IMG/VR virus record: IMGVR_UViG_3300035661_000005 | From: a virus | Taxonomy: Duplodnaviria > Caudoviricetes | Strand: one strand, 5' to 3' | Length of the DNA: 64,000 nt | In this document: in pieces, positions 1 to 64,000 of the stretch | Layout: every line of letters begins with the position of its first letter | Numbering within the stretch: position 1 is the first letter of the stretch | Program-made: the position numbers and the translations under genes | The notes under the pieces: generated by a model | Told to the model about the DNA's origin: nothing | The model's input: only the letters and a program-made list of their open reading frames with translations | The model's database searches: none

Positions 1-81
1 AATCTCGGGACGAGCAAGCTGATCGACGTGGGCGACACGGCTTCATTCCAGGCTGGGGCGCTCTCCGTCACGGAGCAGTGA
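1..81 (+). CDS. 3' end of a small tail-fibre/collar-type structural protein (partial), paralogue of 1180..1566 and 1569..1979
   Basis: Frame 1 reads NLGTSKLIDVGDTASFQAGALSVTEQ*, matching the C-termini IAVNDQVKFPIGQLIASET and VLAGDQVKFPSGQLTVTGT of the two downstream paralogues. Confidence 0.75.
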   Translation, partial: NLGTSKLIDVGDTASFQAGALSVTEQ

Positions 82-89
82 GGTAGCCC

Positions 90-599
90 GTGGCGCCCCC
101 GGCGACCGTGGACCTCGGCACTGCCGACTGCACAGCCGATTCGGACTGCACCTCCCAGGTCGGTATCGAGTGGGCTCTCGGGTCCGTCATCTCGGCGGAC
201 TCGGCATCGGCCACGTCTCCAGGCGTCAATCACGGACTCGGAGCCGAGATGTTGGCCAACTCGCTCTCCTCGTCTTCGGCCCGGCTCGCTCGGAGGCTGA
301 CGGCTGCGGCACAGGCGGGCTCCGTCCTGGCTGCGGAGCTGGTCGAGGGGCAAAGGGAGACCGCCCACATCCTCGCCAACTCCTCTGTGTCCTCGGCGCT
401 CGTACAGCACCGTGGGATGGAGGCTTGGGCGCGGGCCAACTCGGCCTTCTGGATCTCGAATCTCAGCGTCCTCAAGGCCCCACCGAAGAAGCATCCCTCC
501 AAGGTCATCCCGAAGGTGGAGGTGCTTCCGCATCCGCAGCCTCCGCCGCCACACCCGACGGTGGGCCGGAGGCGGAAGACGACGGTTCCGGGGTCCTGA
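90..599 (+). CDS. Hypothetical structural protein with Ala/Ser-rich short repeats and Pro/basic C-terminus
   Basis: GTG start after GAGGT; its stop overlaps the next ATG (TGATG); recurring A-x-S motif. Confidence 0.6.
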   Translation: MAPPATVDLGTADCTADSDCTSQVGIEWALGSVISADSASATSPGVNHGLGAEMLANSLSSSSARLARRLTAAAQAGSVLAAELVEGQRETAHILANSSVSSALVQHRGMEAWARANSAFWISNLSVLKAPPKKHPSKVIPKVEVLPHPQPPPPHPTVGRRRKTTVPGS

Positions 600-769
600 T
601 GGCGCAGGTAGATCTCACGGCGGAGATCAGGGCGGCGGCTGATGTGGGAGTCCCCTACATCAGCCGCTCTTTCGCTGTGGTCACCACGATCCAGGCGGAC
701 TCGGGGCAGGCCATCGGGCGTCCAAGGCGGACGCTCAAGATCCAAGACATGAACGTGCGGAAGGGGTGA
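599..769 (+). CDS. Small hypothetical protein (56 aa, MAQVDLTAEIR...)
   Basis: ATG at 599 coupled to the upstream TGA; it is the C-terminal part of track ORF 170..769. Confidence 0.6.
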   Translation: MAQVDLTAEIRAAADVGVPYISRSFAVVTTIQADSGQAIGRPRRTLKIQDMNVRKG

Positions 770-773
770 GCCA

Positions 774-1172
774 GTGGCGACGACTCGTGGAAGGCTCGTA
801 CATGCGAACGACGTCGTACTGGACCAGTGCGACTTCTTTCAGCTGGATGGCTACACCCGGGTCACTGGGCTCACGCCGAACAACCTCACCTGCCAGCTCT
901 TCTTCCAGAACAGTTTGCAGCCGTGGCCCCTAGAGAGTGGGCAGGGTGTCTCGGATGCCCAGGTGGCTTCGGGAAAGGTCTACTGGCTGGAAGTGCCCGG
1001 GAGTCCGGGGATCTACAACGTCCGCTTCAGGCCGAACGCCATCGGCTATTGGCGGCTTCTGATCAACTACCCGGTCGGGACGCAGATCTCGGGGCAGGAT
1101 TACGACGTCACGCCGCTCCCGCCAACGGTGGACCAGGGGCTGAAGGCTTCACTTGTGAAACCCAAGTGCTGA
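774..1172 (+). CDS. Hypothetical beta-rich (Ig-like) virion protein
   Basis: GTG after AAGGGG; motif EVPGSPGIYNVRFRPNAIGYWRLLINY resembles small beta-sandwich modules; operon context. Confidence 0.6.
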   Translation: MATTRGRLVHANDVVLDQCDFFQLDGYTRVTGLTPNNLTCQLFFQNSLQPWPLESGQGVSDAQVASGKVYWLEVPGSPGIYNVRFRPNAIGYWRLLINYPVGTQISGQDYDVTPLPPTVDQGLKASLVKPKC

Positions 1173-1179
1173 GGACCCC

Positions 1180-1566
1180 ATGCCCAAGAGCTACTACCTC
1201 TGCAACAAGATGCTGGACGCCAACCTACGTGGCGTCGCCTACGTTCCCCCCTCGGCCGTCTACGTGGGTCTCTTCAGCACCGCGCCCACGGTCAACACTC
1301 CTGGGGTGGAGATCACGGGGAATGGGTACACCCGGCAGGTGGTGATCTTCGGTGCCCCGGTGAATGGGGTCAGCTCCAACACGGCGGACGTCGTGTACCC
1401 CGCAGCCACGCCGGCTGACTGGGGCACGATCACGTCCTTCGGGATCTTCGACTCTCCGGCGGGAGGCAATCTCCTCTACTTCGCCACCCTCTCGTCTTCC
1501 CGGTACATCGCGGTGAACGACCAAGTGAAGTTCCCGATCGGCCAGCTCATCGCCTCGGAGACCTGA
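1180..1566 (+). CDS. Small phage tail-fibre/collar-associated structural protein (paralogue 2)
   Basis: YVGLFSTAPT...EITGNGYTRQ...F.AP.NG...WGTIT.FGIFD...GGNLLYFA motif typical of small phage structural proteins; strongly similar to the next gene. Confidence 0.75.
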   Translation: MPKSYYLCNKMLDANLRGVAYVPPSAVYVGLFSTAPTVNTPGVEITGNGYTRQVVIFGAPVNGVSSNTADVVYPAATPADWGTITSFGIFDSPAGGNLLYFATLSSSRYIAVNDQVKFPIGQLIASET

Positions 1567-1568
1567 CC

Positions 1569-1979
1569 ATGCCCTCGACCTACGCCCTTCTCGATGGACT
1601 ACTCAGCGGGGTCCTCCGTGGACCATCGACCACCTCGCCTGGAGCTGCCTTCGCGCAGCCGGATGCCACGTACGTCGGCCTCTTCACGGCTGCGCCTACG
1701 GCATCCGGTGGCGGCACCGAGGTGTCCACGTCAGGCACCGGATACGCCCGGCAGCAGGCCAACTTCAACGCGCCCGTGAACGGGGTCGCGACCTCGACCG
1801 GCGACATCGTCTACTCCCAGGCGGTGACCTCCTGGGGCACGGTCACCCACTTCGGCATCTTCGACGCTGCCTCCGGTGGGAACCTGCTCTACTTCGCCGC
1901 CCTGCAGACGCAGCGCCAGGTGCTGGCGGGCGACCAGGTGAAGTTCCCCTCGGGCCAGCTCACGGTGACGGGTACCTGA
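1569..1979 (+). CDS. Small phage tail-fibre/collar-associated structural protein (paralogue 3)
   Basis: YVGLFTAAPT...EVSTSGTGYARQ...WGTVTHFGIFDAASGGNLLYFA; tandem duplicate of 1180..1566. Confidence 0.75.
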   Translation: MPSTYALLDGLLSGVLRGPSTTSPGAAFAQPDATYVGLFTAAPTASGGGTEVSTSGTGYARQQANFNAPVNGVATSTGDIVYSQAVTSWGTVTHFGIFDAASGGNLLYFAALQTQRQVLAGDQVKFPSGQLTVTGT

Positions 1980-2005
1980 TCACCCCGTTCTTCGACGGGG
2001 TGATC
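1978..2005 (+). promoter_or_regulatory. 11-bp perfect hairpin occluding the RBS of 2007..4418
   Basis: GATCACCCCGT (1978-1988) / ACGGGGTGATC (1995-2005), loop TCTTCG; ATG at 2007. Confidence 0.6.
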
Positions 2006-2006
2006 C

Positions 2007-4418
2007 ATGTCCCAGTCCCCGACCCAGCTTGGAGCCTCATTCTGGTGGAGGTGTGACCAGGGCCTTTCGCTAGACGGGTCCAACCTCGTCACGTCTTGGC
2101 TGGACGTGATCGCGGGGAAGTACCTGATTCAGCCCCAGGTGGCGGGCCGTCCTGGGATCACGTCGGGTCGCTACACGACGACGGCCGTCAACTTCGATGT
2201 ACCGGGTGCATACAACCCGGGGCTCTATGCAGGCGCTACGTCCTCCTCGGCAGACTCGGCAGCCAACTGGGGCTTCCTTCACAAGGGGACCACCTGGCAC
2301 ATCTTCGTCTGCGGCCGGATGACGAACATCAACGCGGCCCGCAACGGGTCAGGCAGCCGCGCGCTCATCAACAACTTCGCGAACGTCGGCGGCTCCGGGT
2401 ACAACGGGGCCTGGCTCTCGTGGAGCAAGTCGACGGGCCAGGTACAGAGCCGTATCTACAACAACAACTCGGCCATCATCGCCGGGAACACGGGGGCATT
2501 GGACCCCACGGTGTCCCCAGGCACCCTCTTCGAGTACAGGCTCCAGGACGACGGAAGCACGGGAGCCGACCTTTTCACCGTCGCGAACGCAGTCGCGATC
2601 AACTCGGCAGCCCGTTCCGGTGCCTACGCTGCAGGCAACGGCGGCGTCCTGATGGTCGGGTGTGATGGCAGCGGTGGGTACACGAGCCCGAACCAGTACG
2701 CCTACCCTTGGGGTGGGTACATCGAGGACATCGTCATCTTCAACGGCAGCGTCCTCACGGGGACGAGCCTTCAGGATCTCCGTGACTGGTTCATGGAGAA
2801 TAGGGGCGTCCCTCACGGGCTTGCGCTCGCTCAGGGCAACGTCACCCCGTCATTCACCCTGACCGGCACGCCGATCGAGATCTACGGCCCTAATGGTGCG
2901 GTCGTCTCCTCGTTCGACACGTCGGCCAACCTTCAGGGTACCCAGCAGCTCAGCGCGAACTTCTCCTTCAGCCTCGACACGAACGTCAACGAGATGGTGG
3001 TTAAGGCCATGGTGGGTCACACCACCATGGCCTTCGGCCCAGACGCCAACCTGCAGGGATCCATCAATCTGAGCCCGGCCTTCCCGTGGGGGATGGAGCT
3101 GGACGGGATCCTCAGCCAGGAGCGTCTCGTTGGTGGCGATGCGGCCTTCTCGTTCGAGACTGAGGGTGGCCTTCCGGCCAGCTTTCCCGTGGCAGGTGAT
3201 GCCCCGTTTGCCTTCAGTAGCGACGGGCAGGTGGAATTCATCTTCAAGGGGGTCATCGGCAACGCCCATACGCAATTCGAGCCCTGGGGCTTCCTAGATG
3301 GAACCCCCTTGATGGGGAACGTCGCCTTCGACTTCAAGCCCTCCAAGAGCATGGCCCTCATCATGCCCTTGAAGCAGGACATCGGTGTCGGTTTCGACCT
3401 TGAGGGGGATCTGGCCGCCGCCGCCAACTTGGAGGGGATCGCAACCTCGTCCTTCGTACCGGCTGCGGCTCTGGGCATCATCCAGCCCGGTTGCGGGAAC
3501 GCGACCTTCGGCTTCGATCCCGAAGGCTACTGCGGGACCGTCTTTCACCTAGCGGGTGCGGCCGTCTTCGCTTTCAATGCCACGGGCGACCTCGTCCCGT
3601 CCGTCACGCACACGGACATCTCCGGGGAAGCCGTGGGCTACGGCGACCTGATCGGAGACGTGTCGTACATCGACGGTATCGCCGGGGAGGCGCACGCCTG
3701 GGGAGACGTGGCCGGGGCGCTGAATGTAGCGAACGTCATCGGAGGGACGGCCGTCGGGGCGGGGGACATTCAGGCGTCTTTTACAGATACGATCATCTTC
3801 GGGGGTGTCATCAGCGGCGTAGGTATCCTGCTGGATCCCTACGAGGTGACGTCCATGGGGACTGTGGGCGGGACGGGGGACGTGATGGGCACGCTCGATG
3901 CCCAGGCTCTGCTCTTCGCCCGGCCCATGGTAGGTTTTGGAAGCCTCGGCTGGGCGGTTCCGGACCCTACGGTTGGTGCAGGGACGGTGGCCGCCTTCAT
4001 GGAGGTGGAGCACCTTCCGGAGCCGATCTGCTGTCCGTGCGCGAAGCCCCCTAAGCAGTTCCGGTGGGGGCAGGAGCTTACGAACGGGGATCTGACTTTC
4101 GCCCTGTGCGATACGGCAGGCAACCCCTTCTCGCCTCAGGTGATCAGCTACGCGATCTACAAGGTCATGAAGGGTGGGCAGTATAAGCAGCTCATCGGCC
4201 CGCCCGTTCGGCACCCGGTCATGGCGAAGGTCGGCTGCTACTACGCGGTCATCTCCCTCGACTGCGGGCAGCCGGGCGACTGGGTTATCGTTTGGACCTA
4301 TCAGCGGCACTGGTGGACCAAGCCGGAATGCGTGGAGGAGCCCTTCCGGGTGCTCGATGCCGTCCTCGCTGGCGGACCGGACTCGCTTCCCAGGTGCAAG
4401 AAGTTCGGGTGGGACTAA
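2007..4418 (+). CDS. Fibre-like protein: N-terminal LamG/concanavalin-like domain, central beta-strand repeats, Cys-rich C-terminal domain related to the adaptor N-terminus
   Basis: 803 aa; N-terminus FWWRCDQG...VTSWLD...LIQP resembles phage LamG-like modules; G-x-A-x-F-x-F repeats in the middle; C-terminal FRWGQELTNGDL...VGCYYA aligns with 4451 N-terminus. Confidence 0.6.
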   Translation: MSQSPTQLGASFWWRCDQGLSLDGSNLVTSWLDVIAGKYLIQPQVAGRPGITSGRYTTTAVNFDVPGAYNPGLYAGATSSSADSAANWGFLHKGTTWHIFVCGRMTNINAARNGSGSRALINNFANVGGSGYNGAWLSWSKSTGQVQSRIYNNNSAIIAGNTGALDPTVSPGTLFEYRLQDDGSTGADLFTVANAVAINSAARSGAYAAGNGGVLMVGCDGSGGYTSPNQYAYPWGGYIEDIVIFNGSVLTGTSLQDLRDWFMENRGVPHGLALAQGNVTPSFTLTGTPIEIYGPNGAVVSSFDTSANLQGTQQLSANFSFSLDTNVNEMVVKAMVGHTTMAFGPDANLQGSINLSPAFPWGMELDGILSQERLVGGDAAFSFETEGGLPASFPVAGDAPFAFSSDGQVEFIFKGVIGNAHTQFEPWGFLDGTPLMGNVAFDFKPSKSMALIMPLKQDIGVGFDLEGDLAAAANLEGIATSSFVPAAALGIIQPGCGNATFGFDPEGYCGTVFHLAGAAVFAFNATGDLVPSVTHTDISGEAVGYGDLIGDVSYIDGIAGEAHAWGDVAGALNVANVIGGTAVGAGDIQASFTDTIIFGGVISGVGILLDPYEVTSMGTVGGTGDVMGTLDAQALLFARPMVGFGSLGWAVPDPTVGAGTVAAFMEVEHLPEPICCPCAKPPKQFRWGQELTNGDLTFALCDTAGNPFSPQVISYAIYKVMKGGQYKQLIGPPVRHPVMAKVGCYYAVISLDCGQPGDWVIVWTYQRHWWTKPECVEEPFRVLDAVLAGGPDSLPRCKKFGWD

Positions 4419-4450
4419 ACTGATACTGTTCTCGTTCCACAGGTGACTAG

Positions 4451-5344
4451 ATGGGAACCGCGTTTTACAGGGGGCAGCAGCTGGGCCGGGGGGATCTCTC
4501 GATCTACTTCACGAACGCCTCTGGGACACCCTCGGATGCGGCCGAGATCACCTACGCGGTCTTCGACTTCACGACTGGCCAGGAGGTGCTCGTCGGGCCG
4601 AACCGTCGGCAGCCGGTGAGCGCGGCGGTTGGAGAGTACTACGCCTCCATCATCGTCCCGCTCGATGCGAACCTCGGGAGGTACAGGGTCCGTTGGACCT
4701 TCCGCGAGCTTCTCGGTGGGCCGATTCAGCAGGTCGTTCAGGAATTCGAAGTCATCGACAAGGGCACGACGCAGGTCATTACGACCTACTCCACGTGCGT
4801 CCTCGATCTCGTGGGGCGTCTACGCACGCTCCTCCGGGACAACAACCCCGACCGTAACTACCACTTCAGGCCACCGACGCACGAGGAGACGATCAACCAG
4901 TTCAACCGGGTCTTCGGCTACATCTGGGAAGATGCCGAGCTGGTCCAGTTCCTGGAGGCGGCGCTCAATACGATCGAGCTGTCTCCGCCCCTAACGCCCA
5001 TGGGTTCCTTGGAAGTCCTGTGTCAGCGGTGGTCGAGCTGGAGGACTGTCCTCCTGACGGGGGCCATGATCCACGCCCTCCAGGCGCTCCGTATCAACTG
5101 GATCGCGGATGAATTCGACTACAGCATCGGCGGTGTTAGCCTGACGATCGACAAGTCGTCCAAATACGAGGGCGCCCTCTCCACGAGCGTCGACCAGTTC
5201 GACAAGCAGCTCGAAAAGGCGAAGGCCACCGTCAACATCGTCCGCGGCCTCCAGCAGCCCCGGTACGGCGTCGGTATCCGCTCCGCGTTCGGCCCCTACG
5301 TCGGCCGCGGCGTGCTCAGCCCCCGTAAATTCGTGGGGTTGTAA
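4451..5344 (+). CDS. Head-tail adaptor (neck) protein with N-terminal Ig-like domain
   Basis: LRTLLRD...WEDAELVQFLEAAL...EFDYSIGGVSLTIDKS pattern typical of adaptor proteins; lies upstream of closure, terminator and sheath genes. Confidence 0.65.
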   Translation: MGTAFYRGQQLGRGDLSIYFTNASGTPSDAAEITYAVFDFTTGQEVLVGPNRRQPVSAAVGEYYASIIVPLDANLGRYRVRWTFRELLGGPIQQVVQEFEVIDKGTTQVITTYSTCVLDLVGRLRTLLRDNNPDRNYHFRPPTHEETINQFNRVFGYIWEDAELVQFLEAALNTIELSPPLTPMGSLEVLCQRWSSWRTVLLTGAMIHALQALRINWIADEFDYSIGGVSLTIDKSSKYEGALSTSVDQFDKQLEKAKATVNIVRGLQQPRYGVGIRSAFGPYVGRGVLSPRKFVGL

Positions 5345-5394
5345 CCTCAGCATTGAGGTAAAAGCTGAGAGCGTGTCCCCTCTCGGTGTAGGGG

Positions 5395-5784
5395 ATGGTT
5401 GGGATGAGCGTCACCCAGCTGATTCGGAGGATGCTACGGGAGGATCGTCCTCCTCAGCGGAACAAGCTCGTTCTACACCCTTGCCTATGTGGCTTCCGTG
5501 CCGAGTCCAGGCAGCGGATGCTGACGCACCGGCGTCAGTGCATGGATTGGAAGTACCGGAAGGACCCGGTCGGCCTGGCGAATTACCGCCGGTGGAAGAC
5601 GGAGAACCAGGGAAACCCGAACGCCCTCACGTGCCCCCTCTGTAAGCGGAAGACGAACCATCACGCCTTGACGTGTCCGGAGGGATTTGAGGAGAAGGAA
5701 CGTTGGGCCGCTGTGGAGCGGAATGGGATCCCCAAGCACCTCTTTAAGACCATCCTCCGCGAATTGGCCAAGCGGTACGTCTGA
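5395..5784 (+). CDS. Small accessory protein with two putative CCHC zinc fingers
   Basis: CLCG...H..QC and CPLC...H...C motifs; less GC3-biased than neighbours. Confidence 0.55.
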   Translation: MVGMSVTQLIRRMLREDRPPQRNKLVLHPCLCGFRAESRQRMLTHRRQCMDWKYRKDPVGLANYRRWKTENQGNPNALTCPLCKRKTNHHALTCPEGFEEKERWAAVERNGIPKHLFKTILRELAKRYV

Positions 5785-5831
5785 AAGTTCTTATGCGATC
5801 ATCCGAGTGAGGCACACATTCGGAGAACGCC

Positions 5832-6746
5832 ATGCCTGTTGCACCCGCCAAAATCGTTCATCGCTACCTTGCTGCTCGGTCGGCCCACGACGATGCCCGG
5901 TTCCAGCCGCCCAAGTGGCTCGTGGCGGCGGTCGACTCGGGGGAGATCCAGGTCGAGTGCCTCAACGTCTGGAAGTACGTCACCGACCAGCTCGGCAATC
6001 ACTTCGACTACGGCGCCGCCGTCAAGTACTGGCGGAACAAGTGCCTCAAGATGGGGTACGCGATCCCCGAGAAGTTCATCGAGGGTGGTGGTGGCGAGGG
6101 TGCCGCTGGGCCGTGGCGGGTCAAGACCGGCGACCAGATCGAGGAGTGGGTGAAGGCCACCCTCAAGTCGCATGGCCTCCTCGCGGACGTGGGTCGTTCG
6201 GTCCACGACTGGCAGATGGAGATCGGCAGCCTGGAGCGTGAGGTCGCCGAGGCCCAGGGTCGCGTGGACAAGCACCTGGCCGCGATGGCGGGTGGCAAGG
6301 TCAATGCCCAGCGCAAGAAGTGGCTGGACAGCGCCCAGGCGGACCTCATCAGGTTCAGCAAGCAGCTGAGCGAGGCCAACGACGAGATGCAGAAGCTCGT
6401 CAAGACGGCGGCCCGCTATGAGAAGCACAAGAGCCCGACGCTGGAATTCGAGAAGGAGTTCCAGTTCATGATGCTCGTGGCGTCCAAGGACTTCGACAAG
6501 AAGCAGATCCTGGAAGCCGTCTCGAAGGCGATCGAACGCTTCGAGACGGGCATGGAGATCCCGGACGCGGGACCGGGGGACGACTCCGCGAGGTACCAGG
6601 GCTACAAGGCGGCGGGCATCGGCGACCTCCTCGACAAGGCCATCAACTGGCTGAAGAGCGCCTGGGCGCTCTTCACCGGCTGGATCGCGGACCTCGCGGG
6701 GACGACCAAAAAGCTCGACAAGATGCTCAGCGAGGCCGGCGCCTAA
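5832..6746 (+). CDS. Hypothetical coiled-coil protein
   Basis: 304 aa, strong GC3 bias, SD GGAGA, central heptad-rich helix. Confidence 0.7.
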   Translation: MPVAPAKIVHRYLAARSAHDDARFQPPKWLVAAVDSGEIQVECLNVWKYVTDQLGNHFDYGAAVKYWRNKCLKMGYAIPEKFIEGGGGEGAAGPWRVKTGDQIEEWVKATLKSHGLLADVGRSVHDWQMEIGSLEREVAEAQGRVDKHLAAMAGGKVNAQRKKWLDSAQADLIRFSKQLSEANDEMQKLVKTAARYEKHKSPTLEFEKEFQFMMLVASKDFDKKQILEAVSKAIERFETGMEIPDAGPGDDSARYQGYKAAGIGDLLDKAINWLKSAWALFTGWIADLAGTTKKLDKMLSEAGA

Positions 6747-7078
6747 TCCTCCGGATCCAGGCCGACGTCCAACCGAGCGAGTCCCTTACGGACTCGCTCG
6801 GTTGCCTTCTTGGCCTCCCTCACGGCTTCGTGAGAGCCCACCTCGGCCGCCAAGCGCCGGCCTTCCGAGCCCTTCACGACCGCCGAGTCGAAATAACAGA
6901 TCAGGTCGTCCACGGTTGCGAAGAAAATGAACCTGGTGTAGTCCGGTGGGAGCCCCGACCGGCTTGTGGTGATGTGGGGTTCCCACCCGTACTGGGTGGA
7001 GACCCGATTGAGGGCGTGGAGCCCTCCTTCCGTAGCCCGATCCAGGGCTACGCGCAGATCAGTGACGTTGACGGGCAT
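6743..7078 (-). CDS. Hypothetical protein, divergent from 7141
   Basis: On the minus strand AGGAGG lies just upstream of the ATG; stop overlaps the stop of 5832..6746 (convergent). Confidence 0.6.
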   Translation of the reverse strand: MPVNVTDLRVALDRATEGGLHALNRVSTQYGWEPHITTSRSGLPPDYTRFIFFATVDDLICYFDSAVVKGSEGRRLAAEVGSHEAVREAKKATERVRKGLARLDVGLDPED

Positions 7079-7140
7079 AGACGAAACCTCCTGCGTGGAC
7101 TACAAGGCCACCGTAGGTGGGATCAACCAGGGAGATCCAA

Positions 7141-7461
7141 ATGAGCGACCAGACGAAGAAGCTGTCCCCGAGCGACCCCGTGACCCAGGAAGACCGGGAG
7201 AAGCTCAACAAGTTGGCCGAGGCGCAGTACGACATCGCCCTCCAGGTGTACGAGCTGGAGCAGCGCAAGGTGCAGCTCCTCGTCGCCGGGCGTCAGGTCG
7301 ACGGCGAGCGCTCGAAGCTCTTCGAGAAGATTCTCATGGATCGCGGGCTTCCGCCGAACGTGGCCGTCGAGATCGATGCCACCTCGGGGCTCATCAAGAT
7401 CCTACGCTCGGGTCAGCCGCCCGCTCCGATGGCGCAGCCGCCCGCTCCGCCATCGGAGTGA
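7141..7461 (+). CDS. Small coiled-coil protein with Pro-rich tail
   Basis: ATG at 7141 after GGGAGA; 106 aa. Confidence 0.7.
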   Translation: MSDQTKKLSPSDPVTQEDREKLNKLAEAQYDIALQVYELEQRKVQLLVAGRQVDGERSKLFEKILMDRGLPPNVAVEIDATSGLIKILRSGQPPAPMAQPPAPPSE

Positions 7462-7475
7462 CGGTTTCTCTTGTC

Positions 7476-7504
7476 CGCGGCTACCTTTTGAGGGGGTAGC
7501 CGCG
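7476..7504 (+). promoter_or_regulatory. 10-bp hairpin occluding the RBS of the head-closure gene
   Basis: CGCGGCTACC (7476-7485) / GGTAGCCGCG (7495-7504); ATG at 7505. Confidence 0.6.
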
Positions 7505-8866
7505 ATGCCGTACGCCACGAATCGGGACCGTTCGACGCCGACGCTGGAGACCACGAAGACCCCGTGGCCTGTGGCGCCGCTCAACGTGTTCCTGACTTCT
7601 GGTTGGGCACCCGGGGCCTATGACATCCGGTGGGACGACCCGTCGGTCCTTGCCCTCAACAGCCGATGGATGATCACCGGCGTCAACATCTACAGAAGCT
7701 TCGACTCGGAATTCGGACCCTTTCACAGGGTCACGGACATCCCGGTCGGGTCAACGTTCTGGCGTGATCGGACGGACATCGAGCTGATCGAGGACGAATT
7801 GGTCACGCCAGACCGTTGGGTTTACTTCGGCCCGCCGGCTAACGAGTCTCGCTTCCCGCAGTACGTGTTCCAAACGCAGTACGATCCGATCGTGAAGTCG
7901 GGCTCCCAGGGGATCCCAGCCAACACGCCGGATGACGTCTTCGTCTGGATCAACAACCAGCGGGCTCGTGTCCATGCTGTCCGGGGTCAGGCGGGGGAGA
8001 TCACGCTCGATCCGCGTGAATTCCCGAACGTGGCGCTCCAGAACTTCGATCCCGCCGTGGTCCCAGCAGCCCCCGATGCCGATGTGCGGGTGACGTACCG
8101 CCGGCTCAAGTCCCTTCTAAGGACCGACCTCGCCCAGCGGGTCTTCTACCGTATCTGCACGGTCGCCCTACCATCTGGGTGCGACCTCTCGTGCATCACC
8201 CCGAACGACTTCGTCGAGACGCCCCTGGAGCATGCGGCATCGACCTCGAATTACGAGATCGAGAAGCTGGACTACATGTGGCGGGAGAGCATCCGTCGGA
8301 ACCGCTGGATCCTAGAGCAGGGTGGCGAGCGGGTTCGGGTGTTCCTCCAGAAGCATGTGGGTCTCACGTGTGTCTGCATTCCGGACGGGTTGCACAAGCA
8401 GCCGCAGGCGGACTGCCTACGTTGCTTCGGGACGGGCGTCCTCGGGGGTTACGAGGGGCCGTACGAGACGATCATCGCCCCGGACGATGCTGAGCGGCGG
8501 ATCGCGCAGAAGGACATCGGGCGTACAGTCGAGCACACCTACGAGGTCTGGACCGGGCCGATCCCACTGCTCTCCATGCGGGACTTCCTGGTGAAGATCA
8601 ACGGGGAGCGCTACTCGATCGGTCCCGTCCGGATGCCTACGAACAGGGGCATGGTGCTCCAGCAGCACTTCAACATCGGGCATCTCGACGAGAAGGACAT
8701 CCGGTACAAGGTGCCGATGGACGACCCGGTTCGGTTCGCGGCGACGCAGTTCGCTCCGGCTCCGCCCGAGGAGGGTGGTCCAACGCCGATCACGGACAAG
8801 GACAACATCCCGGATGAGCGTGAGCTGCGCGGCCGTACGCTTGCCTGGGAGAACATCGAGTACTGA
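7505..8866 (+). CDS. Head-closure/neck protein with N-terminal fibronectin-III-like domain
   Basis: N-terminal PVAPLNV...YDIRWDDP...GVNIYRS (FN3-like); C-terminal GERVRVFLQK..GLTCVC...DCLRCFGTGVLGGY Cys motif as in head-closure proteins of large myoviruses. Confidence 0.65.
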   Translation: MPYATNRDRSTPTLETTKTPWPVAPLNVFLTSGWAPGAYDIRWDDPSVLALNSRWMITGVNIYRSFDSEFGPFHRVTDIPVGSTFWRDRTDIELIEDELVTPDRWVYFGPPANESRFPQYVFQTQYDPIVKSGSQGIPANTPDDVFVWINNQRARVHAVRGQAGEITLDPREFPNVALQNFDPAVVPAAPDADVRVTYRRLKSLLRTDLAQRVFYRICTVALPSGCDLSCITPNDFVETPLEHAASTSNYEIEKLDYMWRESIRRNRWILEQGGERVRVFLQKHVGLTCVCIPDGLHKQPQADCLRCFGTGVLGGYEGPYETIIAPDDAERRIAQKDIGRTVEHTYEVWTGPIPLLSMRDFLVKINGERYSIGPVRMPTNRGMVLQQHFNIGHLDEKDIRYKVPMDDPVRFAATQFAPAPPEEGGPTPITDKDNIPDERELRGRTLAWENIEY

Positions 8867-9393
8867 TGGGCAAGCTCGGCAACTTCTCCGCTAAGCAGAT
8901 GCCGTCGCTGGTCCTTTCGACCACCTACGGCAAGCCGCTCCTGCGTGGGGCCGTCTCCGACCTGGTGGATCCCCACCGGATCATGGCCCGCTTCCAGCGG
9001 ACTCTCCTGAACCGGCTCAAGAAGTTCATCCTTCAGGCGACCTTCTCGGACGCGGCGAAGCGCCGGCTTTCCAAGGCGATCAAGGTCAAGCTCAAGGGCA
9101 ACAGCATCCAGGTCACGACGAGGGACCCGGCCTGGCGTCCCCTCGTGGAGGGGCAGAAGCCTGGGCAGATGCGGTGGCTCATTCGGGCGCGGGCACCGAT
9201 CCCGATCGTGACGGATACGGGGAAGGTCATTTTCCGTTCCGCCACGGCCAAATCGATGAAGAACGGGAGGTGGTACCACCCGGGGCGCCCTCGTCAGAAC
9301 ATCATCGAGAAGGCCAAGGAGGAGGCTCGCAAGATCCTCCGAGAGCGCGTAAAGTCCGAGTTTGCCAAACAGCTCAGGGACTCGTTGAGATGA
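8866..9393 (+). CDS. Neck protein, HK97 gp10/Ne1-like
   Basis: Basic 175-aa protein with LVEGQKPG...PIPIVT..GKVIFRSAT...WYHPG pattern; follows the closure gene. Confidence 0.5.
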   Translation: MGKLGNFSAKQMPSLVLSTTYGKPLLRGAVSDLVDPHRIMARFQRTLLNRLKKFILQATFSDAAKRRLSKAIKVKLKGNSIQVTTRDPAWRPLVEGQKPGQMRWLIRARAPIPIVTDTGKVIFRSATAKSMKNGRWYHPGRPRQNIIEKAKEEARKILRERVKSEFAKQLRDSLR

Positions 9394-9947
9394 TGATTGG
9401 CGACGTCACCGTGGTGGGGATCGACACGTCCCCCGTAGTCCTAGAAGACATCGGCATGGACGTGCCGCATGCACAGGCCGTCACGATCCCTGCGGACAAG
9501 GCGACCATGTCGAAAGATCTCTGGCGGGCGATCGGGCAGCGGAGGCTCTTTCAGCTACATACGGGTCCGATCCCGACCCGACCTCAGGTGGCTCGGGTCT
9601 CCCCGGACGCCGACCGGGTCAAGCAGCTAGAGGCAGAGAACCAGCAGCTCCATGAGCGGGTCCGGCAGCTAGAGGCCCAGGTAGCGGACAGCTCCAAGCT
9701 CGACCAGATCCTCGCCGCCATCCAGCAGGGGGGTGTCACGGTCGCGGCGGCCCCTGGGCGCCTCGTCCCGTCCGCCAAAGAGGCTTTGCCGGGCGTTGTG
9801 GAGGTGGACGTGCCTGTGTTCATCCCATCCGTGAAATCGGCCGACGTGTCCGAGACGCGGCTAGGGGTGCAGGCCGAGTCCTCCGACGGGGCATCCCTGG
9901 GGTCGGCGGCTGAGGCGCTGCGGAAGATGCGGCGGGCTGGCCGATAA
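9390..9947 (+). CDS. Hypothetical protein with central coiled coil
   Basis: ATGA-coupled start at 9390 (track ORF 9174..9947 over-extended); RVKQLEAENQQLHERVRQLEAQV heptads. Confidence 0.65.
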   Translation: MMIGDVTVVGIDTSPVVLEDIGMDVPHAQAVTIPADKATMSKDLWRAIGQRRLFQLHTGPIPTRPQVARVSPDADRVKQLEAENQQLHERVRQLEAQVADSSKLDQILAAIQQGGVTVAAAPGRLVPSAKEALPGVVEVDVPVFIPSVKSADVSETRLGVQAESSDGASLGSAAEALRKMRRAGR

Positions 9948-9981
9948 TCCTCTTCGATTTTCACGCCCGTAGGAGAATCCC

Positions 9982-10236
9982 ATGCACCCCCGTCAAGCCT
10001 CACTCCTCACCGAAGCCAGGACCCTCGTCGAGAAGACCGCCGCCAAGACCAGGGGCGGGGCGCCGATGCTCTACAGGTACACGGATCCGGACAACGGGAT
10101 GGACTTCTACCTCCCGGAGAAGAGGACCACGGTGAAGAGCCCCTGGTCGGGCAAGAGCTTCTCCGCCAAGCCCGAGAAGGACAGCCTCTCGGACGTCGGC
10201 AAGGAGCTGAAGGACGACGCTAAGAGGGCGAAGTGA
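9982..10236 (+). CDS. Small hypothetical protein (possibly Cys-less zinc-ribbon-like)
   Basis: SD AGGAGA; DPDNG and SPWSG turns spaced like a ribbon; contains RQAS and KTAA. Confidence 0.65.
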   Translation: MHPRQASLLTEARTLVEKTAAKTRGGAPMLYRYTDPDNGMDFYLPEKRTTVKSPWSGKSFSAKPEKDSLSDVGKELKDDAKRAK

Positions 10237-10952
10237 TGGACGAGACGACCCGCACTCTTTGGGTCGACCCTATCCATCACGATCCGTTGACGGATGGGCC
10301 GCCCTATCTCCCCGGACACCTGGGCGGGAAGGTGGCACGCATGGTCAACGCATCCGACCGGGCGCTGGCTCGTCAGGTTCTAAAGCAGGCCGAGGCGATG
10401 ATCGGCATGGACGTCGCCGTCGCCTTCCAGCACTGCCTGTCTGAGTACGGTGGTGCGCCCTCCTCGGAGATGGCCGTGCTTCTGGCCTGCATCCGGGCCG
10501 AGGTGATGATCCACCAGACGCACCACTGGCAGGCGCGTGGGCAGACGCAGTACGGGGATCACCTCCTGTTCGAGCGCGTCTACGACACGGTCAATGGTTT
10601 CGTCGACAAGATCGCTGAGAAGGCGGTCAGTACGGGGCACCTCGTCAACGTCGAGCCCCGGCTGCAGATGAGCCAGATGTCGGCGTTCATCAAGATCTTC
10701 TACTCCGATGCTCCGGTCAGCCCCGGGCCGGAGGAGATGGTCCTGCTCTCGTTGCGGACGCTGTCGAAGTCCGCGCTCGTCCTCGTCTACGCCTACAAAT
10801 CGCTCGAGGCGAAGGGGCAGCTCCTCCTCGGGACGGACAACCTCCTTCAGGGCGTGGCAGACGAGCAGGAGGGTCTGGTGTACCTCCTCAAGCAGCGGAG
10901 CATGGTTCGGATGGCCTCCGTTCCCCCCAACGGGGCGGCCTGGAAGCGGTGA
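10233..10952 (+). CDS. Dps/ferritin-like protein
   Basis: HQTHHWQARGQTQYGDHLLFERVYDTVNGFVDKIAEK matches the Dps ferroxidase signature HW..G..F..LH..FE..Y.......D..AER. Confidence 0.8.
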   Translation: MMDETTRTLWVDPIHHDPLTDGPPYLPGHLGGKVARMVNASDRALARQVLKQAEAMIGMDVAVAFQHCLSEYGGAPSSEMAVLLACIRAEVMIHQTHHWQARGQTQYGDHLLFERVYDTVNGFVDKIAEKAVSTGHLVNVEPRLQMSQMSAFIKIFYSDAPVSPGPEEMVLLSLRTLSKSALVLVYAYKSLEAKGQLLLGTDNLLQGVADEQEGLVYLLKQRSMVRMASVPPNGAAWKR

Positions 10953-10984
10953 CCAGGGGAACACCCAGATCAGAGAGGTATCGA

Positions 10985-11995
10985 ATGAGCAAGGAATCCA
11001 AGCCTGGCGTCGGCATCGACATCGGCACGATGAACATCGTCTCCGCCCGCATGACGAAGGCGGGTCAGATCGAGACGAAGCGCATCCGTGATGCCTTCAT
11101 CGATGTCGACGCCGAGGCGAAGAAGACGCTTCGGCTTTCGAAGGTCGACTACGTCGAGAAGGACGGCAAGTTGATCGTCCTGGGCGACTCGGCCCTGACG
11201 ATGGCGAACCTCTTCAAACAGGAGGCCCGTCGGCCCCTGAGCAAGGGCGTCATCGCACCCGGGGAGATCGACGCCCAGGAGATCCTGAGCCTCCTGATCT
11301 TCAACGTCCTCGGGGAGCCCATCGTCCAGGGGGAGCACTGCTACTACAGCGTGCCGGCCTCGCCGATCGACGACCCGGACCAGGACGTGATCTACCACAC
11401 GGAGGTCTTCCGCAAGATCATCTCCGAGCACGGGTACACGCCCTCTCCGATGAACGAGGCGATGGCGATCATCTACTCCCAGTGCGCGGAGGAGCAGTTC
11501 AGCGGGCTCGCCGTGAGCTTCGGTTCCGGCATGTGCAACGTCGCCCTGGCCTACCAGACGGTCAAAGGGCTCGACTTCAGCCTCGCCCGGGGTGGGGACT
11601 GGGTGGACCGCGGCGCGGCCAAGGCAATGGGAAGCACGGCGGCCCGCATGTGCTCCATCAAGGAGAAGGGTGTCGACCTCCTCAAGCCGAAGAGCCGTGA
11701 GGAGGAGGCCCTGGCCCTCTACATCCGGAACCTGATCCGCTACTGCCTGGAAAACATCGCCGTGCAGTTCCGGCGGGCGCAAGCGGCGATCGATCTTCCG
11801 GACAAGATCCCCTTCGTGGTCTCGGGTGGGACGACCAAGGCGATCAACTTCGAGTCCATCTTCCGGGACGAATTCGAGTCCATCAACAAGAAGGGCTTCC
11901 CGATCCCGATCTCGGACGTCCGCATCGCGAAGGACCCTATGACGGCGGTGGCTGAGGGCCTCTTGGTCCTCGCGGCGGAGGACCACGCGGGTTGA
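10985..11995 (+). CDS. Actin-fold ATPase (MreB/ParM/MamK-like superfamily)
   Basis: Phosphate-1 IDIGTMN, connect-1 NEAMA, phosphate-2 VSFGSGMCN, adenosine VVSGGTT, connect-2 DPMTAVAEG; ATG 10985 has SD GAGGT. Confidence 0.85.
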   Translation: MSKESKPGVGIDIGTMNIVSARMTKAGQIETKRIRDAFIDVDAEAKKTLRLSKVDYVEKDGKLIVLGDSALTMANLFKQEARRPLSKGVIAPGEIDAQEILSLLIFNVLGEPIVQGEHCYYSVPASPIDDPDQDVIYHTEVFRKIISEHGYTPSPMNEAMAIIYSQCAEEQFSGLAVSFGSGMCNVALAYQTVKGLDFSLARGGDWVDRGAAKAMGSTAARMCSIKEKGVDLLKPKSREEEALALYIRNLIRYCLENIAVQFRRAQAAIDLPDKIPFVVSGGTTKAINFESIFRDEFESINKKGFPIPISDVRIAKDPMTAVAEGLLVLAAEDHAG

Positions 11996-12026
11996 TCCGC
12001 GCAGGCCACTGCCTGAAAGGGAAGTC

Positions 12027-12131
12027 ATGTCCAACCGTATCGCTGCCACCGATCCCGCCTGGAGGAAGACCGCATCCGGTGGTTTCGCAGCCTACTCCAC
12101 CCAGGCGAGCATGGGTGCGAACATCGCCTGA
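12027..12131 (+). CDS. 34-aa micro-protein MSNRIAATDPAWRKTASGGFAAYSTQASMGANIA (not in ORF track)
   Basis: SD-like AAAGGGAAG before ATG; fills the gap between the actin and terminator genes. Confidence 0.6.
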   Translation: MSNRIAATDPAWRKTASGGFAAYSTQASMGANIA

Positions 12132-12147
12132 CCCATCGAGGGGGAAT

Positions 12148-13308
12148 ATGTACTACTACCTGACGAGCGCGCTGAAGCGGCGGGTGGCCCTGGAGCTGAA
12201 GGACAGCTTCGGGCGTCACCCGATCTACAAGAAGATCGTAGATTATATCCAAAATAAGTATTCGTTTTCGGAGCGTCCGCAGTTTGGCATCGTGATCAAG
12301 GGCTCCAGCGCCAACAAGGTGGCCCTCTCCGGTGACAACTTCATCGGGACGATCGAGAGTCACGTGATTCTCGCGAACGTAGGCGAGCCCGCCTACCCGA
12401 TCGAGTGGGTTCGTGAAGACCTCAACGCGGTCAGGGAGAACGGCAACATCTTCCCTCTCGTACCGGGGATCTACTACATCGAGATCCTCGACGCGCCGGA
12501 CAATCCGACGGACCCAGGGCACTTCATCGTCGATCCCCTACTCACGGTCACGGACGAGGCCATCCTGCAGTTCCTATCGGGGATCGAGCAGGAGGCGCAG
12601 CTACAGATGCCCCCGGCCAAGGGCACCTTGCGCCTATGGCTCAACAAGCGACAGCTCCTCAAGGAGGGTGCGGACTACACGGTCGATTATACGACCGGGG
12701 CTCTACGGATCAACGTCCGTTTCAGCCCGAACGACACCCTCACGGCGGATTACCGCTACCCGGCGCCAAGCGTCGGCCCCGTCGAATTCTGGTGGAACGT
12801 CTCGGACCACAAGACCCTCCCGGGGGTCATCCTCGCCTTCGGCAAACGGGCCAAGGCGGGGGACAAGGTTGCGATCGTCGTCTATCAGGACCGGGTCGAG
12901 GCTGCTCGGGCGTTCGGTGGCAAGTTCGAGGTGAACCTCGACCTCGATGTCATTTCGCAAGACCCCACCCAGATGGAGGAGATTGCCGACCTGGTGATCA
13001 TGTACCTCTGGGGTGAGCGCAAGGCGGACCTGGAGACGGAGGGCATCGAGATTGTGGACATCTCGATGGGCGGGGAAGCCGAGGAGGTTTACGACGAGAC
13101 GGGGGATACCTACTTCTACAACGCCTCGATCTCGTTGCAGCTACGGTCGGATTGGGAGATCCACATCCCGCTGCCACTGACCTTCTCGAAGGTCACGCAG
13201 GAGACGGTGGAGGGGAAGCCCGGTGTGAAGGCGGTCACGACCGGCCTGTTCCACCTGACGCACGCCATCTTCCCGAGCCGAAACAACGACTACGAACACA
13301 TCAAATGA
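12148..13308 (+). CDS. Tail terminator/completion protein with inserted beta module
   Basis: ATG 12148 after GAGGGGG; C-terminal EVNLDLDVISQD...EELADL-type pattern; insert EGADYTVDYTTG...LTADYRY; two genes upstream of sheath. Confidence 0.55.
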   Translation: MYYYLTSALKRRVALELKDSFGRHPIYKKIVDYIQNKYSFSERPQFGIVIKGSSANKVALSGDNFIGTIESHVILANVGEPAYPIEWVREDLNAVRENGNIFPLVPGIYYIEILDAPDNPTDPGHFIVDPLLTVTDEAILQFLSGIEQEAQLQMPPAKGTLRLWLNKRQLLKEGADYTVDYTTGALRINVRFSPNDTLTADYRYPAPSVGPVEFWWNVSDHKTLPGVILAFGKRAKAGDKVAIVVYQDRVEAARAFGGKFEVNLDLDVISQDPTQMEEIADLVIMYLWGERKADLETEGIEIVDISMGGEAEEVYDETGDTYFYNASISLQLRSDWEIHIPLPLTFSKVTQETVEGKPGVKAVTTGLFHLTHAIFPSRNNDYEHIK

Positions 13309-13321
13309 AGGTGGGGTGGCC

Positions 13322-13762
13322 ATGCCCAAGTACGTCTTTGCGTGTCAGAACGAGGCTTGCAGCCTGCGCTTCGAGCGTAGCCTCAAGATGGGGGAGCACC
13401 CGACCCACGTGTGCCCGGGGTGCCACGAGGAGGCCCCTCGGGTCTTGGACGGGGAGGCCTTCCACTTCGCCTTCCAGCAGAGCCAGACGGCGGCAGCGGC
13501 GAACACGGGCGTCCACAAGGCCGATTACCCCACGGCGGACCAGGTGGTGGGCCGGGACGCGGAGAGCCGGTGGGCCTCCTACGGCGAGCGAAACAAGGTA
13601 AAGGCGGCTGCCCGTGAGCAGGGCGGGACGAGGGCCCTCATTCGACACCAGGGCAAGGACTTCATCGACTACGAGCCGATGTCGGACGCGGGCCTTTCGG
13701 CGCGGAAGAAGCTGTTCGCCAAGGCGATCGAAGTCTCGAAGGCGACGAAAGAGGCTCGATAA
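13322..13762 (+). CDS. FmdB-family zinc-ribbon protein
   Basis: MPKYVFACQNEAC..RFE.......HPTHVCPGC matches MPxYxYxCxxC...CPxC. Confidence 0.75.
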   Translation: MPKYVFACQNEACSLRFERSLKMGEHPTHVCPGCHEEAPRVLDGEAFHFAFQQSQTAAAANTGVHKADYPTADQVVGRDAESRWASYGERNKVKAAAREQGGTRALIRHQGKDFIDYEPMSDAGLSARKKLFAKAIEVSKATKEAR

Positions 13763-13764
13763 TC

Positions 13765-13851
13765 CACTGATGCCGGTCTGCCTAATAGAAGGCCCGGCCT
13801 CCGGGACCAGATGAAGATGGGGATCGTATCCGAAGCTCCGCCCCGGCAGTG
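13765..13851 (+). promoter_or_regulatory. Structured leader element A upstream of the sheath gene
   Basis: CACTG(AT)GCCGG 13765-13776 pairs with CCGGCAGTG 13843-13851; encloses AGATGAAGATGGGGATC...TCCGCCC shared with element B. Confidence 0.45.
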
Positions 13852-13911
13852 AGGGGCACCCTTAGATCCAGATGTGATGAAGAACGCTGACGTCCCCACC
13901 AGGAGTCTCGG

Positions 13912-16900
13912 ATGTCCATCGGCCCCTTCGCCTCCTACGTCCCGCCCGGCATCTACACCCGGACGCTGACCGAATCCAACGTCGCGCAGCTCGTTGCCGG
14001 CCTACGCATCCCCGTGATCATCGGGGTCGGGCAGGAGCAGCTCGACCAGCTCAACGTGGAGATGGTCCGCGGAAGCAGTTCGACGGTCGACCAACAGATC
14101 TTCAACGAGGATCCCTCGCTCGCCTGGGTCGTGGACTCGACCAACCCGGCGAACCTGGTTCTCGGTCCGCAGGATGGTACGCGCCTGCAGCTGCGGGTGC
14201 GCAACTACCCGATCGTCGATGGTCAGGGCTTCGGCCGTGTGACCAACGACATCCGGACGGTGACCGTCACGGTGAACGGCACGCCGACGGCGGTGGCCCA
14301 GGTGAACGGCCAGAAGGGCCTGATCACCTTGCAGGTGCCGCCGCAGCCGACCGACATCGTGCGGGTCACCTACTACTTCCACCGCGGCGACACCCAGTTC
14401 ACGGATGACGTCTCGGCGCAGGTGACGCCCGACTCGGCCATTCTCGTGTCTCCTGGTTACGGCCCCTACGTCTTCACGGCTGGGTCGAACGACACCCTGA
14501 AGCTCAGGGTGAACGGCACCGCCTACACGGTGGTCTTCTCGGCCGGTGCGCTGACGGCGACCACGGTCAAGGCGCAGATCGACGCTCTGTCGATCGCGAA
14601 CCTGACGACCTCGGTCTACGTGGACCCGATCGGTCAGGAGCACATCCGGCTGCTCACGACCCAGGAGCTTCAGATCCTGGACGGTTCGGCGAACGGTCCG
14701 CTCGGCTGGACCAACTACACGAAGACCGCCCGCAACGTGGACTTCGCGGTCTTCAACCGTCCGATCACGGATGGTGGCGGCTCGGGCCTGACGACCACGG
14801 ACACCGCGAAGGTGGTCGTGAAGGTCAACAACGTCCAGGTCATCCCGGCGGCGGTCAACGGCCAGAATGGTCTCGTGACCCTCACGCTGGCACCGCCCCC
14901 CGGTGCCAGCGTGAGGGTCACGTACTGGGCGAACACGTGGCAGGACACGTACGACTATCTGCCGAACACCCTGGTGACCCAGGTCACCCAGTGCGGTATC
15001 GCCCCGGGACGGTCCGACTACATCCAGGGCGCCGACTTCGTGGTCTCGAACCCGACGGCGGACACCAGCATCATCCACTGGGGTACGAGCATGGCGGTCA
15101 GCGCCGTCTCGACCACGGCGGGTGGGACGCCCTTCCATGACTCGCAGATCGTCGGGACGCTGGTCGACGACCAGATGTTCCTCGGTGAGTGCGAGCGGGT
15201 GGTCAACACGGCGGTGAACCCGGCGACCATCTCCGGGACGGACTTCATCCTCCCCGAGATCCCGACGCTCGGCAACGGCCGCAACACGCCGCTCGGTACC
15301 ACGGACTTCGCCTCGGTCACGAACAGCCGTCAGGACGTCATCTCGAACCGTCCGGACCTCGTCGTGGTCTACGTCGGGCGCAACCTCCAGGACGCGCTCA
15401 ACCGTCCGGTCGCCAAGGTCGACTACGTGGATGGGGCCAACCGCCTGATCCGGCTGACGTCCTCGGTCCCGGCCGACTGGAAGGCCTTCGCGACCTTCTA
15501 CTACAACCGGATCGTCGACGACACCTACCTCTTCACCAACAAGGTGTCGGGGCCGGTCGGCACCGGGCAGTACGAGGTGCTCGCGGTCGCGACCCAGGAG
15601 CAGCTCTACCAGGTCAACTTCACGAAGGTGGGCCTACCCTTCGGTGGTTCGCCGGTTCCGCAGATCGTGCAGTGGCCGCGTGGGGTCGAGAACATCCCCG
15701 ACGCCTTCCACGCGGGCTCGGGCACGCCGGTCAGTGAGACGGTCCTCGTGACCTTCCGCCAGTCGGCGGCGGGCAACGCGGCCTACACGATCAAGGGCGC
15801 GGAGAGCTACGGGCTCTACAACCCCACCTCGGCGACTTGGGTCACCCTGCTGCAGGGGCTGCCCATCTCGACGTCCCTCAATGCGGCGGCTCCGGCCTCC
15901 CTCGTCAGCGGCCACGTGGCGGTCATCCAGCCGCCGGACGTGAACGCGGGGAAGATCAACGTCGCGGTCGGCACCGAGACGCTGAACCTGGAGATCGACG
16001 GGGTCTCGATCGCGGTGACCCTGACGACGGGCTACCGGACTCCGACCCAGATCGTCAACGAGATCAACTCGGCGATCGACCTCGACCCGGCCTTCAGCGG
16101 TACGGCGCCGAACAACCTGGCGGGCTACAGCCAAATCGGCGGATCTTCGGGCGATGTCTTCTTCCACGTGAAGTCGTACACGACGCCTAGCGCGCTCCCG
16201 GGTGGGTTCGACTCGGCGGCGAAGGTCAAGATCGCCCAGGGGACGGCGGAGACGACCCTCGGCTTCAAGACCTTCCAGACGGCGACCGGGACCTCGGGCG
16301 CCATCTGCAAGCCGGCGACGCTCCTCGGCTCGGTGGCCGGGCCGTACGTGATCACGACGGGCGTCAACGACACCCTCAAGGTGCGGGTCGACGGGGTGGA
16401 TTACACCGTGGCCCTCCCGGGTGGTGCCTCGGTGACCACGACGGCGGTCGTCACGGCGATCAACGCGGTGATCCCGAGCTTCTCCTCGGTTGGCACCTTG
16501 GGGAACCTGAACCACCTGCGGCTCACCAGCCCGACGAACACGACGGTCTCTTCGATCGTCATCCTCGACGGGACGGCCAACGCGATCCTCGGGTTCGTCC
16601 AGAACGAGCAGGCGAGCCAGGTGCGGGTCACGGCGCAGGAGATCGTCAACGCGCTCAACGCCACGGCGGGCTTCCTCGCAGCGGGCATCGCGTACGTCAC
16701 CTCGGTCGAGGGTCTCAACTACGTCACGATCGAGTCGATCACGACGGGTGCGGCGACGTCCAGCGTCGGGTTCGGCTCCTCGGCCAACTCGGCCTTCAAC
16801 ACCGGGACCGGCCTGAACATCACGCCGGGCACGGACGGGGACATCGGCGAGGACCCGCGCACGGTCTTCGACGTCCGTTCGACGAACCCGCTCGGCTCGG

Positions 16901-18198
16901 CCGGTACGGGTACGCCGGGTCAGACCTACACGGATGCCCGCACGGGCCTCCGCTTCACGGTCCTGCCCTCGACCACGACGTACCAGGCGGGCAAGTCGTT
17001 CGGCTTGGTGGTCTCGACGACCTTCGCGGTCAACCCCGCGGTGCCCTTCTACGCGATCCCCGGTGTGGAGACGACGGTCTCCAACACGGTCGGGGTCGTG
17101 CCGGGTGATGTGGGTCAGATCCAGACGTTCCACCCGGGTGGGGCGGAGCCGAAGGTCGGGGACTTCTACTACATCTCGTACAAGTACCAGAAGCAGGACT
17201 TCTCGACCCGGATCTTCCGGCAGCTCAAGACGATCGAGGCCAACTTCGGCGTCACCTCGCCGGCGAACCGTGTCACCCTGGCGGCCTACCTGGCGATCCT
17301 CAACGGGGCGCTCCTGGTCGGCATCAAGCAGGTGCGCAAGGTCCCGAACACGAATCAGGCGTCGGACGCGGACTTCATCGCCGCGATCCAGGCCCTATCG
17401 ACGCCGATGCCGGGCAACGTGAAGCCTGACATCCTCGTGCCCCTGGCGACCTCGACGTCGGTCTACGCGGCCCTCACGAGCCACGTAGAAACGATGAGCC
17501 TCATCCAGAACCAGGCGGAGCGGATGGGCTTCATCGGGTTTGCCTCGGGGACGACGCCCTCGAACGCGGCGACGATCGCAGCGAGCCTCAGCTCGAACCG
17601 CATCGTGGCCCTCTACCCGGACTCGGTGGTCGTCACTCTGACCGATGAGCTGGGTCAGAGTTTCGACTCCCTCGTGGACGGCACCTTCTTCGCGGCGGCG
17701 GTGGCCGGCGCGGCGGTGTCCCCCTCGGTGGACGTGGCGACGCCGTACACCCGGCGCCGGATCCAGGGCTTCACGAGCATCCCGCGGATCCTCGATCCGG
17801 TCGAGGCCAACCAGACGGCCGTGAAGGGCGTCACCCTGATCGAGGATCTGGACCCGGTGATCCGGATCCGGCAGGGCCTGACGACCAACATGCAGAGCCC
17901 GCTGACGCGCCTGCCGACGGTCACCCAGATCGCCGACTACGTGCAGCAGCAGAGCCGTCAGACGCTCGACTCCTTCGTCGGGACGAAGTTCCTCGCGACG
18001 CGGACGCAGGAGGTCAACGTCTCGATGACGAGCCTCTTCAAGCAGATGGTCCAGGCGGAGATCGTCGGGGGCTTCACGGGGATCTCGTCCACGGTCGACC
18101 CGGACGACCCCACGGTCATGCGGTTCGAGGCGTACTACCAGCCGATCTTCCCGCTGCTCTACATCGTGATGTCCTTCAACCTGAGAGCAAGTGTCTAG
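13912..18198 (+). CDS. Contractile tail sheath protein with multiple inserted domains (1428 aa)
   Basis: N-terminal YVPPGIYTRT; C-terminal sheath core TPYTRRRIQGF...GVTLIE...IRIRQGLTT...TVTQIADYV...FVGTK...YYQPIFPLLYIVMSFNL. Confidence 0.9.
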   Translation: MSIGPFASYVPPGIYTRTLTESNVAQLVAGLRIPVIIGVGQEQLDQLNVEMVRGSSSTVDQQIFNEDPSLAWVVDSTNPANLVLGPQDGTRLQLRVRNYPIVDGQGFGRVTNDIRTVTVTVNGTPTAVAQVNGQKGLITLQVPPQPTDIVRVTYYFHRGDTQFTDDVSAQVTPDSAILVSPGYGPYVFTAGSNDTLKLRVNGTAYTVVFSAGALTATTVKAQIDALSIANLTTSVYVDPIGQEHIRLLTTQELQILDGSANGPLGWTNYTKTARNVDFAVFNRPITDGGGSGLTTTDTAKVVVKVNNVQVIPAAVNGQNGLVTLTLAPPPGASVRVTYWANTWQDTYDYLPNTLVTQVTQCGIAPGRSDYIQGADFVVSNPTADTSIIHWGTSMAVSAVSTTAGGTPFHDSQIVGTLVDDQMFLGECERVVNTAVNPATISGTDFILPEIPTLGNGRNTPLGTTDFASVTNSRQDVISNRPDLVVVYVGRNLQDALNRPVAKVDYVDGANRLIRLTSSVPADWKAFATFYYNRIVDDTYLFTNKVSGPVGTGQYEVLAVATQEQLYQVNFTKVGLPFGGSPVPQIVQWPRGVENIPDAFHAGSGTPVSETVLVTFRQSAAGNAAYTIKGAESYGLYNPTSATWVTLLQGLPISTSLNAAAPASLVSGHVAVIQPPDVNAGKINVAVGTETLNLEIDGVSIAVTLTTGYRTPTQIVNEINSAIDLDPAFSGTAPNNLAGYSQIGGSSGDVFFHVKSYTTPSALPGGFDSAAKVKIAQGTAETTLGFKTFQTATGTSGAICKPATLLGSVAGPYVITTGVNDTLKVRVDGVDYTVALPGGASVTTTAVVTAINAVIPSFSSVGTLGNLNHLRLTSPTNTTVSSIVILDGTANAILGFVQNEQASQVRVTAQEIVNALNATAGFLAAGIAYVTSVEGLNYVTIESITTGAATSSVGFGSSANSAFNTGTGLNITPGTDGDIGEDPRTVFDVRSTNPLGSAGTGTPGQTYTDARTGLRFTVLPSTTTYQAGKSFGLVVSTTFAVNPAVPFYAIPGVETTVSNTVGVVPGDVGQIQTFHPGGAEPKVGDFYYISYKYQKQDFSTRIFRQLKTIEANFGVTSPANRVTLAAYLAILNGALLVGIKQVRKVPNTNQASDADFIAAIQALSTPMPGNVKPDILVPLATSTSVYAALTSHVETMSLIQNQAERMGFIGFASGTTPSNAATIAASLSSNRIVALYPDSVVVTLTDELGQSFDSLVDGTFFAAAVAGAAVSPSVDVATPYTRRRIQGFTSIPRILDPVEANQTAVKGVTLIEDLDPVIRIRQGLTTNMQSPLTRLPTVTQIADYVQQQSRQTLDSFVGTKFLATRTQEVNVSMTSLFKQMVQAEIVGGFTGISSTVDPDDPTVMRFEAYYQPIFPLLYIVMSFNLRASV

Positions 18199-18223
18199 GG
18201 TCCAGCACAATCTAAAGAAAAGG

Positions 18224-18252
18224 TTGACAGCGTGGTAATCCGAGCGTAGGCT
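18224..18252 (+). promoter_or_regulatory. Sigma70-type promoter TTGACA-17-TAGGCT, probably giving a leaderless transcript
   Basis: TTGACA 18224-18229, 17-nt spacer, TAGGCT 18247-18252, A-rich tract upstream; GTG start 7 nt after the -10 box; no SD. Confidence 0.7.
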
Positions 18253-18259
18253 CGGAACC

Positions 18260-19654
18260 GTGGAAGAAACCGTCACCTGTCGCATCTGCGGACATTCGGC
18301 CGTGACCCTGGCTCGCCATCTCAAGGCGGTGCATAGGGTCACGGCCGACGCATATCGGGCGCAGTACCCAGACGCCCGTATCCGATCCGAAGCTTGTGAG
18401 GCGAACCGGCGAGCCGCTGTCACACGAGCCCACGCCGAGAAGCCACGGGCAGGGCAGAAGAAGGTTGTCGTCTGCCCGTGCGGGACCCCTCACGAGGTGG
18501 GGTTGACCTTCGCCTCGAAAGACCTTCGGTGCCCGTCGTGCAAGGCCAGAGACGAGGCGGCTGCTTGGCATGGAAAGGTCGAAGGAGAGGAGTACGTAAC
18601 GTGTCGTCTCTGCGGGCATCGCGCAGAGAGTCTGGTGAGTCACATACGATCCAAGCACCCAGAGCACGAAGGCCAGTACGAAGGGGACGTCATCTCCCGC
18701 AGGTCTGCGATCAGGGATAAGGCAACCCTCAAGGGCCGCACCCTCTCCGCCGAGACCCGAGCGAAGATGTCCGCCAGTGCGGGGTGGAACCGAGGTCTGA
18801 CGAAGGAGATCGATGAAAGGGTGGCGCACGCAGCGGCGGCCATGAAGGGTCGTGTCCCGTGGTCGAAGGGACACACGAAGGCGGATCACCCAAGTCTTCG
18901 GAGCACTTCGGATAAGCTATCCAAGATCACGGGTGCGGCACGTTCTTGGTCTAACGGCCTTGCGGCAGACCTGTCGAACGTAGACTTCACGCCATACCTC
19001 GATGAGACGGGGGCGGTGGATCGCAAGACGATGGCGGAAGAACTTGGGCTATCGGAGCCCACGATCACCAAGTACATGGAAGCGGCAGGTCTCCGTCTTT
19101 CGACCAGGTACGTGGACGCCAGGGCCGAAAGGCAAACGATCCGCTTGGAAAGAGCGGATCTAGAGAAGCACACGCTCGGGAACGGCAAGGTTGTTATCGC
19201 TCAAGCGATGGCGGCACTCGGGCGCGACTTCAAGGTCATCAAGCGTGAGTGCGAACGCCACGGTCTGGAGACATTCAGCCACCGCCTCCGTCAAACTCTC
19301 TGCCTCGATGCAGTGTCGAGGGCTCTTGGTGGGGTTGCGTACGAGCAAGAGTGGAGTCCTCGCCGTTTCACCAACCCATCGACCGGCCATCGCTTCCGTT
19401 TCGATGGCTTCTTCCCCTCCCACAACCTCATCGTCGAGTTCCACGGCTACCAGCACTACGTCTTTCCGAGCGTCTACATCAAGCGTGACGAGCTGTACTT
19501 CGCGCTCCAGGAGCGGGACCGGATCAAGGAGAACATGATCCATGCTGATCCCGTCCTTCGCTACTTCCTCGTACGTGAAGACGAGCCCTACGCGGACCCG
19601 GCCTACCTTCGGGGTCGTCTTATGGACGAGGGCGTCCTCGACCCGGGGAAATGA
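18260..19654 (+). CDS. Putative free-standing homing endonuclease: two C2H2 zinc fingers, NUMOD3-like repeats, HTH, C-terminal PD-(D/E)XK/Vsr-like nuclease
   Basis: VTCRICG...LARHLKAVH and VTCRLCG...SHIRSKH; KGRTLSAETRAKMS, VPWSKG; MAEELGLSEPTITKYM; RFDGFF...LIVEFHGYQHY. Confidence 0.75.
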   Translation: MEETVTCRICGHSAVTLARHLKAVHRVTADAYRAQYPDARIRSEACEANRRAAVTRAHAEKPRAGQKKVVVCPCGTPHEVGLTFASKDLRCPSCKARDEAAAWHGKVEGEEYVTCRLCGHRAESLVSHIRSKHPEHEGQYEGDVISRRSAIRDKATLKGRTLSAETRAKMSASAGWNRGLTKEIDERVAHAAAAMKGRVPWSKGHTKADHPSLRSTSDKLSKITGAARSWSNGLAADLSNVDFTPYLDETGAVDRKTMAEELGLSEPTITKYMEAAGLRLSTRYVDARAERQTIRLERADLEKHTLGNGKVVIAQAMAALGRDFKVIKRECERHGLETFSHRLRQTLCLDAVSRALGGVAYEQEWSPRRFTNPSTGHRFRFDGFFPSHNLIVEFHGYQHYVFPSVYIKRDELYFALQERDRIKENMIHADPVLRYFLVREDEPYADPAYLRGRLMDEGVLDPGK

Positions 19655-19776
19655 TGCTCGCGCGGCGCCTTGTCAGAAAGTTGGGTTGCCGGTCGTCCCT
19701 TCGGCGTAGGGTGAGCTTGGAGCGAATGCCGTTGGGTCTACATCTCACCATCGCAGACTGAGGGGTTGTGATAGAA

Positions 19777-19808
19777 GGGCGCCCGCTGGCTTCGGTCAGC
19801 GGGCGTTC
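19777..19808 (+). terminator. Stable UUCG hairpin, possible terminator or processing stem
   Basis: GGGCGCCCGCTGGC-TTCG-GTCAGCGGGCGTTC; lacks a clear U-tract. Confidence 0.45.
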
Positions 19809-19847
19809 CCGATTCTGGTGTAATCCTCTTGTGCCCTCGCAGGAGAC

Positions 19848-22800
19848 GTGATGCAGACAGCCCTGAGCTACGACCGCCGCCGTACTGCCTCCGAACCCGA
19901 TGACGAGATCATCGACCTGCAGGAGCTACAGGTCGCCGACTACGTGGTCTTCCTCCTGGCCCTCGACACCTACATGGGTTGGTTGTACGAAACCCAGGGG
20001 AACGTGTCGGCGACCGACCCGATCCTCGCCAAGGGCTTGACCCTGGCGAAGTTCGCGGAGCGACAGAACCTCGACAGCATCTCGACTTTCATCAAGTCGA
20101 ACCTCGTCAGCAAGTCGAGCATCGCTCTCCTCGAAGCAGCGATCCGGCCTCCGGCCAACCCCAAGGGTTTGTCCGTTCGCGCCCTTCGGCTTCGCACGGT
20201 ATTGTCGAAGGGTGGGACGGCGACGACCCGGGCGGTATTCGGCACGTCTACCAAGGCCCGCCGGGCGGTTCAGGAGGCCATCGACGCCTCCATGATCGAT
20301 GACCCGGATGCCGCGCTCAACAAGTTCGCGGCCCTGACGCTCAAGAACAAGAAGTTGGAGCGCTGGATCGACGACGCGTCCACGACGGTCGTTCCAGGCG
20401 CGGCGGTCATCAGCCCCGTGCAGGAGGCTACCCGAGGGGCTACGGACGCCTCCGCGAGCCTCCTGGCGGTCCAGGTGAGCCAGGAGGCCCGTCCCGGCAC
20501 GGACCAGAGCCTCGACTCCCGTAGCAAGCACGCGGAGGCGCTCTCCAGGATCGAGAGCCAGGCGACCGAGGCGGCCAAGAAGGCCATGCTGCAGGCGGGG
20601 GAGGACGATCGTCCCCTCACCAAGGCGGAGGTCATCGGCGTCGCCACCGCGGCAGCGGCGGCTGTCACGTCTGACCCGGACCGTCCCCAGAACGTCCCCC
20701 AGGCGCTCCAGAAGCTCGATCCGGAGCAGCGGGCGGCGGCACTCACGGGCGGTCGTGTCCGTGTCTCCGCTGGTGCAGGGTCGGGCAAGAGCACGACCCT
20801 CCTGGCCCGTACGCAGTACCTCATCGACCATGGGGCGGTTCCGAACCGCATGGTGGCGATGAGCTTCAACACGAAGGCGGCCAACGAGCTGGCAATCAAA
20901 ATGGCCAGCAAGATCGGGTCGGACAAGGTTTCGACCTCGAAGAGCCCGAACCCGAACGGGATTCGGGTCGGCACGATGCACGGCACCTTCCTGAAGTACA
21001 TCAACGACTTCGGGACCAAGGAGCAGGTCGACGTTTTCGCCAAGGTCAACGGCAGGGGTGGCCTCGTCAGTACCAGCACGCTCTTCAAGGCCGTCAAGGA
21101 CATCTGGAAGGACTGCTTCGACGGCATCGACAAGGACGCGAAGGGCAACACCAGAGATCTTCCCGACTCCGAGTTGTGGAAGATGCCCCCGAAGTCGGGG
21201 CGTATGATGGCCTACATCAACCACTTCCAAGGGGAGGGGATGTCGGCTGCCGAGGCTCGCAAGTGGGCCGATGAGCAGAAGACCCTGGAGGCCGACCAGG
21301 CGGCCAAGTTCTTCGAGGTCTACGAGGGTCTCAAGGGTGCGTTCGGCCCCAGTTGGCGACCAAAACTCTGCGGTCTGAGGCCCACTCCCAAGTTCGAGAA
21401 GTTTGTCAGCTTCTACCGGGCGGGGAAGCCCCGGATCGGGGACTTCAACGACATGCTCGCGATCTTCCGCGACGTCATGAAGGGCAACCCCGTGGCGAAG
21501 CGCAAGGTCCAGGACCAGTTCGATCACGTCATGGTCGACGAGTGCCAGGACCTGAACCCCCTCCAGTTCGAGGTGCTCCAGCTCATGACGGAGCACATCG
21601 AGGCGGACGATCCGAAGCGATCCTTCTGGATGGTCGGTGACGACAAGCAGTGTGTGCTCGACGACACTCCCGTGGCGACGCCCGCAGGTATGCGAAGGGC
21701 AGCAGACCTGGTCCCGGGGGACACCGTGCTCGCGTACCGCAACGGCAAGGTAGCACCCCAAACCGTCCGGCATGTCGCCCCCTCCTCGTGGAAAGAGGGC
21801 ATCAAGATCACGACCGAATCCGGTCGTACTCTAACGATGTCCCCCAACCACAAGATCTGGGCGTCCTCGCCAGATCTCGGCGAGGGGCAGAAGATCGTCT
21901 ACCTCATGTACCGCCCGGACCTTGGGTTCCGTGTGGGTGTCACCGACAGGTGTGATGGGGGTTACAATCCGTTTGGTAGCCGTACCAGCACCGAGGGTGC
22001 CGAGCGTCTCTGGATCCTTGCCGTCGCGGAGGATGAGCAAGCCGCCCTCTTGGCAGAGACGAGCTTCTCGCTCAAGTACGGCGTACCCACCTGTGTGTTC
22101 AACGGCGAGACCATGGGGTTGAACCAGTCCCCCCTCAACCAGGTTTTCGCGGCGTTCGGGAAGAATGGTGGGCGCATTCTCGAAGACATGCACCTCTCGT
22201 TCGACCTCCCCAATTGGGTGGCAACCTCGAAGGGTGTCACGCGTAGGACGATCCAGATGATCGCCCATGCGGCGGGGGGTACGCAGGTCAGTCTGGAATG
22301 GTCGGGCGATGATCTCGATGAGGCGTTGAAGGACACTCCGCACACGAAGCTCGACGGCGACCGCCGTCGGCTGCGCAAGTGGTTCTCCAACTACCGAAGC
22401 GCCCTCGAATTCGCCGAAACGCTGAAGGTGAAGACCAAGGCGAATCTGTGTCGAAGGATGTCCACCGCTGAGGAGCCCATGCCCCTGATCACGGCTGGTG
22501 GTCTACTGCCCGGCATGCACGTCCTCGTGCAAGAGGGTGAGACGGTGGTACCCGAGAAGATCGTTGCCACCGAGAACGTCAGCGGCACCTTTGTGGACAT
22601 CGACGTGGAAGATGCGTCGAACTTCTTCGGTGGTGGTATCCTGTCCCACAACTCGATCTACCAGTTCCGCGGGGCGGACCCGAACGCCTTCATCGCCCTC
22701 GACAAGATGGGCTTCAAGGACCGGCAGATCACGACCAACTATCGATGCGCTCCGGAGTTCGTTGACGCGGCGAACAAGCTCATCGCGAACAACCAGAACC

Positions 22801-24275
22801 AGATCCCGATGGAGGCGAAGGCGGCCCCCAATCGGGCACGCGGGGAGGCCGACCTCACGGTCTCCGTCCCCCTGAACGAGGCCAAGGCGGCCGTCGAATT
22901 CGGCAAGAAGATCCTGGCTGCGGTTCGCAACGGGGAGCCGGTGGCCAACTACGCGGTCCTCGCCCGTACGAACGCCGAGCTGGTGACCTACCAGCAGATG
23001 TGCGCAGTCCTCGGGATCCCCTTCGTGCAGAAGAAGGGCGCCAGCGTGTTCGCCTCCCAGGAGACCGAGACGTTCCGCGCCCTGATGACGTCCGTGGCGT
23101 CCACAGACCCGGAGATGGTGCAGAAGTCCTTCTGCCAGACCCTGATGTCTACGGGCGTCCTCCGGCCGAAGCTCTCGCCGAACCGGGACGAGAACGTCAA
23201 GTTCGCCAACAAGGCGATGCAGCAGCTCATCCGGAGCTACTGCGCCCAGGCGAACCTCGACATCAAGACCTTCAATCCGGTCGAGGCAGCCCGGACCCGT
23301 CCGGATTTCTTCAAGCAGGTGCTGACGCAGATCGGCAACGTCCCGCCCTTCCGTGTCGAGGAGGAGATGGATCGTGCAGATGGCCTCTTGGAAGGCATTT
23401 CGATGCTTCAGGGGGACCTGGAGAAGCCTGGTTTCACCTCGAAGGATCTCTTCGAGGGGATCCTGGCCCTCCCTGTGATCGAGCTGATCGCTCCGGACCC
23501 GGGTTCCCGCATGTGGACGCACAAGATCAGCTCCTTCAAGGAGGCCACGAGGGAGCGTCTTGCGGCGAGGGTCGCTGCCGAGGAGGCCGATGAGGATCCG
23601 GACCTCGCGGACGAGAAGGAGAACCTCGGGACGCTCGAATTCGTCAAGATGATGATGGAGCCGAACGAGGTCGATCCGTCCTACAACCCGCTCGACCCGA
23701 AGCAGTTCCAGACGCACTTCGAGGGTTTGGCCGATCGTGCGGAGGAGCTTCGCATCGACCCGGACGAGTACGAGAGGCAGCTCAACGCGCAGGGTGTCCC
23801 CCTGGACCAGCGCAAGCCGCCGCCCGGCGTCTACCTCGGCACGGTTCACTCGACGAAGGGTGCCGAGTGGGATGACGTCACCCTGCTCATGCCCAAGGGC
23901 AAGTTCCCGATGGAGCGCAAGCCTCGCAAGCCGCAGCGGAACGAGATCCCTGAGGTGGAGCTGACGGCCCCGCAGGATAGGCTCGAATCCGAGCGGCGGC
24001 TCGGCTACGTCGGGCTGACCCGTGCGAAGAAGTCGCTCACGGTCCTCTGCCCTGGTGGTCCCAGCGACTTCGTCAAGGAGGCTGGGCTGAACGTGGGGCA
24101 GAACGTGCCGAAGCCCGAGGCTCTGACGCCCGGAGCGGAGTCGGCCACGTCCGCGGAAGTCGTCAACGACGAGGCCCTGGAGTGGGAGGAGGCCAAGCAG
24201 GAGGCCCTCTCCAAGATGGAGAAGACCGCGGCGACGTTCTCGCCCTGGACCTACAGCTACAACAGGAGCGCCTGA
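19848..24275 (+). CDS. uvrD: UvrD/PcrA-like SF1 helicase with ~280-aa N-terminal extension and an intein
   Basis: LDPEQ, AGAGSGKS (I), SFNTKAANEL (Ia), GTMHG, VDECQD (II), VGDDKQ|SIYQFRGA (III), NYRC (IV), LARTN, TVHSTKGAEW (V), ERRLGYVGLTRAK (VI). Confidence 0.9.
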   Translation: MMQTALSYDRRRTASEPDDEIIDLQELQVADYVVFLLALDTYMGWLYETQGNVSATDPILAKGLTLAKFAERQNLDSISTFIKSNLVSKSSIALLEAAIRPPANPKGLSVRALRLRTVLSKGGTATTRAVFGTSTKARRAVQEAIDASMIDDPDAALNKFAALTLKNKKLERWIDDASTTVVPGAAVISPVQEATRGATDASASLLAVQVSQEARPGTDQSLDSRSKHAEALSRIESQATEAAKKAMLQAGEDDRPLTKAEVIGVATAAAAAVTSDPDRPQNVPQALQKLDPEQRAAALTGGRVRVSAGAGSGKSTTLLARTQYLIDHGAVPNRMVAMSFNTKAANELAIKMASKIGSDKVSTSKSPNPNGIRVGTMHGTFLKYINDFGTKEQVDVFAKVNGRGGLVSTSTLFKAVKDIWKDCFDGIDKDAKGNTRDLPDSELWKMPPKSGRMMAYINHFQGEGMSAAEARKWADEQKTLEADQAAKFFEVYEGLKGAFGPSWRPKLCGLRPTPKFEKFVSFYRAGKPRIGDFNDMLAIFRDVMKGNPVAKRKVQDQFDHVMVDECQDLNPLQFEVLQLMTEHIEADDPKRSFWMVGDDKQCVLDDTPVATPAGMRRAADLVPGDTVLAYRNGKVAPQTVRHVAPSSWKEGIKITTESGRTLTMSPNHKIWASSPDLGEGQKIVYLMYRPDLGFRVGVTDRCDGGYNPFGSRTSTEGAERLWILAVAEDEQAALLAETSFSLKYGVPTCVFNGETMGLNQSPLNQVFAAFGKNGGRILEDMHLSFDLPNWVATSKGVTRRTIQMIAHAAGGTQVSLEWSGDDLDEALKDTPHTKLDGDRRRLRKWFSNYRSALEFAETLKVKTKANLCRRMSTAEEPMPLITAGGLLPGMHVLVQEGETVVPEKIVATENVSGTFVDIDVEDASNFFGGGILSHNSIYQFRGADPNAFIALDKMGFKDRQITTNYRCAPEFVDAANKLIANNQNQIPMEAKAAPNRARGEADLTVSVPLNEAKAAVEFGKKILAAVRNGEPVANYAVLARTNAELVTYQQMCAVLGIPFVQKKGASVFASQETETFRALMTSVASTDPEMVQKSFCQTLMSTGVLRPKLSPNRDENVKFANKAMQQLIRSYCAQANLDIKTFNPVEAARTRPDFFKQVLTQIGNVPPFRVEEEMDRADGLLEGISMLQGDLEKPGFTSKDLFEGILALPVIELIAPDPGSRMWTHKISSFKEATRERLAARVAAEEADEDPDLADEKENLGTLEFVKMMMEPNEVDPSYNPLDPKQFQTHFEGLADRAEELRIDPDEYERQLNAQGVPLDQRKPPPGVYLGTVHSTKGAEWDDVTLLMPKGKFPMERKPRKPQRNEIPEVELTAPQDRLESERRLGYVGLTRAKKSLTVLCPGGPSDFVKEAGLNVGQNVPKPEALTPGAESATSAEVVNDEALEWEEAKQEALSKMEKTAATFSPWTYSYNRSA
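21651..22652 (+). mobile_element. Intein (334 aa) in helicase motif III with a GIY-YIG-like central domain
   Basis: Starts CVLDDTPV, block B LTMSPNHKIW, block F FVDIDVEDASNFF, ends SHN followed by S; removal restores GDDKQSIYQFRGA. Confidence 0.92.
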
Positions 24276-24901
24276 TGACCGCCATGCAACACGTCGCCGC
24301 GGCTACGGCGATCACCGTCACGATCGAGGAGATGGACAAGGTGATCCAGCGTGGCTTCCGTGCGCTCCACCCGCGCAAGGAGACGGCCCCCTGGGGCGAG
24401 ATCCTCTACATCCTGACGCCTGAGGAGGACGAGCCGCACAACGTCATCCGGGTGCAGACGAGCATCTTCTCGGGTAGCGGTACCGCTCGCGGCGAGGGTG
24501 AGGACTCGATCCGCATCACGATCATCAACACGAAGACGAACAAGCCGATCGCCGGCAAGATGCAGCGGGTCCACCGGGTCCAGAACTGGAAGGACAACCT
24601 CCGCTCCCGCATCGAGGATGCGATCGAGAAATTCGAGGAGCTTCAGGAGGAGCGCGCCAAGGCGAAGGCCCTCATGGAGCAGCGGGAACATCAGCAGACG
24701 TTCCAACGGGAGCGTCCGCAGGAGGCTCAGAGTGAGCGTGTCCGGCAGCTCCAGATGCTCGAAGCCCTGGCCCGTTCGACCTCGCCGAACGCGAGGGCCT
24801 TCGAGGACATGCTCGGCCGCCTCCGACGCTTCGGTGGCCTCCTCACGGACCGCCAGCTCGCATGGGCCGAGCGGGAGTACTCGCGGTACGGTCGTCGATG
24901 A
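24275..24901 (+). CDS. Hypothetical phage protein
   Basis: TGATG-coupled to the helicase; 208 aa; alpha/beta N-domain (IRVQTSI...GEDSIRI...RVHRVQNW), coiled coil, LTDRQ C-terminus. Confidence 0.7.
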   Translation: MTAMQHVAAATAITVTIEEMDKVIQRGFRALHPRKETAPWGEILYILTPEEDEPHNVIRVQTSIFSGSGTARGEGEDSIRITIINTKTNKPIAGKMQRVHRVQNWKDNLRSRIEDAIEKFEELQEERAKAKALMEQREHQQTFQRERPQEAQSERVRQLQMLEALARSTSPNARAFEDMLGRLRRFGGLLTDRQLAWAEREYSRYGRR

Positions 24902-25404
24902 CCCTCCCCTACGCCTTCACGACTGACGGCTCGGTTCCCACGGCGCTCGTGGACTACTACATGCCCGTCGGTACGGAGGGCTTTCAGTTCGTCGCGGCCC
25001 TCATGGCGTACATTCGTCCTTGGGGGCCGGTCTTTCCGGTGGAATTCACACGGGCGGCCTACCTCCGAGCGGCCTCAACCCTGGCCCACATGGGCATTGT
25101 GCGCGGGGAGACCCTCACGTTCCTTCGGGACGGTGCTCAGCTGACGCAGCCCCAAGCAGCCTCTCTGCTGGGGGTGACTCTTGGGGACATCGTCGCCTGG
25201 GAGAGCAACGCGGCGCCAATCCCCCGGTCGATATGGGACTTTATGGCCCATTATGTCTGCGATATGGACAATCGTCGCGGATTCACCCCGAACCTAGACG
25301 TCTCCACGTCGGACTTCCGTGCGCGAACGATCCGCATCCGGCCGGACATACCGTACCCGGACAAGCCGATCACCTTCCCGTGTCCGCCCGACCCGTGCGC
25401 CTGA
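24898..25404 (+). CDS. XRE-family HTH protein
   Basis: ATGA-coupled start 24898; LTFLRDGAQLTQPQAASLLGVTLGDIVAWES is a canonical XRE HTH. Confidence 0.75.
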   Translation: MTLPYAFTTDGSVPTALVDYYMPVGTEGFQFVAALMAYIRPWGPVFPVEFTRAAYLRAASTLAHMGIVRGETLTFLRDGAQLTQPQAASLLGVTLGDIVAWESNAAPIPRSIWDFMAHYVCDMDNRRGFTPNLDVSTSDFRARTIRIRPDIPYPDKPITFPCPPDPCA

Positions 25405-25421
25405 TGGTGTAGGGTGGGGGG

Positions 25422-26276
25422 ATGGCGAAGCTGGACTTCGAAGTCCTCATCGACCCCAACGCCCCTCCCCTGCACCCGAAGGCAGTCACGTTCGAGACGG
25501 GGGCTAGACGGTCCGATGTCGCGGACCCCTCCCTCTGGGCGTACGAGCATCACGGGGAGGGCTTCAGTCCGGTCGATCCAGGAGCACTGACGGCCCTCTT
25601 CGAGGATCTTGTCCTCGGGCGGCCCCTGCCAATGACGTTTCTGACGCACAGAGTCAGGGATGTGGACACCCTGGTCGCAATCGCCGCATTCGTTTTCCGC
25701 GACGTAGTACTCCACCCGAGGATGTTGGACCTGGTAGCCAAGGTCGACCTCGTCCACCGGCGGGGCTTCCAGCTCTTGGGGCACCTGACGTCGGAGGATG
25801 TGCGCTTCCTGCGGCTCCTCCGAGGTTACTTCCCTGACGGTCTGACGCGGCGGGAACAGGGGGACCGCCTCCGGACCGCTCTTGGGTGGATCCGGGACTA
25901 CGTGCTGGAGGAGCGGCTCCCAGCACTGGGGGCAGCGTTGGTCGGGGCGACCGAGCTTCAGCGTGGTTCAGACGGGTTCGTTGTGGGGGTGACGGGTGGT
26001 TCCCTCACGGAAGGCTGGGTGGACCTGTTTCGCAAGGGGCACCTTCGGGGCATTCTCTTCGGCCCGAGGGTAGAGGGGCAGCCTACGGCTCTTATCGCTC
26101 GTAAGAGCGCCTACGTGGCCCTGGATCTTGTCCTGGCCGAGCGTCTCTTGAACGAGGTCGAGGCAGCGGCGGGTGGTCCTACCGGGTGGGCCGTAGCGGG
26201 GGACTGGCTCTGGGGTCCGGTGGAGGGTACGCGGATCCTGGCGAGCCACATCATAGAAGTTCTTTTGAGGTGCTGA
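25422..26276 (+). CDS. Hypothetical protein, possibly permuted DHH-like phosphoesterase
   Basis: YEHHG followed by THRVRDVDTLVA resemble DHH and H..D.D metal motifs in swapped order; function uncertain. Confidence 0.55.
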   Translation: MAKLDFEVLIDPNAPPLHPKAVTFETGARRSDVADPSLWAYEHHGEGFSPVDPGALTALFEDLVLGRPLPMTFLTHRVRDVDTLVAIAAFVFRDVVLHPRMLDLVAKVDLVHRRGFQLLGHLTSEDVRFLRLLRGYFPDGLTRREQGDRLRTALGWIRDYVLEERLPALGAALVGATELQRGSDGFVVGVTGGSLTEGWVDLFRKGHLRGILFGPRVEGQPTALIARKSAYVALDLVLAERLLNEVEAAAGGPTGWAVAGDWLWGPVEGTRILASHIIEVLLRC

Positions 26277-26346
26277 TTCCCACCATGCACAAGGAAGGCA
26301 CCTCGGAAGAGCGGGATACCATTCCAAACCGTATCCGGGAAGTTAC

Positions 26347-26562
26347 TCAAACTTGCGCATGAGATTCTACTCGATTTGAGGCTGTGCCGATCTTCTCTTT
26401 CGAGAATACCTCGGTAGTAAGCCTCCGGCTCGACGGTACGAGCGCGAAATTACCCCTTGAGGAACTGTCCCGGCGAATCCGGTATCGCTCTCTCAAGATG
26501 GTTTTCACTACGGATGGGTGATCATCAGGACCGACTTGTTTGTCCTCGGAACGTCCGAGCAA
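26347..26562 (-). CDS. Possible small hypothetical protein in a lower-GC spacer
   Basis: TTG start preceded by GGAGG on the minus strand; no recognisable motif. Confidence 0.3.
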   Translation of the reverse strand: MLGRSEDKQVGPDDHPSVVKTILRERYRIRRDSSSRGNFALVPSSRRLTTEVFSKEKIGTASNRVESHAQV

Positions 26563-26768
26563 GTTGATCCCTCCTACCCCATCCGCGTGCGAAATCCTGT
26601 CACAAGATCGGCAAGGAGCTTAGCTGTCCCTTGAGCGATGTCAAGTAGGTTCGAGTGAGTTTCTGGTCAACTGCTAGCACCCACCCCCGAAGTTCGGCAC
26701 TGGCGACTTTCCGAGGATCCCGCCGCCACCACGAGTGCCCACGTTTTCTCCTATACCCTGGGCGAATC

Positions 26769-27617
26769 GTGGAACGCAAACTCACGGTGGTCACGGTCGA
26801 GACCGACGGTCTCCGTGACTACGTCCTGCTCCCGAACGGAGAGCGCTACATCCTCGGGGCGGTTTCCGTTCTCAAGTTCATCGCGGAGACGGTCCCGAGT
26901 CAGTCGGCAGCCCGGCGAGCGCTCGACGAGTTCAACAAGTCCGGACAGGTGGTCGTGGCTATCGATCTGGTCCGCTTGCCCGAGATCCTGACGTACCGCC
27001 GTTCCCGATGGGCAGGGGTTGCGATTCCACTTATCCCAGCCCCAAATCGGACGACCTCTCCACGGAACACGGAAGGCAGCAACATGGACGCGAAGGCTTT
27101 CGAGAACCATCTCAGCTTCATCGAACGGCACATCACGGAGCTGGAGACGAGGACTGCGGCGAAGCGTGCGATTCCCGCTTCTCTGATCGCGTCCCTTCGC
27201 AAGGCTTCGATCTCGCTCCCCAGCTTCGGCGATCAGTCGAAGAACGACGCCTTCTACGATCTCGGCCAGCCGAAGGTCGACACGGTGGAGGATCCGGGTG
27301 CGTACACGCCCCCGGCGAACGTCACCCACCCGCTCGGCAAGTCGGCCTCGTTTCGCATCCTCAAGGCGAACGGGGACGCGGCGGAGACGATCCTCAGCCA
27401 GATGGCGGAGACGGCGACGAAGATCGACTCCCTCGAAGCGGCGGGTCGTCCCTTCAACGCGGCCAAGGCGCGGGCCGACGTCCACAAGGTCGTCGGTGCT
27501 TGCGAGAGGATCCTGGCGAACGCGGACCTCGCCGAACCCTACCTCGCCGAAGAGATCCAGACCCTCGCGAAGCGGGCGAGCCGCATCCACGGCCTCTTCG
27601 CCTCGGCCCGCGTCTGA
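26769..27617 (+). CDS. Hypothetical protein immediately upstream of the tail tube
   Basis: Likely GTG start 26769 (VERKLTVVTVETDG); strong GC3 bias; contains RTAA, RKAS, KSAS. Confidence 0.65.
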   Translation: MERKLTVVTVETDGLRDYVLLPNGERYILGAVSVLKFIAETVPSQSAARRALDEFNKSGQVVVAIDLVRLPEILTYRRSRWAGVAIPLIPAPNRTTSPRNTEGSNMDAKAFENHLSFIERHITELETRTAAKRAIPASLIASLRKASISLPSFGDQSKNDAFYDLGQPKVDTVEDPGAYTPPANVTHPLGKSASFRILKANGDAAETILSQMAETATKIDSLEAAGRPFNAAKARADVHKVVGACERILANADLAEPYLAEEIQTLAKRASRIHGLFASARV

Positions 27618-27629
27618 TAGGAGACGTCC

Positions 27630-28340
27630 ATGCCCGTCGATCGGAACAACTACATCTACAGGATGGGTACGGCGCCGAACACTCGGGCAGCCGTCTCCCA
27701 GAAGAACAAGGTCTACGGGTACTCCGTCGGCGCGAACGCCTTCGTGCAGCTGGGAGCTGTCAGCGAGTTCGGCTTCGATGAGTCCCGTGCGGTCGACCCG
27801 GTCCGTGGGGTCGGTTTCGGCGATCAGATCGCCGAAATGGTCCCTGGTGTGACCGAGCCGATGAGCCTCACGATCAACAAGACCCTGCTCTACACGGCCA
27901 ACCTCTTCCAGCTCTTCGGTTACAAGGGTGGGATCGACGGTCTCGCGAGGAGCCTACGGCACCACCGCTGGCCGTTCGACATCAAGCAGGAGCTGGTCTT
28001 CAGCGAGGTCGCCTCGAAGATGGACCAGGTCGGCCTCGCCGGTGCGAAGTCGGCGCAGGTGCAGCCGGGCGGCGGGGAGTTCCTGACGCCGGTCCAGGCG
28101 CTCTTGACCTTCTACGAGGGCTGCTGGATGAGCGCGTACAACGCGAGCTTCACGGCAGACGCCGCCATCGTGGCCGAGAACAGCACGGTCCTCTGCACGG
28201 ACGTGATCGACGGGCTCAGCCAGTACGGCGAGTTCATCGACACGGGTCTCTCGCCGGCCACGGCGGGTGGGGCTCCTGGCAAGGGCTACTCGCTCCGGTT
28301 CGCGAGCGGCTCATCCTTGTCGCCGGTCGTCCCGACGTGA
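27630..28340 (+). CDS. Tail tube protein
   Basis: LGAVSEFGFDESRAVDPVRGVGFG...EMVPG...SLTINKTLLY...PFDIKQE...YEGCWMSAYNASF...IVAEN fits the contractile tube fold; precedes chaperones and TMP; SD AGGAGA. Confidence 0.8.
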   Translation: MPVDRNNYIYRMGTAPNTRAAVSQKNKVYGYSVGANAFVQLGAVSEFGFDESRAVDPVRGVGFGDQIAEMVPGVTEPMSLTINKTLLYTANLFQLFGYKGGIDGLARSLRHHRWPFDIKQELVFSEVASKMDQVGLAGAKSAQVQPGGGEFLTPVQALLTFYEGCWMSAYNASFTADAAIVAENSTVLCTDVIDGLSQYGEFIDTGLSPATAGGAPGKGYSLRFASGSSLSPVVPT

Positions 28341-28348
28341 TCGGACGC

Positions 28349-28433
28349 GATGGCGTCAGCCTAGATGAAGATGGGATCAGAGAATTCCGGTTCCGCCCTA
28401 CGAGGTCGTCCCCCCGTCTAGGCTGCCGCCATC
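28349..28433 (+). promoter_or_regulatory. Structured intergenic element B between tube and chaperone genes
   Basis: GATGGCG-T-CAGCCTAGA 28349-28365 pairs with TCTAGGCTG-C-CGCCATC 28417-28433; contains AGATGAAGATGGGATC...TCCGCCC. Confidence 0.5.
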
Positions 28434-28444
28434 CTTAACCCAAG

Positions 28445-29578
28445 ATGGAGATGAGGATGGGTACGCTTTCCGCTCGGAATCTGACGCAGGCTCTTGCACA
28501 GGCCAAAAACATCGGCCTCGTGGAAGAGCCCTTCGTCATTGCAGGGCTCGCAGTCACGGTTCGCAACCTACGCCCGGATGAGCACGACGCCATCTACAAG
28601 GAGTGCCAAGGGCTCCAGGACGTAGAGTACATGAACGCCTGGCAGCTCGGGCATGCCTGCAGGGGCATCGTGGAGCTGAACGGGGTCGATCTCCGGGATG
28701 TCCAGTTCGTCGACGACGAGGAAGAGGACGCCAAGGGCAAGATCGTCAAGGTCAAGCGGGAGCTGCACACCTACCTGCTCAACAACGTGATCAACACGTG
28801 GGGCCGGGAGGTCATCTTCAACGTCTACCGCAAAGTCATCGACGCCATCGAGGCGGCGGAGCGGCGGGCCCAGGAGGGGATCACGTTCCGGGTCCAGGAT
28901 GAGTCGGCGGAGGACAAGTTCCGACGGCACATCGCGGAGGCCAAGGAGCTGGAGGACGATGTGCCGGATCGCATCCGGGACACCATCCTTTCGGAGCACG
29001 GGTACATCAAGCGGTCCACGGTCGAGGAGCTGGAGAAGGCGAACGAGAAGCTCGCCTCCATGGCGGCCCCGGAACCCGCTCCCGGGCCTGCACCCGTTCC
29101 GACCCCCGAACCCGCGGCAGTGGTGCCCCAGGCGGCCCCGCAACAGGCTCCCGAGCCCGGACCCCCGCCGGTCGACCGGATGGCGCACCTCCTCCGGAAT
29201 CGCAAGCCGCTGAACCAACAGCCGGCTGATGAGGTGGGTGTCCCGACCCCCGTTCCGACGCCAGCTGTCCCCCAGGTCCAGACGAGCCGTCCGACGCAGC
29301 CCGCCATTCCGGTCAACGCTACGCCCCAGGGTACTCTGACCGGCCGGTCGGCGGAGATGGCCAAGCTGGAGATGGACGCCGACATGATCGGTGCCCTGGA
29401 GGGGTCCACGCAGTCTCCTCCGATGGTGACACCCCAGACGGCGGTAGCGGGATCCCAGCCCATCCCGGAGCTGCGCCTCACGCCAGAGGGTCGGTTCGAT
29501 CCGAAGGCTGCGGCCGGGATCATCGACACGCCTCCCGTGGGGGGCATCAATCCCAGGTTCCGTCCCCCGCCGAGGTAA
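28445..29578 (+). CDS. Tail assembly chaperone 1 with Pro-rich C-terminal extension
   Basis: Between tube and TMP; VTVRNLRPDE...GIVELNGVDL chaperone-like pattern; start could be 28445 or a few codons later. Confidence 0.6.
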   Translation: MEMRMGTLSARNLTQALAQAKNIGLVEEPFVIAGLAVTVRNLRPDEHDAIYKECQGLQDVEYMNAWQLGHACRGIVELNGVDLRDVQFVDDEEEDAKGKIVKVKRELHTYLLNNVINTWGREVIFNVYRKVIDAIEAAERRAQEGITFRVQDESAEDKFRRHIAEAKELEDDVPDRIRDTILSEHGYIKRSTVEELEKANEKLASMAAPEPAPGPAPVPTPEPAAVVPQAAPQQAPEPGPPPVDRMAHLLRNRKPLNQQPADEVGVPTPVPTPAVPQVQTSRPTQPAIPVNATPQGTLTGRSAEMAKLEMDADMIGALEGSTQSPPMVTPQTAVAGSQPIPELRLTPEGRFDPKAAAGIIDTPPVGGINPRFRPPPR

Positions 29579-29581
29579 GCC

Positions 29582-30853
29582 ATGCGGGGGCGTAGGAAGG
29601 CGGCAGCTACATACGAAGATGAGCAGGCCGACCTACGCGGGGAGGCTGGGGAGGACGACTCCGACATCACGATCACCGCTCCCAAGGAGCCGGAGGTCAA
29701 CCCGGAGGTCTACAAGGACGTCACCGTCCTGCTGACCAAGGGGTTCCTTTACGTCCCAGCGATGATCGGGGATGTGTCCTTCGTCTTTAAGAGCCTCAAC
29801 CACCACGAGTTTGAGCTGGTGCGGCTTCTGAGTGGGGCGACGGACAACACCATCCCCCGGCGCTTCTGGGACCTGTTCCTGGCCAATATGGTCCTCTTCG
29901 TGGACGGGCTCAACGTCCTCGTCGATCGTCAGCGGCACATTCCGAAGCTTGCGGACACCTTCAAGGACATGCCGAATGCTGCTCGGCAGAAGCTGATCCG
30001 CCAGCTGTCCGATCTGAATCGCCGGGTTTCTAACGCTACGATCCTAGTCGAAGCCTACTCGACGGAGAGCTACTCCAGGTGGCGGTGGGCACAGGTTCAG
30101 GGGCTCGACCTCATGTCCCCCGCTCTGACGGGGATCGCGGGGACGGAGACGGTGGGCCTCTGTTGGGGGCAGCTTATCTGGCGTGCCCTCAACTACTACG
30201 AGGACGTGCGGCACCGGCAGGACGTTGACTGGGAAAACGCCAAGTTCGTGGGCGGATGTATGGCCGGAAAGGGCCTGCAGAAGATCCACAACCAGGACAT
30301 GCAGCGCCGGCAGAAGGAGCGGCAGGAGCGCTGGAATCACAAGGACCAGCTCATCCGACACGTGGTCTTCGGTGACCCGCTGGAGGCGGACAAACGCTAC
30401 GGCGGGGCGGAGGTTGTCCAGGTTGCGAGCACTGTTGAGGAGCTTGCTGACCAGGTGCAGCGGTCCCTCCGTGGCGAGAAGGACTGGCACGACGAGATGA
30501 TCGAGGCGCACGAGCGCACGATTCGGGAGCGCTTCCAGAGTCAGCGGGACCATCTCACGACCCTCGTGGAAGCGCGGGACGTCGAGATGGGTGGCCGCAG
30601 CGTGGTCGGTGGCACCGACATCGTGGGCCTCACGCCCGCTCAGGTGGCGGAGCGGATCGCTCAGCAGAAGGAACGGGAGCTGGCCGCACTGGCCTTGCCC
30701 GCCAAGCATCCCGAGTTGTTCGACGACAAGGTTGCTACCGTCATCGATCGCTACGGCCTTTCTGGGGCGATTCCGAAAACGGACGCCCCGACGGAGGGTG
30801 TGATTCCTCTTCAACCCCAGCGTAATGCAGGGAAGCCCTGGCGAGGTCGCTGA
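29582..30853 (+). CDS. Tail assembly chaperone 2
   Basis: FVFKSLNHHE...VLFVDGLNV resembles chaperone 1; directly precedes TMP; SD GAGGT. Confidence 0.55.
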   Translation: MRGRRKAAATYEDEQADLRGEAGEDDSDITITAPKEPEVNPEVYKDVTVLLTKGFLYVPAMIGDVSFVFKSLNHHEFELVRLLSGATDNTIPRRFWDLFLANMVLFVDGLNVLVDRQRHIPKLADTFKDMPNAARQKLIRQLSDLNRRVSNATILVEAYSTESYSRWRWAQVQGLDLMSPALTGIAGTETVGLCWGQLIWRALNYYEDVRHRQDVDWENAKFVGGCMAGKGLQKIHNQDMQRRQKERQERWNHKDQLIRHVVFGDPLEADKRYGGAEVVQVASTVEELADQVQRSLRGEKDWHDEMIEAHERTIRERFQSQRDHLTTLVEARDVEMGGRSVVGGTDIVGLTPAQVAERIAQQKERELAALALPAKHPELFDDKVATVIDRYGLSGAIPKTDAPTEGVIPLQPQRNAGKPWRGR

Positions 30854-33800
30854 TGGCCGATAACGAAGTAGTCACAGTCGAGATGGGTGTCGATATGTCG
30901 ACGGCCGAACGGGCCATGTCGACGTTTCGCAGCGTTTATGCGAAGCAGATCGGCCTCATCAAGAAGGCGACGGACAAGTCCACCGCGGGGATGGTGCGGG
31001 GCTTCAAGGCGTACTTCCGCCAGCAGTCGGACACCATCAAGGCGCAGACGACCGCTCTCGGCGTTCAGAAGAAGGCCACCGCGGAGGTCGAGCGCCTTAC
31101 CCGAGCCATTGAGGATCAGAGGGCTAGCCTTGATCATCTGATCAAGGCAAAGGCGCAGAGCATCACTCTTACTGAGAAGGAAAACGCTGAGCTTGAGGAC
31201 GGGCTGGCCGCGATCCAACGACGCACGACAGAAATGAAGGAGTACGCCAAGGTGGCCGAGGAGGCCTCCAAGGCTGCCAAGGAGGCCAAGACCCTCGCTG
31301 GTGCGAAGATCGAATTCCTCACGGAGGACGTCCAGAAGGTCTTCAAGGAGGGTGGGGAAGCTATTGCCGACTCCTTCCGATCGGTCTTGCAGAAGGATGC
31401 CCCCGAGGCTTTCAAGGGGTTTGGCAAGCTCCTCGCGATGGGCCTCAAGGGAACGGGCGGGCTCGGGAACAAGCTCAGCGGGGCTGGAAGCAAGCTGTGG
31501 GGCAAGGGTTCCGAGATGGCATCGAAGGGCGGTGCCATGAACAAGGTCGGTGGTATCAGCCTGGGCGTCCTGGGTGGGATCGCGAAGGCGATAGGCCCTG
31601 TTCTTCAGCTCGTCAGCAAGCTCGAACCCCTCGTCAGCATGCTCAGCTCTGTCGGCATGAGCCTGGTCAAGCTCTTCATCGACTCCGAGGCCGTGGTCAA
31701 GGACATCCACAAGGAGCTGCTCGCTACGGGTGGGGCGGGGGAATTCCTCTACACCACGTTCGACGGTGTGCATGCCAACGTACAGAAGGCTGATGGCGCT
31801 GCTGCCGATCTGGGTGGTACGCTTAAGAACATCACGGACTCGGCTCTGAATCTGAACCAGAGCATCAAGGGTATCAGTGATGTTGGCAAGCTCGCGAACA
31901 TGCAGTGGGGCATCCAGAAGGAAACCCACACGCAGGTCATCGGTGCGCTTGAGGCCGAGGGTGTCAGCCTCAAGGCGCTCAATAACCAGTACGCAGATCT
32001 CAACAAGAGGACGGCGGCTTTCTCGGATGACTTCGGGTCTGTGACGCAGCTGGCGGTCACCTACTCCCGGCTCATGGGCGTGTCGCTCCAGGACGTCACG
32101 TCCCTCCAAGCGGAGATGATGACGGAGATGGGTGCGAGCTTCGCGGACACGCAGATGGCCCTCCATCAGATGACGATGGGGGCGGTGGAGTCCGGTATCG
32201 CGACCAACAAGTTCTTCGGCATCATCCGGAGCGTCTCGGCGGACCTATCCCTCTACAACACCCGTATGGGGGACGCCGCGAAGATGCTGACCAACCTCGG
32301 GAAGGTCATGAGCGCCAAGAGCGCTCAGAAGTTCATGAGCACGGCGATGAACGCCGTGAAGGGCATGGGCCGCATCCAGCGTCTTCAGACGACGCTCCTC
32401 GCTGGCGGTGGGGAGACGGCTGAGATCGTCAAGCGCGACATCGAGGACACCCAGGAGGCTGTGGCCAAGAGCTTGGCAAATGCTGGTGGTCTCAACGTAG
32501 ACGTCGTTCAGAAGGCCCTAGCGTCCGGGAACGAAGAGCAGATCGCGCCGCTCATGGATGCTGTGAAGAAGAGGGCTCCCCACATGGTTGGTGAGCTGAA
32601 CGAGGCTCTTACGAAGTTGAGTATCAAGAAGGCCATGGCTGGCAAGGGTGACTATGGTGTCGGCCAGGCTGCGGGTGAGACGGGTCCGGCGGCGCAGCTT
32701 CAGATCATGCAGAAGGCCCTCGCGAAGTGGGGCGGGGGAAAGACCCTCATGGAGGGCGTGGGCTCCATCGGCATGGAGCAGATGGCGGAGAACCTCGGCG
32801 TTCAGCGTGATCAGCTCGACCATATGATCATGTTCGAGAAGTCGATCGACATGCAGCGGAAGATACTCAAAACCAAGCTCTCCGACCCGAAGGTGCAGGA
32901 GAAGCTCACCAAGGCTGGCATCAAGATCGGCAAGACCGAGGCGGAGACGACGGACGCCATCAACAAGGCGGGGTACGACCAGATCTTCAAGGCCCTCGAC
33001 GAGGGGGATCAGGAAGCCCTGAAGAAGATGACCGAGGAAGCCGACTACGCCAAGAAGATGGCGGACAACACGCAGACGACGCTGGACAAGCTGTCCACCC
33101 TGGTCGACTGGCTCATGGGCCAGTTCTACAACGTGTTCTTGGGAATATACGATGCCATCCTATCCCTGCCTATGCTTGGGGGTGAGGCAAAGGAGAAGCG
33201 CAAGGACCTCAAATTCATACAGTCGCTGAAGGACCAGAAGGATCCTGTCATTCAAGCTGCACTCAAAGCTGCTGCGGGGGCTGATCCCGGACACGCAGAG
33301 TGGGCATTTAGGGATGCTATCGCTAACGACCCCAAGACGGCCGCTCTTCTAAAATATCTGCATACGGTGAAGACCGACGCGGGGGAAGAGGCCCAGCGTC
33401 AGGTCGCAGTAGGCACCGCGATCAACTCTCTAGGAGAAGCGCAGCTCAAGAACAGTTATGCCCAGATGAAGGGGGCCAGGAATTGGGAAGACCTTGCGCC
33501 GAATTTGAAGAAGGGCTTCGAGGAGTCTTTGGCCAAATCGGGGCTCATGGAAGCGTACGATGAGCAGGTCACGTCGACCGGCCAGAATAGTCTCGATGCT
33601 ACCAAGCACGCCACCCGCTTTGGTGCGAAGTCGGGTGGCGTGGCTGGTGCTGTGGACGCCGCTGCGACTGTCGCGCGAGACACGAAGACCGTGAAAAAGT
33701 ACCGCATGAAGTCTGGCGTCGACGCCTATAAGGCGATGAGAGATGCCGGCATGTCGGAAGATATGATTGCGGAAGTAGCGGGTAAGGCAATGTCCGGCTG

Positions 33801-34629
33801 GTCTGCGGACCTTGGTACGGGACAGGTTGGTGCGGGAGCGATCAAAGGGGCAGAGATCCGCAAGCTGGTGTCCTCCTCTATGGGAGGCTCTGCTCCATCT
33901 ACGGTCGATACCGGGGCGATGGCCCCATATTCCGTAGAGGGAGCCGGTTTCACCTCTACGACGCCTGGGTCGGCAACGGGGACTGCGGTCGGTGCAGGGG
34001 GAGCCCCTGCCACGGCCACGTCGGCCCCTGCCACGGCCTCTGCGGGCACGTCGGCACCGGCCACCAAGGCGGACGCCAAGGCCACGACGGGGGCCATCGA
34101 GGCCCACACGGACGCAACGAAGGAGACGACCTCTGCGGTTGAGGGTCTCCAGCAGTTCGAGAAGCAGAAGAACGCGATGATTAACCCGTCGGTCTTCAAG
34201 TCGAAGTACCAGACGGAGATCGAGAACGGCACCCTCGACGCCCTACGAACGGCCCTCTGGGAATTCGCCCTTCTGACGCAGTTCGACAAGGTCGCCAAAT
34301 GGAAGGACACCTTCGGCGGCAATGTGAGTGACGCGAAGAGCGCTTTCGCAGCCGTGAATAAGTATTACGCCGACCGGCCGGCTGAGCTTGGCCTGAAGGC
34401 CAACGCAGCGGGTGGTGTGGTCACGGACATCGGAGCGGATGGAGTCGCTACCATCCGACCGGCGCCGGGTGAGGGGCTCACGTCCATCGGGAAGGGTGAG
34501 CGAATCGTCCCAGCGGGCGGTGGTGCTCAGACGATCGTCCTGGAACTTCGAGGTGACCTCGGCCGCCTGATTGAGGCCAAGGCGCAGGACACGATCGTCA
34601 AGCACACGGCAGCGTCGAGGTTCCGGTGA
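30853..34629 (+). CDS. Tape measure protein
   Basis: 1258 aa, helical, Ala/Gly/Lys-rich; after tube and chaperones, before baseplate genes. Confidence 0.8.
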   Translation: MADNEVVTVEMGVDMSTAERAMSTFRSVYAKQIGLIKKATDKSTAGMVRGFKAYFRQQSDTIKAQTTALGVQKKATAEVERLTRAIEDQRASLDHLIKAKAQSITLTEKENAELEDGLAAIQRRTTEMKEYAKVAEEASKAAKEAKTLAGAKIEFLTEDVQKVFKEGGEAIADSFRSVLQKDAPEAFKGFGKLLAMGLKGTGGLGNKLSGAGSKLWGKGSEMASKGGAMNKVGGISLGVLGGIAKAIGPVLQLVSKLEPLVSMLSSVGMSLVKLFIDSEAVVKDIHKELLATGGAGEFLYTTFDGVHANVQKADGAAADLGGTLKNITDSALNLNQSIKGISDVGKLANMQWGIQKETHTQVIGALEAEGVSLKALNNQYADLNKRTAAFSDDFGSVTQLAVTYSRLMGVSLQDVTSLQAEMMTEMGASFADTQMALHQMTMGAVESGIATNKFFGIIRSVSADLSLYNTRMGDAAKMLTNLGKVMSAKSAQKFMSTAMNAVKGMGRIQRLQTTLLAGGGETAEIVKRDIEDTQEAVAKSLANAGGLNVDVVQKALASGNEEQIAPLMDAVKKRAPHMVGELNEALTKLSIKKAMAGKGDYGVGQAAGETGPAAQLQIMQKALAKWGGGKTLMEGVGSIGMEQMAENLGVQRDQLDHMIMFEKSIDMQRKILKTKLSDPKVQEKLTKAGIKIGKTEAETTDAINKAGYDQIFKALDEGDQEALKKMTEEADYAKKMADNTQTTLDKLSTLVDWLMGQFYNVFLGIYDAILSLPMLGGEAKEKRKDLKFIQSLKDQKDPVIQAALKAAAGADPGHAEWAFRDAIANDPKTAALLKYLHTVKTDAGEEAQRQVAVGTAINSLGEAQLKNSYAQMKGARNWEDLAPNLKKGFEESLAKSGLMEAYDEQVTSTGQNSLDATKHATRFGAKSGGVAGAVDAAATVARDTKTVKKYRMKSGVDAYKAMRDAGMSEDMIAEVAGKAMSGWSADLGTGQVGAGAIKGAEIRKLVSSSMGGSAPSTVDTGAMAPYSVEGAGFTSTTPGSATGTAVGAGGAPATATSAPATASAGTSAPATKADAKATTGAIEAHTDATKETTSAVEGLQQFEKQKNAMINPSVFKSKYQTEIENGTLDALRTALWEFALLTQFDKVAKWKDTFGGNVSDAKSAFAAVNKYYADRPAELGLKANAAGGVVTDIGADGVATIRPAPGEGLTSIGKGERIVPAGGGAQTIVLELRGDLGRLIEAKAQDTIVKHTAASRFR

Positions 34630-34632
34630 GCC

Positions 34633-35310
34633 ATGCCCTACATCCGGTCCGCCAACGGCTCCAACTTCCGGAGGCGTGAGCTTCCGGGCGTCAGCGACGA
34701 GTACCAGCACCCCGCAGCAACCAAGCGGGGCGGGATCCCGTTGGCTTTCCAGGTGTCGAGCCCCTTCGACAGCCGGGTCGCCCTGCTACCCCACGCGCTC
34801 GTGATGCACGTGAACCCGGCGAGCTTCTCGGAGACGCACACGAAGAAGGTCGAACGGTTCCAGACCCGGGGCGGGTGGGTCGAGCAGCACTGGGGCGATG
34901 ACCTCTCGGAGATCTCCTGTGATGGGTCCACGGGGGCCTTCATCAACCTCTACACGGGACTATCGTCCGTCGTTCGGCAGCGGACCATCGCCTGGGACCG
35001 CTACAAGGATCTGTACGACCTCTACCGTCACAACGGGAGCGTCTACGACCCCTTCGGCAACATCGTCCTTCAGGGGCAGATCCAGCTCCTCTACGACCGG
35101 GGCATCTACCAGGGGACCTTCCGTAGCTTCGACGTGGAGGAGACCGAGGACTCGCCCTTCGCCTTCAAGATCAACTGGGAGTTCAAGGTCGAGAAGGTCA
35201 TCATCGCCTTCCCCACGCTCGGGGTTGAGGCGGCCTTCCCGAGGCCACCCGCGCCGCCCTTCCAAGCCATCAACCAGGGCACCCTGCAGACGGCAAAGGA
35301 GACGACCTGA
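34633..35310 (+). CDS. Tail-tube initiator / baseplate tube-like protein
   Basis: MHVNPASFSETHTKKVERFQTRGGWVEQHWGDDLSEISCDGSTG; follows TMP. Confidence 0.65.
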   Translation: MPYIRSANGSNFRRRELPGVSDEYQHPAATKRGGIPLAFQVSSPFDSRVALLPHALVMHVNPASFSETHTKKVERFQTRGGWVEQHWGDDLSEISCDGSTGAFINLYTGLSSVVRQRTIAWDRYKDLYDLYRHNGSVYDPFGNIVLQGQIQLLYDRGIYQGTFRSFDVEETEDSPFAFKINWEFKVEKVIIAFPTLGVEAAFPRPPAPPFQAINQGTLQTAKETT

Positions 35311-37094
35311 TGGCCAACTCTCGGATCTACCAGCAGATCGAGACGGCCGCTGGTCGGTGGGCACCCTGGGTCTACCGCGTCCTGTCCTACGGGAACCAGG
35401 GCTTCGAGCCCCAGGATGATCCGCTCACGCTCAATTACATCCCGCTGACGACGGCCAACATCCGGCAGCGGAACCAGCTGATTCCGTTCATCATCGGGCT
35501 GATTCCGCCAAGCGCCATTGTGACCGGACGGCTCCTCGACCGCTCGGCCTCCCTCCGGGTGACGGCCGGGACCAATGACGCCCTCGACGTTCAGCAGGAG
35601 ACAAGCGGACCCGGGATGGGGACGCGGACGCCCTTCTACGTCAAGACCCTGCCCCAGGAGTTCTACAACGCCTTCGTCGCCATGTGTAAGCGGCTCGGCC
35701 TGGACCCGTGGAGCGTCGTCCGGGTCATGATCAACGAGAGCCAGATGGATCCTACGAACATGAACCCCACCCCTCCGGGTGCGAAGGGGCTCATCCAGTT
35801 CACGTGGGACGGTGCCCAGACGGTCATGTCCCGGGCGGTTTTCGACAAATTCGAGACCCTCTCGGCGATCGAACAGCTACCCTATGTCGAGGCGGCCCTG
35901 AAGCGGACCACGAAGCCGGGGGCGACGCGAGGCGAGATCTACAGGGCCGTCTTCCTCCCTAGCGTCACTCCCGGTCCGGATGGTGAGCTGTGCCACATGG
36001 GCGGCCCCTACTACGGCTCGAATGCCGGGCCGAAGTTCGACGGCTGGGGTCTGGACGTCAACAAGGACGGCAAGGTCACGATCGACGATCTCGCTGAGAA
36101 ATCCAACTTCAAGCTGCCCGCCGACCTGGAGCGCAAGCTCCTGACGGCACTCGGGCAGGACCCCAGCGTCGTCGTGGACACGAAGGGCCAGCCTTCCAAC
36201 TGGTCTACCACGGGGTCCACGGACTCCAGCACGGCAAAAAAGGCGATCAAGACGAAGGCGGACCGCGACCTGAACGTCTCGGATCTAGGCAAACGACTCA
36301 CGGCTGCCCAGGCCGCTCAGTCGAAGGCACTGGCTGATGCGATCCAGCGGATGGCGGACACCCCGCCCCTGCAGCTTCTGGTCAACCCGACGAGCTTCAA
36401 GGTTGCGGGGTCCAAGATCATCAACGACGGCAACTTCGGGCGTAACGGGCCGATCGTCCAGCACTGGGGGGACGATCACGACAAGATCGACGTGTCCGGC
36501 AAGATCGCCGGCTTCTACGCGCTGGACGTCGGCAACGCAGGAGGTCCGGGGCTCACGCGTATGGCTCGGAGCTTCTCGGAGTCCTACCAGAACTTCCTGA
36601 GCCTCTACCTCATCTACCGCAACAACGGCGGCATCTGGCTCGACTCCTACGAGGATGCGAACCTTTCGAAGCCGAACAATCTCACGGTCGTGGGCTCCGT
36701 CTACATCTACTACGACGGGGTCCTCTACATCGGCTCGTTCGACAATTTCACGATCAGCGAGACGGACACGGCGCCATTCACGCTGGAGTACTCCTTCTCG
36801 TTCACCGTGAGGGCGTCGTTCGCCCTCGATCAGGTTGGCAACGGGAACCCGAATCCGGCGGCGGACTACGGCCTCAACAGCGGTCTATCGCTCGGCACGA
36901 CCACCTACCCGAATCTATCCCTGAGCCGCGGCGACCAGGCCGAATTGAAGGCGCAGGAGGTGGAGATCAGCGCGCAGGAGGCAAGTGACTACGCCGACTT
37001 CCTCAAGGCCACCGAGCAGACGCAGGGTAACACTGAGGCTCCCGTGACGCCGAAGCCTACCTTGAAGACCACCACGCTGCCGAAGGGGAAGTGA
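35310..37094 (+). CDS. Second tube-initiator paralogue with inserted SLT-type lytic transglycosylase
   Basis: SLT-like VMINESQMDP...AKGLIQF; DVNKDGKVTIDDL loop; C-terminal LVNPTSFK...QHWGDD.DKIDVSGKIAG homologous to 34633. Confidence 0.7.
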   Translation: MANSRIYQQIETAAGRWAPWVYRVLSYGNQGFEPQDDPLTLNYIPLTTANIRQRNQLIPFIIGLIPPSAIVTGRLLDRSASLRVTAGTNDALDVQQETSGPGMGTRTPFYVKTLPQEFYNAFVAMCKRLGLDPWSVVRVMINESQMDPTNMNPTPPGAKGLIQFTWDGAQTVMSRAVFDKFETLSAIEQLPYVEAALKRTTKPGATRGEIYRAVFLPSVTPGPDGELCHMGGPYYGSNAGPKFDGWGLDVNKDGKVTIDDLAEKSNFKLPADLERKLLTALGQDPSVVVDTKGQPSNWSTTGSTDSSTAKKAIKTKADRDLNVSDLGKRLTAAQAAQSKALADAIQRMADTPPLQLLVNPTSFKVAGSKIINDGNFGRNGPIVQHWGDDHDKIDVSGKIAGFYALDVGNAGGPGLTRMARSFSESYQNFLSLYLIYRNNGGIWLDSYEDANLSKPNNLTVVGSVYIYYDGVLYIGSFDNFTISETDTAPFTLEYSFSFTVRASFALDQVGNGNPNPAADYGLNSGLSLGTTTYPNLSLSRGDQAELKAQEVEISAQEASDYADFLKATEQTQGNTEAPVTPKPTLKTTTLPKGK

Positions 37095-37097
37095 CCG

Positions 37098-40000
37098 ATG
37101 CCTCGGGGACCGTTTCAGGGAACGTGGCAGCAGGGTGTGCGGCCGACCGTCACGATGGCGCCGGACGCCCTGGTCTACATCAACGGGCAGACGGAGATCA
37201 TCGGTTGCCCCAGCTGCAACCGGACCTTCGATATCCACAAGTACCTGACGAGCGTCCAGGTCGACCTCAACATCGACGGCCCTGGGAGCGGTTCGGCCAG
37301 CCTCAGCCTCTCAGTGCCCCGGCACGCAATCGAGGACTTCTACTTCGAGGGTGTCCCCGTCATTCAGCCGATGATGGAGGTGGAGATCTTCGCCAAGGGC
37401 TACTTCCTTGTCGAGGGGGTTCCACAGTACTACCCGATCTTCTGGGGCCTCGTGACGGAGGTCGACGATGGCTACTCCAGCGGCGAGCAGACGATTAATA
37501 TCAACTGCGCGGACATCCTGAAGTGGTGGGAGCTGTGCAAGATGAACGTGAACGCGGCCTTCACGGCCGCGACCGGGCAGATGGGGCGATCCATCTTCGG
37601 CAACGTCTTCTTCGGTACGAACCCCTACGACGTCATCTGGTCGCTGGCCCAGTCGGCGATGGGGGACGTGGTTCGCGGTGCGGGGTCGCTCACGAGCATG
37701 TCCAAGGAGAGCACGCAGACCGACACCTTCATGCGGGTCAATGGCGACATGGCCCTCTATTGGACCCAGCGCTTCAGCCGCATCACGAACAACCTGCTGC
37801 TCTATGGGGTCAACGGACAGGTCATCCGGGGCGACTCCCTCATGGCCACGTACAAGCAGGGCAAGGGGAGCCTCGACAAGATCGCCTCCCGTGCGGTGCA
37901 ACAGGCGAACGGTGGCCCAGAGAACGGGCAGGCGGTCTTCGACCCGACCAGCAGCCAGGTCGTGGCGTTCAAGACCCAGTTCGGTCAGGCGGGTCAGGTC
38001 AATTTCTGGCAATCCGAATACCAGTCGAAGCTGGAGCTAGCCAACTCCGCGAAGGAGGCGATCGGCTTCGAATTCTACATGGACGTCGATGGCTCCATCG
38101 TCTTCAAGCCGCCCTTCTACAACCTCGACACGCTGCCCAACAAGCCCGTCTCGTGGATTCAGGACATCGACATCATCGACTGGAATTTCTCAGAGTCCGA
38201 GGCCGAGGTCATCACGCAGGTGCAGATGTCCGGCAGCTTCGGTGGCAACATCGACTACTCGATGCCCGCCGACGTGGAGCCCCAGACGTCCGTCACGGAC
38301 TACCACCTGCTCTTGAAGTACGGCTGGCGCACCAAGCCGGTCAACTCCGAGTTCCTCGGCGACCCGATGCTGATGTTCTATCATGGGTTGGACATCCTCG
38401 ATGTCACCAACTCGAAGAGGCATCGCGGCACCGTCACGATCCCCTGCCGTCCTGAGCTGCGCCTAGGGTTCCCGATCTACGTCGCACCCAAGGACCAGAT
38501 GTGGTACGTGTCGGGCATCAGCCACAACATCTCGTTCGGTGGCCGAGCGACAACGACCCTCACTCTCACGGCACGCCGGGGCAAGTTCTTCGCGCCAAAG
38601 GGTATCGGGCAGCTCATTCTTGATAGCGTCACCGAGAAGAACAAACCTGGGACGGCGAACAACACAAGCACGGCCGGGACGTCTGGGGTGCAGTCGTCCT
38701 CGACGTACAAGTGGTCTTCTCGTCAGCTGGCGAAGGGTGGCAAGTTCACCCTGAAGGTCGGGGAGGCGGCGCAGATGCCGCCCAACCTCGAAGCGATGTC
38801 GAAGCCCGTCGACTCGAACCCTTACGCCCCCCTGGTGCTCCGTCACCCGCGGACGGGGCGGGCTGTGGGGTACCCGAACGTCGTCATGGCGTACACCCGG
38901 CCCTTCACGCCTGCGCCAGACGACCTCAAGCAGCAGGTCGGCCAAGGCGGCAAGACCAAAGCGTTCATCTCCAAGGACAAGCAGAAGGAAGTCGGGGACC
39001 GAGACAAGGCAAATGACCAGTATTTGAAGCAGTTGGAGGTCCAGCTGGCCGACGAGGTGCGGTCCAAGTACATGCAGAACCGCTACCAGTACGGCCTCAA
39101 CTCGGCAGGCGTGTTCACCTACCTTCACGATACGAAGAAGGTGATCGCCGAGGTGCTCCTGGCACCCACGACCAACTTCACGATGAAGGATGCTAACGGC
39201 GCACCCGCCAAGCTCCTTCAAGGGGAGCACTCGATGGTCCGGCCGGTCAGCGATGATCGTGGCTTCGAGGTCATTGGTCACTTCCGGTACGGCCGTGGGC
39301 TACAGCTACGGGACGGGCGTCTCGTTCGGACGGATGAGGCCAACGCACCCGCCCAGATCTCGGTCCAAACGGCGTTGTCAGGAGACCTCTACGCGACGCT
39401 CGCCGCTCAGTCTCAGGGTCTCACGACCCTGTCGACGTCGTATCCGAACCCCGCAGCGTCCCTCGCGAACCTCGCTCCGGATCCCGATCTTCAAACGGCG
39501 GGGATTATCAACGACAAGGGGCAGCCCGAGTTCGTGGACAGCGCGCCCAACTTCGTCGACACCGCGCCTCTGGGTTCCCCCGAGCGGGCGAAGTTCCCTA
39601 CGTCCGTGGAGGCTAGCCAGCTGAGCAAGGCCCTAACCCTGGCTGAGATGACCGTGAAGATGGATGGTGCGACGGGCTCCGACACCTGTGGGTGCATCCT
39701 CGGTCGACCCGATCTTGCCTTCCTCGCCTCGGGTTACCAGGTCCAGCTGACGGATACGACGGCCGGAACGACGCCCGACGCCTCGACACTCTTCGATCAG
39801 TACTCGACCTTCTCCACGACGGACCGCGCCGCGGGGGTCGCTGTCATCGGCGGCTCCGAGGATCTTGGCCGAGCGCAAGGCGGCGGGTCGACGACGGGCG
39901 GGGCTCGGCCTGTCGCTCCGTCCCTCGCATCGTCCGCGTCATCGCCGGAGGAGATGGCCAGCAAGATCAACCAGATCCTCTTCGACCTCTACCAGGTGCT

Positions 40001-40268
40001 CGACACGCCCCACCAGCAGTGGGAAGAGGCGCTCCGGGGCGCCAACGTCCCGCCGGATCCACGGAGCACGGAGGACATCATGTTCGGGCAGCCGACGGAC
40101 CAGCCGGTGAGCCCGCTGTCGCCTCCCTACTCGGCGCCAGATCGTTTCGCGGTCGGGGATCCCAACGCCATCGCTGAGATGGGCCAGTCGAACAAGGCCA
40201 ACCTGACCCAAAGCTGGACGGACTTCAGCAAGAACCTGAAGGCGGCTGCGAAGCCGAAGACGCCATGA
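37098..40268 (+). CDS. Baseplate hub protein (T4 gp27/P2 D-like)
   Basis: SVQVDLNIDG.GSGSASLSLS...IFWGLVTEV...INCADILKWW; FEFYMDVDGSIVFKPP; GTVTIPCRPELRLGFPIY...WYVSGISHNISFGG. Confidence 0.75.
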   Translation: MPRGPFQGTWQQGVRPTVTMAPDALVYINGQTEIIGCPSCNRTFDIHKYLTSVQVDLNIDGPGSGSASLSLSVPRHAIEDFYFEGVPVIQPMMEVEIFAKGYFLVEGVPQYYPIFWGLVTEVDDGYSSGEQTININCADILKWWELCKMNVNAAFTAATGQMGRSIFGNVFFGTNPYDVIWSLAQSAMGDVVRGAGSLTSMSKESTQTDTFMRVNGDMALYWTQRFSRITNNLLLYGVNGQVIRGDSLMATYKQGKGSLDKIASRAVQQANGGPENGQAVFDPTSSQVVAFKTQFGQAGQVNFWQSEYQSKLELANSAKEAIGFEFYMDVDGSIVFKPPFYNLDTLPNKPVSWIQDIDIIDWNFSESEAEVITQVQMSGSFGGNIDYSMPADVEPQTSVTDYHLLLKYGWRTKPVNSEFLGDPMLMFYHGLDILDVTNSKRHRGTVTIPCRPELRLGFPIYVAPKDQMWYVSGISHNISFGGRATTTLTLTARRGKFFAPKGIGQLILDSVTEKNKPGTANNTSTAGTSGVQSSSTYKWSSRQLAKGGKFTLKVGEAAQMPPNLEAMSKPVDSNPYAPLVLRHPRTGRAVGYPNVVMAYTRPFTPAPDDLKQQVGQGGKTKAFISKDKQKEVGDRDKANDQYLKQLEVQLADEVRSKYMQNRYQYGLNSAGVFTYLHDTKKVIAEVLLAPTTNFTMKDANGAPAKLLQGEHSMVRPVSDDRGFEVIGHFRYGRGLQLRDGRLVRTDEANAPAQISVQTALSGDLYATLAAQSQGLTTLSTSYPNPAASLANLAPDPDLQTAGIINDKGQPEFVDSAPNFVDTAPLGSPERAKFPTSVEASQLSKALTLAEMTVKMDGATGSDTCGCILGRPDLAFLASGYQVQLTDTTAGTTPDASTLFDQYSTFSTTDRAAGVAVIGGSEDLGRAQGGGSTTGGARPVAPSLASSASSPEEMASKINQILFDLYQVLDTPHQQWEEALRGANVPPDPRSTEDIMFGQPTDQPVSPLSPPYSAPDRFAVGDPNAIAEMGQSNKANLTQSWTDFSKNLKAAAKPKTP

Positions 40269-42442
40269 TTGGACCCGGCGACTTCATTCCCAAGCACCCG
40301 AAGGGCTACACGCCCGGCAAGGGCTTCACCGATCAGCCGGAGGGTCTTCGTGTAGGCATCATCGAGCGCGTCGATGAGATCAACATGAAGGCGGACGTGA
40401 AGATCCTGACCGGCGGCGGGCGCCGTTCGGAGCTGGATCTCACGCAAGCGCTGTCCGGTCCACGCTCCTTCTGGGGCGGCGTTCCCGAAGTCGGGGCGGT
40501 GGTCGTCATCGGCTACAGGATGAAGCAAAAGCAGATCGCTGAAGCCGTCATCCTGGGGTACATGAATGTCGGCAACCGGAGCGGCCTTCGGTTCGACCCT
40601 TTCGCTCCGAGCGACCCGAATGCCATCGATCCAGCGGATGCGGATGAGTACGAGGCGCAGTTCGGCAAGCCCTACCGTACCAAGAGGCTCAAGCTCCGGC
40701 CGGGCGACGTGGGTGGTATGTCGTCCAGCGGGTCCGAGCTGGTCCTTTCGAAGAGCCTCCGAATGTGCAACCGGGCGGGCGACCTCTTCGAGCTGCGGGA
40801 CGACGAGCGTACGGTCGTCTCTCAGTCGATCCACCGGATCGAGAGCGACTCCGGGGTCAAGCGCATCTCCGGTCCCGTTCGCCGGCAGGTCTTTTACATC
40901 CCGCCCGATGTGCTCTCCGGTCCCCATCAGCTGAAGGACCAGCCGGACTACTACGGCCGGGACGAGCTGCAGGCGGCGGGGCCGGGGATCCCGGGATCCA
41001 ACACCAAGTGGGCGAGCAGCTCGGGCAAGCTGCTGGACATCTTCAACAACGGCACGGTGTACCCGCCTGTCACCTACGCAAGCGGGAAGCAGGTCTTCTA
41101 CCCGTCCACGATCGTAGGCTCGACCCTGGAGCCCGAGAATCCGGATGATGGTGTAGGCGGGGCCTTCACCGAGGATCGCCTGGAATTGAGCCACGACACG
41201 GATCTCACCCAGGAGGTCTGCGTCGAGATCGATGGCTTCCAGGTCGACCGCCGGAAGGCCTTCATCGAGCGCGTTCTCGGGACCGTGGTCGGGAACGACC
41301 CCAACTCCACGCAGGGGATCCGGCAGTACGGCAAGGTGCTCCGACCGCAGCTGTGGACATCGGCGCTTTCGGACACCCAAGGGAAGTTCACCTTGGAGGA
41401 GTGCGAGCGCAAGCCGGGGGAGGACGACAAGGAGTCCCGGACGTCAGCAGGGGCAGTCCTGCTCAGGGTCTACAACCCTGACGGGCCGGATGAGGACAAT
41501 CCCTTTGCCTTCGCTGTGCAGAAGCAGGGGAAGGTGCTTCTGAACGTCCCCAAGCCGAGCGTCGAGCGCTACCCGGATGCCAAGGGCATCTCCGTGGAGG
41601 CGAATCTCCTGGGCGCTCTCAAGATGTTCGTTGGGGCGATGCAGCCCTCGAACACGAGCATTCACGCAACCCTGGCTGGCGGGATCAAGGCGCGCGTCGG
41701 TCACAACACGGACACCGGGAACGCGGTCGACGTCTCCTTCGGTTCGCCGGTCTTCGCCTCCTATGACGGGGCAGGGAATGCAGATGGGGTCGGCAAGTCC
41801 GACTCCATCTCCGGGCACTACCAGCTCGCCACCTCCGGGGACATCCAGGAGACCGTCCAGGGGGCGATGAACACAACGGTCAACGGCGGCTACTTCATGC
41901 AAGCCGACCGGGCTGTGGTGAATGCGCATTCGGGGTACAGCCTGAACGCAGGTGAGCTGAACATGCTCATCTCGGGCAAGAGCCAGCGCAACTACGCCCA
42001 AGCGGTCATCGAGACGATCGTCTCCGGGGGCCTCCAGCGGACCATCCTGGCCGGCGGCGCCGTGGAAACCATCCTGGCCGGCGGGAAGACGGTCAGCGTC
42101 GCAGCGGGTGCCACGGCCTTCTCGAACCCCGCTGGCGCGTTTTCAGTGACGGTGGGGGCCGGTGCCCTATCCCTAACGACGGCAAGCGGAGCGCTGACCC
42201 TGGCGGCTTCCGCAGGGGCCGTTTCGATGACGTCGGGGACCGCCATGACCCTGACCGCCGGTGGCCTCCTTTCCATCACCGCCCCCTCCACGGTGATCTC
42301 GTCCGCCAACCTTCAGCTCGGCGACGCTACAGGCAACCTCGGCGTGGTCCGGGGTACTCCGGCACTACCGCCCGGAGCCCCCTCCTTGGACTACCTGACG
42401 GGCCTACCCCTGCTCGGGTCCGCACTTGTGCGGTCTGTCTGA
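40265..42442 (+). CDS. Baseplate central spike (gp5/gpV-like)
   Basis: N-terminal OB-fold pattern GIIERVDE..MKADV...GGVPEVGAVVVIGY; C-terminal Gly/Thr/Ser 8-residue beta-helix repeats. Confidence 0.75.
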   Translation: MIGPGDFIPKHPKGYTPGKGFTDQPEGLRVGIIERVDEINMKADVKILTGGGRRSELDLTQALSGPRSFWGGVPEVGAVVVIGYRMKQKQIAEAVILGYMNVGNRSGLRFDPFAPSDPNAIDPADADEYEAQFGKPYRTKRLKLRPGDVGGMSSSGSELVLSKSLRMCNRAGDLFELRDDERTVVSQSIHRIESDSGVKRISGPVRRQVFYIPPDVLSGPHQLKDQPDYYGRDELQAAGPGIPGSNTKWASSSGKLLDIFNNGTVYPPVTYASGKQVFYPSTIVGSTLEPENPDDGVGGAFTEDRLELSHDTDLTQEVCVEIDGFQVDRRKAFIERVLGTVVGNDPNSTQGIRQYGKVLRPQLWTSALSDTQGKFTLEECERKPGEDDKESRTSAGAVLLRVYNPDGPDEDNPFAFAVQKQGKVLLNVPKPSVERYPDAKGISVEANLLGALKMFVGAMQPSNTSIHATLAGGIKARVGHNTDTGNAVDVSFGSPVFASYDGAGNADGVGKSDSISGHYQLATSGDIQETVQGAMNTTVNGGYFMQADRAVVNAHSGYSLNAGELNMLISGKSQRNYAQAVIETIVSGGLQRTILAGGAVETILAGGKTVSVAAGATAFSNPAGAFSVTVGAGALSLTTASGALTLAASAGAVSMTSGTAMTLTAGGLLSITAPSTVISSANLQLGDATGNLGVVRGTPALPPGAPSLDYLTGLPLLGSALVRSV

Positions 42443-43011
42443 TGCCGATCCTCCCCATCTCCCTCACCCAGACTCTCGTCACGAGTCTGGCCGCTGTGGG
42501 AGACGTGGGTACGGGTGCGCCTCAGTTCGCTCGTGGGGTGGCCAACGGAGTCAGCACGTGGGCCGGCAAGGCGATGACTTTCGTGACGGGGGCTGGGACG
42601 ATTGGGACGGGGGTCGTCTCCACGCCGCTCGTGATTCCATCCCAGCTGCTCATCGCGAACATGCTGCCGAGTTTTGCTAGGGCAGGGATCTTGGGCGTCA
42701 TGGCTCAGCCGACGGTCGTTGGCCTGTGCAACGGCCTCGCCCTGGGCTTCTCTCAGGGCGTGATCTTCGCCACAATTCCGGGCGTTGGCTCAGGTGCGGG
42801 GGTCGCGAAGATCACCGGCCCGCTGGTCGTCCCGGAGATGGTCGCAGGTTTTGCCGAGGCTGGAGTCTCCGGCTCTTTCGGGTCTAAGCTCGCTACGGCC
42901 ATCGGGATCGGGCTGCAGCAGGCGTTCGCGGTTTTTTCAATGCCCGTCCCGATTGTAGGCCCCTCTGGTTCGGCCCCGGGTTCGGGGGCGGCTACGGGCA
43001 AGATCGTATGA
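42442..43011 (+). CDS. Gly-rich three-repeat protein, candidate spike tip
   Basis: Directly after the spike (TGATG); three ~60-aa internal repeats. Confidence 0.55.
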   Translation: MPILPISLTQTLVTSLAAVGDVGTGAPQFARGVANGVSTWAGKAMTFVTGAGTIGTGVVSTPLVIPSQLLIANMLPSFARAGILGVMAQPTVVGLCNGLALGFSQGVIFATIPGVGSGAGVAKITGPLVVPEMVAGFAEAGVSGSFGSKLATAIGIGLQQAFAVFSMPVPIVGPSGSAPGSGAATGKIV

Positions 43012-43024
43012 GAGGGAAGATGAC

Positions 43025-46000
43025 ATGGGATTCTCTGCCAAAGGGTACGTCCTGGAGCCCCCGCGTGTAGGTGCGGCCAACTCTCCCTACACGTGCTCTC
43101 CAGCCACGGTGATCCTGAACCAGGCGGCGTACGACGCAGCCTACCCCTCTGGGTCCGAGCCTACGCCCCGGGTCGAGTACTTCGTCCTCGCCATGACGGA
43201 TGGGGCGCTGGTGGACGCGACCTTCGGCTGGTCGAAGAACGAGGTCATCTCCCGCTTCACGTACGATGGCCGCAACCAGCGCTTCAAGCTCCTCGCAGGC
43301 GGCCCGCTGTCAGAGGTCGGGAGGCTCGATTCGTCGAACCCCTCCACGCAGCAGCTGAAGGTCATTCCGCCGACGAGCGCAGCCCTCGCCGCCGCGCCCT
43401 ATCGACTCTCCGTGGGTACCGGGAGCGGGCAGACGTTCAACGTCAACGTCGTCGGTGCCTTCGGGGCGCCCCCGGTCGGGACGGTCGAGGTCAACAGCAG
43501 CACGGGCGCCCTCAATTGGAACGCGGCCGACATCGCCACCTACAACGGCCAGGCGGTTCGCTGGCAGCGGCAGCAGTTCTTCACGGATGATGAGAGCAGC
43601 GGGCGTTTGGGCCTCGTCACGGAGCCTCTCCTCCTAAACCCCCTACCGGCGACGGGCCAGCATCCAATGCTGCGCCTCGGGTATGGCCTCTGGCTTCAGA
43701 CGATCGAGGTTCCCACGGACGCTTCCCTGGCGCCTCTTCCCGCGGCGGGTGCCGTCAAGTGGAGCCGACTCACGGGCCGTCTCGCCTTCAGCGCAGCGGA
43801 CACCGCAACGGGAGAGCCCGTCTACTACGACGGTGTCCTGTTCGCCCGGGACCAGCAGCTACCGCGGCAGTCGCTCAACACGGTGGCATCTCCGTCTACG
43901 ATCTCGGTTCTACCCCCGATCGGTGGCGACCTGATCTTCCGTGTCCCTGGGCATCAATTTGCTTCCTATGTTCGCCTCGACCCCTCAGCCCCGTTCAGCA
44001 GCCCGGGGACGATCGACGTCGTGGAGGTCAGGCCGTCTGGATCGACGGGCAGCGTTCACTTCTCGTCGTTCGATCAAGCGCTCTACGCGAGCTATCCGGT
44101 CGAGGTCATCTTCGGCGACCTCCCCCTCGAACGGGGGATCGGCTTCAGGTTGTTCCGCAGCCTGGTCAACCCGTCCGCTGACCCTGCCTTGAAGGACGTC
44201 TCGGTATTCTACCCCGTCCTGAATGCCACGCTGGCCAGCCCGATCCTTTCAGCACCCCAGGTCTTCCTGCCGGCCCTACCGATCGACGCCGGGGCCTACC
44301 CGGTCACGGTTCATGTGGAGCAGGGGACGGGTACATGGACAGGGCCGCTTCCCAGGCTTGATGGGGCCAGCCCACCGGCGGGAGTCGGTTACGTCATCGA
44401 CTTCGACAAGCAGGTGCTTCAGTTTGCAAATCGGAGGGTCAACGACACCCAGATCGTCCCATCGGCGACGGGTACGATGGCCCTCTCTGCCCCGCTCGTC
44501 CTCGGCACCAACTACGCGTTCGCCGCAGAGGTCGCTCCTGGGTCGGGGGTCTACCGCAGCCTGGTCGTAGGCCAGGACGTCATCCTGGACCCCACGCCGG
44601 GCCTTCTGACGTTCTCAGCGACGTCTGGGGGTATCGTGACGACGGGCCTCTCAGGTTCGTTCAGCGGGACGACCTTCAAGGACACCTCCAACGGGACGCC
44701 CCTCCAGGTCGGGGACTACTTGATCGTGACATCCGGTGCAGCCCGGGGGGTCTACAAGGTTGCCACGGGTGGCGCCCTCAGTGCGGGCGTCCATACGGAT
44801 GTGGCGGGGGTTACGAGCGGCAACCTGGTGTACGAGGTCCGGCGAAATCCCGAGGTCGTGATCGATCGGTACTGGCAGGAGCTGCTCCTGGTCGATCCGA
44901 ACACCGTGGTTTCCCGTATCCGCAAGCTCGGGACGGCAACCGCTCCTGCGACGATCACCAGTGGAACGGGGACCTTTGATGACGACACGACGATGTCGTC
45001 CGGGGTCAACTTCGTCGCTGCGGGTGTTCAGGCGGGGGACACCCTGCAGATGACGACCGGCCCGGATGCGGGGAGCTTCCGGACGATCACCGTCGTTGAT
45101 GCGCATCTGGTGCAGGTCGCAACGCCCTTCACCTCGTACGCAGGGGCGAGCTTCCAGATCATTCGGCGTCTACGGCTTCCCACCATGACCGGGATGCACG
45201 CCGTCCGCCTCGGGCAGAGCTTCTCTACGCCCCTGCTCCCCGTCAACACGGACGCGGACTTCGGTGTGCTGGCGCCAGGGATGGTCCAGGTCAGCCTGGC
45301 TACGGGCAACCTGAACTTCAGCACCAGCGATTTCGGGCAACAAGTCTACTCGGTTCAGAACCTCACGCAGGGGCGGGACTACAAGCTCCAGCCGGCCCTG
45401 GGCTTCATCGAATTCACCGAGCGCTTCATGGCGGGGGACGAGGGGCTCGTCACTTACATCCCGGTCGACTCGTCAGGGAACGTCGGCACGATCACGCAGG
45501 AGCGCCTGACCTTCTTGGTCCGCAAGGAGGTTACCCAGCCGTACCCGCGTCCGGCGATCACCTCGACCGTCTACTTCAATCCGCTCGGGCGTACGGTGGC
45601 CAGCAACCCGGCACCGGAGGTCTTCCGTGGCGGGCGTCCGCAGACGATCCCCACCCAGTGCGTGGTCAATGTGACCACCTCGGCGGTCATCTTCGAGCCC
45701 GACACCGTGCCGATGACTGATGCCCTGCCACACGGGGCGGGCCTTGGAACGGACGAACGCGTCTACGTGGACTATTACGTATACGAGGCCATCGGCGGGG
45801 AGAAGAGCGTCAACCTGCTCAACGCGATGCAGGTCTCGAACGTCAGCATCGTCGGTGGCTCCCCGACGCTCACCCTGGCTGGCAACCAGACGGGGATCAT
45901 CAAGGCGGGCCAGCTACTTCGGATCGAGCACCAGGAGGCGTACAGCATCGCCTCCTCGGTCTTCCTCTCCGGCACCAACGAGACCTTGGTGACGCTCGCT

Positions 46001-49000
46001 CCCGGGGCGACGTTCTCGGACGACTTCACCAATCCGAAGCTCTACGTGACGTCGGGGACCGTCAGCCCGGCCTACTTCCGCACGGAGACGCAACCCTACC
46101 AGGCGGTTGCTCGGGGGATGAGCATCATCCGGGTCTACGGAGACCGCACGGCTAGCTACCAGTCGGGCACGGTGCTCCGTTTCTCGATCGGCTCGCAGTC
46201 CGATGTCTACTTGGTTTCCGGGTCCAGGCTGAAGGACGGTTGGACCGAAATCACCCTGACGGCCAACACGCGCCAGCAGTACACGTCCCTCACGCACACC
46301 ATACAGGGGAGTGTACGCCCCATCCTAGAGGATGGGGCAACGTCCGCGACGACGAGCAAGACGCCGATCCTGACGGAAGCCTACGGGGTCATCCGCAAGG
46401 CGGAGGGTGCGGTCGGGCAGCTGGTCATGACGGGGCCGCCCACGCCGAAAATCCAGGGGTACAGCCTAGATGCCTCGGGCGTCCTGACCTTCAGCCCGAC
46501 CCTGAGCGGGGCGGAGGAGCTGGTCGTCTACTACACGGGGCACCAGGAGCTGCGTGCGGGAACGACCGTTCGATCGACCTACACCCACGCCATCGTTCCG
46601 GACGCAACCAACGGTATCGCGGGGCAGAACCTCACGATGGATTACACGGTCTTCGGGCCGGATACGTTCATCTTCCGGGTCGAGACGCTCACCAACTTCT
46701 CCGCCGAGGTCATGGCCTACTTCCGGGCCCAGGCGCAGAGCAGCTCGCCCGGCGGCGGGCCGATCACGTCGAACGCGGCCTCGCCCAAGCTCTACGAGCA
46801 GGGCCAGCCCTCGGCCTACTTTTCAGAGGGGCATCTTCACAACCAGGACTGGGTCGCCCAGCTGTATCTGAAGTACGCCAACGACTCTGTGAATCACCTG
46901 GAGGACGTCCTTCAGAGCCTCGATGGCCGCATCGTGGGGGCGGACCAGGGTCGCTTCCGCTACGACGGCAAGTGGGGCAACCCTGCTCGGACGAGCTACT
47001 CAGCGGTGACCAACGAGATCGACGACTCGTTCAAGGTCTCGAACTACCCGTACACGTTCACCTGGCCACCTCTGGCGATCACGTGGGTAGGCACCTACCA
47101 GCAGCTCTATCAGCCGGGGCCGCAGTCGCGGTTCTACCCGACCTTCCGTTCGGCGCTCTTCGGCATCACGACCGCCGGGAGGGACACGGATGCGAATAGC
47201 GGGGACGCGATCTCCGACCTGCGTTGGAAGAACCTGACGGACTTGCCGCCAACCACCCACCGGCGACTCCCCCGTGCCCAGGTGACGAAGCGTGCTGAGG
47301 TGGGCGATGGCACGATCTACGTGGATAATGCGAACGGTACCCAGGATTTGTACCGTCCGGCCTTTGCCGTGGGGATGGCGGTCGTCATCCAGCAGCAGGA
47401 TGGGACGCACGTCGTTCCGGACACTGCACCCCTGACGATCACCGGGGTCCTATCGTCGCCGGAGAGAATCCAGGTCGGAGCGCTCCCCGTAGCCGTTCCG
47501 ATCGGATCCACCGTCTATCTCTGCACGACGGGGGCGACGCCCGACACGGTGTACGCGAAGAACTACCGTACGGGGACCGACATCGCGGTCAACAAGGACG
47601 AGGGGAAGCTCGTCTACATCAAGCCCTACCCACCCCTCGATGGCTCCGTCCCGGCGATTCCCGCTGACTTGCGGATCAAGCCGCCCAACTCGGAGGAATT
47701 CCTCCAGCTCGATGGGGTAGGTGTGCAGAGCCTCGCCAGGGCCCCGTATCGCTTCCCCGCGCTCGATGGCAAGGCGCTGAACGACGTGGGGGACACGGGA
47801 CTCCCCATGCAGATCCGCTCCTACACGTGCGAGCAGGTCTACCTGGAGGCCGAGCAGGAGATCCTGACGACGCTCTTGGCGGCTACGCCCTCGAACGTGG
47901 TCACCGGGGCGTCCCTCGACTTGCTCCTGACGACGATCACGGTTCCGAGCGCGTGGGTGTCCCCCGTCCCGCGGGTCCACGACCTCGTGCGCTTCACGAC
48001 TGGTGTCAACAGCACGGCCGGGTTCCGGCGCATCGTTTCCGTGGGGGCTAGTTCGATCACGGTCGATCATCCATTCCCAGTAGCGACCATCTCCGACAGC
48101 ATCCTGGTGACTGCCAGCCCGGATGTGGCGACGGGCACGGCGACCTTCCCCTCGGCACTTATCCTGGATGACCCCGCGCTGAGCGCTGGGATCGAGGTCG
48201 GGCATACGATCATCCTCACGTCGGGCCTGAACGTCGGGACTCGTAGGCAGGTCGTTCGGCGCTTGTCTACGACGCAGCTCCAGCTTGACCATGCCGTCCC
48301 GTCTCCGATGTTTGGTGGGGCCTACCGGGTCTCGAACCATGTGGCTACGAACAGCACGGCGGAAGGGCTGAGCGTCCAGGGGCGCGGACAGATCAACAAC
48401 ACCTACTTCAACGATCACATCCTGGATCCCAGCGTGGTCGACTCGGAGATCTCGGCGGTCCTTCGCTATCTCGACGGCGACCCTGTGGACGTGTCGAACG
48501 AGGGCGTCCTGACGGACATCCTCTCGCCCGGCACGCAGACCGGGACGGTCTCCGGCAACACGCTGATGGGCAGCACGGACTTCATCGCAGCGGGTGTCTC
48601 GGCTGCGCACTACGTCTACATCCAGACGGGGGCCAGCCGTGGGGTGTACCCGGTCGCTACAGTGACCTCGGCAGTGCAGCTGACGGTGGTCGGTTCGTTC
48701 CCAATCAGTGGGCCGGTCCTGTACCGCATCGTGAGCACGTACAACCTATCGCGGGACGGATTCACCGACCTCTTCAGTATCTACGCAGCGGCCGACGACT
48801 GGACTACCGCCACGATGACCTGGCTCGTGGCGGTGATGGCCAGCATGCCGGTCTACGTGAGTTCGGGTCTGGACCCGAACATCTACGCGAACCCGCTCCT
48901 TACGCCCATGGTGACGAACCGCAAGCTGGCCCTAGATGCGCGGGTCGCTTCGGTGGCTGATCTAGCATCGGGGCCAATCGCCCTTGTGCAGAAGATCCTG

Positions 49001-49168
49001 CAGTCGCGGGAGCGTCTCTACGACAAGAGGTACACGTGGATCGATGGCCGGATCAACCTCGACAAGGGGCTCCGGTTCATGTACGCCCGTGCGCAGCAGA
49101 ACCGCATCGACGCGTTCCAGCAGCAGCTGAACGATCTCACGAAGATGCTGGCAATGGGGGCCTCATGA
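43025..49168 (+). CDS. Very large baseplate-associated protein (2047 aa) with repeated beta modules
   Basis: Single long ORF between spike and wedge genes; repeated F.AAG[VI]..GD.L...G...G.Y modules. Confidence 0.7.
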   Translation: MGFSAKGYVLEPPRVGAANSPYTCSPATVILNQAAYDAAYPSGSEPTPRVEYFVLAMTDGALVDATFGWSKNEVISRFTYDGRNQRFKLLAGGPLSEVGRLDSSNPSTQQLKVIPPTSAALAAAPYRLSVGTGSGQTFNVNVVGAFGAPPVGTVEVNSSTGALNWNAADIATYNGQAVRWQRQQFFTDDESSGRLGLVTEPLLLNPLPATGQHPMLRLGYGLWLQTIEVPTDASLAPLPAAGAVKWSRLTGRLAFSAADTATGEPVYYDGVLFARDQQLPRQSLNTVASPSTISVLPPIGGDLIFRVPGHQFASYVRLDPSAPFSSPGTIDVVEVRPSGSTGSVHFSSFDQALYASYPVEVIFGDLPLERGIGFRLFRSLVNPSADPALKDVSVFYPVLNATLASPILSAPQVFLPALPIDAGAYPVTVHVEQGTGTWTGPLPRLDGASPPAGVGYVIDFDKQVLQFANRRVNDTQIVPSATGTMALSAPLVLGTNYAFAAEVAPGSGVYRSLVVGQDVILDPTPGLLTFSATSGGIVTTGLSGSFSGTTFKDTSNGTPLQVGDYLIVTSGAARGVYKVATGGALSAGVHTDVAGVTSGNLVYEVRRNPEVVIDRYWQELLLVDPNTVVSRIRKLGTATAPATITSGTGTFDDDTTMSSGVNFVAAGVQAGDTLQMTTGPDAGSFRTITVVDAHLVQVATPFTSYAGASFQIIRRLRLPTMTGMHAVRLGQSFSTPLLPVNTDADFGVLAPGMVQVSLATGNLNFSTSDFGQQVYSVQNLTQGRDYKLQPALGFIEFTERFMAGDEGLVTYIPVDSSGNVGTITQERLTFLVRKEVTQPYPRPAITSTVYFNPLGRTVASNPAPEVFRGGRPQTIPTQCVVNVTTSAVIFEPDTVPMTDALPHGAGLGTDERVYVDYYVYEAIGGEKSVNLLNAMQVSNVSIVGGSPTLTLAGNQTGIIKAGQLLRIEHQEAYSIASSVFLSGTNETLVTLAPGATFSDDFTNPKLYVTSGTVSPAYFRTETQPYQAVARGMSIIRVYGDRTASYQSGTVLRFSIGSQSDVYLVSGSRLKDGWTEITLTANTRQQYTSLTHTIQGSVRPILEDGATSATTSKTPILTEAYGVIRKAEGAVGQLVMTGPPTPKIQGYSLDASGVLTFSPTLSGAEELVVYYTGHQELRAGTTVRSTYTHAIVPDATNGIAGQNLTMDYTVFGPDTFIFRVETLTNFSAEVMAYFRAQAQSSSPGGGPITSNAASPKLYEQGQPSAYFSEGHLHNQDWVAQLYLKYANDSVNHLEDVLQSLDGRIVGADQGRFRYDGKWGNPARTSYSAVTNEIDDSFKVSNYPYTFTWPPLAITWVGTYQQLYQPGPQSRFYPTFRSALFGITTAGRDTDANSGDAISDLRWKNLTDLPPTTHRRLPRAQVTKRAEVGDGTIYVDNANGTQDLYRPAFAVGMAVVIQQQDGTHVVPDTAPLTITGVLSSPERIQVGALPVAVPIGSTVYLCTTGATPDTVYAKNYRTGTDIAVNKDEGKLVYIKPYPPLDGSVPAIPADLRIKPPNSEEFLQLDGVGVQSLARAPYRFPALDGKALNDVGDTGLPMQIRSYTCEQVYLEAEQEILTTLLAATPSNVVTGASLDLLLTTITVPSAWVSPVPRVHDLVRFTTGVNSTAGFRRIVSVGASSITVDHPFPVATISDSILVTASPDVATGTATFPSALILDDPALSAGIEVGHTIILTSGLNVGTRRQVVRRLSTTQLQLDHAVPSPMFGGAYRVSNHVATNSTAEGLSVQGRGQINNTYFNDHILDPSVVDSEISAVLRYLDGDPVDVSNEGVLTDILSPGTQTGTVSGNTLMGSTDFIAAGVSAAHYVYIQTGASRGVYPVATVTSAVQLTVVGSFPISGPVLYRIVSTYNLSRDGFTDLFSIYAAADDWTTATMTWLVAVMASMPVYVSSGLDPNIYANPLLTPMVTNRKLALDARVASVADLASGPIALVQKILQSRERLYDKRYTWIDGRINLDKGLRFMYARAQQNRIDAFQQQLNDLTKMLAMGAS

Positions 49169-49326
49169 GCGACGAGAAGAAGTCCGAGACGCCTGAATGG
49201 GAATTCCGGAAGGAGTTTCGGATCAGCGAGCAGATGCGTGAGGTGGCCAAGGCTTCCAAGGCGGCGGCTGAGGCGGAGATCGCTCGTCTCCGGCGTAAGC
49301 TAGAGAAGCTGACGTACGGGAGCTGA
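49165..49326 (+). CDS. Small helical protein (53 aa)
   Basis: ATGA-coupled start at 49165 (track ORF 49036 over-extended). Confidence 0.6.
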   Translation: MSDEKKSETPEWEFRKEFRISEQMREVAKASKAAAEAEIARLRRKLEKLTYGS

Positions 49327-49328
49327 AC

Positions 49329-51620
49329 GTGGCGAACGACTGGAAAGCCCTGGCTGTCACCATCCCCGGGAAGGACTACCTGGAGGACGTCCGGTCTACT
49401 CTGGAGACCCTCCTCACGTACCTGGACGTGGCGAAAGCCATCCTGGAGACGGTCAAGACCTTCCTGGTCGACTTCGGCAACCCCATCCGGGTCCTCGTGG
49501 AGCAGCTCGTCAAGCTGATCACCACGCTCATCGACAGCCTACGGCGCTCGGGCTTCTACGCCTGGTACCACGTCCCGAACCCCCTGCAGGATCCGAACTT
49601 CAAGCGCTTCCAGGGGGGCTTCCCGTCGTTCGTTCAGACGTGGAAGGGATCCCTCCTGGACGCCCAGGATCCGAACCGTCCGCAGCCTCAGAAGGGTTCG
49701 CTGACGGGTGGCTTCGTCATGATTGTGGCGGACGCCCAGGGGCCGGAGGCGCTCTTGGAGCAGGCTCGGACGATCCTGAAGTTCTTCGGGAAGGACTTCA
49801 CGCAGCCGGTATACCCGGCACCGGCCAACGTCAAGGTCGTCCCGGTGGGGGCGGCCGGTGACCCCGTCCTGTCCATCACGCAGCTCTTCAAGACCCAGAT
49901 CGAGTCCCTGGCGGTCGAATGGTCCCTCCCCGCAAACGTAGGGTCGGCGGACCCGTCGTTCGGGGGTCTTCCCGCGCAGCTCAGCTCTGAATTCTATCCG
50001 CCCAAGTGGCTGATCGAGCGCTCGTCCAAACCCCCGGCGGACAACGTCGACGTAGGGTATATCGGCGACTACAACCCGCCCAAGGTCGGCTACCTGACCA
50101 AGGTGGTCAACACCGGGAGCATCGATCCCCGGACGAATAAGCCGATCACGAAGACGGTGCGCATCAACGACGACACGGGCGAGCCGGTCGTCCTCTTCGA
50201 GAACGCGTACGTTGTCAGCGCCTCGTCGAACGCGCTATCCTTCGTCCTCGGGCAACTCGGGACCTTCCGGTACATCGACAAAGTCGACATCGACAAACCC
50301 TACTTCTACAGGGTCCGAGCGTTCAGCGGTACGCTTCGGATGGATGAGATCCACAACCGGGTCGATCTCCGGGAAGCGGACGTTGTGCAGGATGCGCGAC
50401 AGGCGGGCCTTTGGCAGCTCAAGTGGCCAAGCGCGAAAGCCGACTCCGTGGTCACCATGGGGAAACCCTCGGCCATCATCCGTGGGCGCATCTCGAAGGT
50501 GATCCCGACGTTCGACGTCGTCGAGGTCATCCGTTCGACCCTCCTCGCGGCCTACTCGCTCAACTTCCACATCCCGCTACCGCCGGGGGATCCGGTCCGC
50601 ATCCCATCCGGTCCGGATGCGGGGAAGCCCGTCCTCGACCCCGACGGGAACCCCGTCACGCAGCCCCAATTCGACGATAACGGCAACCCGATCCCCCCGT
50701 TGGACGACACGGCGATCGGCCGTGGGACGCTCTCGGCCATCTCCGGTGTCCTCGGGAGCAAGCAGTTCGCTCCCACGGTGACCCTGAATGGCCCGGTGAC
50801 GGGACCGTACGTGCCGAGCGAGGTCACAGGGCGCTACCCAGATCAGCCGTGGGTTGTCTTCAGCACGCGGTTCCAGGCGGCCCGGATGACCACGATGTAC
50901 GCCTCCCTGCTGTTCCAGGCGGGGGGCGGTGTCATCGAGGCGTGGCGAGCGCTCATGCAGGGCACGCTTCCGGCGGGCAAGCCGGAGACTGGTGGGACGC
51001 TCGCGTCGGTGACGACCTTGGAGCAGCTGGTCACGGCGCTCACGGCCACCGAGCCCTACGTGAAGCCGGGGAAAAAGCGGGCGCAGCCGTGGTCGATCCA
51101 GGTGCCCTCAGACACGGCGAAGACCTATGGGACGGCCTTCTACGACCCGATCGTCCGCAAGAACATCCTCGCGGCGGTCAACTTCCTGAAGACGTTGGGC
51201 TACCAAGGTGTCCCGCCCGACTGGGAGCGTGTAACGCTGCTTCAGGACGTGATCCCGTGGTCGGCGCAGATGCTCTACGACATGCTCGCCAAGATCAACG
51301 CGCTCCTCGACGCCTACAAGGGGGTCATGAGCGAGATCAAGGCGTTCATCGATCTCATTACCAGGAAGATCGACGCCCTGGAGAACTTCATCCAGTTCCT
51401 GGTCTCGATCCTCAATTTCGTGGAGTCCCTTGGCGGGGGCTTCTATCTTTTGAGCGTCTCGGGCCTGACGGGCGACGTGAATGACTGGTTCACGGCGATC
51501 GACAACGCCGGAGGGAAGAAGCCCACAAGTGGGCAGGGCGGGTACACGGCGGGTATCTGCATCGCCTACCTGGCGACCGACGTGTCGTCGTTCGAGACGG
51601 CCCTCAAGGCGATCTTTTGA
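49329..51620 (+). CDS. Baseplate-region protein with duplicated helical N- and C-terminal modules
   Basis: 763 aa; SLRRSGFYAWY...RP...GGFVMIV mirrors SLGGGFYLLSV...KP...AGICIAY. Confidence 0.6.
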   Translation: MANDWKALAVTIPGKDYLEDVRSTLETLLTYLDVAKAILETVKTFLVDFGNPIRVLVEQLVKLITTLIDSLRRSGFYAWYHVPNPLQDPNFKRFQGGFPSFVQTWKGSLLDAQDPNRPQPQKGSLTGGFVMIVADAQGPEALLEQARTILKFFGKDFTQPVYPAPANVKVVPVGAAGDPVLSITQLFKTQIESLAVEWSLPANVGSADPSFGGLPAQLSSEFYPPKWLIERSSKPPADNVDVGYIGDYNPPKVGYLTKVVNTGSIDPRTNKPITKTVRINDDTGEPVVLFENAYVVSASSNALSFVLGQLGTFRYIDKVDIDKPYFYRVRAFSGTLRMDEIHNRVDLREADVVQDARQAGLWQLKWPSAKADSVVTMGKPSAIIRGRISKVIPTFDVVEVIRSTLLAAYSLNFHIPLPPGDPVRIPSGPDAGKPVLDPDGNPVTQPQFDDNGNPIPPLDDTAIGRGTLSAISGVLGSKQFAPTVTLNGPVTGPYVPSEVTGRYPDQPWVVFSTRFQAARMTTMYASLLFQAGGGVIEAWRALMQGTLPAGKPETGGTLASVTTLEQLVTALTATEPYVKPGKKRAQPWSIQVPSDTAKTYGTAFYDPIVRKNILAAVNFLKTLGYQGVPPDWERVTLLQDVIPWSAQMLYDMLAKINALLDAYKGVMSEIKAFIDLITRKIDALENFIQFLVSILNFVESLGGGFYLLSVSGLTGDVNDWFTAIDNAGGKKPTSGQGGYTAGICIAYLATDVSSFETALKAIF

Positions 51621-51638
51621 TGCGGAGGCTCTAGAGCG

Positions 51639-52391
51639 ATGGCCTTCGATTGGCTGGGGACGTTCAACAAGAGCCAGTTCGACCGCTTTGCGGCGTTCGC
51701 GGAGGCTCAGCTTGGCGTTCTGGCTGGGCGCATCCTGCACTTGCAGTACGAGATCCTGCGGGTCGGGAGGCTCTCCTTCAGCTACGATGCGAACGGGACG
51801 CCCAAGGCGTACGACACGGGCGGACCGAACACGTACATCGGCAAGCTCATCGCGGCGTATGAAGTCCTCGGTGGGAATGCCCTCTACGACCTGAACGTCC
51901 GGGACATGGCGCAGGCAGTCTACCTCCTCCCTGCGGGGGAGATGAGTCCGCCGCAGCTGATGTCGAATGGGGAGGTCATGGGGCAGCCGGGCTTGGCGGA
52001 CGGCCCCTCGGCCATGCTCATCCAGCAAGCGAGATCGTGGCTACCCGAGGCTATGGACTACAGGCGAGAGCGTATCGAGCGTCAGATTCGGCGCATGGTC
52101 GACTACGTGGACCAGCTCGAAGCGGAGATGGATCTCCTGGACAAGATGGCGGCCTCGACAACCACGAAGGGGTCGCTCCAGAACATCTTCGCAGCGATCA
52201 ACGACCTCTTCCACGATCCGATCTACCGGACCATCTACGATGACAGGGGGAAGGACCCGCACGGGAAGCTCACCTACGCCCCGTTCAAGCCCTACTCGGA
52301 CGACGGGAAGTCCGAAGATCGGGAGCCGTCCCTCATCTATGGCCGTGACGATGGTGGGGCTACTGTGCCCGGGGAAGGAAGCTCGGTATGA
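51639..52391 (+). CDS. Hypothetical baseplate-region protein
   Basis: 250 aa, coupled to the next gene; coiled-coil segment. Confidence 0.6.
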   Translation: MAFDWLGTFNKSQFDRFAAFAEAQLGVLAGRILHLQYEILRVGRLSFSYDANGTPKAYDTGGPNTYIGKLIAAYEVLGGNALYDLNVRDMAQAVYLLPAGEMSPPQLMSNGEVMGQPGLADGPSAMLIQQARSWLPEAMDYRRERIERQIRRMVDYVDQLEAEMDLLDKMAASTTTKGSLQNIFAAINDLFHDPIYRTIYDDRGKDPHGKLTYAPFKPYSDDGKSEDREPSLIYGRDDGGATVPGEGSSV

Positions 52392-53524
52392 GCTACGACC
52401 GCAAGCTCGATCAGGTCTGCTCGCACTACGTCGTGGACGAGCCCCTCTACATGGACTTCGACCAGATGACGATCCGGCCCATGCGCCCGGTCATCTCTGG
52501 GGCCTCTGTTCGTGTCCGGGTTGACGGGGAGACCGACGTCCCGTCCTACGGGATGCAGATCGCTCCCAATGTCGTGGGGTCCAGGAATGGCCCATTCACC
52601 GTGAAGGAGGGGGTCAACGACATCCTCGACGTGAAGGTGAATCAGGGTCCGACCATCCACATCGTCCTACCGGCGCTCACGGCGATCCCGATGGATCAGC
52701 TGGTAAGGCTCCTGTCCTCGAAGGTCCCTGGTGTGCAGTTCTTCGTGTCGGGTCGGCGACTTGGTTTCCGCAGCATCTATGGCGGGCGGGCATCGTCCGT
52801 CAGGATTCTCGGTACGAGCACCTTCGCGGCTACTGCGGGGATCGTCGCCAAGGAGTACCGGGGGATCGACAGGTACCCCGGCTGGACGATGATCGTGGCG
52901 CCTGAGCAGACGACCACGCGGCCGATGCAGTACATCGTGTTCGATCGTCCACTCAAGAGCTACGCGGATTTCGTGGAGATCTCCTACACGACGGCCCAGC
53001 AGGATTGCCGTCGGTGCGGGGGCCTCGGGATCGAGAACGACTGGCTCTACGGACGCACGGGAGAGGTCATCCAGGTCCGGGACGAGGCCCTGTTGATCCA
53101 GGAGTGCATGAAGCTGTTTTACACGGACCAGGGCAGCAACCCTTTCCACCCGTGGTACGGCACGATCCTCTCCGAGCAGATCGGTCGGAAGATCCAGGTC
53201 GGTGGGGTCATCCAGAACCTGATCACGGCGGACATCTCGCGGGCGTTCGGCGCTTGGCAGTCCATCAAGCGGCAGCAGGAGGAGAAGATCAACCAGCCTG
53301 TTTCGGACGAGGAATTCCCGTTCAGGCTCATCAACGTCAACGTGCAGCAGAGCAGCGCGGACCCGACGGTCTTCTTTTTGACGGTCAACGTGCAGAACCG
53401 TTCGCGCAAGCCGTTGCAGATCAGGCGGGGTGTCCGGGTTCCGGAGCCCTTGAATCTATTTGGGGACACCCAACAGCAGGGCATCCTCCGCCAGTCCCTT
53501 CGGGGCTACGTGCTCACCGGGTGA
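52388..53524 (+). CDS. Baseplate wedge/sheath initiator, gp25/W-like C-terminal domain with N-terminal extension
   Basis: LLIQECMKLFYTDQGSNPFHPWYGTILSEQIG is the gp25-type signature; preceded by CRRCGG; N-part carries a sheath-type insertion module. Confidence 0.75.
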   Translation: MSYDRKLDQVCSHYVVDEPLYMDFDQMTIRPMRPVISGASVRVRVDGETDVPSYGMQIAPNVVGSRNGPFTVKEGVNDILDVKVNQGPTIHIVLPALTAIPMDQLVRLLSSKVPGVQFFVSGRRLGFRSIYGGRASSVRILGTSTFAATAGIVAKEYRGIDRYPGWTMIVAPEQTTTRPMQYIVFDRPLKSYADFVEISYTTAQQDCRRCGGLGIENDWLYGRTGEVIQVRDEALLIQECMKLFYTDQGSNPFHPWYGTILSEQIGRKIQVGGVIQNLITADISRAFGAWQSIKRQQEEKINQPVSDEEFPFRLINVNVQQSSADPTVFFLTVNVQNRSRKPLQIRRGVRVPEPLNLFGDTQQQGILRQSLRGYVLTG

Positions 53525-53527
53525 TCG

Positions 53528-56500
53528 ATGGCAACCGCACCGCAGTTCTACAATCGGGATGGGTCCGGCTACACGTCGAACCTGGTCTTCACCACGAACC
53601 AGGACAGCGTGGTGCTGACCGGAAAGCTCGGCACGGATACCGCTGCGGTGCAGATCTCCATCAACGGAGGCACGTTCGTCTCCGATCCCGATCTCATCAA
53701 GCTCGACCTGAACAACTTCACGATCCCGAACCTGGCGGTCTACTCTGCCGGTCTCGCCTTGGATCCTGGAACGAACACGATCACCCTCCGGGCGATCGAC
53801 GTGGTCGGGGGCGTGTCGGCTACCGCGACGGCGACCATCACGCGGGTCGATCAGGTCTCTGTCAACGGCGCCGACATCCCGTCCGGGGTCAAGGTCAACC
53901 GCCTACGGGACAACGTCGACATCCTGGTGGCGTACCCGAACGCCTCGACCAACTCGACGGTCACGGCGGTCTTCCTCGGATTCAACCTGTACGCCTCTAC
54001 CGCACCTACGGGCTCGACGGGCTACTACAGGATCAACGAATCCCTGATCACGGACGCGAATGCGACCTACGAGGAGACGGTCTACGAGAGCCTGACGGAG
54101 AAGGCCCTCTGGAGCAACCCGCACCTCAAGCAGATCAGGGTGCGGGTCACGGAGGAGGACTACTTCGGCAACGAGCTGGCCGAACGGCTGAACGTCCTGG
54201 AAGACGCGCACACGTTCTTCTTCAAGAGCCGCTTCACCTCGACGACCGAGCACTACAACCTCATCAAGTACGCGGTTTTCCGGCACAACAGGAATTCGAC
54301 TGCGGGCACCATCAACTCCGACCAGTGGGCAAACACTCCGGCGACGGACCCCCTCTACTACGTGGTGACGGCGATCTACTACGACCCCGCCACGGCCACG
54401 GAGATCGAGACGCCCTACAGCCAGGAGGTGCTTGGGACGCCCCTGACGATCGACACGGCCATCCAAGACCTTCCCGGCCGCACGCAGACGCAGATCGTCA
54501 CGGACTACCTGGGTCTCGTCGTCCGGGTCAACGCCGAGATCAGCCTCATCCCGGGGTCCACGACGCGTGACGTGAGCGTCGATCCGTTCGCCTCTGAGGC
54601 CGAGCGTGTATGGTTCCTCCTCGACTTCGTCCACCGGAGCCAGAGTTTCCTGACGCTCCTGGCCATCGATGACGCGAACGGGGATGGGGTGAGCGATCCC
54701 GTGGTGTCGAGCGCCTACAAATCGGCCCTCCAGTCGGCCCTGGGCTTCACGACGAGCCAGGCGACGCAGTCGCTGATCGACACCCAGTTCAACAAGCTCG
54801 CGGGCAACGTCCAGAAGACCCGGCTCCCTGGGAGGTTCGCGGTCGGGCAGGCGGTCGTCTACACGCCGACCAAGCCGGCGACCGACCTCATCGTTTCGGC
54901 GGACTCGATCGTCTCGACGGACGCCGACACTGTCAACAACCTTCCCGTTGCCCGCTACCGGGTCGGTGGGACGTACACCCTCCCGGCCGCCACGGCGGAC
55001 GCCTACTACAACTTCGACACGAAGCGCTACGAGCTGATCGTCGACATCGTGGCCTTGGAGATCGGTTCCGCGGGGAACCGCCCGGCCAACTCGATCAAGA
55101 ACATCACCGGCGTCTCCGGGGTCAGCGTCACCAATACGGAGGCGACGGTCTTCGGCGAGGATGTGGAATCGAACGCTGAGCTGGCAGCCAGAAGCATCCT
55201 GGCCTTCCCGTCGGTCGATACGGGCACGGAGATGGGCTACGCGATGACGGCCGCCGAGCAGACGGGCGTCATCAAGTCCAAGATCGTCAAGTCCGGCGAC
55301 CCGCTGATGATGCGCGACTGGGACGACGTGCGAAAGAAGCACATCGGCGGCAAGGTCGACATTTGGGTCCAGGGGTTGCGGGAGCGGCAGGTCACCGAGC
55401 AGTTCGCCTTTGCGTTCGAGGTTGCCCGGGACATCCAGTGCAGGATCGTCGACGTGGCGACCCTCACCTTCCGAGTCCTCGACTCCCGGGTGACGGCAGC
55501 AACCCCGATCATCGAGATCCTCAACAACCCTTCTCAGGGGCTAGGGGTGCGCAACGCCACCCTCGGGGAGGATTACGACCTGACCGGCGTGGTGGTCCAG
55601 GACTACCAGACGTTCCGGCTCAACACGGCGATCCCTCAGCCGGTCACGGCGATCGACGACATCGTGCTCGCCGACTATCGCTTCCGGTCGCTCAACCAGT
55701 TCGTGATGACCTACCAGCCGGTGCGGCGGATCGTGTCCATCATCGGCGAGATCTCCGGCGCGCTTTCGGCCTCGACCAACTACGGCCTCTACAAGACGGG
55801 CGACCCTCTCCTGGAGGGTGAGAGCACGATCGCGAAGGACTACGTGGCGATCAGCCAGGCGGCGGGCGTTCCAAGCGGGACGCAGATCACGGTCAATGAT
55901 GAGCTGCATGTGCTCATCGGGTTCGTGCAGGAGCCCCTGGACGCGATCGGGATTAACACCAAGACCATCCGGGTCTTCAACGCGACCAGGACTGTGGAGT
56001 ACACGGGGCCGGAGGGTGCCATCCCGGACTTCGACATCATCCAGGGGACGGACCGGACGCCCCCGAAGATCGTGCGTACGGCGGCCTCGACCATCATCAG
56101 CGGGCAGTCCGTCTCCGTGGACTACGTGAAGGACGAGAACTTCACGGTCACCTACGTGATCAACGACGTGCTCCAGCAGCTCCAGGACGTGGTCAACCGG
56201 CGGCGACACGCGACGGCCGATGTGCTCGTGAAGCAGACGGTCGAGAACGATGTGGATTTCGAGACCACGGTGCAGCTGAAGTCAGGTGCGACGAAGGACA
56301 ACGTCGATCCCGCCCTCCGCACCAACGTCTCCTTGGAGCTGAATCAGCGGGGGATCGGCTACGGGATCGCCCAGTCGGACATCATCCACGCGGTCGATGC
56401 GACCACGGGGGTCGACTACGAAGTCGTGCCCCTTGCTCGAATGGCCTACGCTGACGGGTCCAGGCGTATCCGGGAGGGTGTCCTCTCCAACAACCACCCC

Positions 56501-56965
56501 ATTCCTTCCTTGGACTTCGGTGCCCAACGGGTCTTCATCTTGACGGACGCCCTGACGGCCCCGACCACGGACAACGGGGGCTACGCCACGGAGCACAAGG
56601 GGGTCTTCCAGGACGAGATCGCCATGACCCTGGCGGAGTCCGTCGCCCTCGTCGGCTACCAGGCGAACCAGGCGTACATCATCGGGTCCGAGGGGGCGGT
56701 CATCCTCGGCTACTCGGACGATGCCACGCTGATCGCGCAAGGGTACACGGACCCGGCCGACATCGTGACGCAGCGTCTCAAGCTGACGGCCAACCACATC
56801 CTGGTGGCGCTACTCAGCACGGGGACGCCCCCGGATGTTCCCACCAACCATACCTATGCCTGTTCGTATGTTGTGCGGGGCGATTCCGGCGCCCACGACA
56901 TCTCGGCGGCTGACGTGGAATTCTTGAATCTCGGGAAGCTCACCGTCACGTACAGGAACGGCTGA
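53528..56965 (+). CDS. Baseplate wedge protein J/gp6-like with Ig/FN3-like N-terminal extension
   Basis: ALEIGSAGNRPANSI...GVSVTNTEATVFGEDVESNAELAAR is the baseplate-J signature; GGKVDIWV. Confidence 0.85.
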   Translation: MATAPQFYNRDGSGYTSNLVFTTNQDSVVLTGKLGTDTAAVQISINGGTFVSDPDLIKLDLNNFTIPNLAVYSAGLALDPGTNTITLRAIDVVGGVSATATATITRVDQVSVNGADIPSGVKVNRLRDNVDILVAYPNASTNSTVTAVFLGFNLYASTAPTGSTGYYRINESLITDANATYEETVYESLTEKALWSNPHLKQIRVRVTEEDYFGNELAERLNVLEDAHTFFFKSRFTSTTEHYNLIKYAVFRHNRNSTAGTINSDQWANTPATDPLYYVVTAIYYDPATATEIETPYSQEVLGTPLTIDTAIQDLPGRTQTQIVTDYLGLVVRVNAEISLIPGSTTRDVSVDPFASEAERVWFLLDFVHRSQSFLTLLAIDDANGDGVSDPVVSSAYKSALQSALGFTTSQATQSLIDTQFNKLAGNVQKTRLPGRFAVGQAVVYTPTKPATDLIVSADSIVSTDADTVNNLPVARYRVGGTYTLPAATADAYYNFDTKRYELIVDIVALEIGSAGNRPANSIKNITGVSGVSVTNTEATVFGEDVESNAELAARSILAFPSVDTGTEMGYAMTAAEQTGVIKSKIVKSGDPLMMRDWDDVRKKHIGGKVDIWVQGLRERQVTEQFAFAFEVARDIQCRIVDVATLTFRVLDSRVTAATPIIEILNNPSQGLGVRNATLGEDYDLTGVVVQDYQTFRLNTAIPQPVTAIDDIVLADYRFRSLNQFVMTYQPVRRIVSIIGEISGALSASTNYGLYKTGDPLLEGESTIAKDYVAISQAAGVPSGTQITVNDELHVLIGFVQEPLDAIGINTKTIRVFNATRTVEYTGPEGAIPDFDIIQGTDRTPPKIVRTAASTIISGQSVSVDYVKDENFTVTYVINDVLQQLQDVVNRRRHATADVLVKQTVENDVDFETTVQLKSGATKDNVDPALRTNVSLELNQRGIGYGIAQSDIIHAVDATTGVDYEVVPLARMAYADGSRRIREGVLSNNHPIPSLDFGAQRVFILTDALTAPTTDNGGYATEHKGVFQDEIAMTLAESVALVGYQANQAYIIGSEGAVILGYSDDATLIAQGYTDPADIVTQRLKLTANHILVALLSTGTPPDVPTNHTYACSYVVRGDSGAHDISAADVEFLNLGKLTVTYRNG

Positions 56966-57780
56966 TGGCCCGGTTCACTGACGATCCGAACAGGTTGAAT
57001 TACACCACGTCCCAGACGGGGCGGGAGTACAACCTGCGGCTTCTTCAGCGGTCGCAGGCCATCTTTTCGCAGCTCCTCAACCTCCTACCGAGCAATTACA
57101 GCTCGTCCATCCAGGGGCCAAACTACACGACGGAGGCCAAAGCAGTCGCCGTGGAGCTGGCGCGTCTTGAGCTGGCCCTGGAGGAGGTTGACCGGGATCG
57201 GGACTTCTCGAAGACTCGGGGCGACTTCCTCTACAGCATCATCGGCTACTTCGTGTTCCTCAACGGCAAGCTCCCCGAGCTGCAGTTCAACGACACGGAC
57301 TTCCGGAACGTGCTCCTTAGCCTCATCCGGATCTACTTCCAGGGTAGCATCCCGGAGTCGCTGGCTGATGTGGTCAAGCTCTTCATGTCGGCGGACGTCA
57401 CGGTCACCGAGAACTTCCTGCTCGTGCGACAGGGGAAGTCTGGGCTCGACATCTCCGACGATTTTGGCTTCAACATCGACGTGACGATCCCGCTTGTCGG
57501 GGGTTTCCCACCCTCGGTCTTCGAGGCGGACGCGACCATCCGGCAGATGATCGACATGGTTCGGCCGGCGCACACGCTCTACCGGATCCGGTACATCTTC
57601 CGGGACACGTACATCCCGACGGACCCCTCGGGCAAGATCGTGGACGCCATGCGCTGGGCCATGCTCACGTACAACTACGACGACTTCCGGTCCTATTGGG
57701 CGGGCTTGCGGGACCGTGACAGGCTCGGGCGGAAAACGAACACGGCCGTTTCGGCGGAAGATCACTCGGGAGACTTCTGA
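56965..57780 (+). CDS. Baseplate wedge protein I/gp7-like
   Basis: Follows J; LLNLLPSNY...ELARLE...FRNVLLSLIRIY...MVRPAHTLY. Confidence 0.7.
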   Translation: MARFTDDPNRLNYTTSQTGREYNLRLLQRSQAIFSQLLNLLPSNYSSSIQGPNYTTEAKAVAVELARLELALEEVDRDRDFSKTRGDFLYSIIGYFVFLNGKLPELQFNDTDFRNVLLSLIRIYFQGSIPESLADVVKLFMSADVTVTENFLLVRQGKSGLDISDDFGFNIDVTIPLVGGFPPSVFEADATIRQMIDMVRPAHTLYRIRYIFRDTYIPTDPSGKIVDAMRWAMLTYNYDDFRSYWAGLRDRDRLGRKTNTAVSAEDHSGDF

Positions 57781-60700
57781 TGTCGGTCTTCGACCAGGCG
57801 ATCTACACGAGTGACCCCGCGATCCTTCAGCGGAGCATCTTCACGGACAAGGGGCCGATCGCCCGTCCTCCGCTGACGCTTCGTTCCGGCTCGGGCGCCT
57901 CCATCGTAGACGCGACCACGATCAACATGCCGGGGGGCCTCTTGTCCACGGATGTCGTGGGCCGTTACGTCCGTCTCGTGGGTTCGACCTTGAACGACGG
58001 AGAGTACCTCATCACGTCGATCGTGTCCGCCACGCGCCTCAAGGTGAGGGCGAGCTTCACGGTTCCAGACCCCTCGGTCATCGCTTGGACCATCTACAAC
58101 CCCCGTGATGGGGAGATCGCCGACGATCCCAGTCACGTGGTGGTGCGCGTCAACGGTGTCCCTACCCCCGCGGAAGCAGTCATCGGCCTCCTAGGCCAGA
58201 TCGTCCTACCCTCCGCACCGGGGCCAGCGGACGACGTGAAGGTCGACTACTACTGGGTACGCAACCCGACGATCGAAGTCGTCCGCTTGAACAGCAAGGA
58301 GTTTCGGTTCAACAATTGGAACCGGGACCAGGGGCGGCCGACCGATGCCTCAGGGCACAAGTACCGCTACAACAACGTCCTCATCACGTCGAGCGCCTAC
58401 ACGCCATCGACCTCCATTCAGGCTGGTACGGGGGCCACGGTCGTCAACGCGAGCACCATCGACCTCGCGGGGGCCAATGTACTCGCAGGCTTCACGGGCC
58501 TGACGCTCCAGCTACTGAGCGGGACCACCTGGACCAGCTGGCGGATCGAGTCCGTGGTCAGCTCGACGAGGGTGACGGTCAGCCCGGGAGTCCTCGTCGG
58601 CCCGTACACCACGTGGAAGATCGTCGATCGCCAGAGTGCCGATGCTGCACCCTACGGGCAACCGACTGAGCGAAGTCTGCACTACCGGGCCTTCGAGCGG
58701 GCGTACACGCCGGTCTTCAACGACCCTAACCTGCTCGTCTTCAACAGCCCGAACCACAGGATCGCCTACCCGCCCCTCCAGCGGCAGATCGACCCGACCT
58801 TCGTCTCCTATCAGCCAACGGCCCTGCCGGAGAACGACCCCACGGCGCCTTGGGCGCGGGTCGGATCCGGCACGGCCTCCACCGTCTCGAACGAGCTGGT
58901 CGTCGGAGACACCATCGGGTCAGGTCCGACCGGGCAGATCTTCTGGACGCGGGGCATCGATCTGACGTTCCCGCACGTCTTCGCCATCGCCTGGATGATG
59001 ACCCTCTACGCCACTACGGCCACGGAGGGGGTATTCACCGGCATCGCCGCAGGCTACGCGACGGACCTCCGCGTTTGCGTCGTAGGCTTCTTGATCGACG
59101 GTGGGGTCAAGAAGTTCGGCGTCCTCAAGAAGGGGCATGGCAACGACCCCAGCACGATGGATGCGTGGGTCGCCACGGCGGAGATCGATTGGGACACCCT
59201 CCACAGCTACCGAATCTTCCGGGCGAAGGACGGTACGGTCACGGTCTTCGTCGATGGGGATGTCCTACCGACCCTGACGGTCCACGAGGACGATCTACCC
59301 TACCTGGCGGAGCTGGACGCTCCCTTCGTGGCGGCACAGCAGGCCTTCTGGGGCAGCATCTCGACCCCGGCCGTGAACCTGTCCATATGGGACTTCGTTC
59401 GATACCAGATCCTGCCGCTCAACCCGTACCAGACGGCGCCCAGTTCGTTCGCGAGCTACGAGGGGACCACCATCCCAGAGGATGCGCCCCAGCCCTGGAC
59501 CCCGGTCGGCTTCCATGGGACCGAGACGATCCAGGCGGACAACTTCCTGCTCCTGGACTCCACGAGTGCTACCGACGAGGCCACGGAATCCCAAGTGGGC
59601 CTCATGGGAGGCGACTTCCGGGGCTACATGCGGATCGAGCCGCTTCTCTCGGCGGCCTCGGAATTCTCCTACGACATTGACTTCCAGGGGCGTACGGAGA
59701 CGCACGGGATCGCGCCGAATGCGATCATGGCGGCGGTCGACGACGGCAGCTTCCTAATCCAGCTCTCGTTCCTCACGGACAAGCCGGCTCCGAAGTTCAG
59801 CTATGGCGGTCGGGTCCTTCCGGAGGATGCAGCGCCCGTCCCGTGGCATTCCATGGGTGGCTCACCTGCTGCCATGATCGGGAGACTCCTGCGGATCTCG
59901 GACGCCAACACGATGGACGGCCGGGTCTACTACGTGGACGACATGGAGCTTTCCACGTCGGCGAACCGCGTGGCCTCCTCGTCGAACCAGTACATTTTGG
60001 AGTCCCGTTGTCAGGTGCTGTCCTACACGGTTGACCCCTCGGGCTTCGCGGGGGCCTTCGGTTCGGTTTACGATAGCGCTCGGTCTCTGGGCTTCATGCT
60101 CCTCGACGTGGGCGGGGTGCGCTCGGTTGCCCTGCATTCGGAGGGGTCGATCGTGGCGACCTTCCCCTTCGAATGGTTCGACGGGGAACCGCACACCTAC
60201 CGCCTCAACGTGACGCCCGGAGCGCCGGGGAACGTGGCGCTTCTCGTGGATGGCGTGCTGATCGGGACGGCCTTCTACACGGACTTCGGGGTGCCACCGG
60301 CCAGCGTGACGGGGCTCTACTCGTTCGGGTCGGCCACGCCCGCCAGCATGCTCGCCGAGAGCGTGGTCGACTGGTACTACACGAACGTCTGGCGGGTTTG
60401 GCCCTCCAAGAGGCGCTACGTTGGCCTTTGGCGAGGGACCGACCCGACCAGCCTCACGGGCTACCACCTGCCCCTGAAAGCCGCTGGGAGGGACGCTGGC
60501 GTCGCCGGCAACGTCCTCACGGACCCGATCGCCAACTTCCTCTCTGCTGGTATCGTCCCTGGTGACCTCCTGGTCGTGGACTCTGGTGACAACAAGGGCA
60601 CCTACGAGATCTCGGCCGTCATGGCGACCCAGCTCGTTGTGAACGTGGCGACGCCCTTTCCCGTCTACCCGGAGACGGTCAGCTACCGGGTGCCCAAGGA

Positions 60701-61892
60701 GACCGACTGGTCCACCTACCATCGCTACCGGATCGCCCGGTTCCCGAGCGGAGGGGTCAGCATCTTCCTCGACACGGAGCCCACGCCGCTCATCGAGGTC
60801 GGTTACAACCAGATGGACCTCCCCTCCCGGTACGTTGGCCTTCCAGTCGTCATCGCTGGGGGTCTTCCGGCCATGGTCTGGGGTGCGCTGGACCCCACGA
60901 ACCTGTCCCAGACGAGCTGGGACTACGTGCGCTATGGGATCATCCGGCCGCCATCGGAGATGCAGATCGCACCGCACCACCAGATCCTGAATCAGCGGAA
61001 CGTGATGGGGAGCCCGGAGCACCTACGCACGACAATCCCGCACGCCCACACGGACTTCTGGTCGAGCAACACGGGGATCCCGCCACAGACGGCGCCGGAC
61101 TTCTACACGAACCCTGGGCTCACGGCGTATACGAAGCTGAACGAGGGGACGCCGCTGGTACCCTCGACGCAGACGTCCGAGGTCCGTGGGCCAACCCCCG
61201 TGCGGGAATTCATCGCCTCCTTCAACAGTCCTGGGAAGCTGCTCAACTCTCAGGGCTTCACGATGAACGATGGGGCGACTCAGTGGAGGCTCCTCGTGCC
61301 CGACGACGTGCTCTACAACTCGCTCCAGGTCATTACGGAGTCGACAGGTGAGGACGGGCACATCGCGCCCTTCAACGATGACTGCCAGCCGGATTTCGGT
61401 ACGATCTACTACCAGAAGCGCGTCTGCCTGGAGTACGACGGCTCGGTCCTACCCGAGAACGCGCCGGACCAGCCGACCCCGTGGGTCATGGCGGCGGACA
61501 ACCCGATCCACGTGAACCGTTCGGCCTTCTCGGGGGTCCTGACTTTCGGGACGGACCCGACGGGCACCAGGGCGGTCTACCGGAATGCGACGCCGCTTCC
61601 GGACGCCCCTGGACTGATGACTCAGATCACCTTCCGCATGAAGGTCGTCTCCGACGCCTCGTTCGGCCTGGGGGACTCGCAGGTGCGCCTGGGCTTCTCG
61701 GCCATCGGTATGACCCTGTCCTTGGCGTTCGTCACCTCTCCCATCGGTGACCGCTACGTCCTCGTAGTCGACCAGAATGCGCTCGTGGTGCTAGGAGGGA
61801 TCCGATTCGATTGGCTCGACGGTGCCTTCCATACGTATCGGATCACCAGGGATCCAGGCGCCGCCCATGTCTCTGTTTCGGTGGATAGCTGA
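57780..61892 (+). CDS. Baseplate/fibre protein with four tandem concanavalin-like lectin-fold domains
   Basis: Four PE..P..PW starts each followed by W...H[ST]YR[IL]...V.V.VDG-like ends. Confidence 0.6.
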   Translation: MSVFDQAIYTSDPAILQRSIFTDKGPIARPPLTLRSGSGASIVDATTINMPGGLLSTDVVGRYVRLVGSTLNDGEYLITSIVSATRLKVRASFTVPDPSVIAWTIYNPRDGEIADDPSHVVVRVNGVPTPAEAVIGLLGQIVLPSAPGPADDVKVDYYWVRNPTIEVVRLNSKEFRFNNWNRDQGRPTDASGHKYRYNNVLITSSAYTPSTSIQAGTGATVVNASTIDLAGANVLAGFTGLTLQLLSGTTWTSWRIESVVSSTRVTVSPGVLVGPYTTWKIVDRQSADAAPYGQPTERSLHYRAFERAYTPVFNDPNLLVFNSPNHRIAYPPLQRQIDPTFVSYQPTALPENDPTAPWARVGSGTASTVSNELVVGDTIGSGPTGQIFWTRGIDLTFPHVFAIAWMMTLYATTATEGVFTGIAAGYATDLRVCVVGFLIDGGVKKFGVLKKGHGNDPSTMDAWVATAEIDWDTLHSYRIFRAKDGTVTVFVDGDVLPTLTVHEDDLPYLAELDAPFVAAQQAFWGSISTPAVNLSIWDFVRYQILPLNPYQTAPSSFASYEGTTIPEDAPQPWTPVGFHGTETIQADNFLLLDSTSATDEATESQVGLMGGDFRGYMRIEPLLSAASEFSYDIDFQGRTETHGIAPNAIMAAVDDGSFLIQLSFLTDKPAPKFSYGGRVLPEDAAPVPWHSMGGSPAAMIGRLLRISDANTMDGRVYYVDDMELSTSANRVASSSNQYILESRCQVLSYTVDPSGFAGAFGSVYDSARSLGFMLLDVGGVRSVALHSEGSIVATFPFEWFDGEPHTYRLNVTPGAPGNVALLVDGVLIGTAFYTDFGVPPASVTGLYSFGSATPASMLAESVVDWYYTNVWRVWPSKRRYVGLWRGTDPTSLTGYHLPLKAAGRDAGVAGNVLTDPIANFLSAGIVPGDLLVVDSGDNKGTYEISAVMATQLVVNVATPFPVYPETVSYRVPKETDWSTYHRYRIARFPSGGVSIFLDTEPTPLIEVGYNQMDLPSRYVGLPVVIAGGLPAMVWGALDPTNLSQTSWDYVRYGIIRPPSEMQIAPHHQILNQRNVMGSPEHLRTTIPHAHTDFWSSNTGIPPQTAPDFYTNPGLTAYTKLNEGTPLVPSTQTSEVRGPTPVREFIASFNSPGKLLNSQGFTMNDGATQWRLLVPDDVLYNSLQVITESTGEDGHIAPFNDDCQPDFGTIYYQKRVCLEYDGSVLPENAPDQPTPWVMAADNPIHVNRSAFSGVLTFGTDPTGTRAVYRNATPLPDAPGLMTQITFRMKVVSDASFGLGDSQVRLGFSAIGMTLSLAFVTSPIGDRYVLVVDQNALVVLGGIRFDWLDGAFHTYRITRDPGAAHVSVSVDS

Positions 61893-61894
61893 CC

Positions 61895-63124
61895 ATGTAC
61901 GGAAGATTCGGCCTAGACCCCCTCGGCTACTCTCCCTACGGCGGCGGCGTCCTGTCGTTCCGGGTTGTCGGAGCCACCGCTCTACACCCGTACGCGGTCG
62001 TCGTTCAGTTCAACTACCCGATCGATGTCACGTACGCGCCGTACCTGGACACGGCCAACTACACGATTCCCGGCCTGACCGTTTCTGGGGTGGTCTTCGA
62101 GAGCCAGGTCGCGGTAAGGCTCTTCACCTCGGAGCAGCTCTACGACGTCTACACGGTTACGGTCGGTCAGGCGCAGGCCCTGAACGGGGTCCATCTCGAT
62201 GTCCTCTTCAAAGAGGCACAGTTCACGGGCGTCAGCGGCGGGCCGAAGTTCTACGCGGTGGCCTTGACGCCGAACCGCGTCCGTCTCGTCTTCAGCGAGG
62301 CCATGCGTCAGGACGCAAACCTGACGGACCCGACCAACTACACGCTGAAGGGCATCCAGGGCGGGGTGATCGGGATCGACACCGTCACGGAGGAGCAGTC
62401 GACCAACGTCCTCTCGCTGGTCCTGACGACGACCGCACCGCTGCACACGACCGACTGGTACGCGGTCAGGGTCAGCAGTGATGTCAAGACCATCTCTGGC
62501 CTGTCGATCGAACCGAACACGCAGGTATTCCAGTGGATTCAGGCGCCGCTTCGAGCTGAGATCGGCCTCGACAAGTTCACGGGAGAGGTGCGGGGTGGCC
62601 TCTTTGGAACCCCCGAGGGCCTGGTCTTCTTCAGCCCGGCGCTCGATGTCCCAGCAGCCAACTCGGTCATTCAAATCGACGAGGTGGACGTCTGCACCCG
62701 GGCGTTCGACGTCTACACACCCCCAGAGATCCCGGATCCTCCGGTCCTCTTCACGTACAGGGCGGGTGTCTCGCCCCCGGTCATTGGTGGCGGCTGCGTC
62801 CTATGGGCGCCCCTGCCGCGGCTTTCGGAGGCACGGCTCGACCTTGCGCTGAAGCCCTCGGATGTAGTACGGCACGCCGAGGATGGCCCGGCGGCGTTCA
62901 CCTTCCGGGAGCCCTGGGATCATGCGTACGTCTCGCTCCTGAACAACCCCGCCTGGAGCCTATACGACGGCACCCTTCGGACCGGGCCGGCGTACACCTT
63001 CAAGACGGCGTCGAACTTGGCGCCCATCCCCCCGGGGCCGAATACGACGATCGTCGTGGAGTCCGCCACGACTGCCGCCATGTCCGCCGACTCCCAGGTC
63101 ACGGGATCTCTGCAAGTCGCCTGA
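61895..63124 (+). CDS. Virion protein with two Ig-like domains
   Basis: ATALHPYAVVVQFNYP...DTANYTI and AVALTPNRVRLVFSE...DPTNYTL duplicated Ig-like pattern. Confidence 0.6.
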   Translation: MYGRFGLDPLGYSPYGGGVLSFRVVGATALHPYAVVVQFNYPIDVTYAPYLDTANYTIPGLTVSGVVFESQVAVRLFTSEQLYDVYTVTVGQAQALNGVHLDVLFKEAQFTGVSGGPKFYAVALTPNRVRLVFSEAMRQDANLTDPTNYTLKGIQGGVIGIDTVTEEQSTNVLSLVLTTTAPLHTTDWYAVRVSSDVKTISGLSIEPNTQVFQWIQAPLRAEIGLDKFTGEVRGGLFGTPEGLVFFSPALDVPAANSVIQIDEVDVCTRAFDVYTPPEIPDPPVLFTYRAGVSPPVIGGGCVLWAPLPRLSEARLDLALKPSDVVRHAEDGPAAFTFREPWDHAYVSLLNNPAWSLYDGTLRTGPAYTFKTASNLAPIPPGPNTTIVVESATTAAMSADSQVTGSLQVA

Positions 63125-63202
63125 TTTTTCAGCCGTCCCACGTGGTCCCACAAGCCGGCGAGGTTCCACTTATCGGAGCCCCACTGTTGCAGAGGAGATC
63201 GC

Positions 63203-63847
63203 ATGAAAAACGGTGAGCGTTTTCCCACCCCCCAAGCCGCCAAGCCCTCGTTCGCGCTAGGTACCCGCTTCGAGGAGTCTGAAGGGTACAAGATCAGGGG
63301 CGATGTCTTCATCAAGATGCACGACGCCCGGACGGGTGAGCTTCAGCACGAGTGGGAGAAGCGGAACCTCGTCGTCATGGACGCGAGCATCCTCATCGCC
63401 CGTCTCATGAAGGACAACTCGGAGCCGCCGTTCGGGGCTTTCGCCCTAGCGGTCGGGACCGGGGATGTCGGCTGGAATCCTCTGGCTCCGCCGGCACCGA
63501 CGAAGACCCAGCGGGCGCTCTACTCGGAGCTGAGCCGCAAGAGGTTCGCACGGACGGAGTTCATCGACGGTGGCGGCGCACCGATCGCCTCGCCGACGAA
63601 CGTCGTGGACTTCACGACGATCTTCACGGAGTCCGAGGCAGTCGGCCCCCTCGTGGAGATGGGGCTCATCGGCGGCAACGTTTCTACGAACCTGGCGGTG
63701 CGTAACCCGGTCTCCCCGCCCAATGGTCCGTACGACCCGCTCGTCGACCTGACGACCCGGGAGACGCTCATCAACTATTTGTGCTTCCCTATTATCAGCA
63801 AACCTGCTACCTCGACCCTCACGGTCATCTGGCGACTGACCTTCTGA
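63203..63847 (+). CDS. Tail-fibre attachment/collar protein (P2 gpH N-terminal-like)
   Basis: RNLVV...FALAVGTGD...LYSELSRK...FTTIFTESEAVGPLVEMGLIG...ISKPATSTLTVIWRLTF; SD GAGGAG. Confidence 0.65.
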   Translation: MKNGERFPTPQAAKPSFALGTRFEESEGYKIRGDVFIKMHDARTGELQHEWEKRNLVVMDASILIARLMKDNSEPPFGAFALAVGTGDVGWNPLAPPAPTKTQRALYSELSRKRFARTEFIDGGGAPIASPTNVVDFTTIFTESEAVGPLVEMGLIGGNVSTNLAVRNPVSPPNGPYDPLVDLTTRETLINYLCFPIISKPATSTLTVIWRLTF

Positions 63848-63854
63848 GGGAGCC

Positions 63855-64000
63855 ATGCCGCACAAAGATCCGATCGAAAAGAACGCCTATCACCGGGCGT
63901 ACTACCGTGAGCACAAGGACGTGCTCAACGGTCGCATGGTCATTGCGAACAAACGTCGTCGGCACGACCGCTACGCTGAGATCCAGAAGCTCAAGTCGGA
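63855..64000 (+). CDS. 5' part of a basic protein, possibly an HNH endonuclease (truncated by window end)
   Basis: MPHKDPIEKNAYHRAYYREHKD...; SD GAGGGAG; such N-termini often precede HNH domains but the domain is not visible. Confidence 0.45.
   Translation, partial: MPHKDPIEKNAYHRAYYREHKDVLNGRMVIANKRRRHDRYAEIQKLKS

Follow-up and report, generated by a model that had tools for sequence, protein, structure and literature searches.

The window analysed here, a 64,000-nucleotide stretch of viral DNA, is part of a huge myovirus-like phage with relatives of 200–530 kb, and at positions 10985–11995 it carries the gene for a 336-residue protein (P0001) whose membership of the volactin family we regard as practically certain. 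We read P0001, with a probability of roughly 0.6, as a phage-specific volactin-family actin-fold NTPase that would form filaments; it would then be a virus-encoded cytoskeletal protein that differs from the known phage actins both in its actin family and in its genomic setting. To our knowledge, phage cytoskeletons comprise the PhuZ tubulins and a small number of actin-like proteins that handle DNA, AlpC among them. Full-text literature searches returned volactin in archaeal papers only, and actin in huge or jumbo phages in none.

The gene and its membership of the volactin family

The gene lies on the + strand, as do all real genes of the window. It opens with an ATG at 10985 and closes with a TGA at 11993–11995, and a Shine-Dalgarno-like GAGAGG at 10973–10978 has the ATG 6 nt downstream. 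Its GC3 is 0.90; the real window genes have values of 0.76–0.93, and overlapping spurious frames 0.4–0.65. The initial annotation claimed all five actin-fold motifs for this reading frame, and each can be located in it: phosphate-1 as GIDIGTMN (residues 10–17, 11012–11035), connect-1 as MNEAMAII (residues 156–163, 11450–11473), phosphate-2 as SFGSGMCN (residues 178–185, 11516–11539), adenosine as VSGGTTKA (residues 279–286, 11819–11842) and connect-2 as DPMTAVAEG (residues 317–325, 11933–11959), along with an ARGGDWVD motif at 11585–11608. In a profile alignment E158 of connect-1 corresponds to E143 of MamK, and S178 of phosphate-2 to D161. The gene is intact, with every nucleotide-site residue that the volactin family conserves. 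P0001 consists of the actin core only, and carries no substrate-binding or membrane-anchor extension; inspection of its short termini revealed no evident cleavage or targeting peptide.

Family membership rests on a Pfam match of P0001 to Volactin (PF25216) with an E-value of 1.8e-71 and 241.7 bits, covering profile positions 3–321 of 321, where the curated cut-off is 35 bits. Beyond Volactin no Pfam family matched at E-values up to 1, including MreB_Mbl (PF06723), HSP70, FtsA and PilM, and searches of PHROGs, NCBIfam and, with the single sequence, the PDB sequences gave zero matches. In all, 1395 homologues of P0001 were found, and these results lie well outside what chance would yield. The named haloarchaeal chromosomal members are 37–40% identical to P0001; one of them, from Haloarcula rara, aligns with 38% identity over 325 residues and scores 451 bits against the Volactin profile, while members from Planctomycetota, Terriglobia and Patescibacteria score 268–332 bits. 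With its 242 bits, P0001 is thus a distant yet unambiguous member of the family. Among 14 control genomes, Haloferax volcanii was the only one above the Volactin cut-off. Phage and cellular members share 46 positions that are conserved in at least 90% of each set, with all nucleotide-site motifs included: among them are D12, G14, T15, E158, S178, G180, G182 and N185, as well as G204, D205, W206, D208, K226, E227, G281, G282, T283 and G325. P0001 and the haloarchaeal chromosomal members have in common the motifs S-F-G-x-G-M-x-N, ARGGDW[IV]D, KE and SGGT.

The founding member, volactin of Haloferax volcanii (VolA, HVO_2015), is an actin homologue that forms dynamic filaments in vivo; it is encoded by a chromosomal gene and takes part in the change of cell shape from rod to disk (PMC10869688). 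P0001 falls into the same Pfam family over its full length and has the S-F-G-x-G phosphate-2, GGDW[IV]D and KE motifs in common with it, the motifs being compared through haloarchaeal members and not through the sequence of VolA itself. Set against these likenesses, P0001 is encoded by a huge phage, sits in a clade of its own on the family tree and scores lower against the profile (242 versus about 450 bits), and its gene stands inside a run of virion genes, whereas VolA is the product of a chromosomal shape-change gene.

The initial annotation also singled out the phosphate-2 motif, where SFGSGMCN replaces the usual D-x-G-G-G-T. The replacement is real, but it characterises the whole family rather than this gene alone: of 269 homologues that were retrieved, nearly all have S-[FYM]-G-[SAG]-G, and the haloarchaeal sequence reads ISFGAGMTN. 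By the standard of the family the nucleotide site counts as intact, since the Ser-type motif is conserved throughout. A dead enzyme was considered as an explanation of the serine and rejected, given that serine is family-wide and includes the haloarchaeal chromosomal members. In MamK and ParM the phosphate-2 aspartate is reportedly needed for hydrolysis, the Asp-to-Ala mutants (D161A and D170A, respectively) polymerising without hydrolysing; because this aspartate is a serine in the volactin family, its nucleotide chemistry may differ from that of MamK and ParM. The filaments of VolA, from a family with serine at this position, turn over quickly in vivo (PMC10869688).

The AlphaFold2 model of P0001, built from an alignment of 85 sequences, has a mean pLDDT of 95.9 and a pTM of 0.93, and in this model P0001 has an actin/ASKHA fold with two RNaseH-like lobes and all five motifs in place. 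The top Foldseek ranks are Mbl/MreB, MamK and BeeR (E-values of 1e-14 to 1e-15, TM-scores of 0.65–0.72, 16–19% identity). An exhaustive structural aligner gave Z-scores of 27.3 for BeeR, 25.6 for MreB, 24.6 for crenactin, 23.8 for BiP, 23.0 for FtsA and 22.9 for actin, and Hsp70 nucleotide-binding domains (NBDs), FtsA and PilM compare with the model at Z-scores of 21–24. As an Hsp70 NBD reaches 23.8 against the 27.3 of BeeR, the fold alone cannot part filament formers from Hsp70 domains. The family profile does part them: searched against all PDB sequences, it reached MamK (2e-15), BeeR (2e-9), MreB (8e-7) and FtsA (4e-6), with EutJ and actins following weakly, and Hsp70 was absent among the best 60 matches. 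A placement among non-filament ASKHA kinases or chaperones, which the initial annotation had named as an outcome that would speak against a filament, is therefore not what the sequence indicates. Co-folding of three copies of P0001 (residues 5–334), run without controls, gave a score of 0.00, which speaks neither in favour of polymerisation nor against it.

Of the solved relatives, MamK and MreB/Mbl are the closest by profile, the level at which their remote homology to P0001 shows, and among the best by fold, and share with P0001 a four-subdomain actin core without extra domains; they differ from it in being only 16–21% identical, in the serine that stands for the phosphate-2 aspartate, followed by Met-x for Thr-Thr, and in the very long branch that leads to MreB. 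BeeR, a bacterial actin that makes a three-stranded tube (PDB 8r2n; PMC11929497), is the best structural match (Z-score of 27.3 over 304 residues, rmsd 3.5) and the second-best by profile (E-value of 2e-9). Its identity to P0001 is nonetheless 18%, its family and context are different, and a monomer fold gives no filament geometry. Based on membership of the family founded by VolA, and on the nearest solved relatives, all of which are filament formers, we suggest that P0001 probably polymerises.

A conserved place among virion genes

The actin gene belongs to a co-oriented run from 7117 to 13308 in which genes overlap or are separated by gaps of at most about 35 nt, except for 152 nt 3' of the actin. 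The run begins with a small coiled-coil protein (7117–7461, with an earlier start call at 7141), whose place is kept in 57 of 82 loci, and continues with a 453-residue virion-type protein (7505–8866) that resembles head-completion or neck proteins. A 185-residue protein with a leucine-zipper-like coiled coil (9390–9947) keeps its place in 57 of 82 loci with 36% identity; both coiled-coil reading frames, which the initial annotation put forward as candidate adaptors of the actin, evolve fast, at 36–43% identity in the actin-found loci. Immediately 5' of the actin is a Dps/ferritin-like protein (10233–10952; weak PHROG match), which is present in 64 of 82 loci in one set and 70 of 80 in the other. 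Immediately 3' is a tail-terminator-like protein (12148–13308), and beyond it come a zinc-ribbon protein (13316–13762; Zn_ribbon_8, below the Pfam cut-off) and a contractile tail sheath of 1428 residues (13912–18198). The sheath was recognised by fold search only: the model of its C-terminal 419 residues matches the sheaths of phi812, pyocin, AFP and T4 gp18 (Foldseek E-values down to 9e-13), while sequence searches of the PDB, Pfam and PHROGs did not reveal it as a sheath. The initial annotation described the actin as embedded among neck genes. The sheath verifies this description in part; the neck-like protein and the terminator-like protein, the latter with look-alikes annotated SP10_terminator and Phage_tail_terminator_9, are leads from ESM Atlas look-alikes. 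Since the run is co-oriented and tightly packed, co-transcription of the actin with neck and tail genes is likely.

Several features of the surrounding DNA may be recorded here. A 34-codon reading frame (12028–12132, MSNRIAATDPAW...) fills the 152 nt that separate the actin from the terminator-like gene; it is not conserved across the clade, as the gap in relatives has a median of just 58 nt. An inverted repeat at 6770–6804, with perfect 15-nt arms and a loop of 5 nt, lies 3' of the gene at 5832–6746 and 5' of the run that starts at 7117, and may be a terminator or regulatory hairpin at an operon boundary. Downstream of the sheath, 18260–19654 encodes a 464-residue protein whose N-terminus matches a ROS/MucR zinc finger and whose C-terminal region is HNH- or homing-endonuclease-like; it may be a mobile insert, as it lies between sheath and helicase and occurs in only 24 of 82 related loci. 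The helicase itself, beyond the sheath gene (19848–24275), is a UvrD-type SF1 enzyme of 1475 residues with an intein-like insert (Intein_splicing, residues 626–935). At the other end of the window, 1180–1566 and 1569–1979 are adjacent paralogues that match Pfam Gp80 (podophage GP4 fibre I protein) with E-values of 6e-40 and 4e-36. No tRNA was found in the 64 kb of the window.

The phage is known from metagenomes. At least 95 relatives of the actin are present in IMG/VR, many of them on contigs of 200–529 kb, some of which have terminal repeats and were judged complete. The nearest deposited records, and the only two that tblastn reached, come from huge phages (485 and 595 kb), both uncultured, so that no cultured phage in the searched collection has the actin gene, and a megablast of 9000–20000 against deposited phages gave zero matches. 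A search of sequencing runs placed the window DNA in microbial-mat and sediment metagenomes, and no RNA run was among the runs listed with it.

In 82 loci found by means of the actin, the same one-strand gene order recurs: coiled-coil protein, neck-like protein, the gene at 8866–9393, coiled-coil protein, the gene at 9982–10236, Dps-like protein, actin, terminator-like protein, zinc ribbon and sheath. Because these loci had been picked by actin peptides, the synteny was retested with loci anchored on the terminator-like protein, collected with an alignment-based scan (a single-protein scan reached 4 loci), which left 71 with enough upstream DNA. The actin is directly upstream in all 71; it is whole in 70, with a median gap of 58 nt, and split in one (L216). 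The actin is also the best-conserved whole protein of the block. In the terminator-anchored loci its median identity to the window is 68%, compared with 60% for the whole sheath, 60% for the terminator-like protein, 59% for the neck-like protein, 50% for the zinc ribbon, 37% for the Dps-like protein and 35–40% for the coiled-coil proteins; across both sets of loci the actin has a median of 68–69%, as against 58–60% for terminator, whole sheath and neck-like protein, and its identity exceeds that of the terminator in 59 of 70 loci. By a cruder measure, six exact 8-mers, the actin matched 106 IMG/VR stretches and the terminator 6. High conservation alone nonetheless fails to single out the actin, since the C-terminal core of the sheath, at about 69% identity, is on a par with it.

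The arrangement is old as well as common. In deep phage lineages whose neighbouring proteins are only 30–45% identical, the neck-like protein, actin, terminator and sheath are still in order, although the Dps-like gene is undetectable in deep lineages that keep actin and terminator together. In five genomes of 417–529 kb the actin is single-copy. A second huge-phage lineage departs from this pattern: LR756511.1 (595 kb) has a volactin-family gene (locus L253, 9995–11014; 29% identity, 228 bits) with none of the window's neighbours around it, and with a DnaG-like primase about 4 kb downstream on the other strand. As this context is different and unrecognisable, the neck/tail position is not universal for phage volactins.

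About twenty representatives of the family, roughly 470–800 residues long, are volactins that contain an intein, in some cases together with a LAGLIDADG domain. The junctions fall after S178, G180 and M183, in phosphate-2, and after R202, that is between R202 and G203 in the ARGGDW motif. Inteins are typically found where constraint is strongest, in proteins indispensable to the element that hosts them; with all four sites in either the phosphate-2 loop or the GGDW motif (residues 178–204), they fit an important nucleotide-dependent function. Examples are the homologues P0023, P0121, P0128, P0167 and P0169 and the locus L216, whose actin (3869–5956) is split at residue 202/204 by roughly 1.09 kb of inserted sequence.

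Phylogeny and cellular relatives

Phylogeny against MreB, among the checks proposed in the initial annotation, was carried out as a maximum-likelihood tree of 67 rows, rooted on MreB and including 62 volactin rows. A starred branch (99) sets the volactin rows apart from MreB. The window actin belongs to a 28-row clade made up entirely of phages (97, also starred), which is nested in a larger phage group (91), and the cellular members form a separate group (92); a few deep phage rows branch apart. Because the MreB branch is very long, the tree does not fix the root inside the family or the direction of transfer. A recent capture from a host was rejected as the source of the phage gene: its GC3 equals that of its neighbours, the phage clade is deep and the synteny ancient.

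Scanning one genome per prokaryotic species gave 488 relatives of volactin. Among the best 80 of these are numerous Planctomycetota, with contigs as long as 9 Mb, as well as Terriglobia on contigs of megabase size, Patescibacteria and further groups, together with the haloarchaeal genera Haloarcula, Natronomonas, Halorarius and Halapricum. Such loci (L087–L162) indicate that volactin is common on Planctomycetota chromosomes and occurs also in Terriglobia and Patescibacteria, so that the family is far from restricted to haloarchaea. Phage neighbours were seen at four cellular loci only (L083, L084, L085 and L086), short MAG contigs assigned to Actinomycetota, Methylobacter, KSB1 and Legionellales that carry the phage block of neck, actin, terminator and sheath; as these are probably mis-binned DNA of huge phages, they give no evidence of the host.

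Other relatives show variations on the basic architecture. On a JGI contig of 247 kb (L254, 4860–8676) a plain volactin of 336 residues is followed by an 891-residue paralogue with a weak ParB-HTH N-terminus, in a cellular context with McsB/McsA-like and OMP decarboxylase neighbours. Tandem volactins are represented by P0124 and P0139, and a fusion to a Wzz/BY-kinase module by P0174.

Possible roles in the phage life cycle

The initial annotation proposed an actin-based filament for the trafficking of virions or DNA. The filament part of this proposal draws on the actin fold and on nearest profile relatives that are filament formers, although by fold Hsp70 NBDs are nearly as close. In the mechanism that we envisage, P0001 would bind ATP or GTP and polymerise into dynamic cytoplasmic filaments, and going by the gene order it would be made late, together with virion parts. 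The filament could then organise a late step in space: it might bring together or transport filled heads and tails that are to be joined, or position the assembling particles, and would in this respect do with actin what the PhuZ tubulin spindle does in phiKZ-like phages. We can only speculate here: the position of the gene makes a role in late assembly or trafficking a tentative suggestion, and that the whole clade of 200–530 kb phages runs an actin cytoskeleton of its own, with volactin-type filaments organising head–tail joining or particle movement, is a somewhat more doubtful one.

The fixed place between neck-like and tail-terminator-like genes would also suit an actin-fold ATPase that does not polymerise and serves instead as an assembly chaperone, or as a scaffold on which neck and tail are joined. 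There are precedents for such a use of the fold: FtsA and PilM are ASKHA membrane scaffolds, and the Hsp70 homologue of closteroviruses builds the virion tail. The structural matches to Hsp70 NBDs, FtsA and PilM (Z-scores of 21–24) and the missing phosphate-2 aspartate point the same way. However, the profile searches reach filament-forming families only, with no Hsp70 in the best 60 matches; HSP70, FtsA and PilM gave no Pfam match at E-values up to 1; the 336-residue core has neither a substrate-binding nor a membrane-anchor extension; and VolA, the founding member of the family, polymerises (PMC10869688). We consider a chaperone or scaffold unlikely on this evidence. About as unlikely, in our view, is an actin that moves or anchors phage genomes or replication factories, in the manner of ParM, of AlpC from prophage CGP3 or of haloarchaeal salactin. 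The characterised phage and plasmid actins all act on DNA (PMC4446434; for salactin, as it is cited in PMC10869688), the usual upstream neighbour of the actin in our loci is a Dps-like gene of DNA-binding type, and in one cellular relative the volactin is joined to a weak ParB-HTH domain. Yet there is no iteron or centromere-like repeat array within 6500–14000, and the adjacent genes have no recognisable DNA-binding adaptor domain, though a novel adaptor would escape such a search. Unlike the early operon alpAC (PMC4446434), the actin gene is, moreover, part of a structural run and not of one for early functions or replication, and the Dps-like gene is undetectable in the deep lineages in which actin and terminator remain together.

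Huge phages are known to package proteins that are needed early in infection, and the location of the actin gene among virion genes would be in keeping with a protein that is produced late, enters the particle or is fixed to it close to the neck, and reaches the next cell with it, where it would polymerise or manipulate the host early on. The termini of P0001 carry no evident cleavage or targeting peptide, and we believe that such a cargo is the least probable of the alternatives considered here. Our preferred reading remains a phage-specific volactin-family NTPase.

The phage systems with which P0001 is best compared differ from it in instructive ways. AlpC is an early gene of the Corynebacterium prophage CGP3, has the DNA-binding adaptor AlpA next to it and serves DNA replication (PMC4446434). 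Both AlpC and P0001 are phage-borne actin-like proteins used by the virus itself, but AlpAC has its adaptor, and its promoter contains a binding site, while the volactin gene is located in a structural run without a recognisable adaptor or repeats. PhuZ is likewise a cytoskeletal polymer of a very large phage, and may be a functional analogue in the movement of capsids or the organisation of assembly; its fold is that of tubulin, and that of P0001 is that of actin. None of five genomes from the clade matched Pfam Tubulin, which is compatible with the actin occupying the role of the tubulin, although a divergent tubulin could escape the profile.

A large group of uncultivated huge phages, then, keeps in its block of virion genes an actin from another family, one that has a fixed place, is strongly conserved and single-copy, and is targeted by inteins. 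The presence of volactin on chromosomes of Planctomycetota and Terriglobia, and on contigs of Patescibacteria and other MAGs, bears on how actins have spread among prokaryotes and viruses. If P0001 does polymerise, these phages would organise late infection with an actin of their own, which would widen the range of cytoskeletons built by viruses, and the young volactin family would gain a second, tractable biological setting. A clade-wide volactin cytoskeleton, if true, would give lytic phages their first actin-based counterpart of the PhuZ spindle, operating with a Ser-type nucleotide site unlike that of classical actins.
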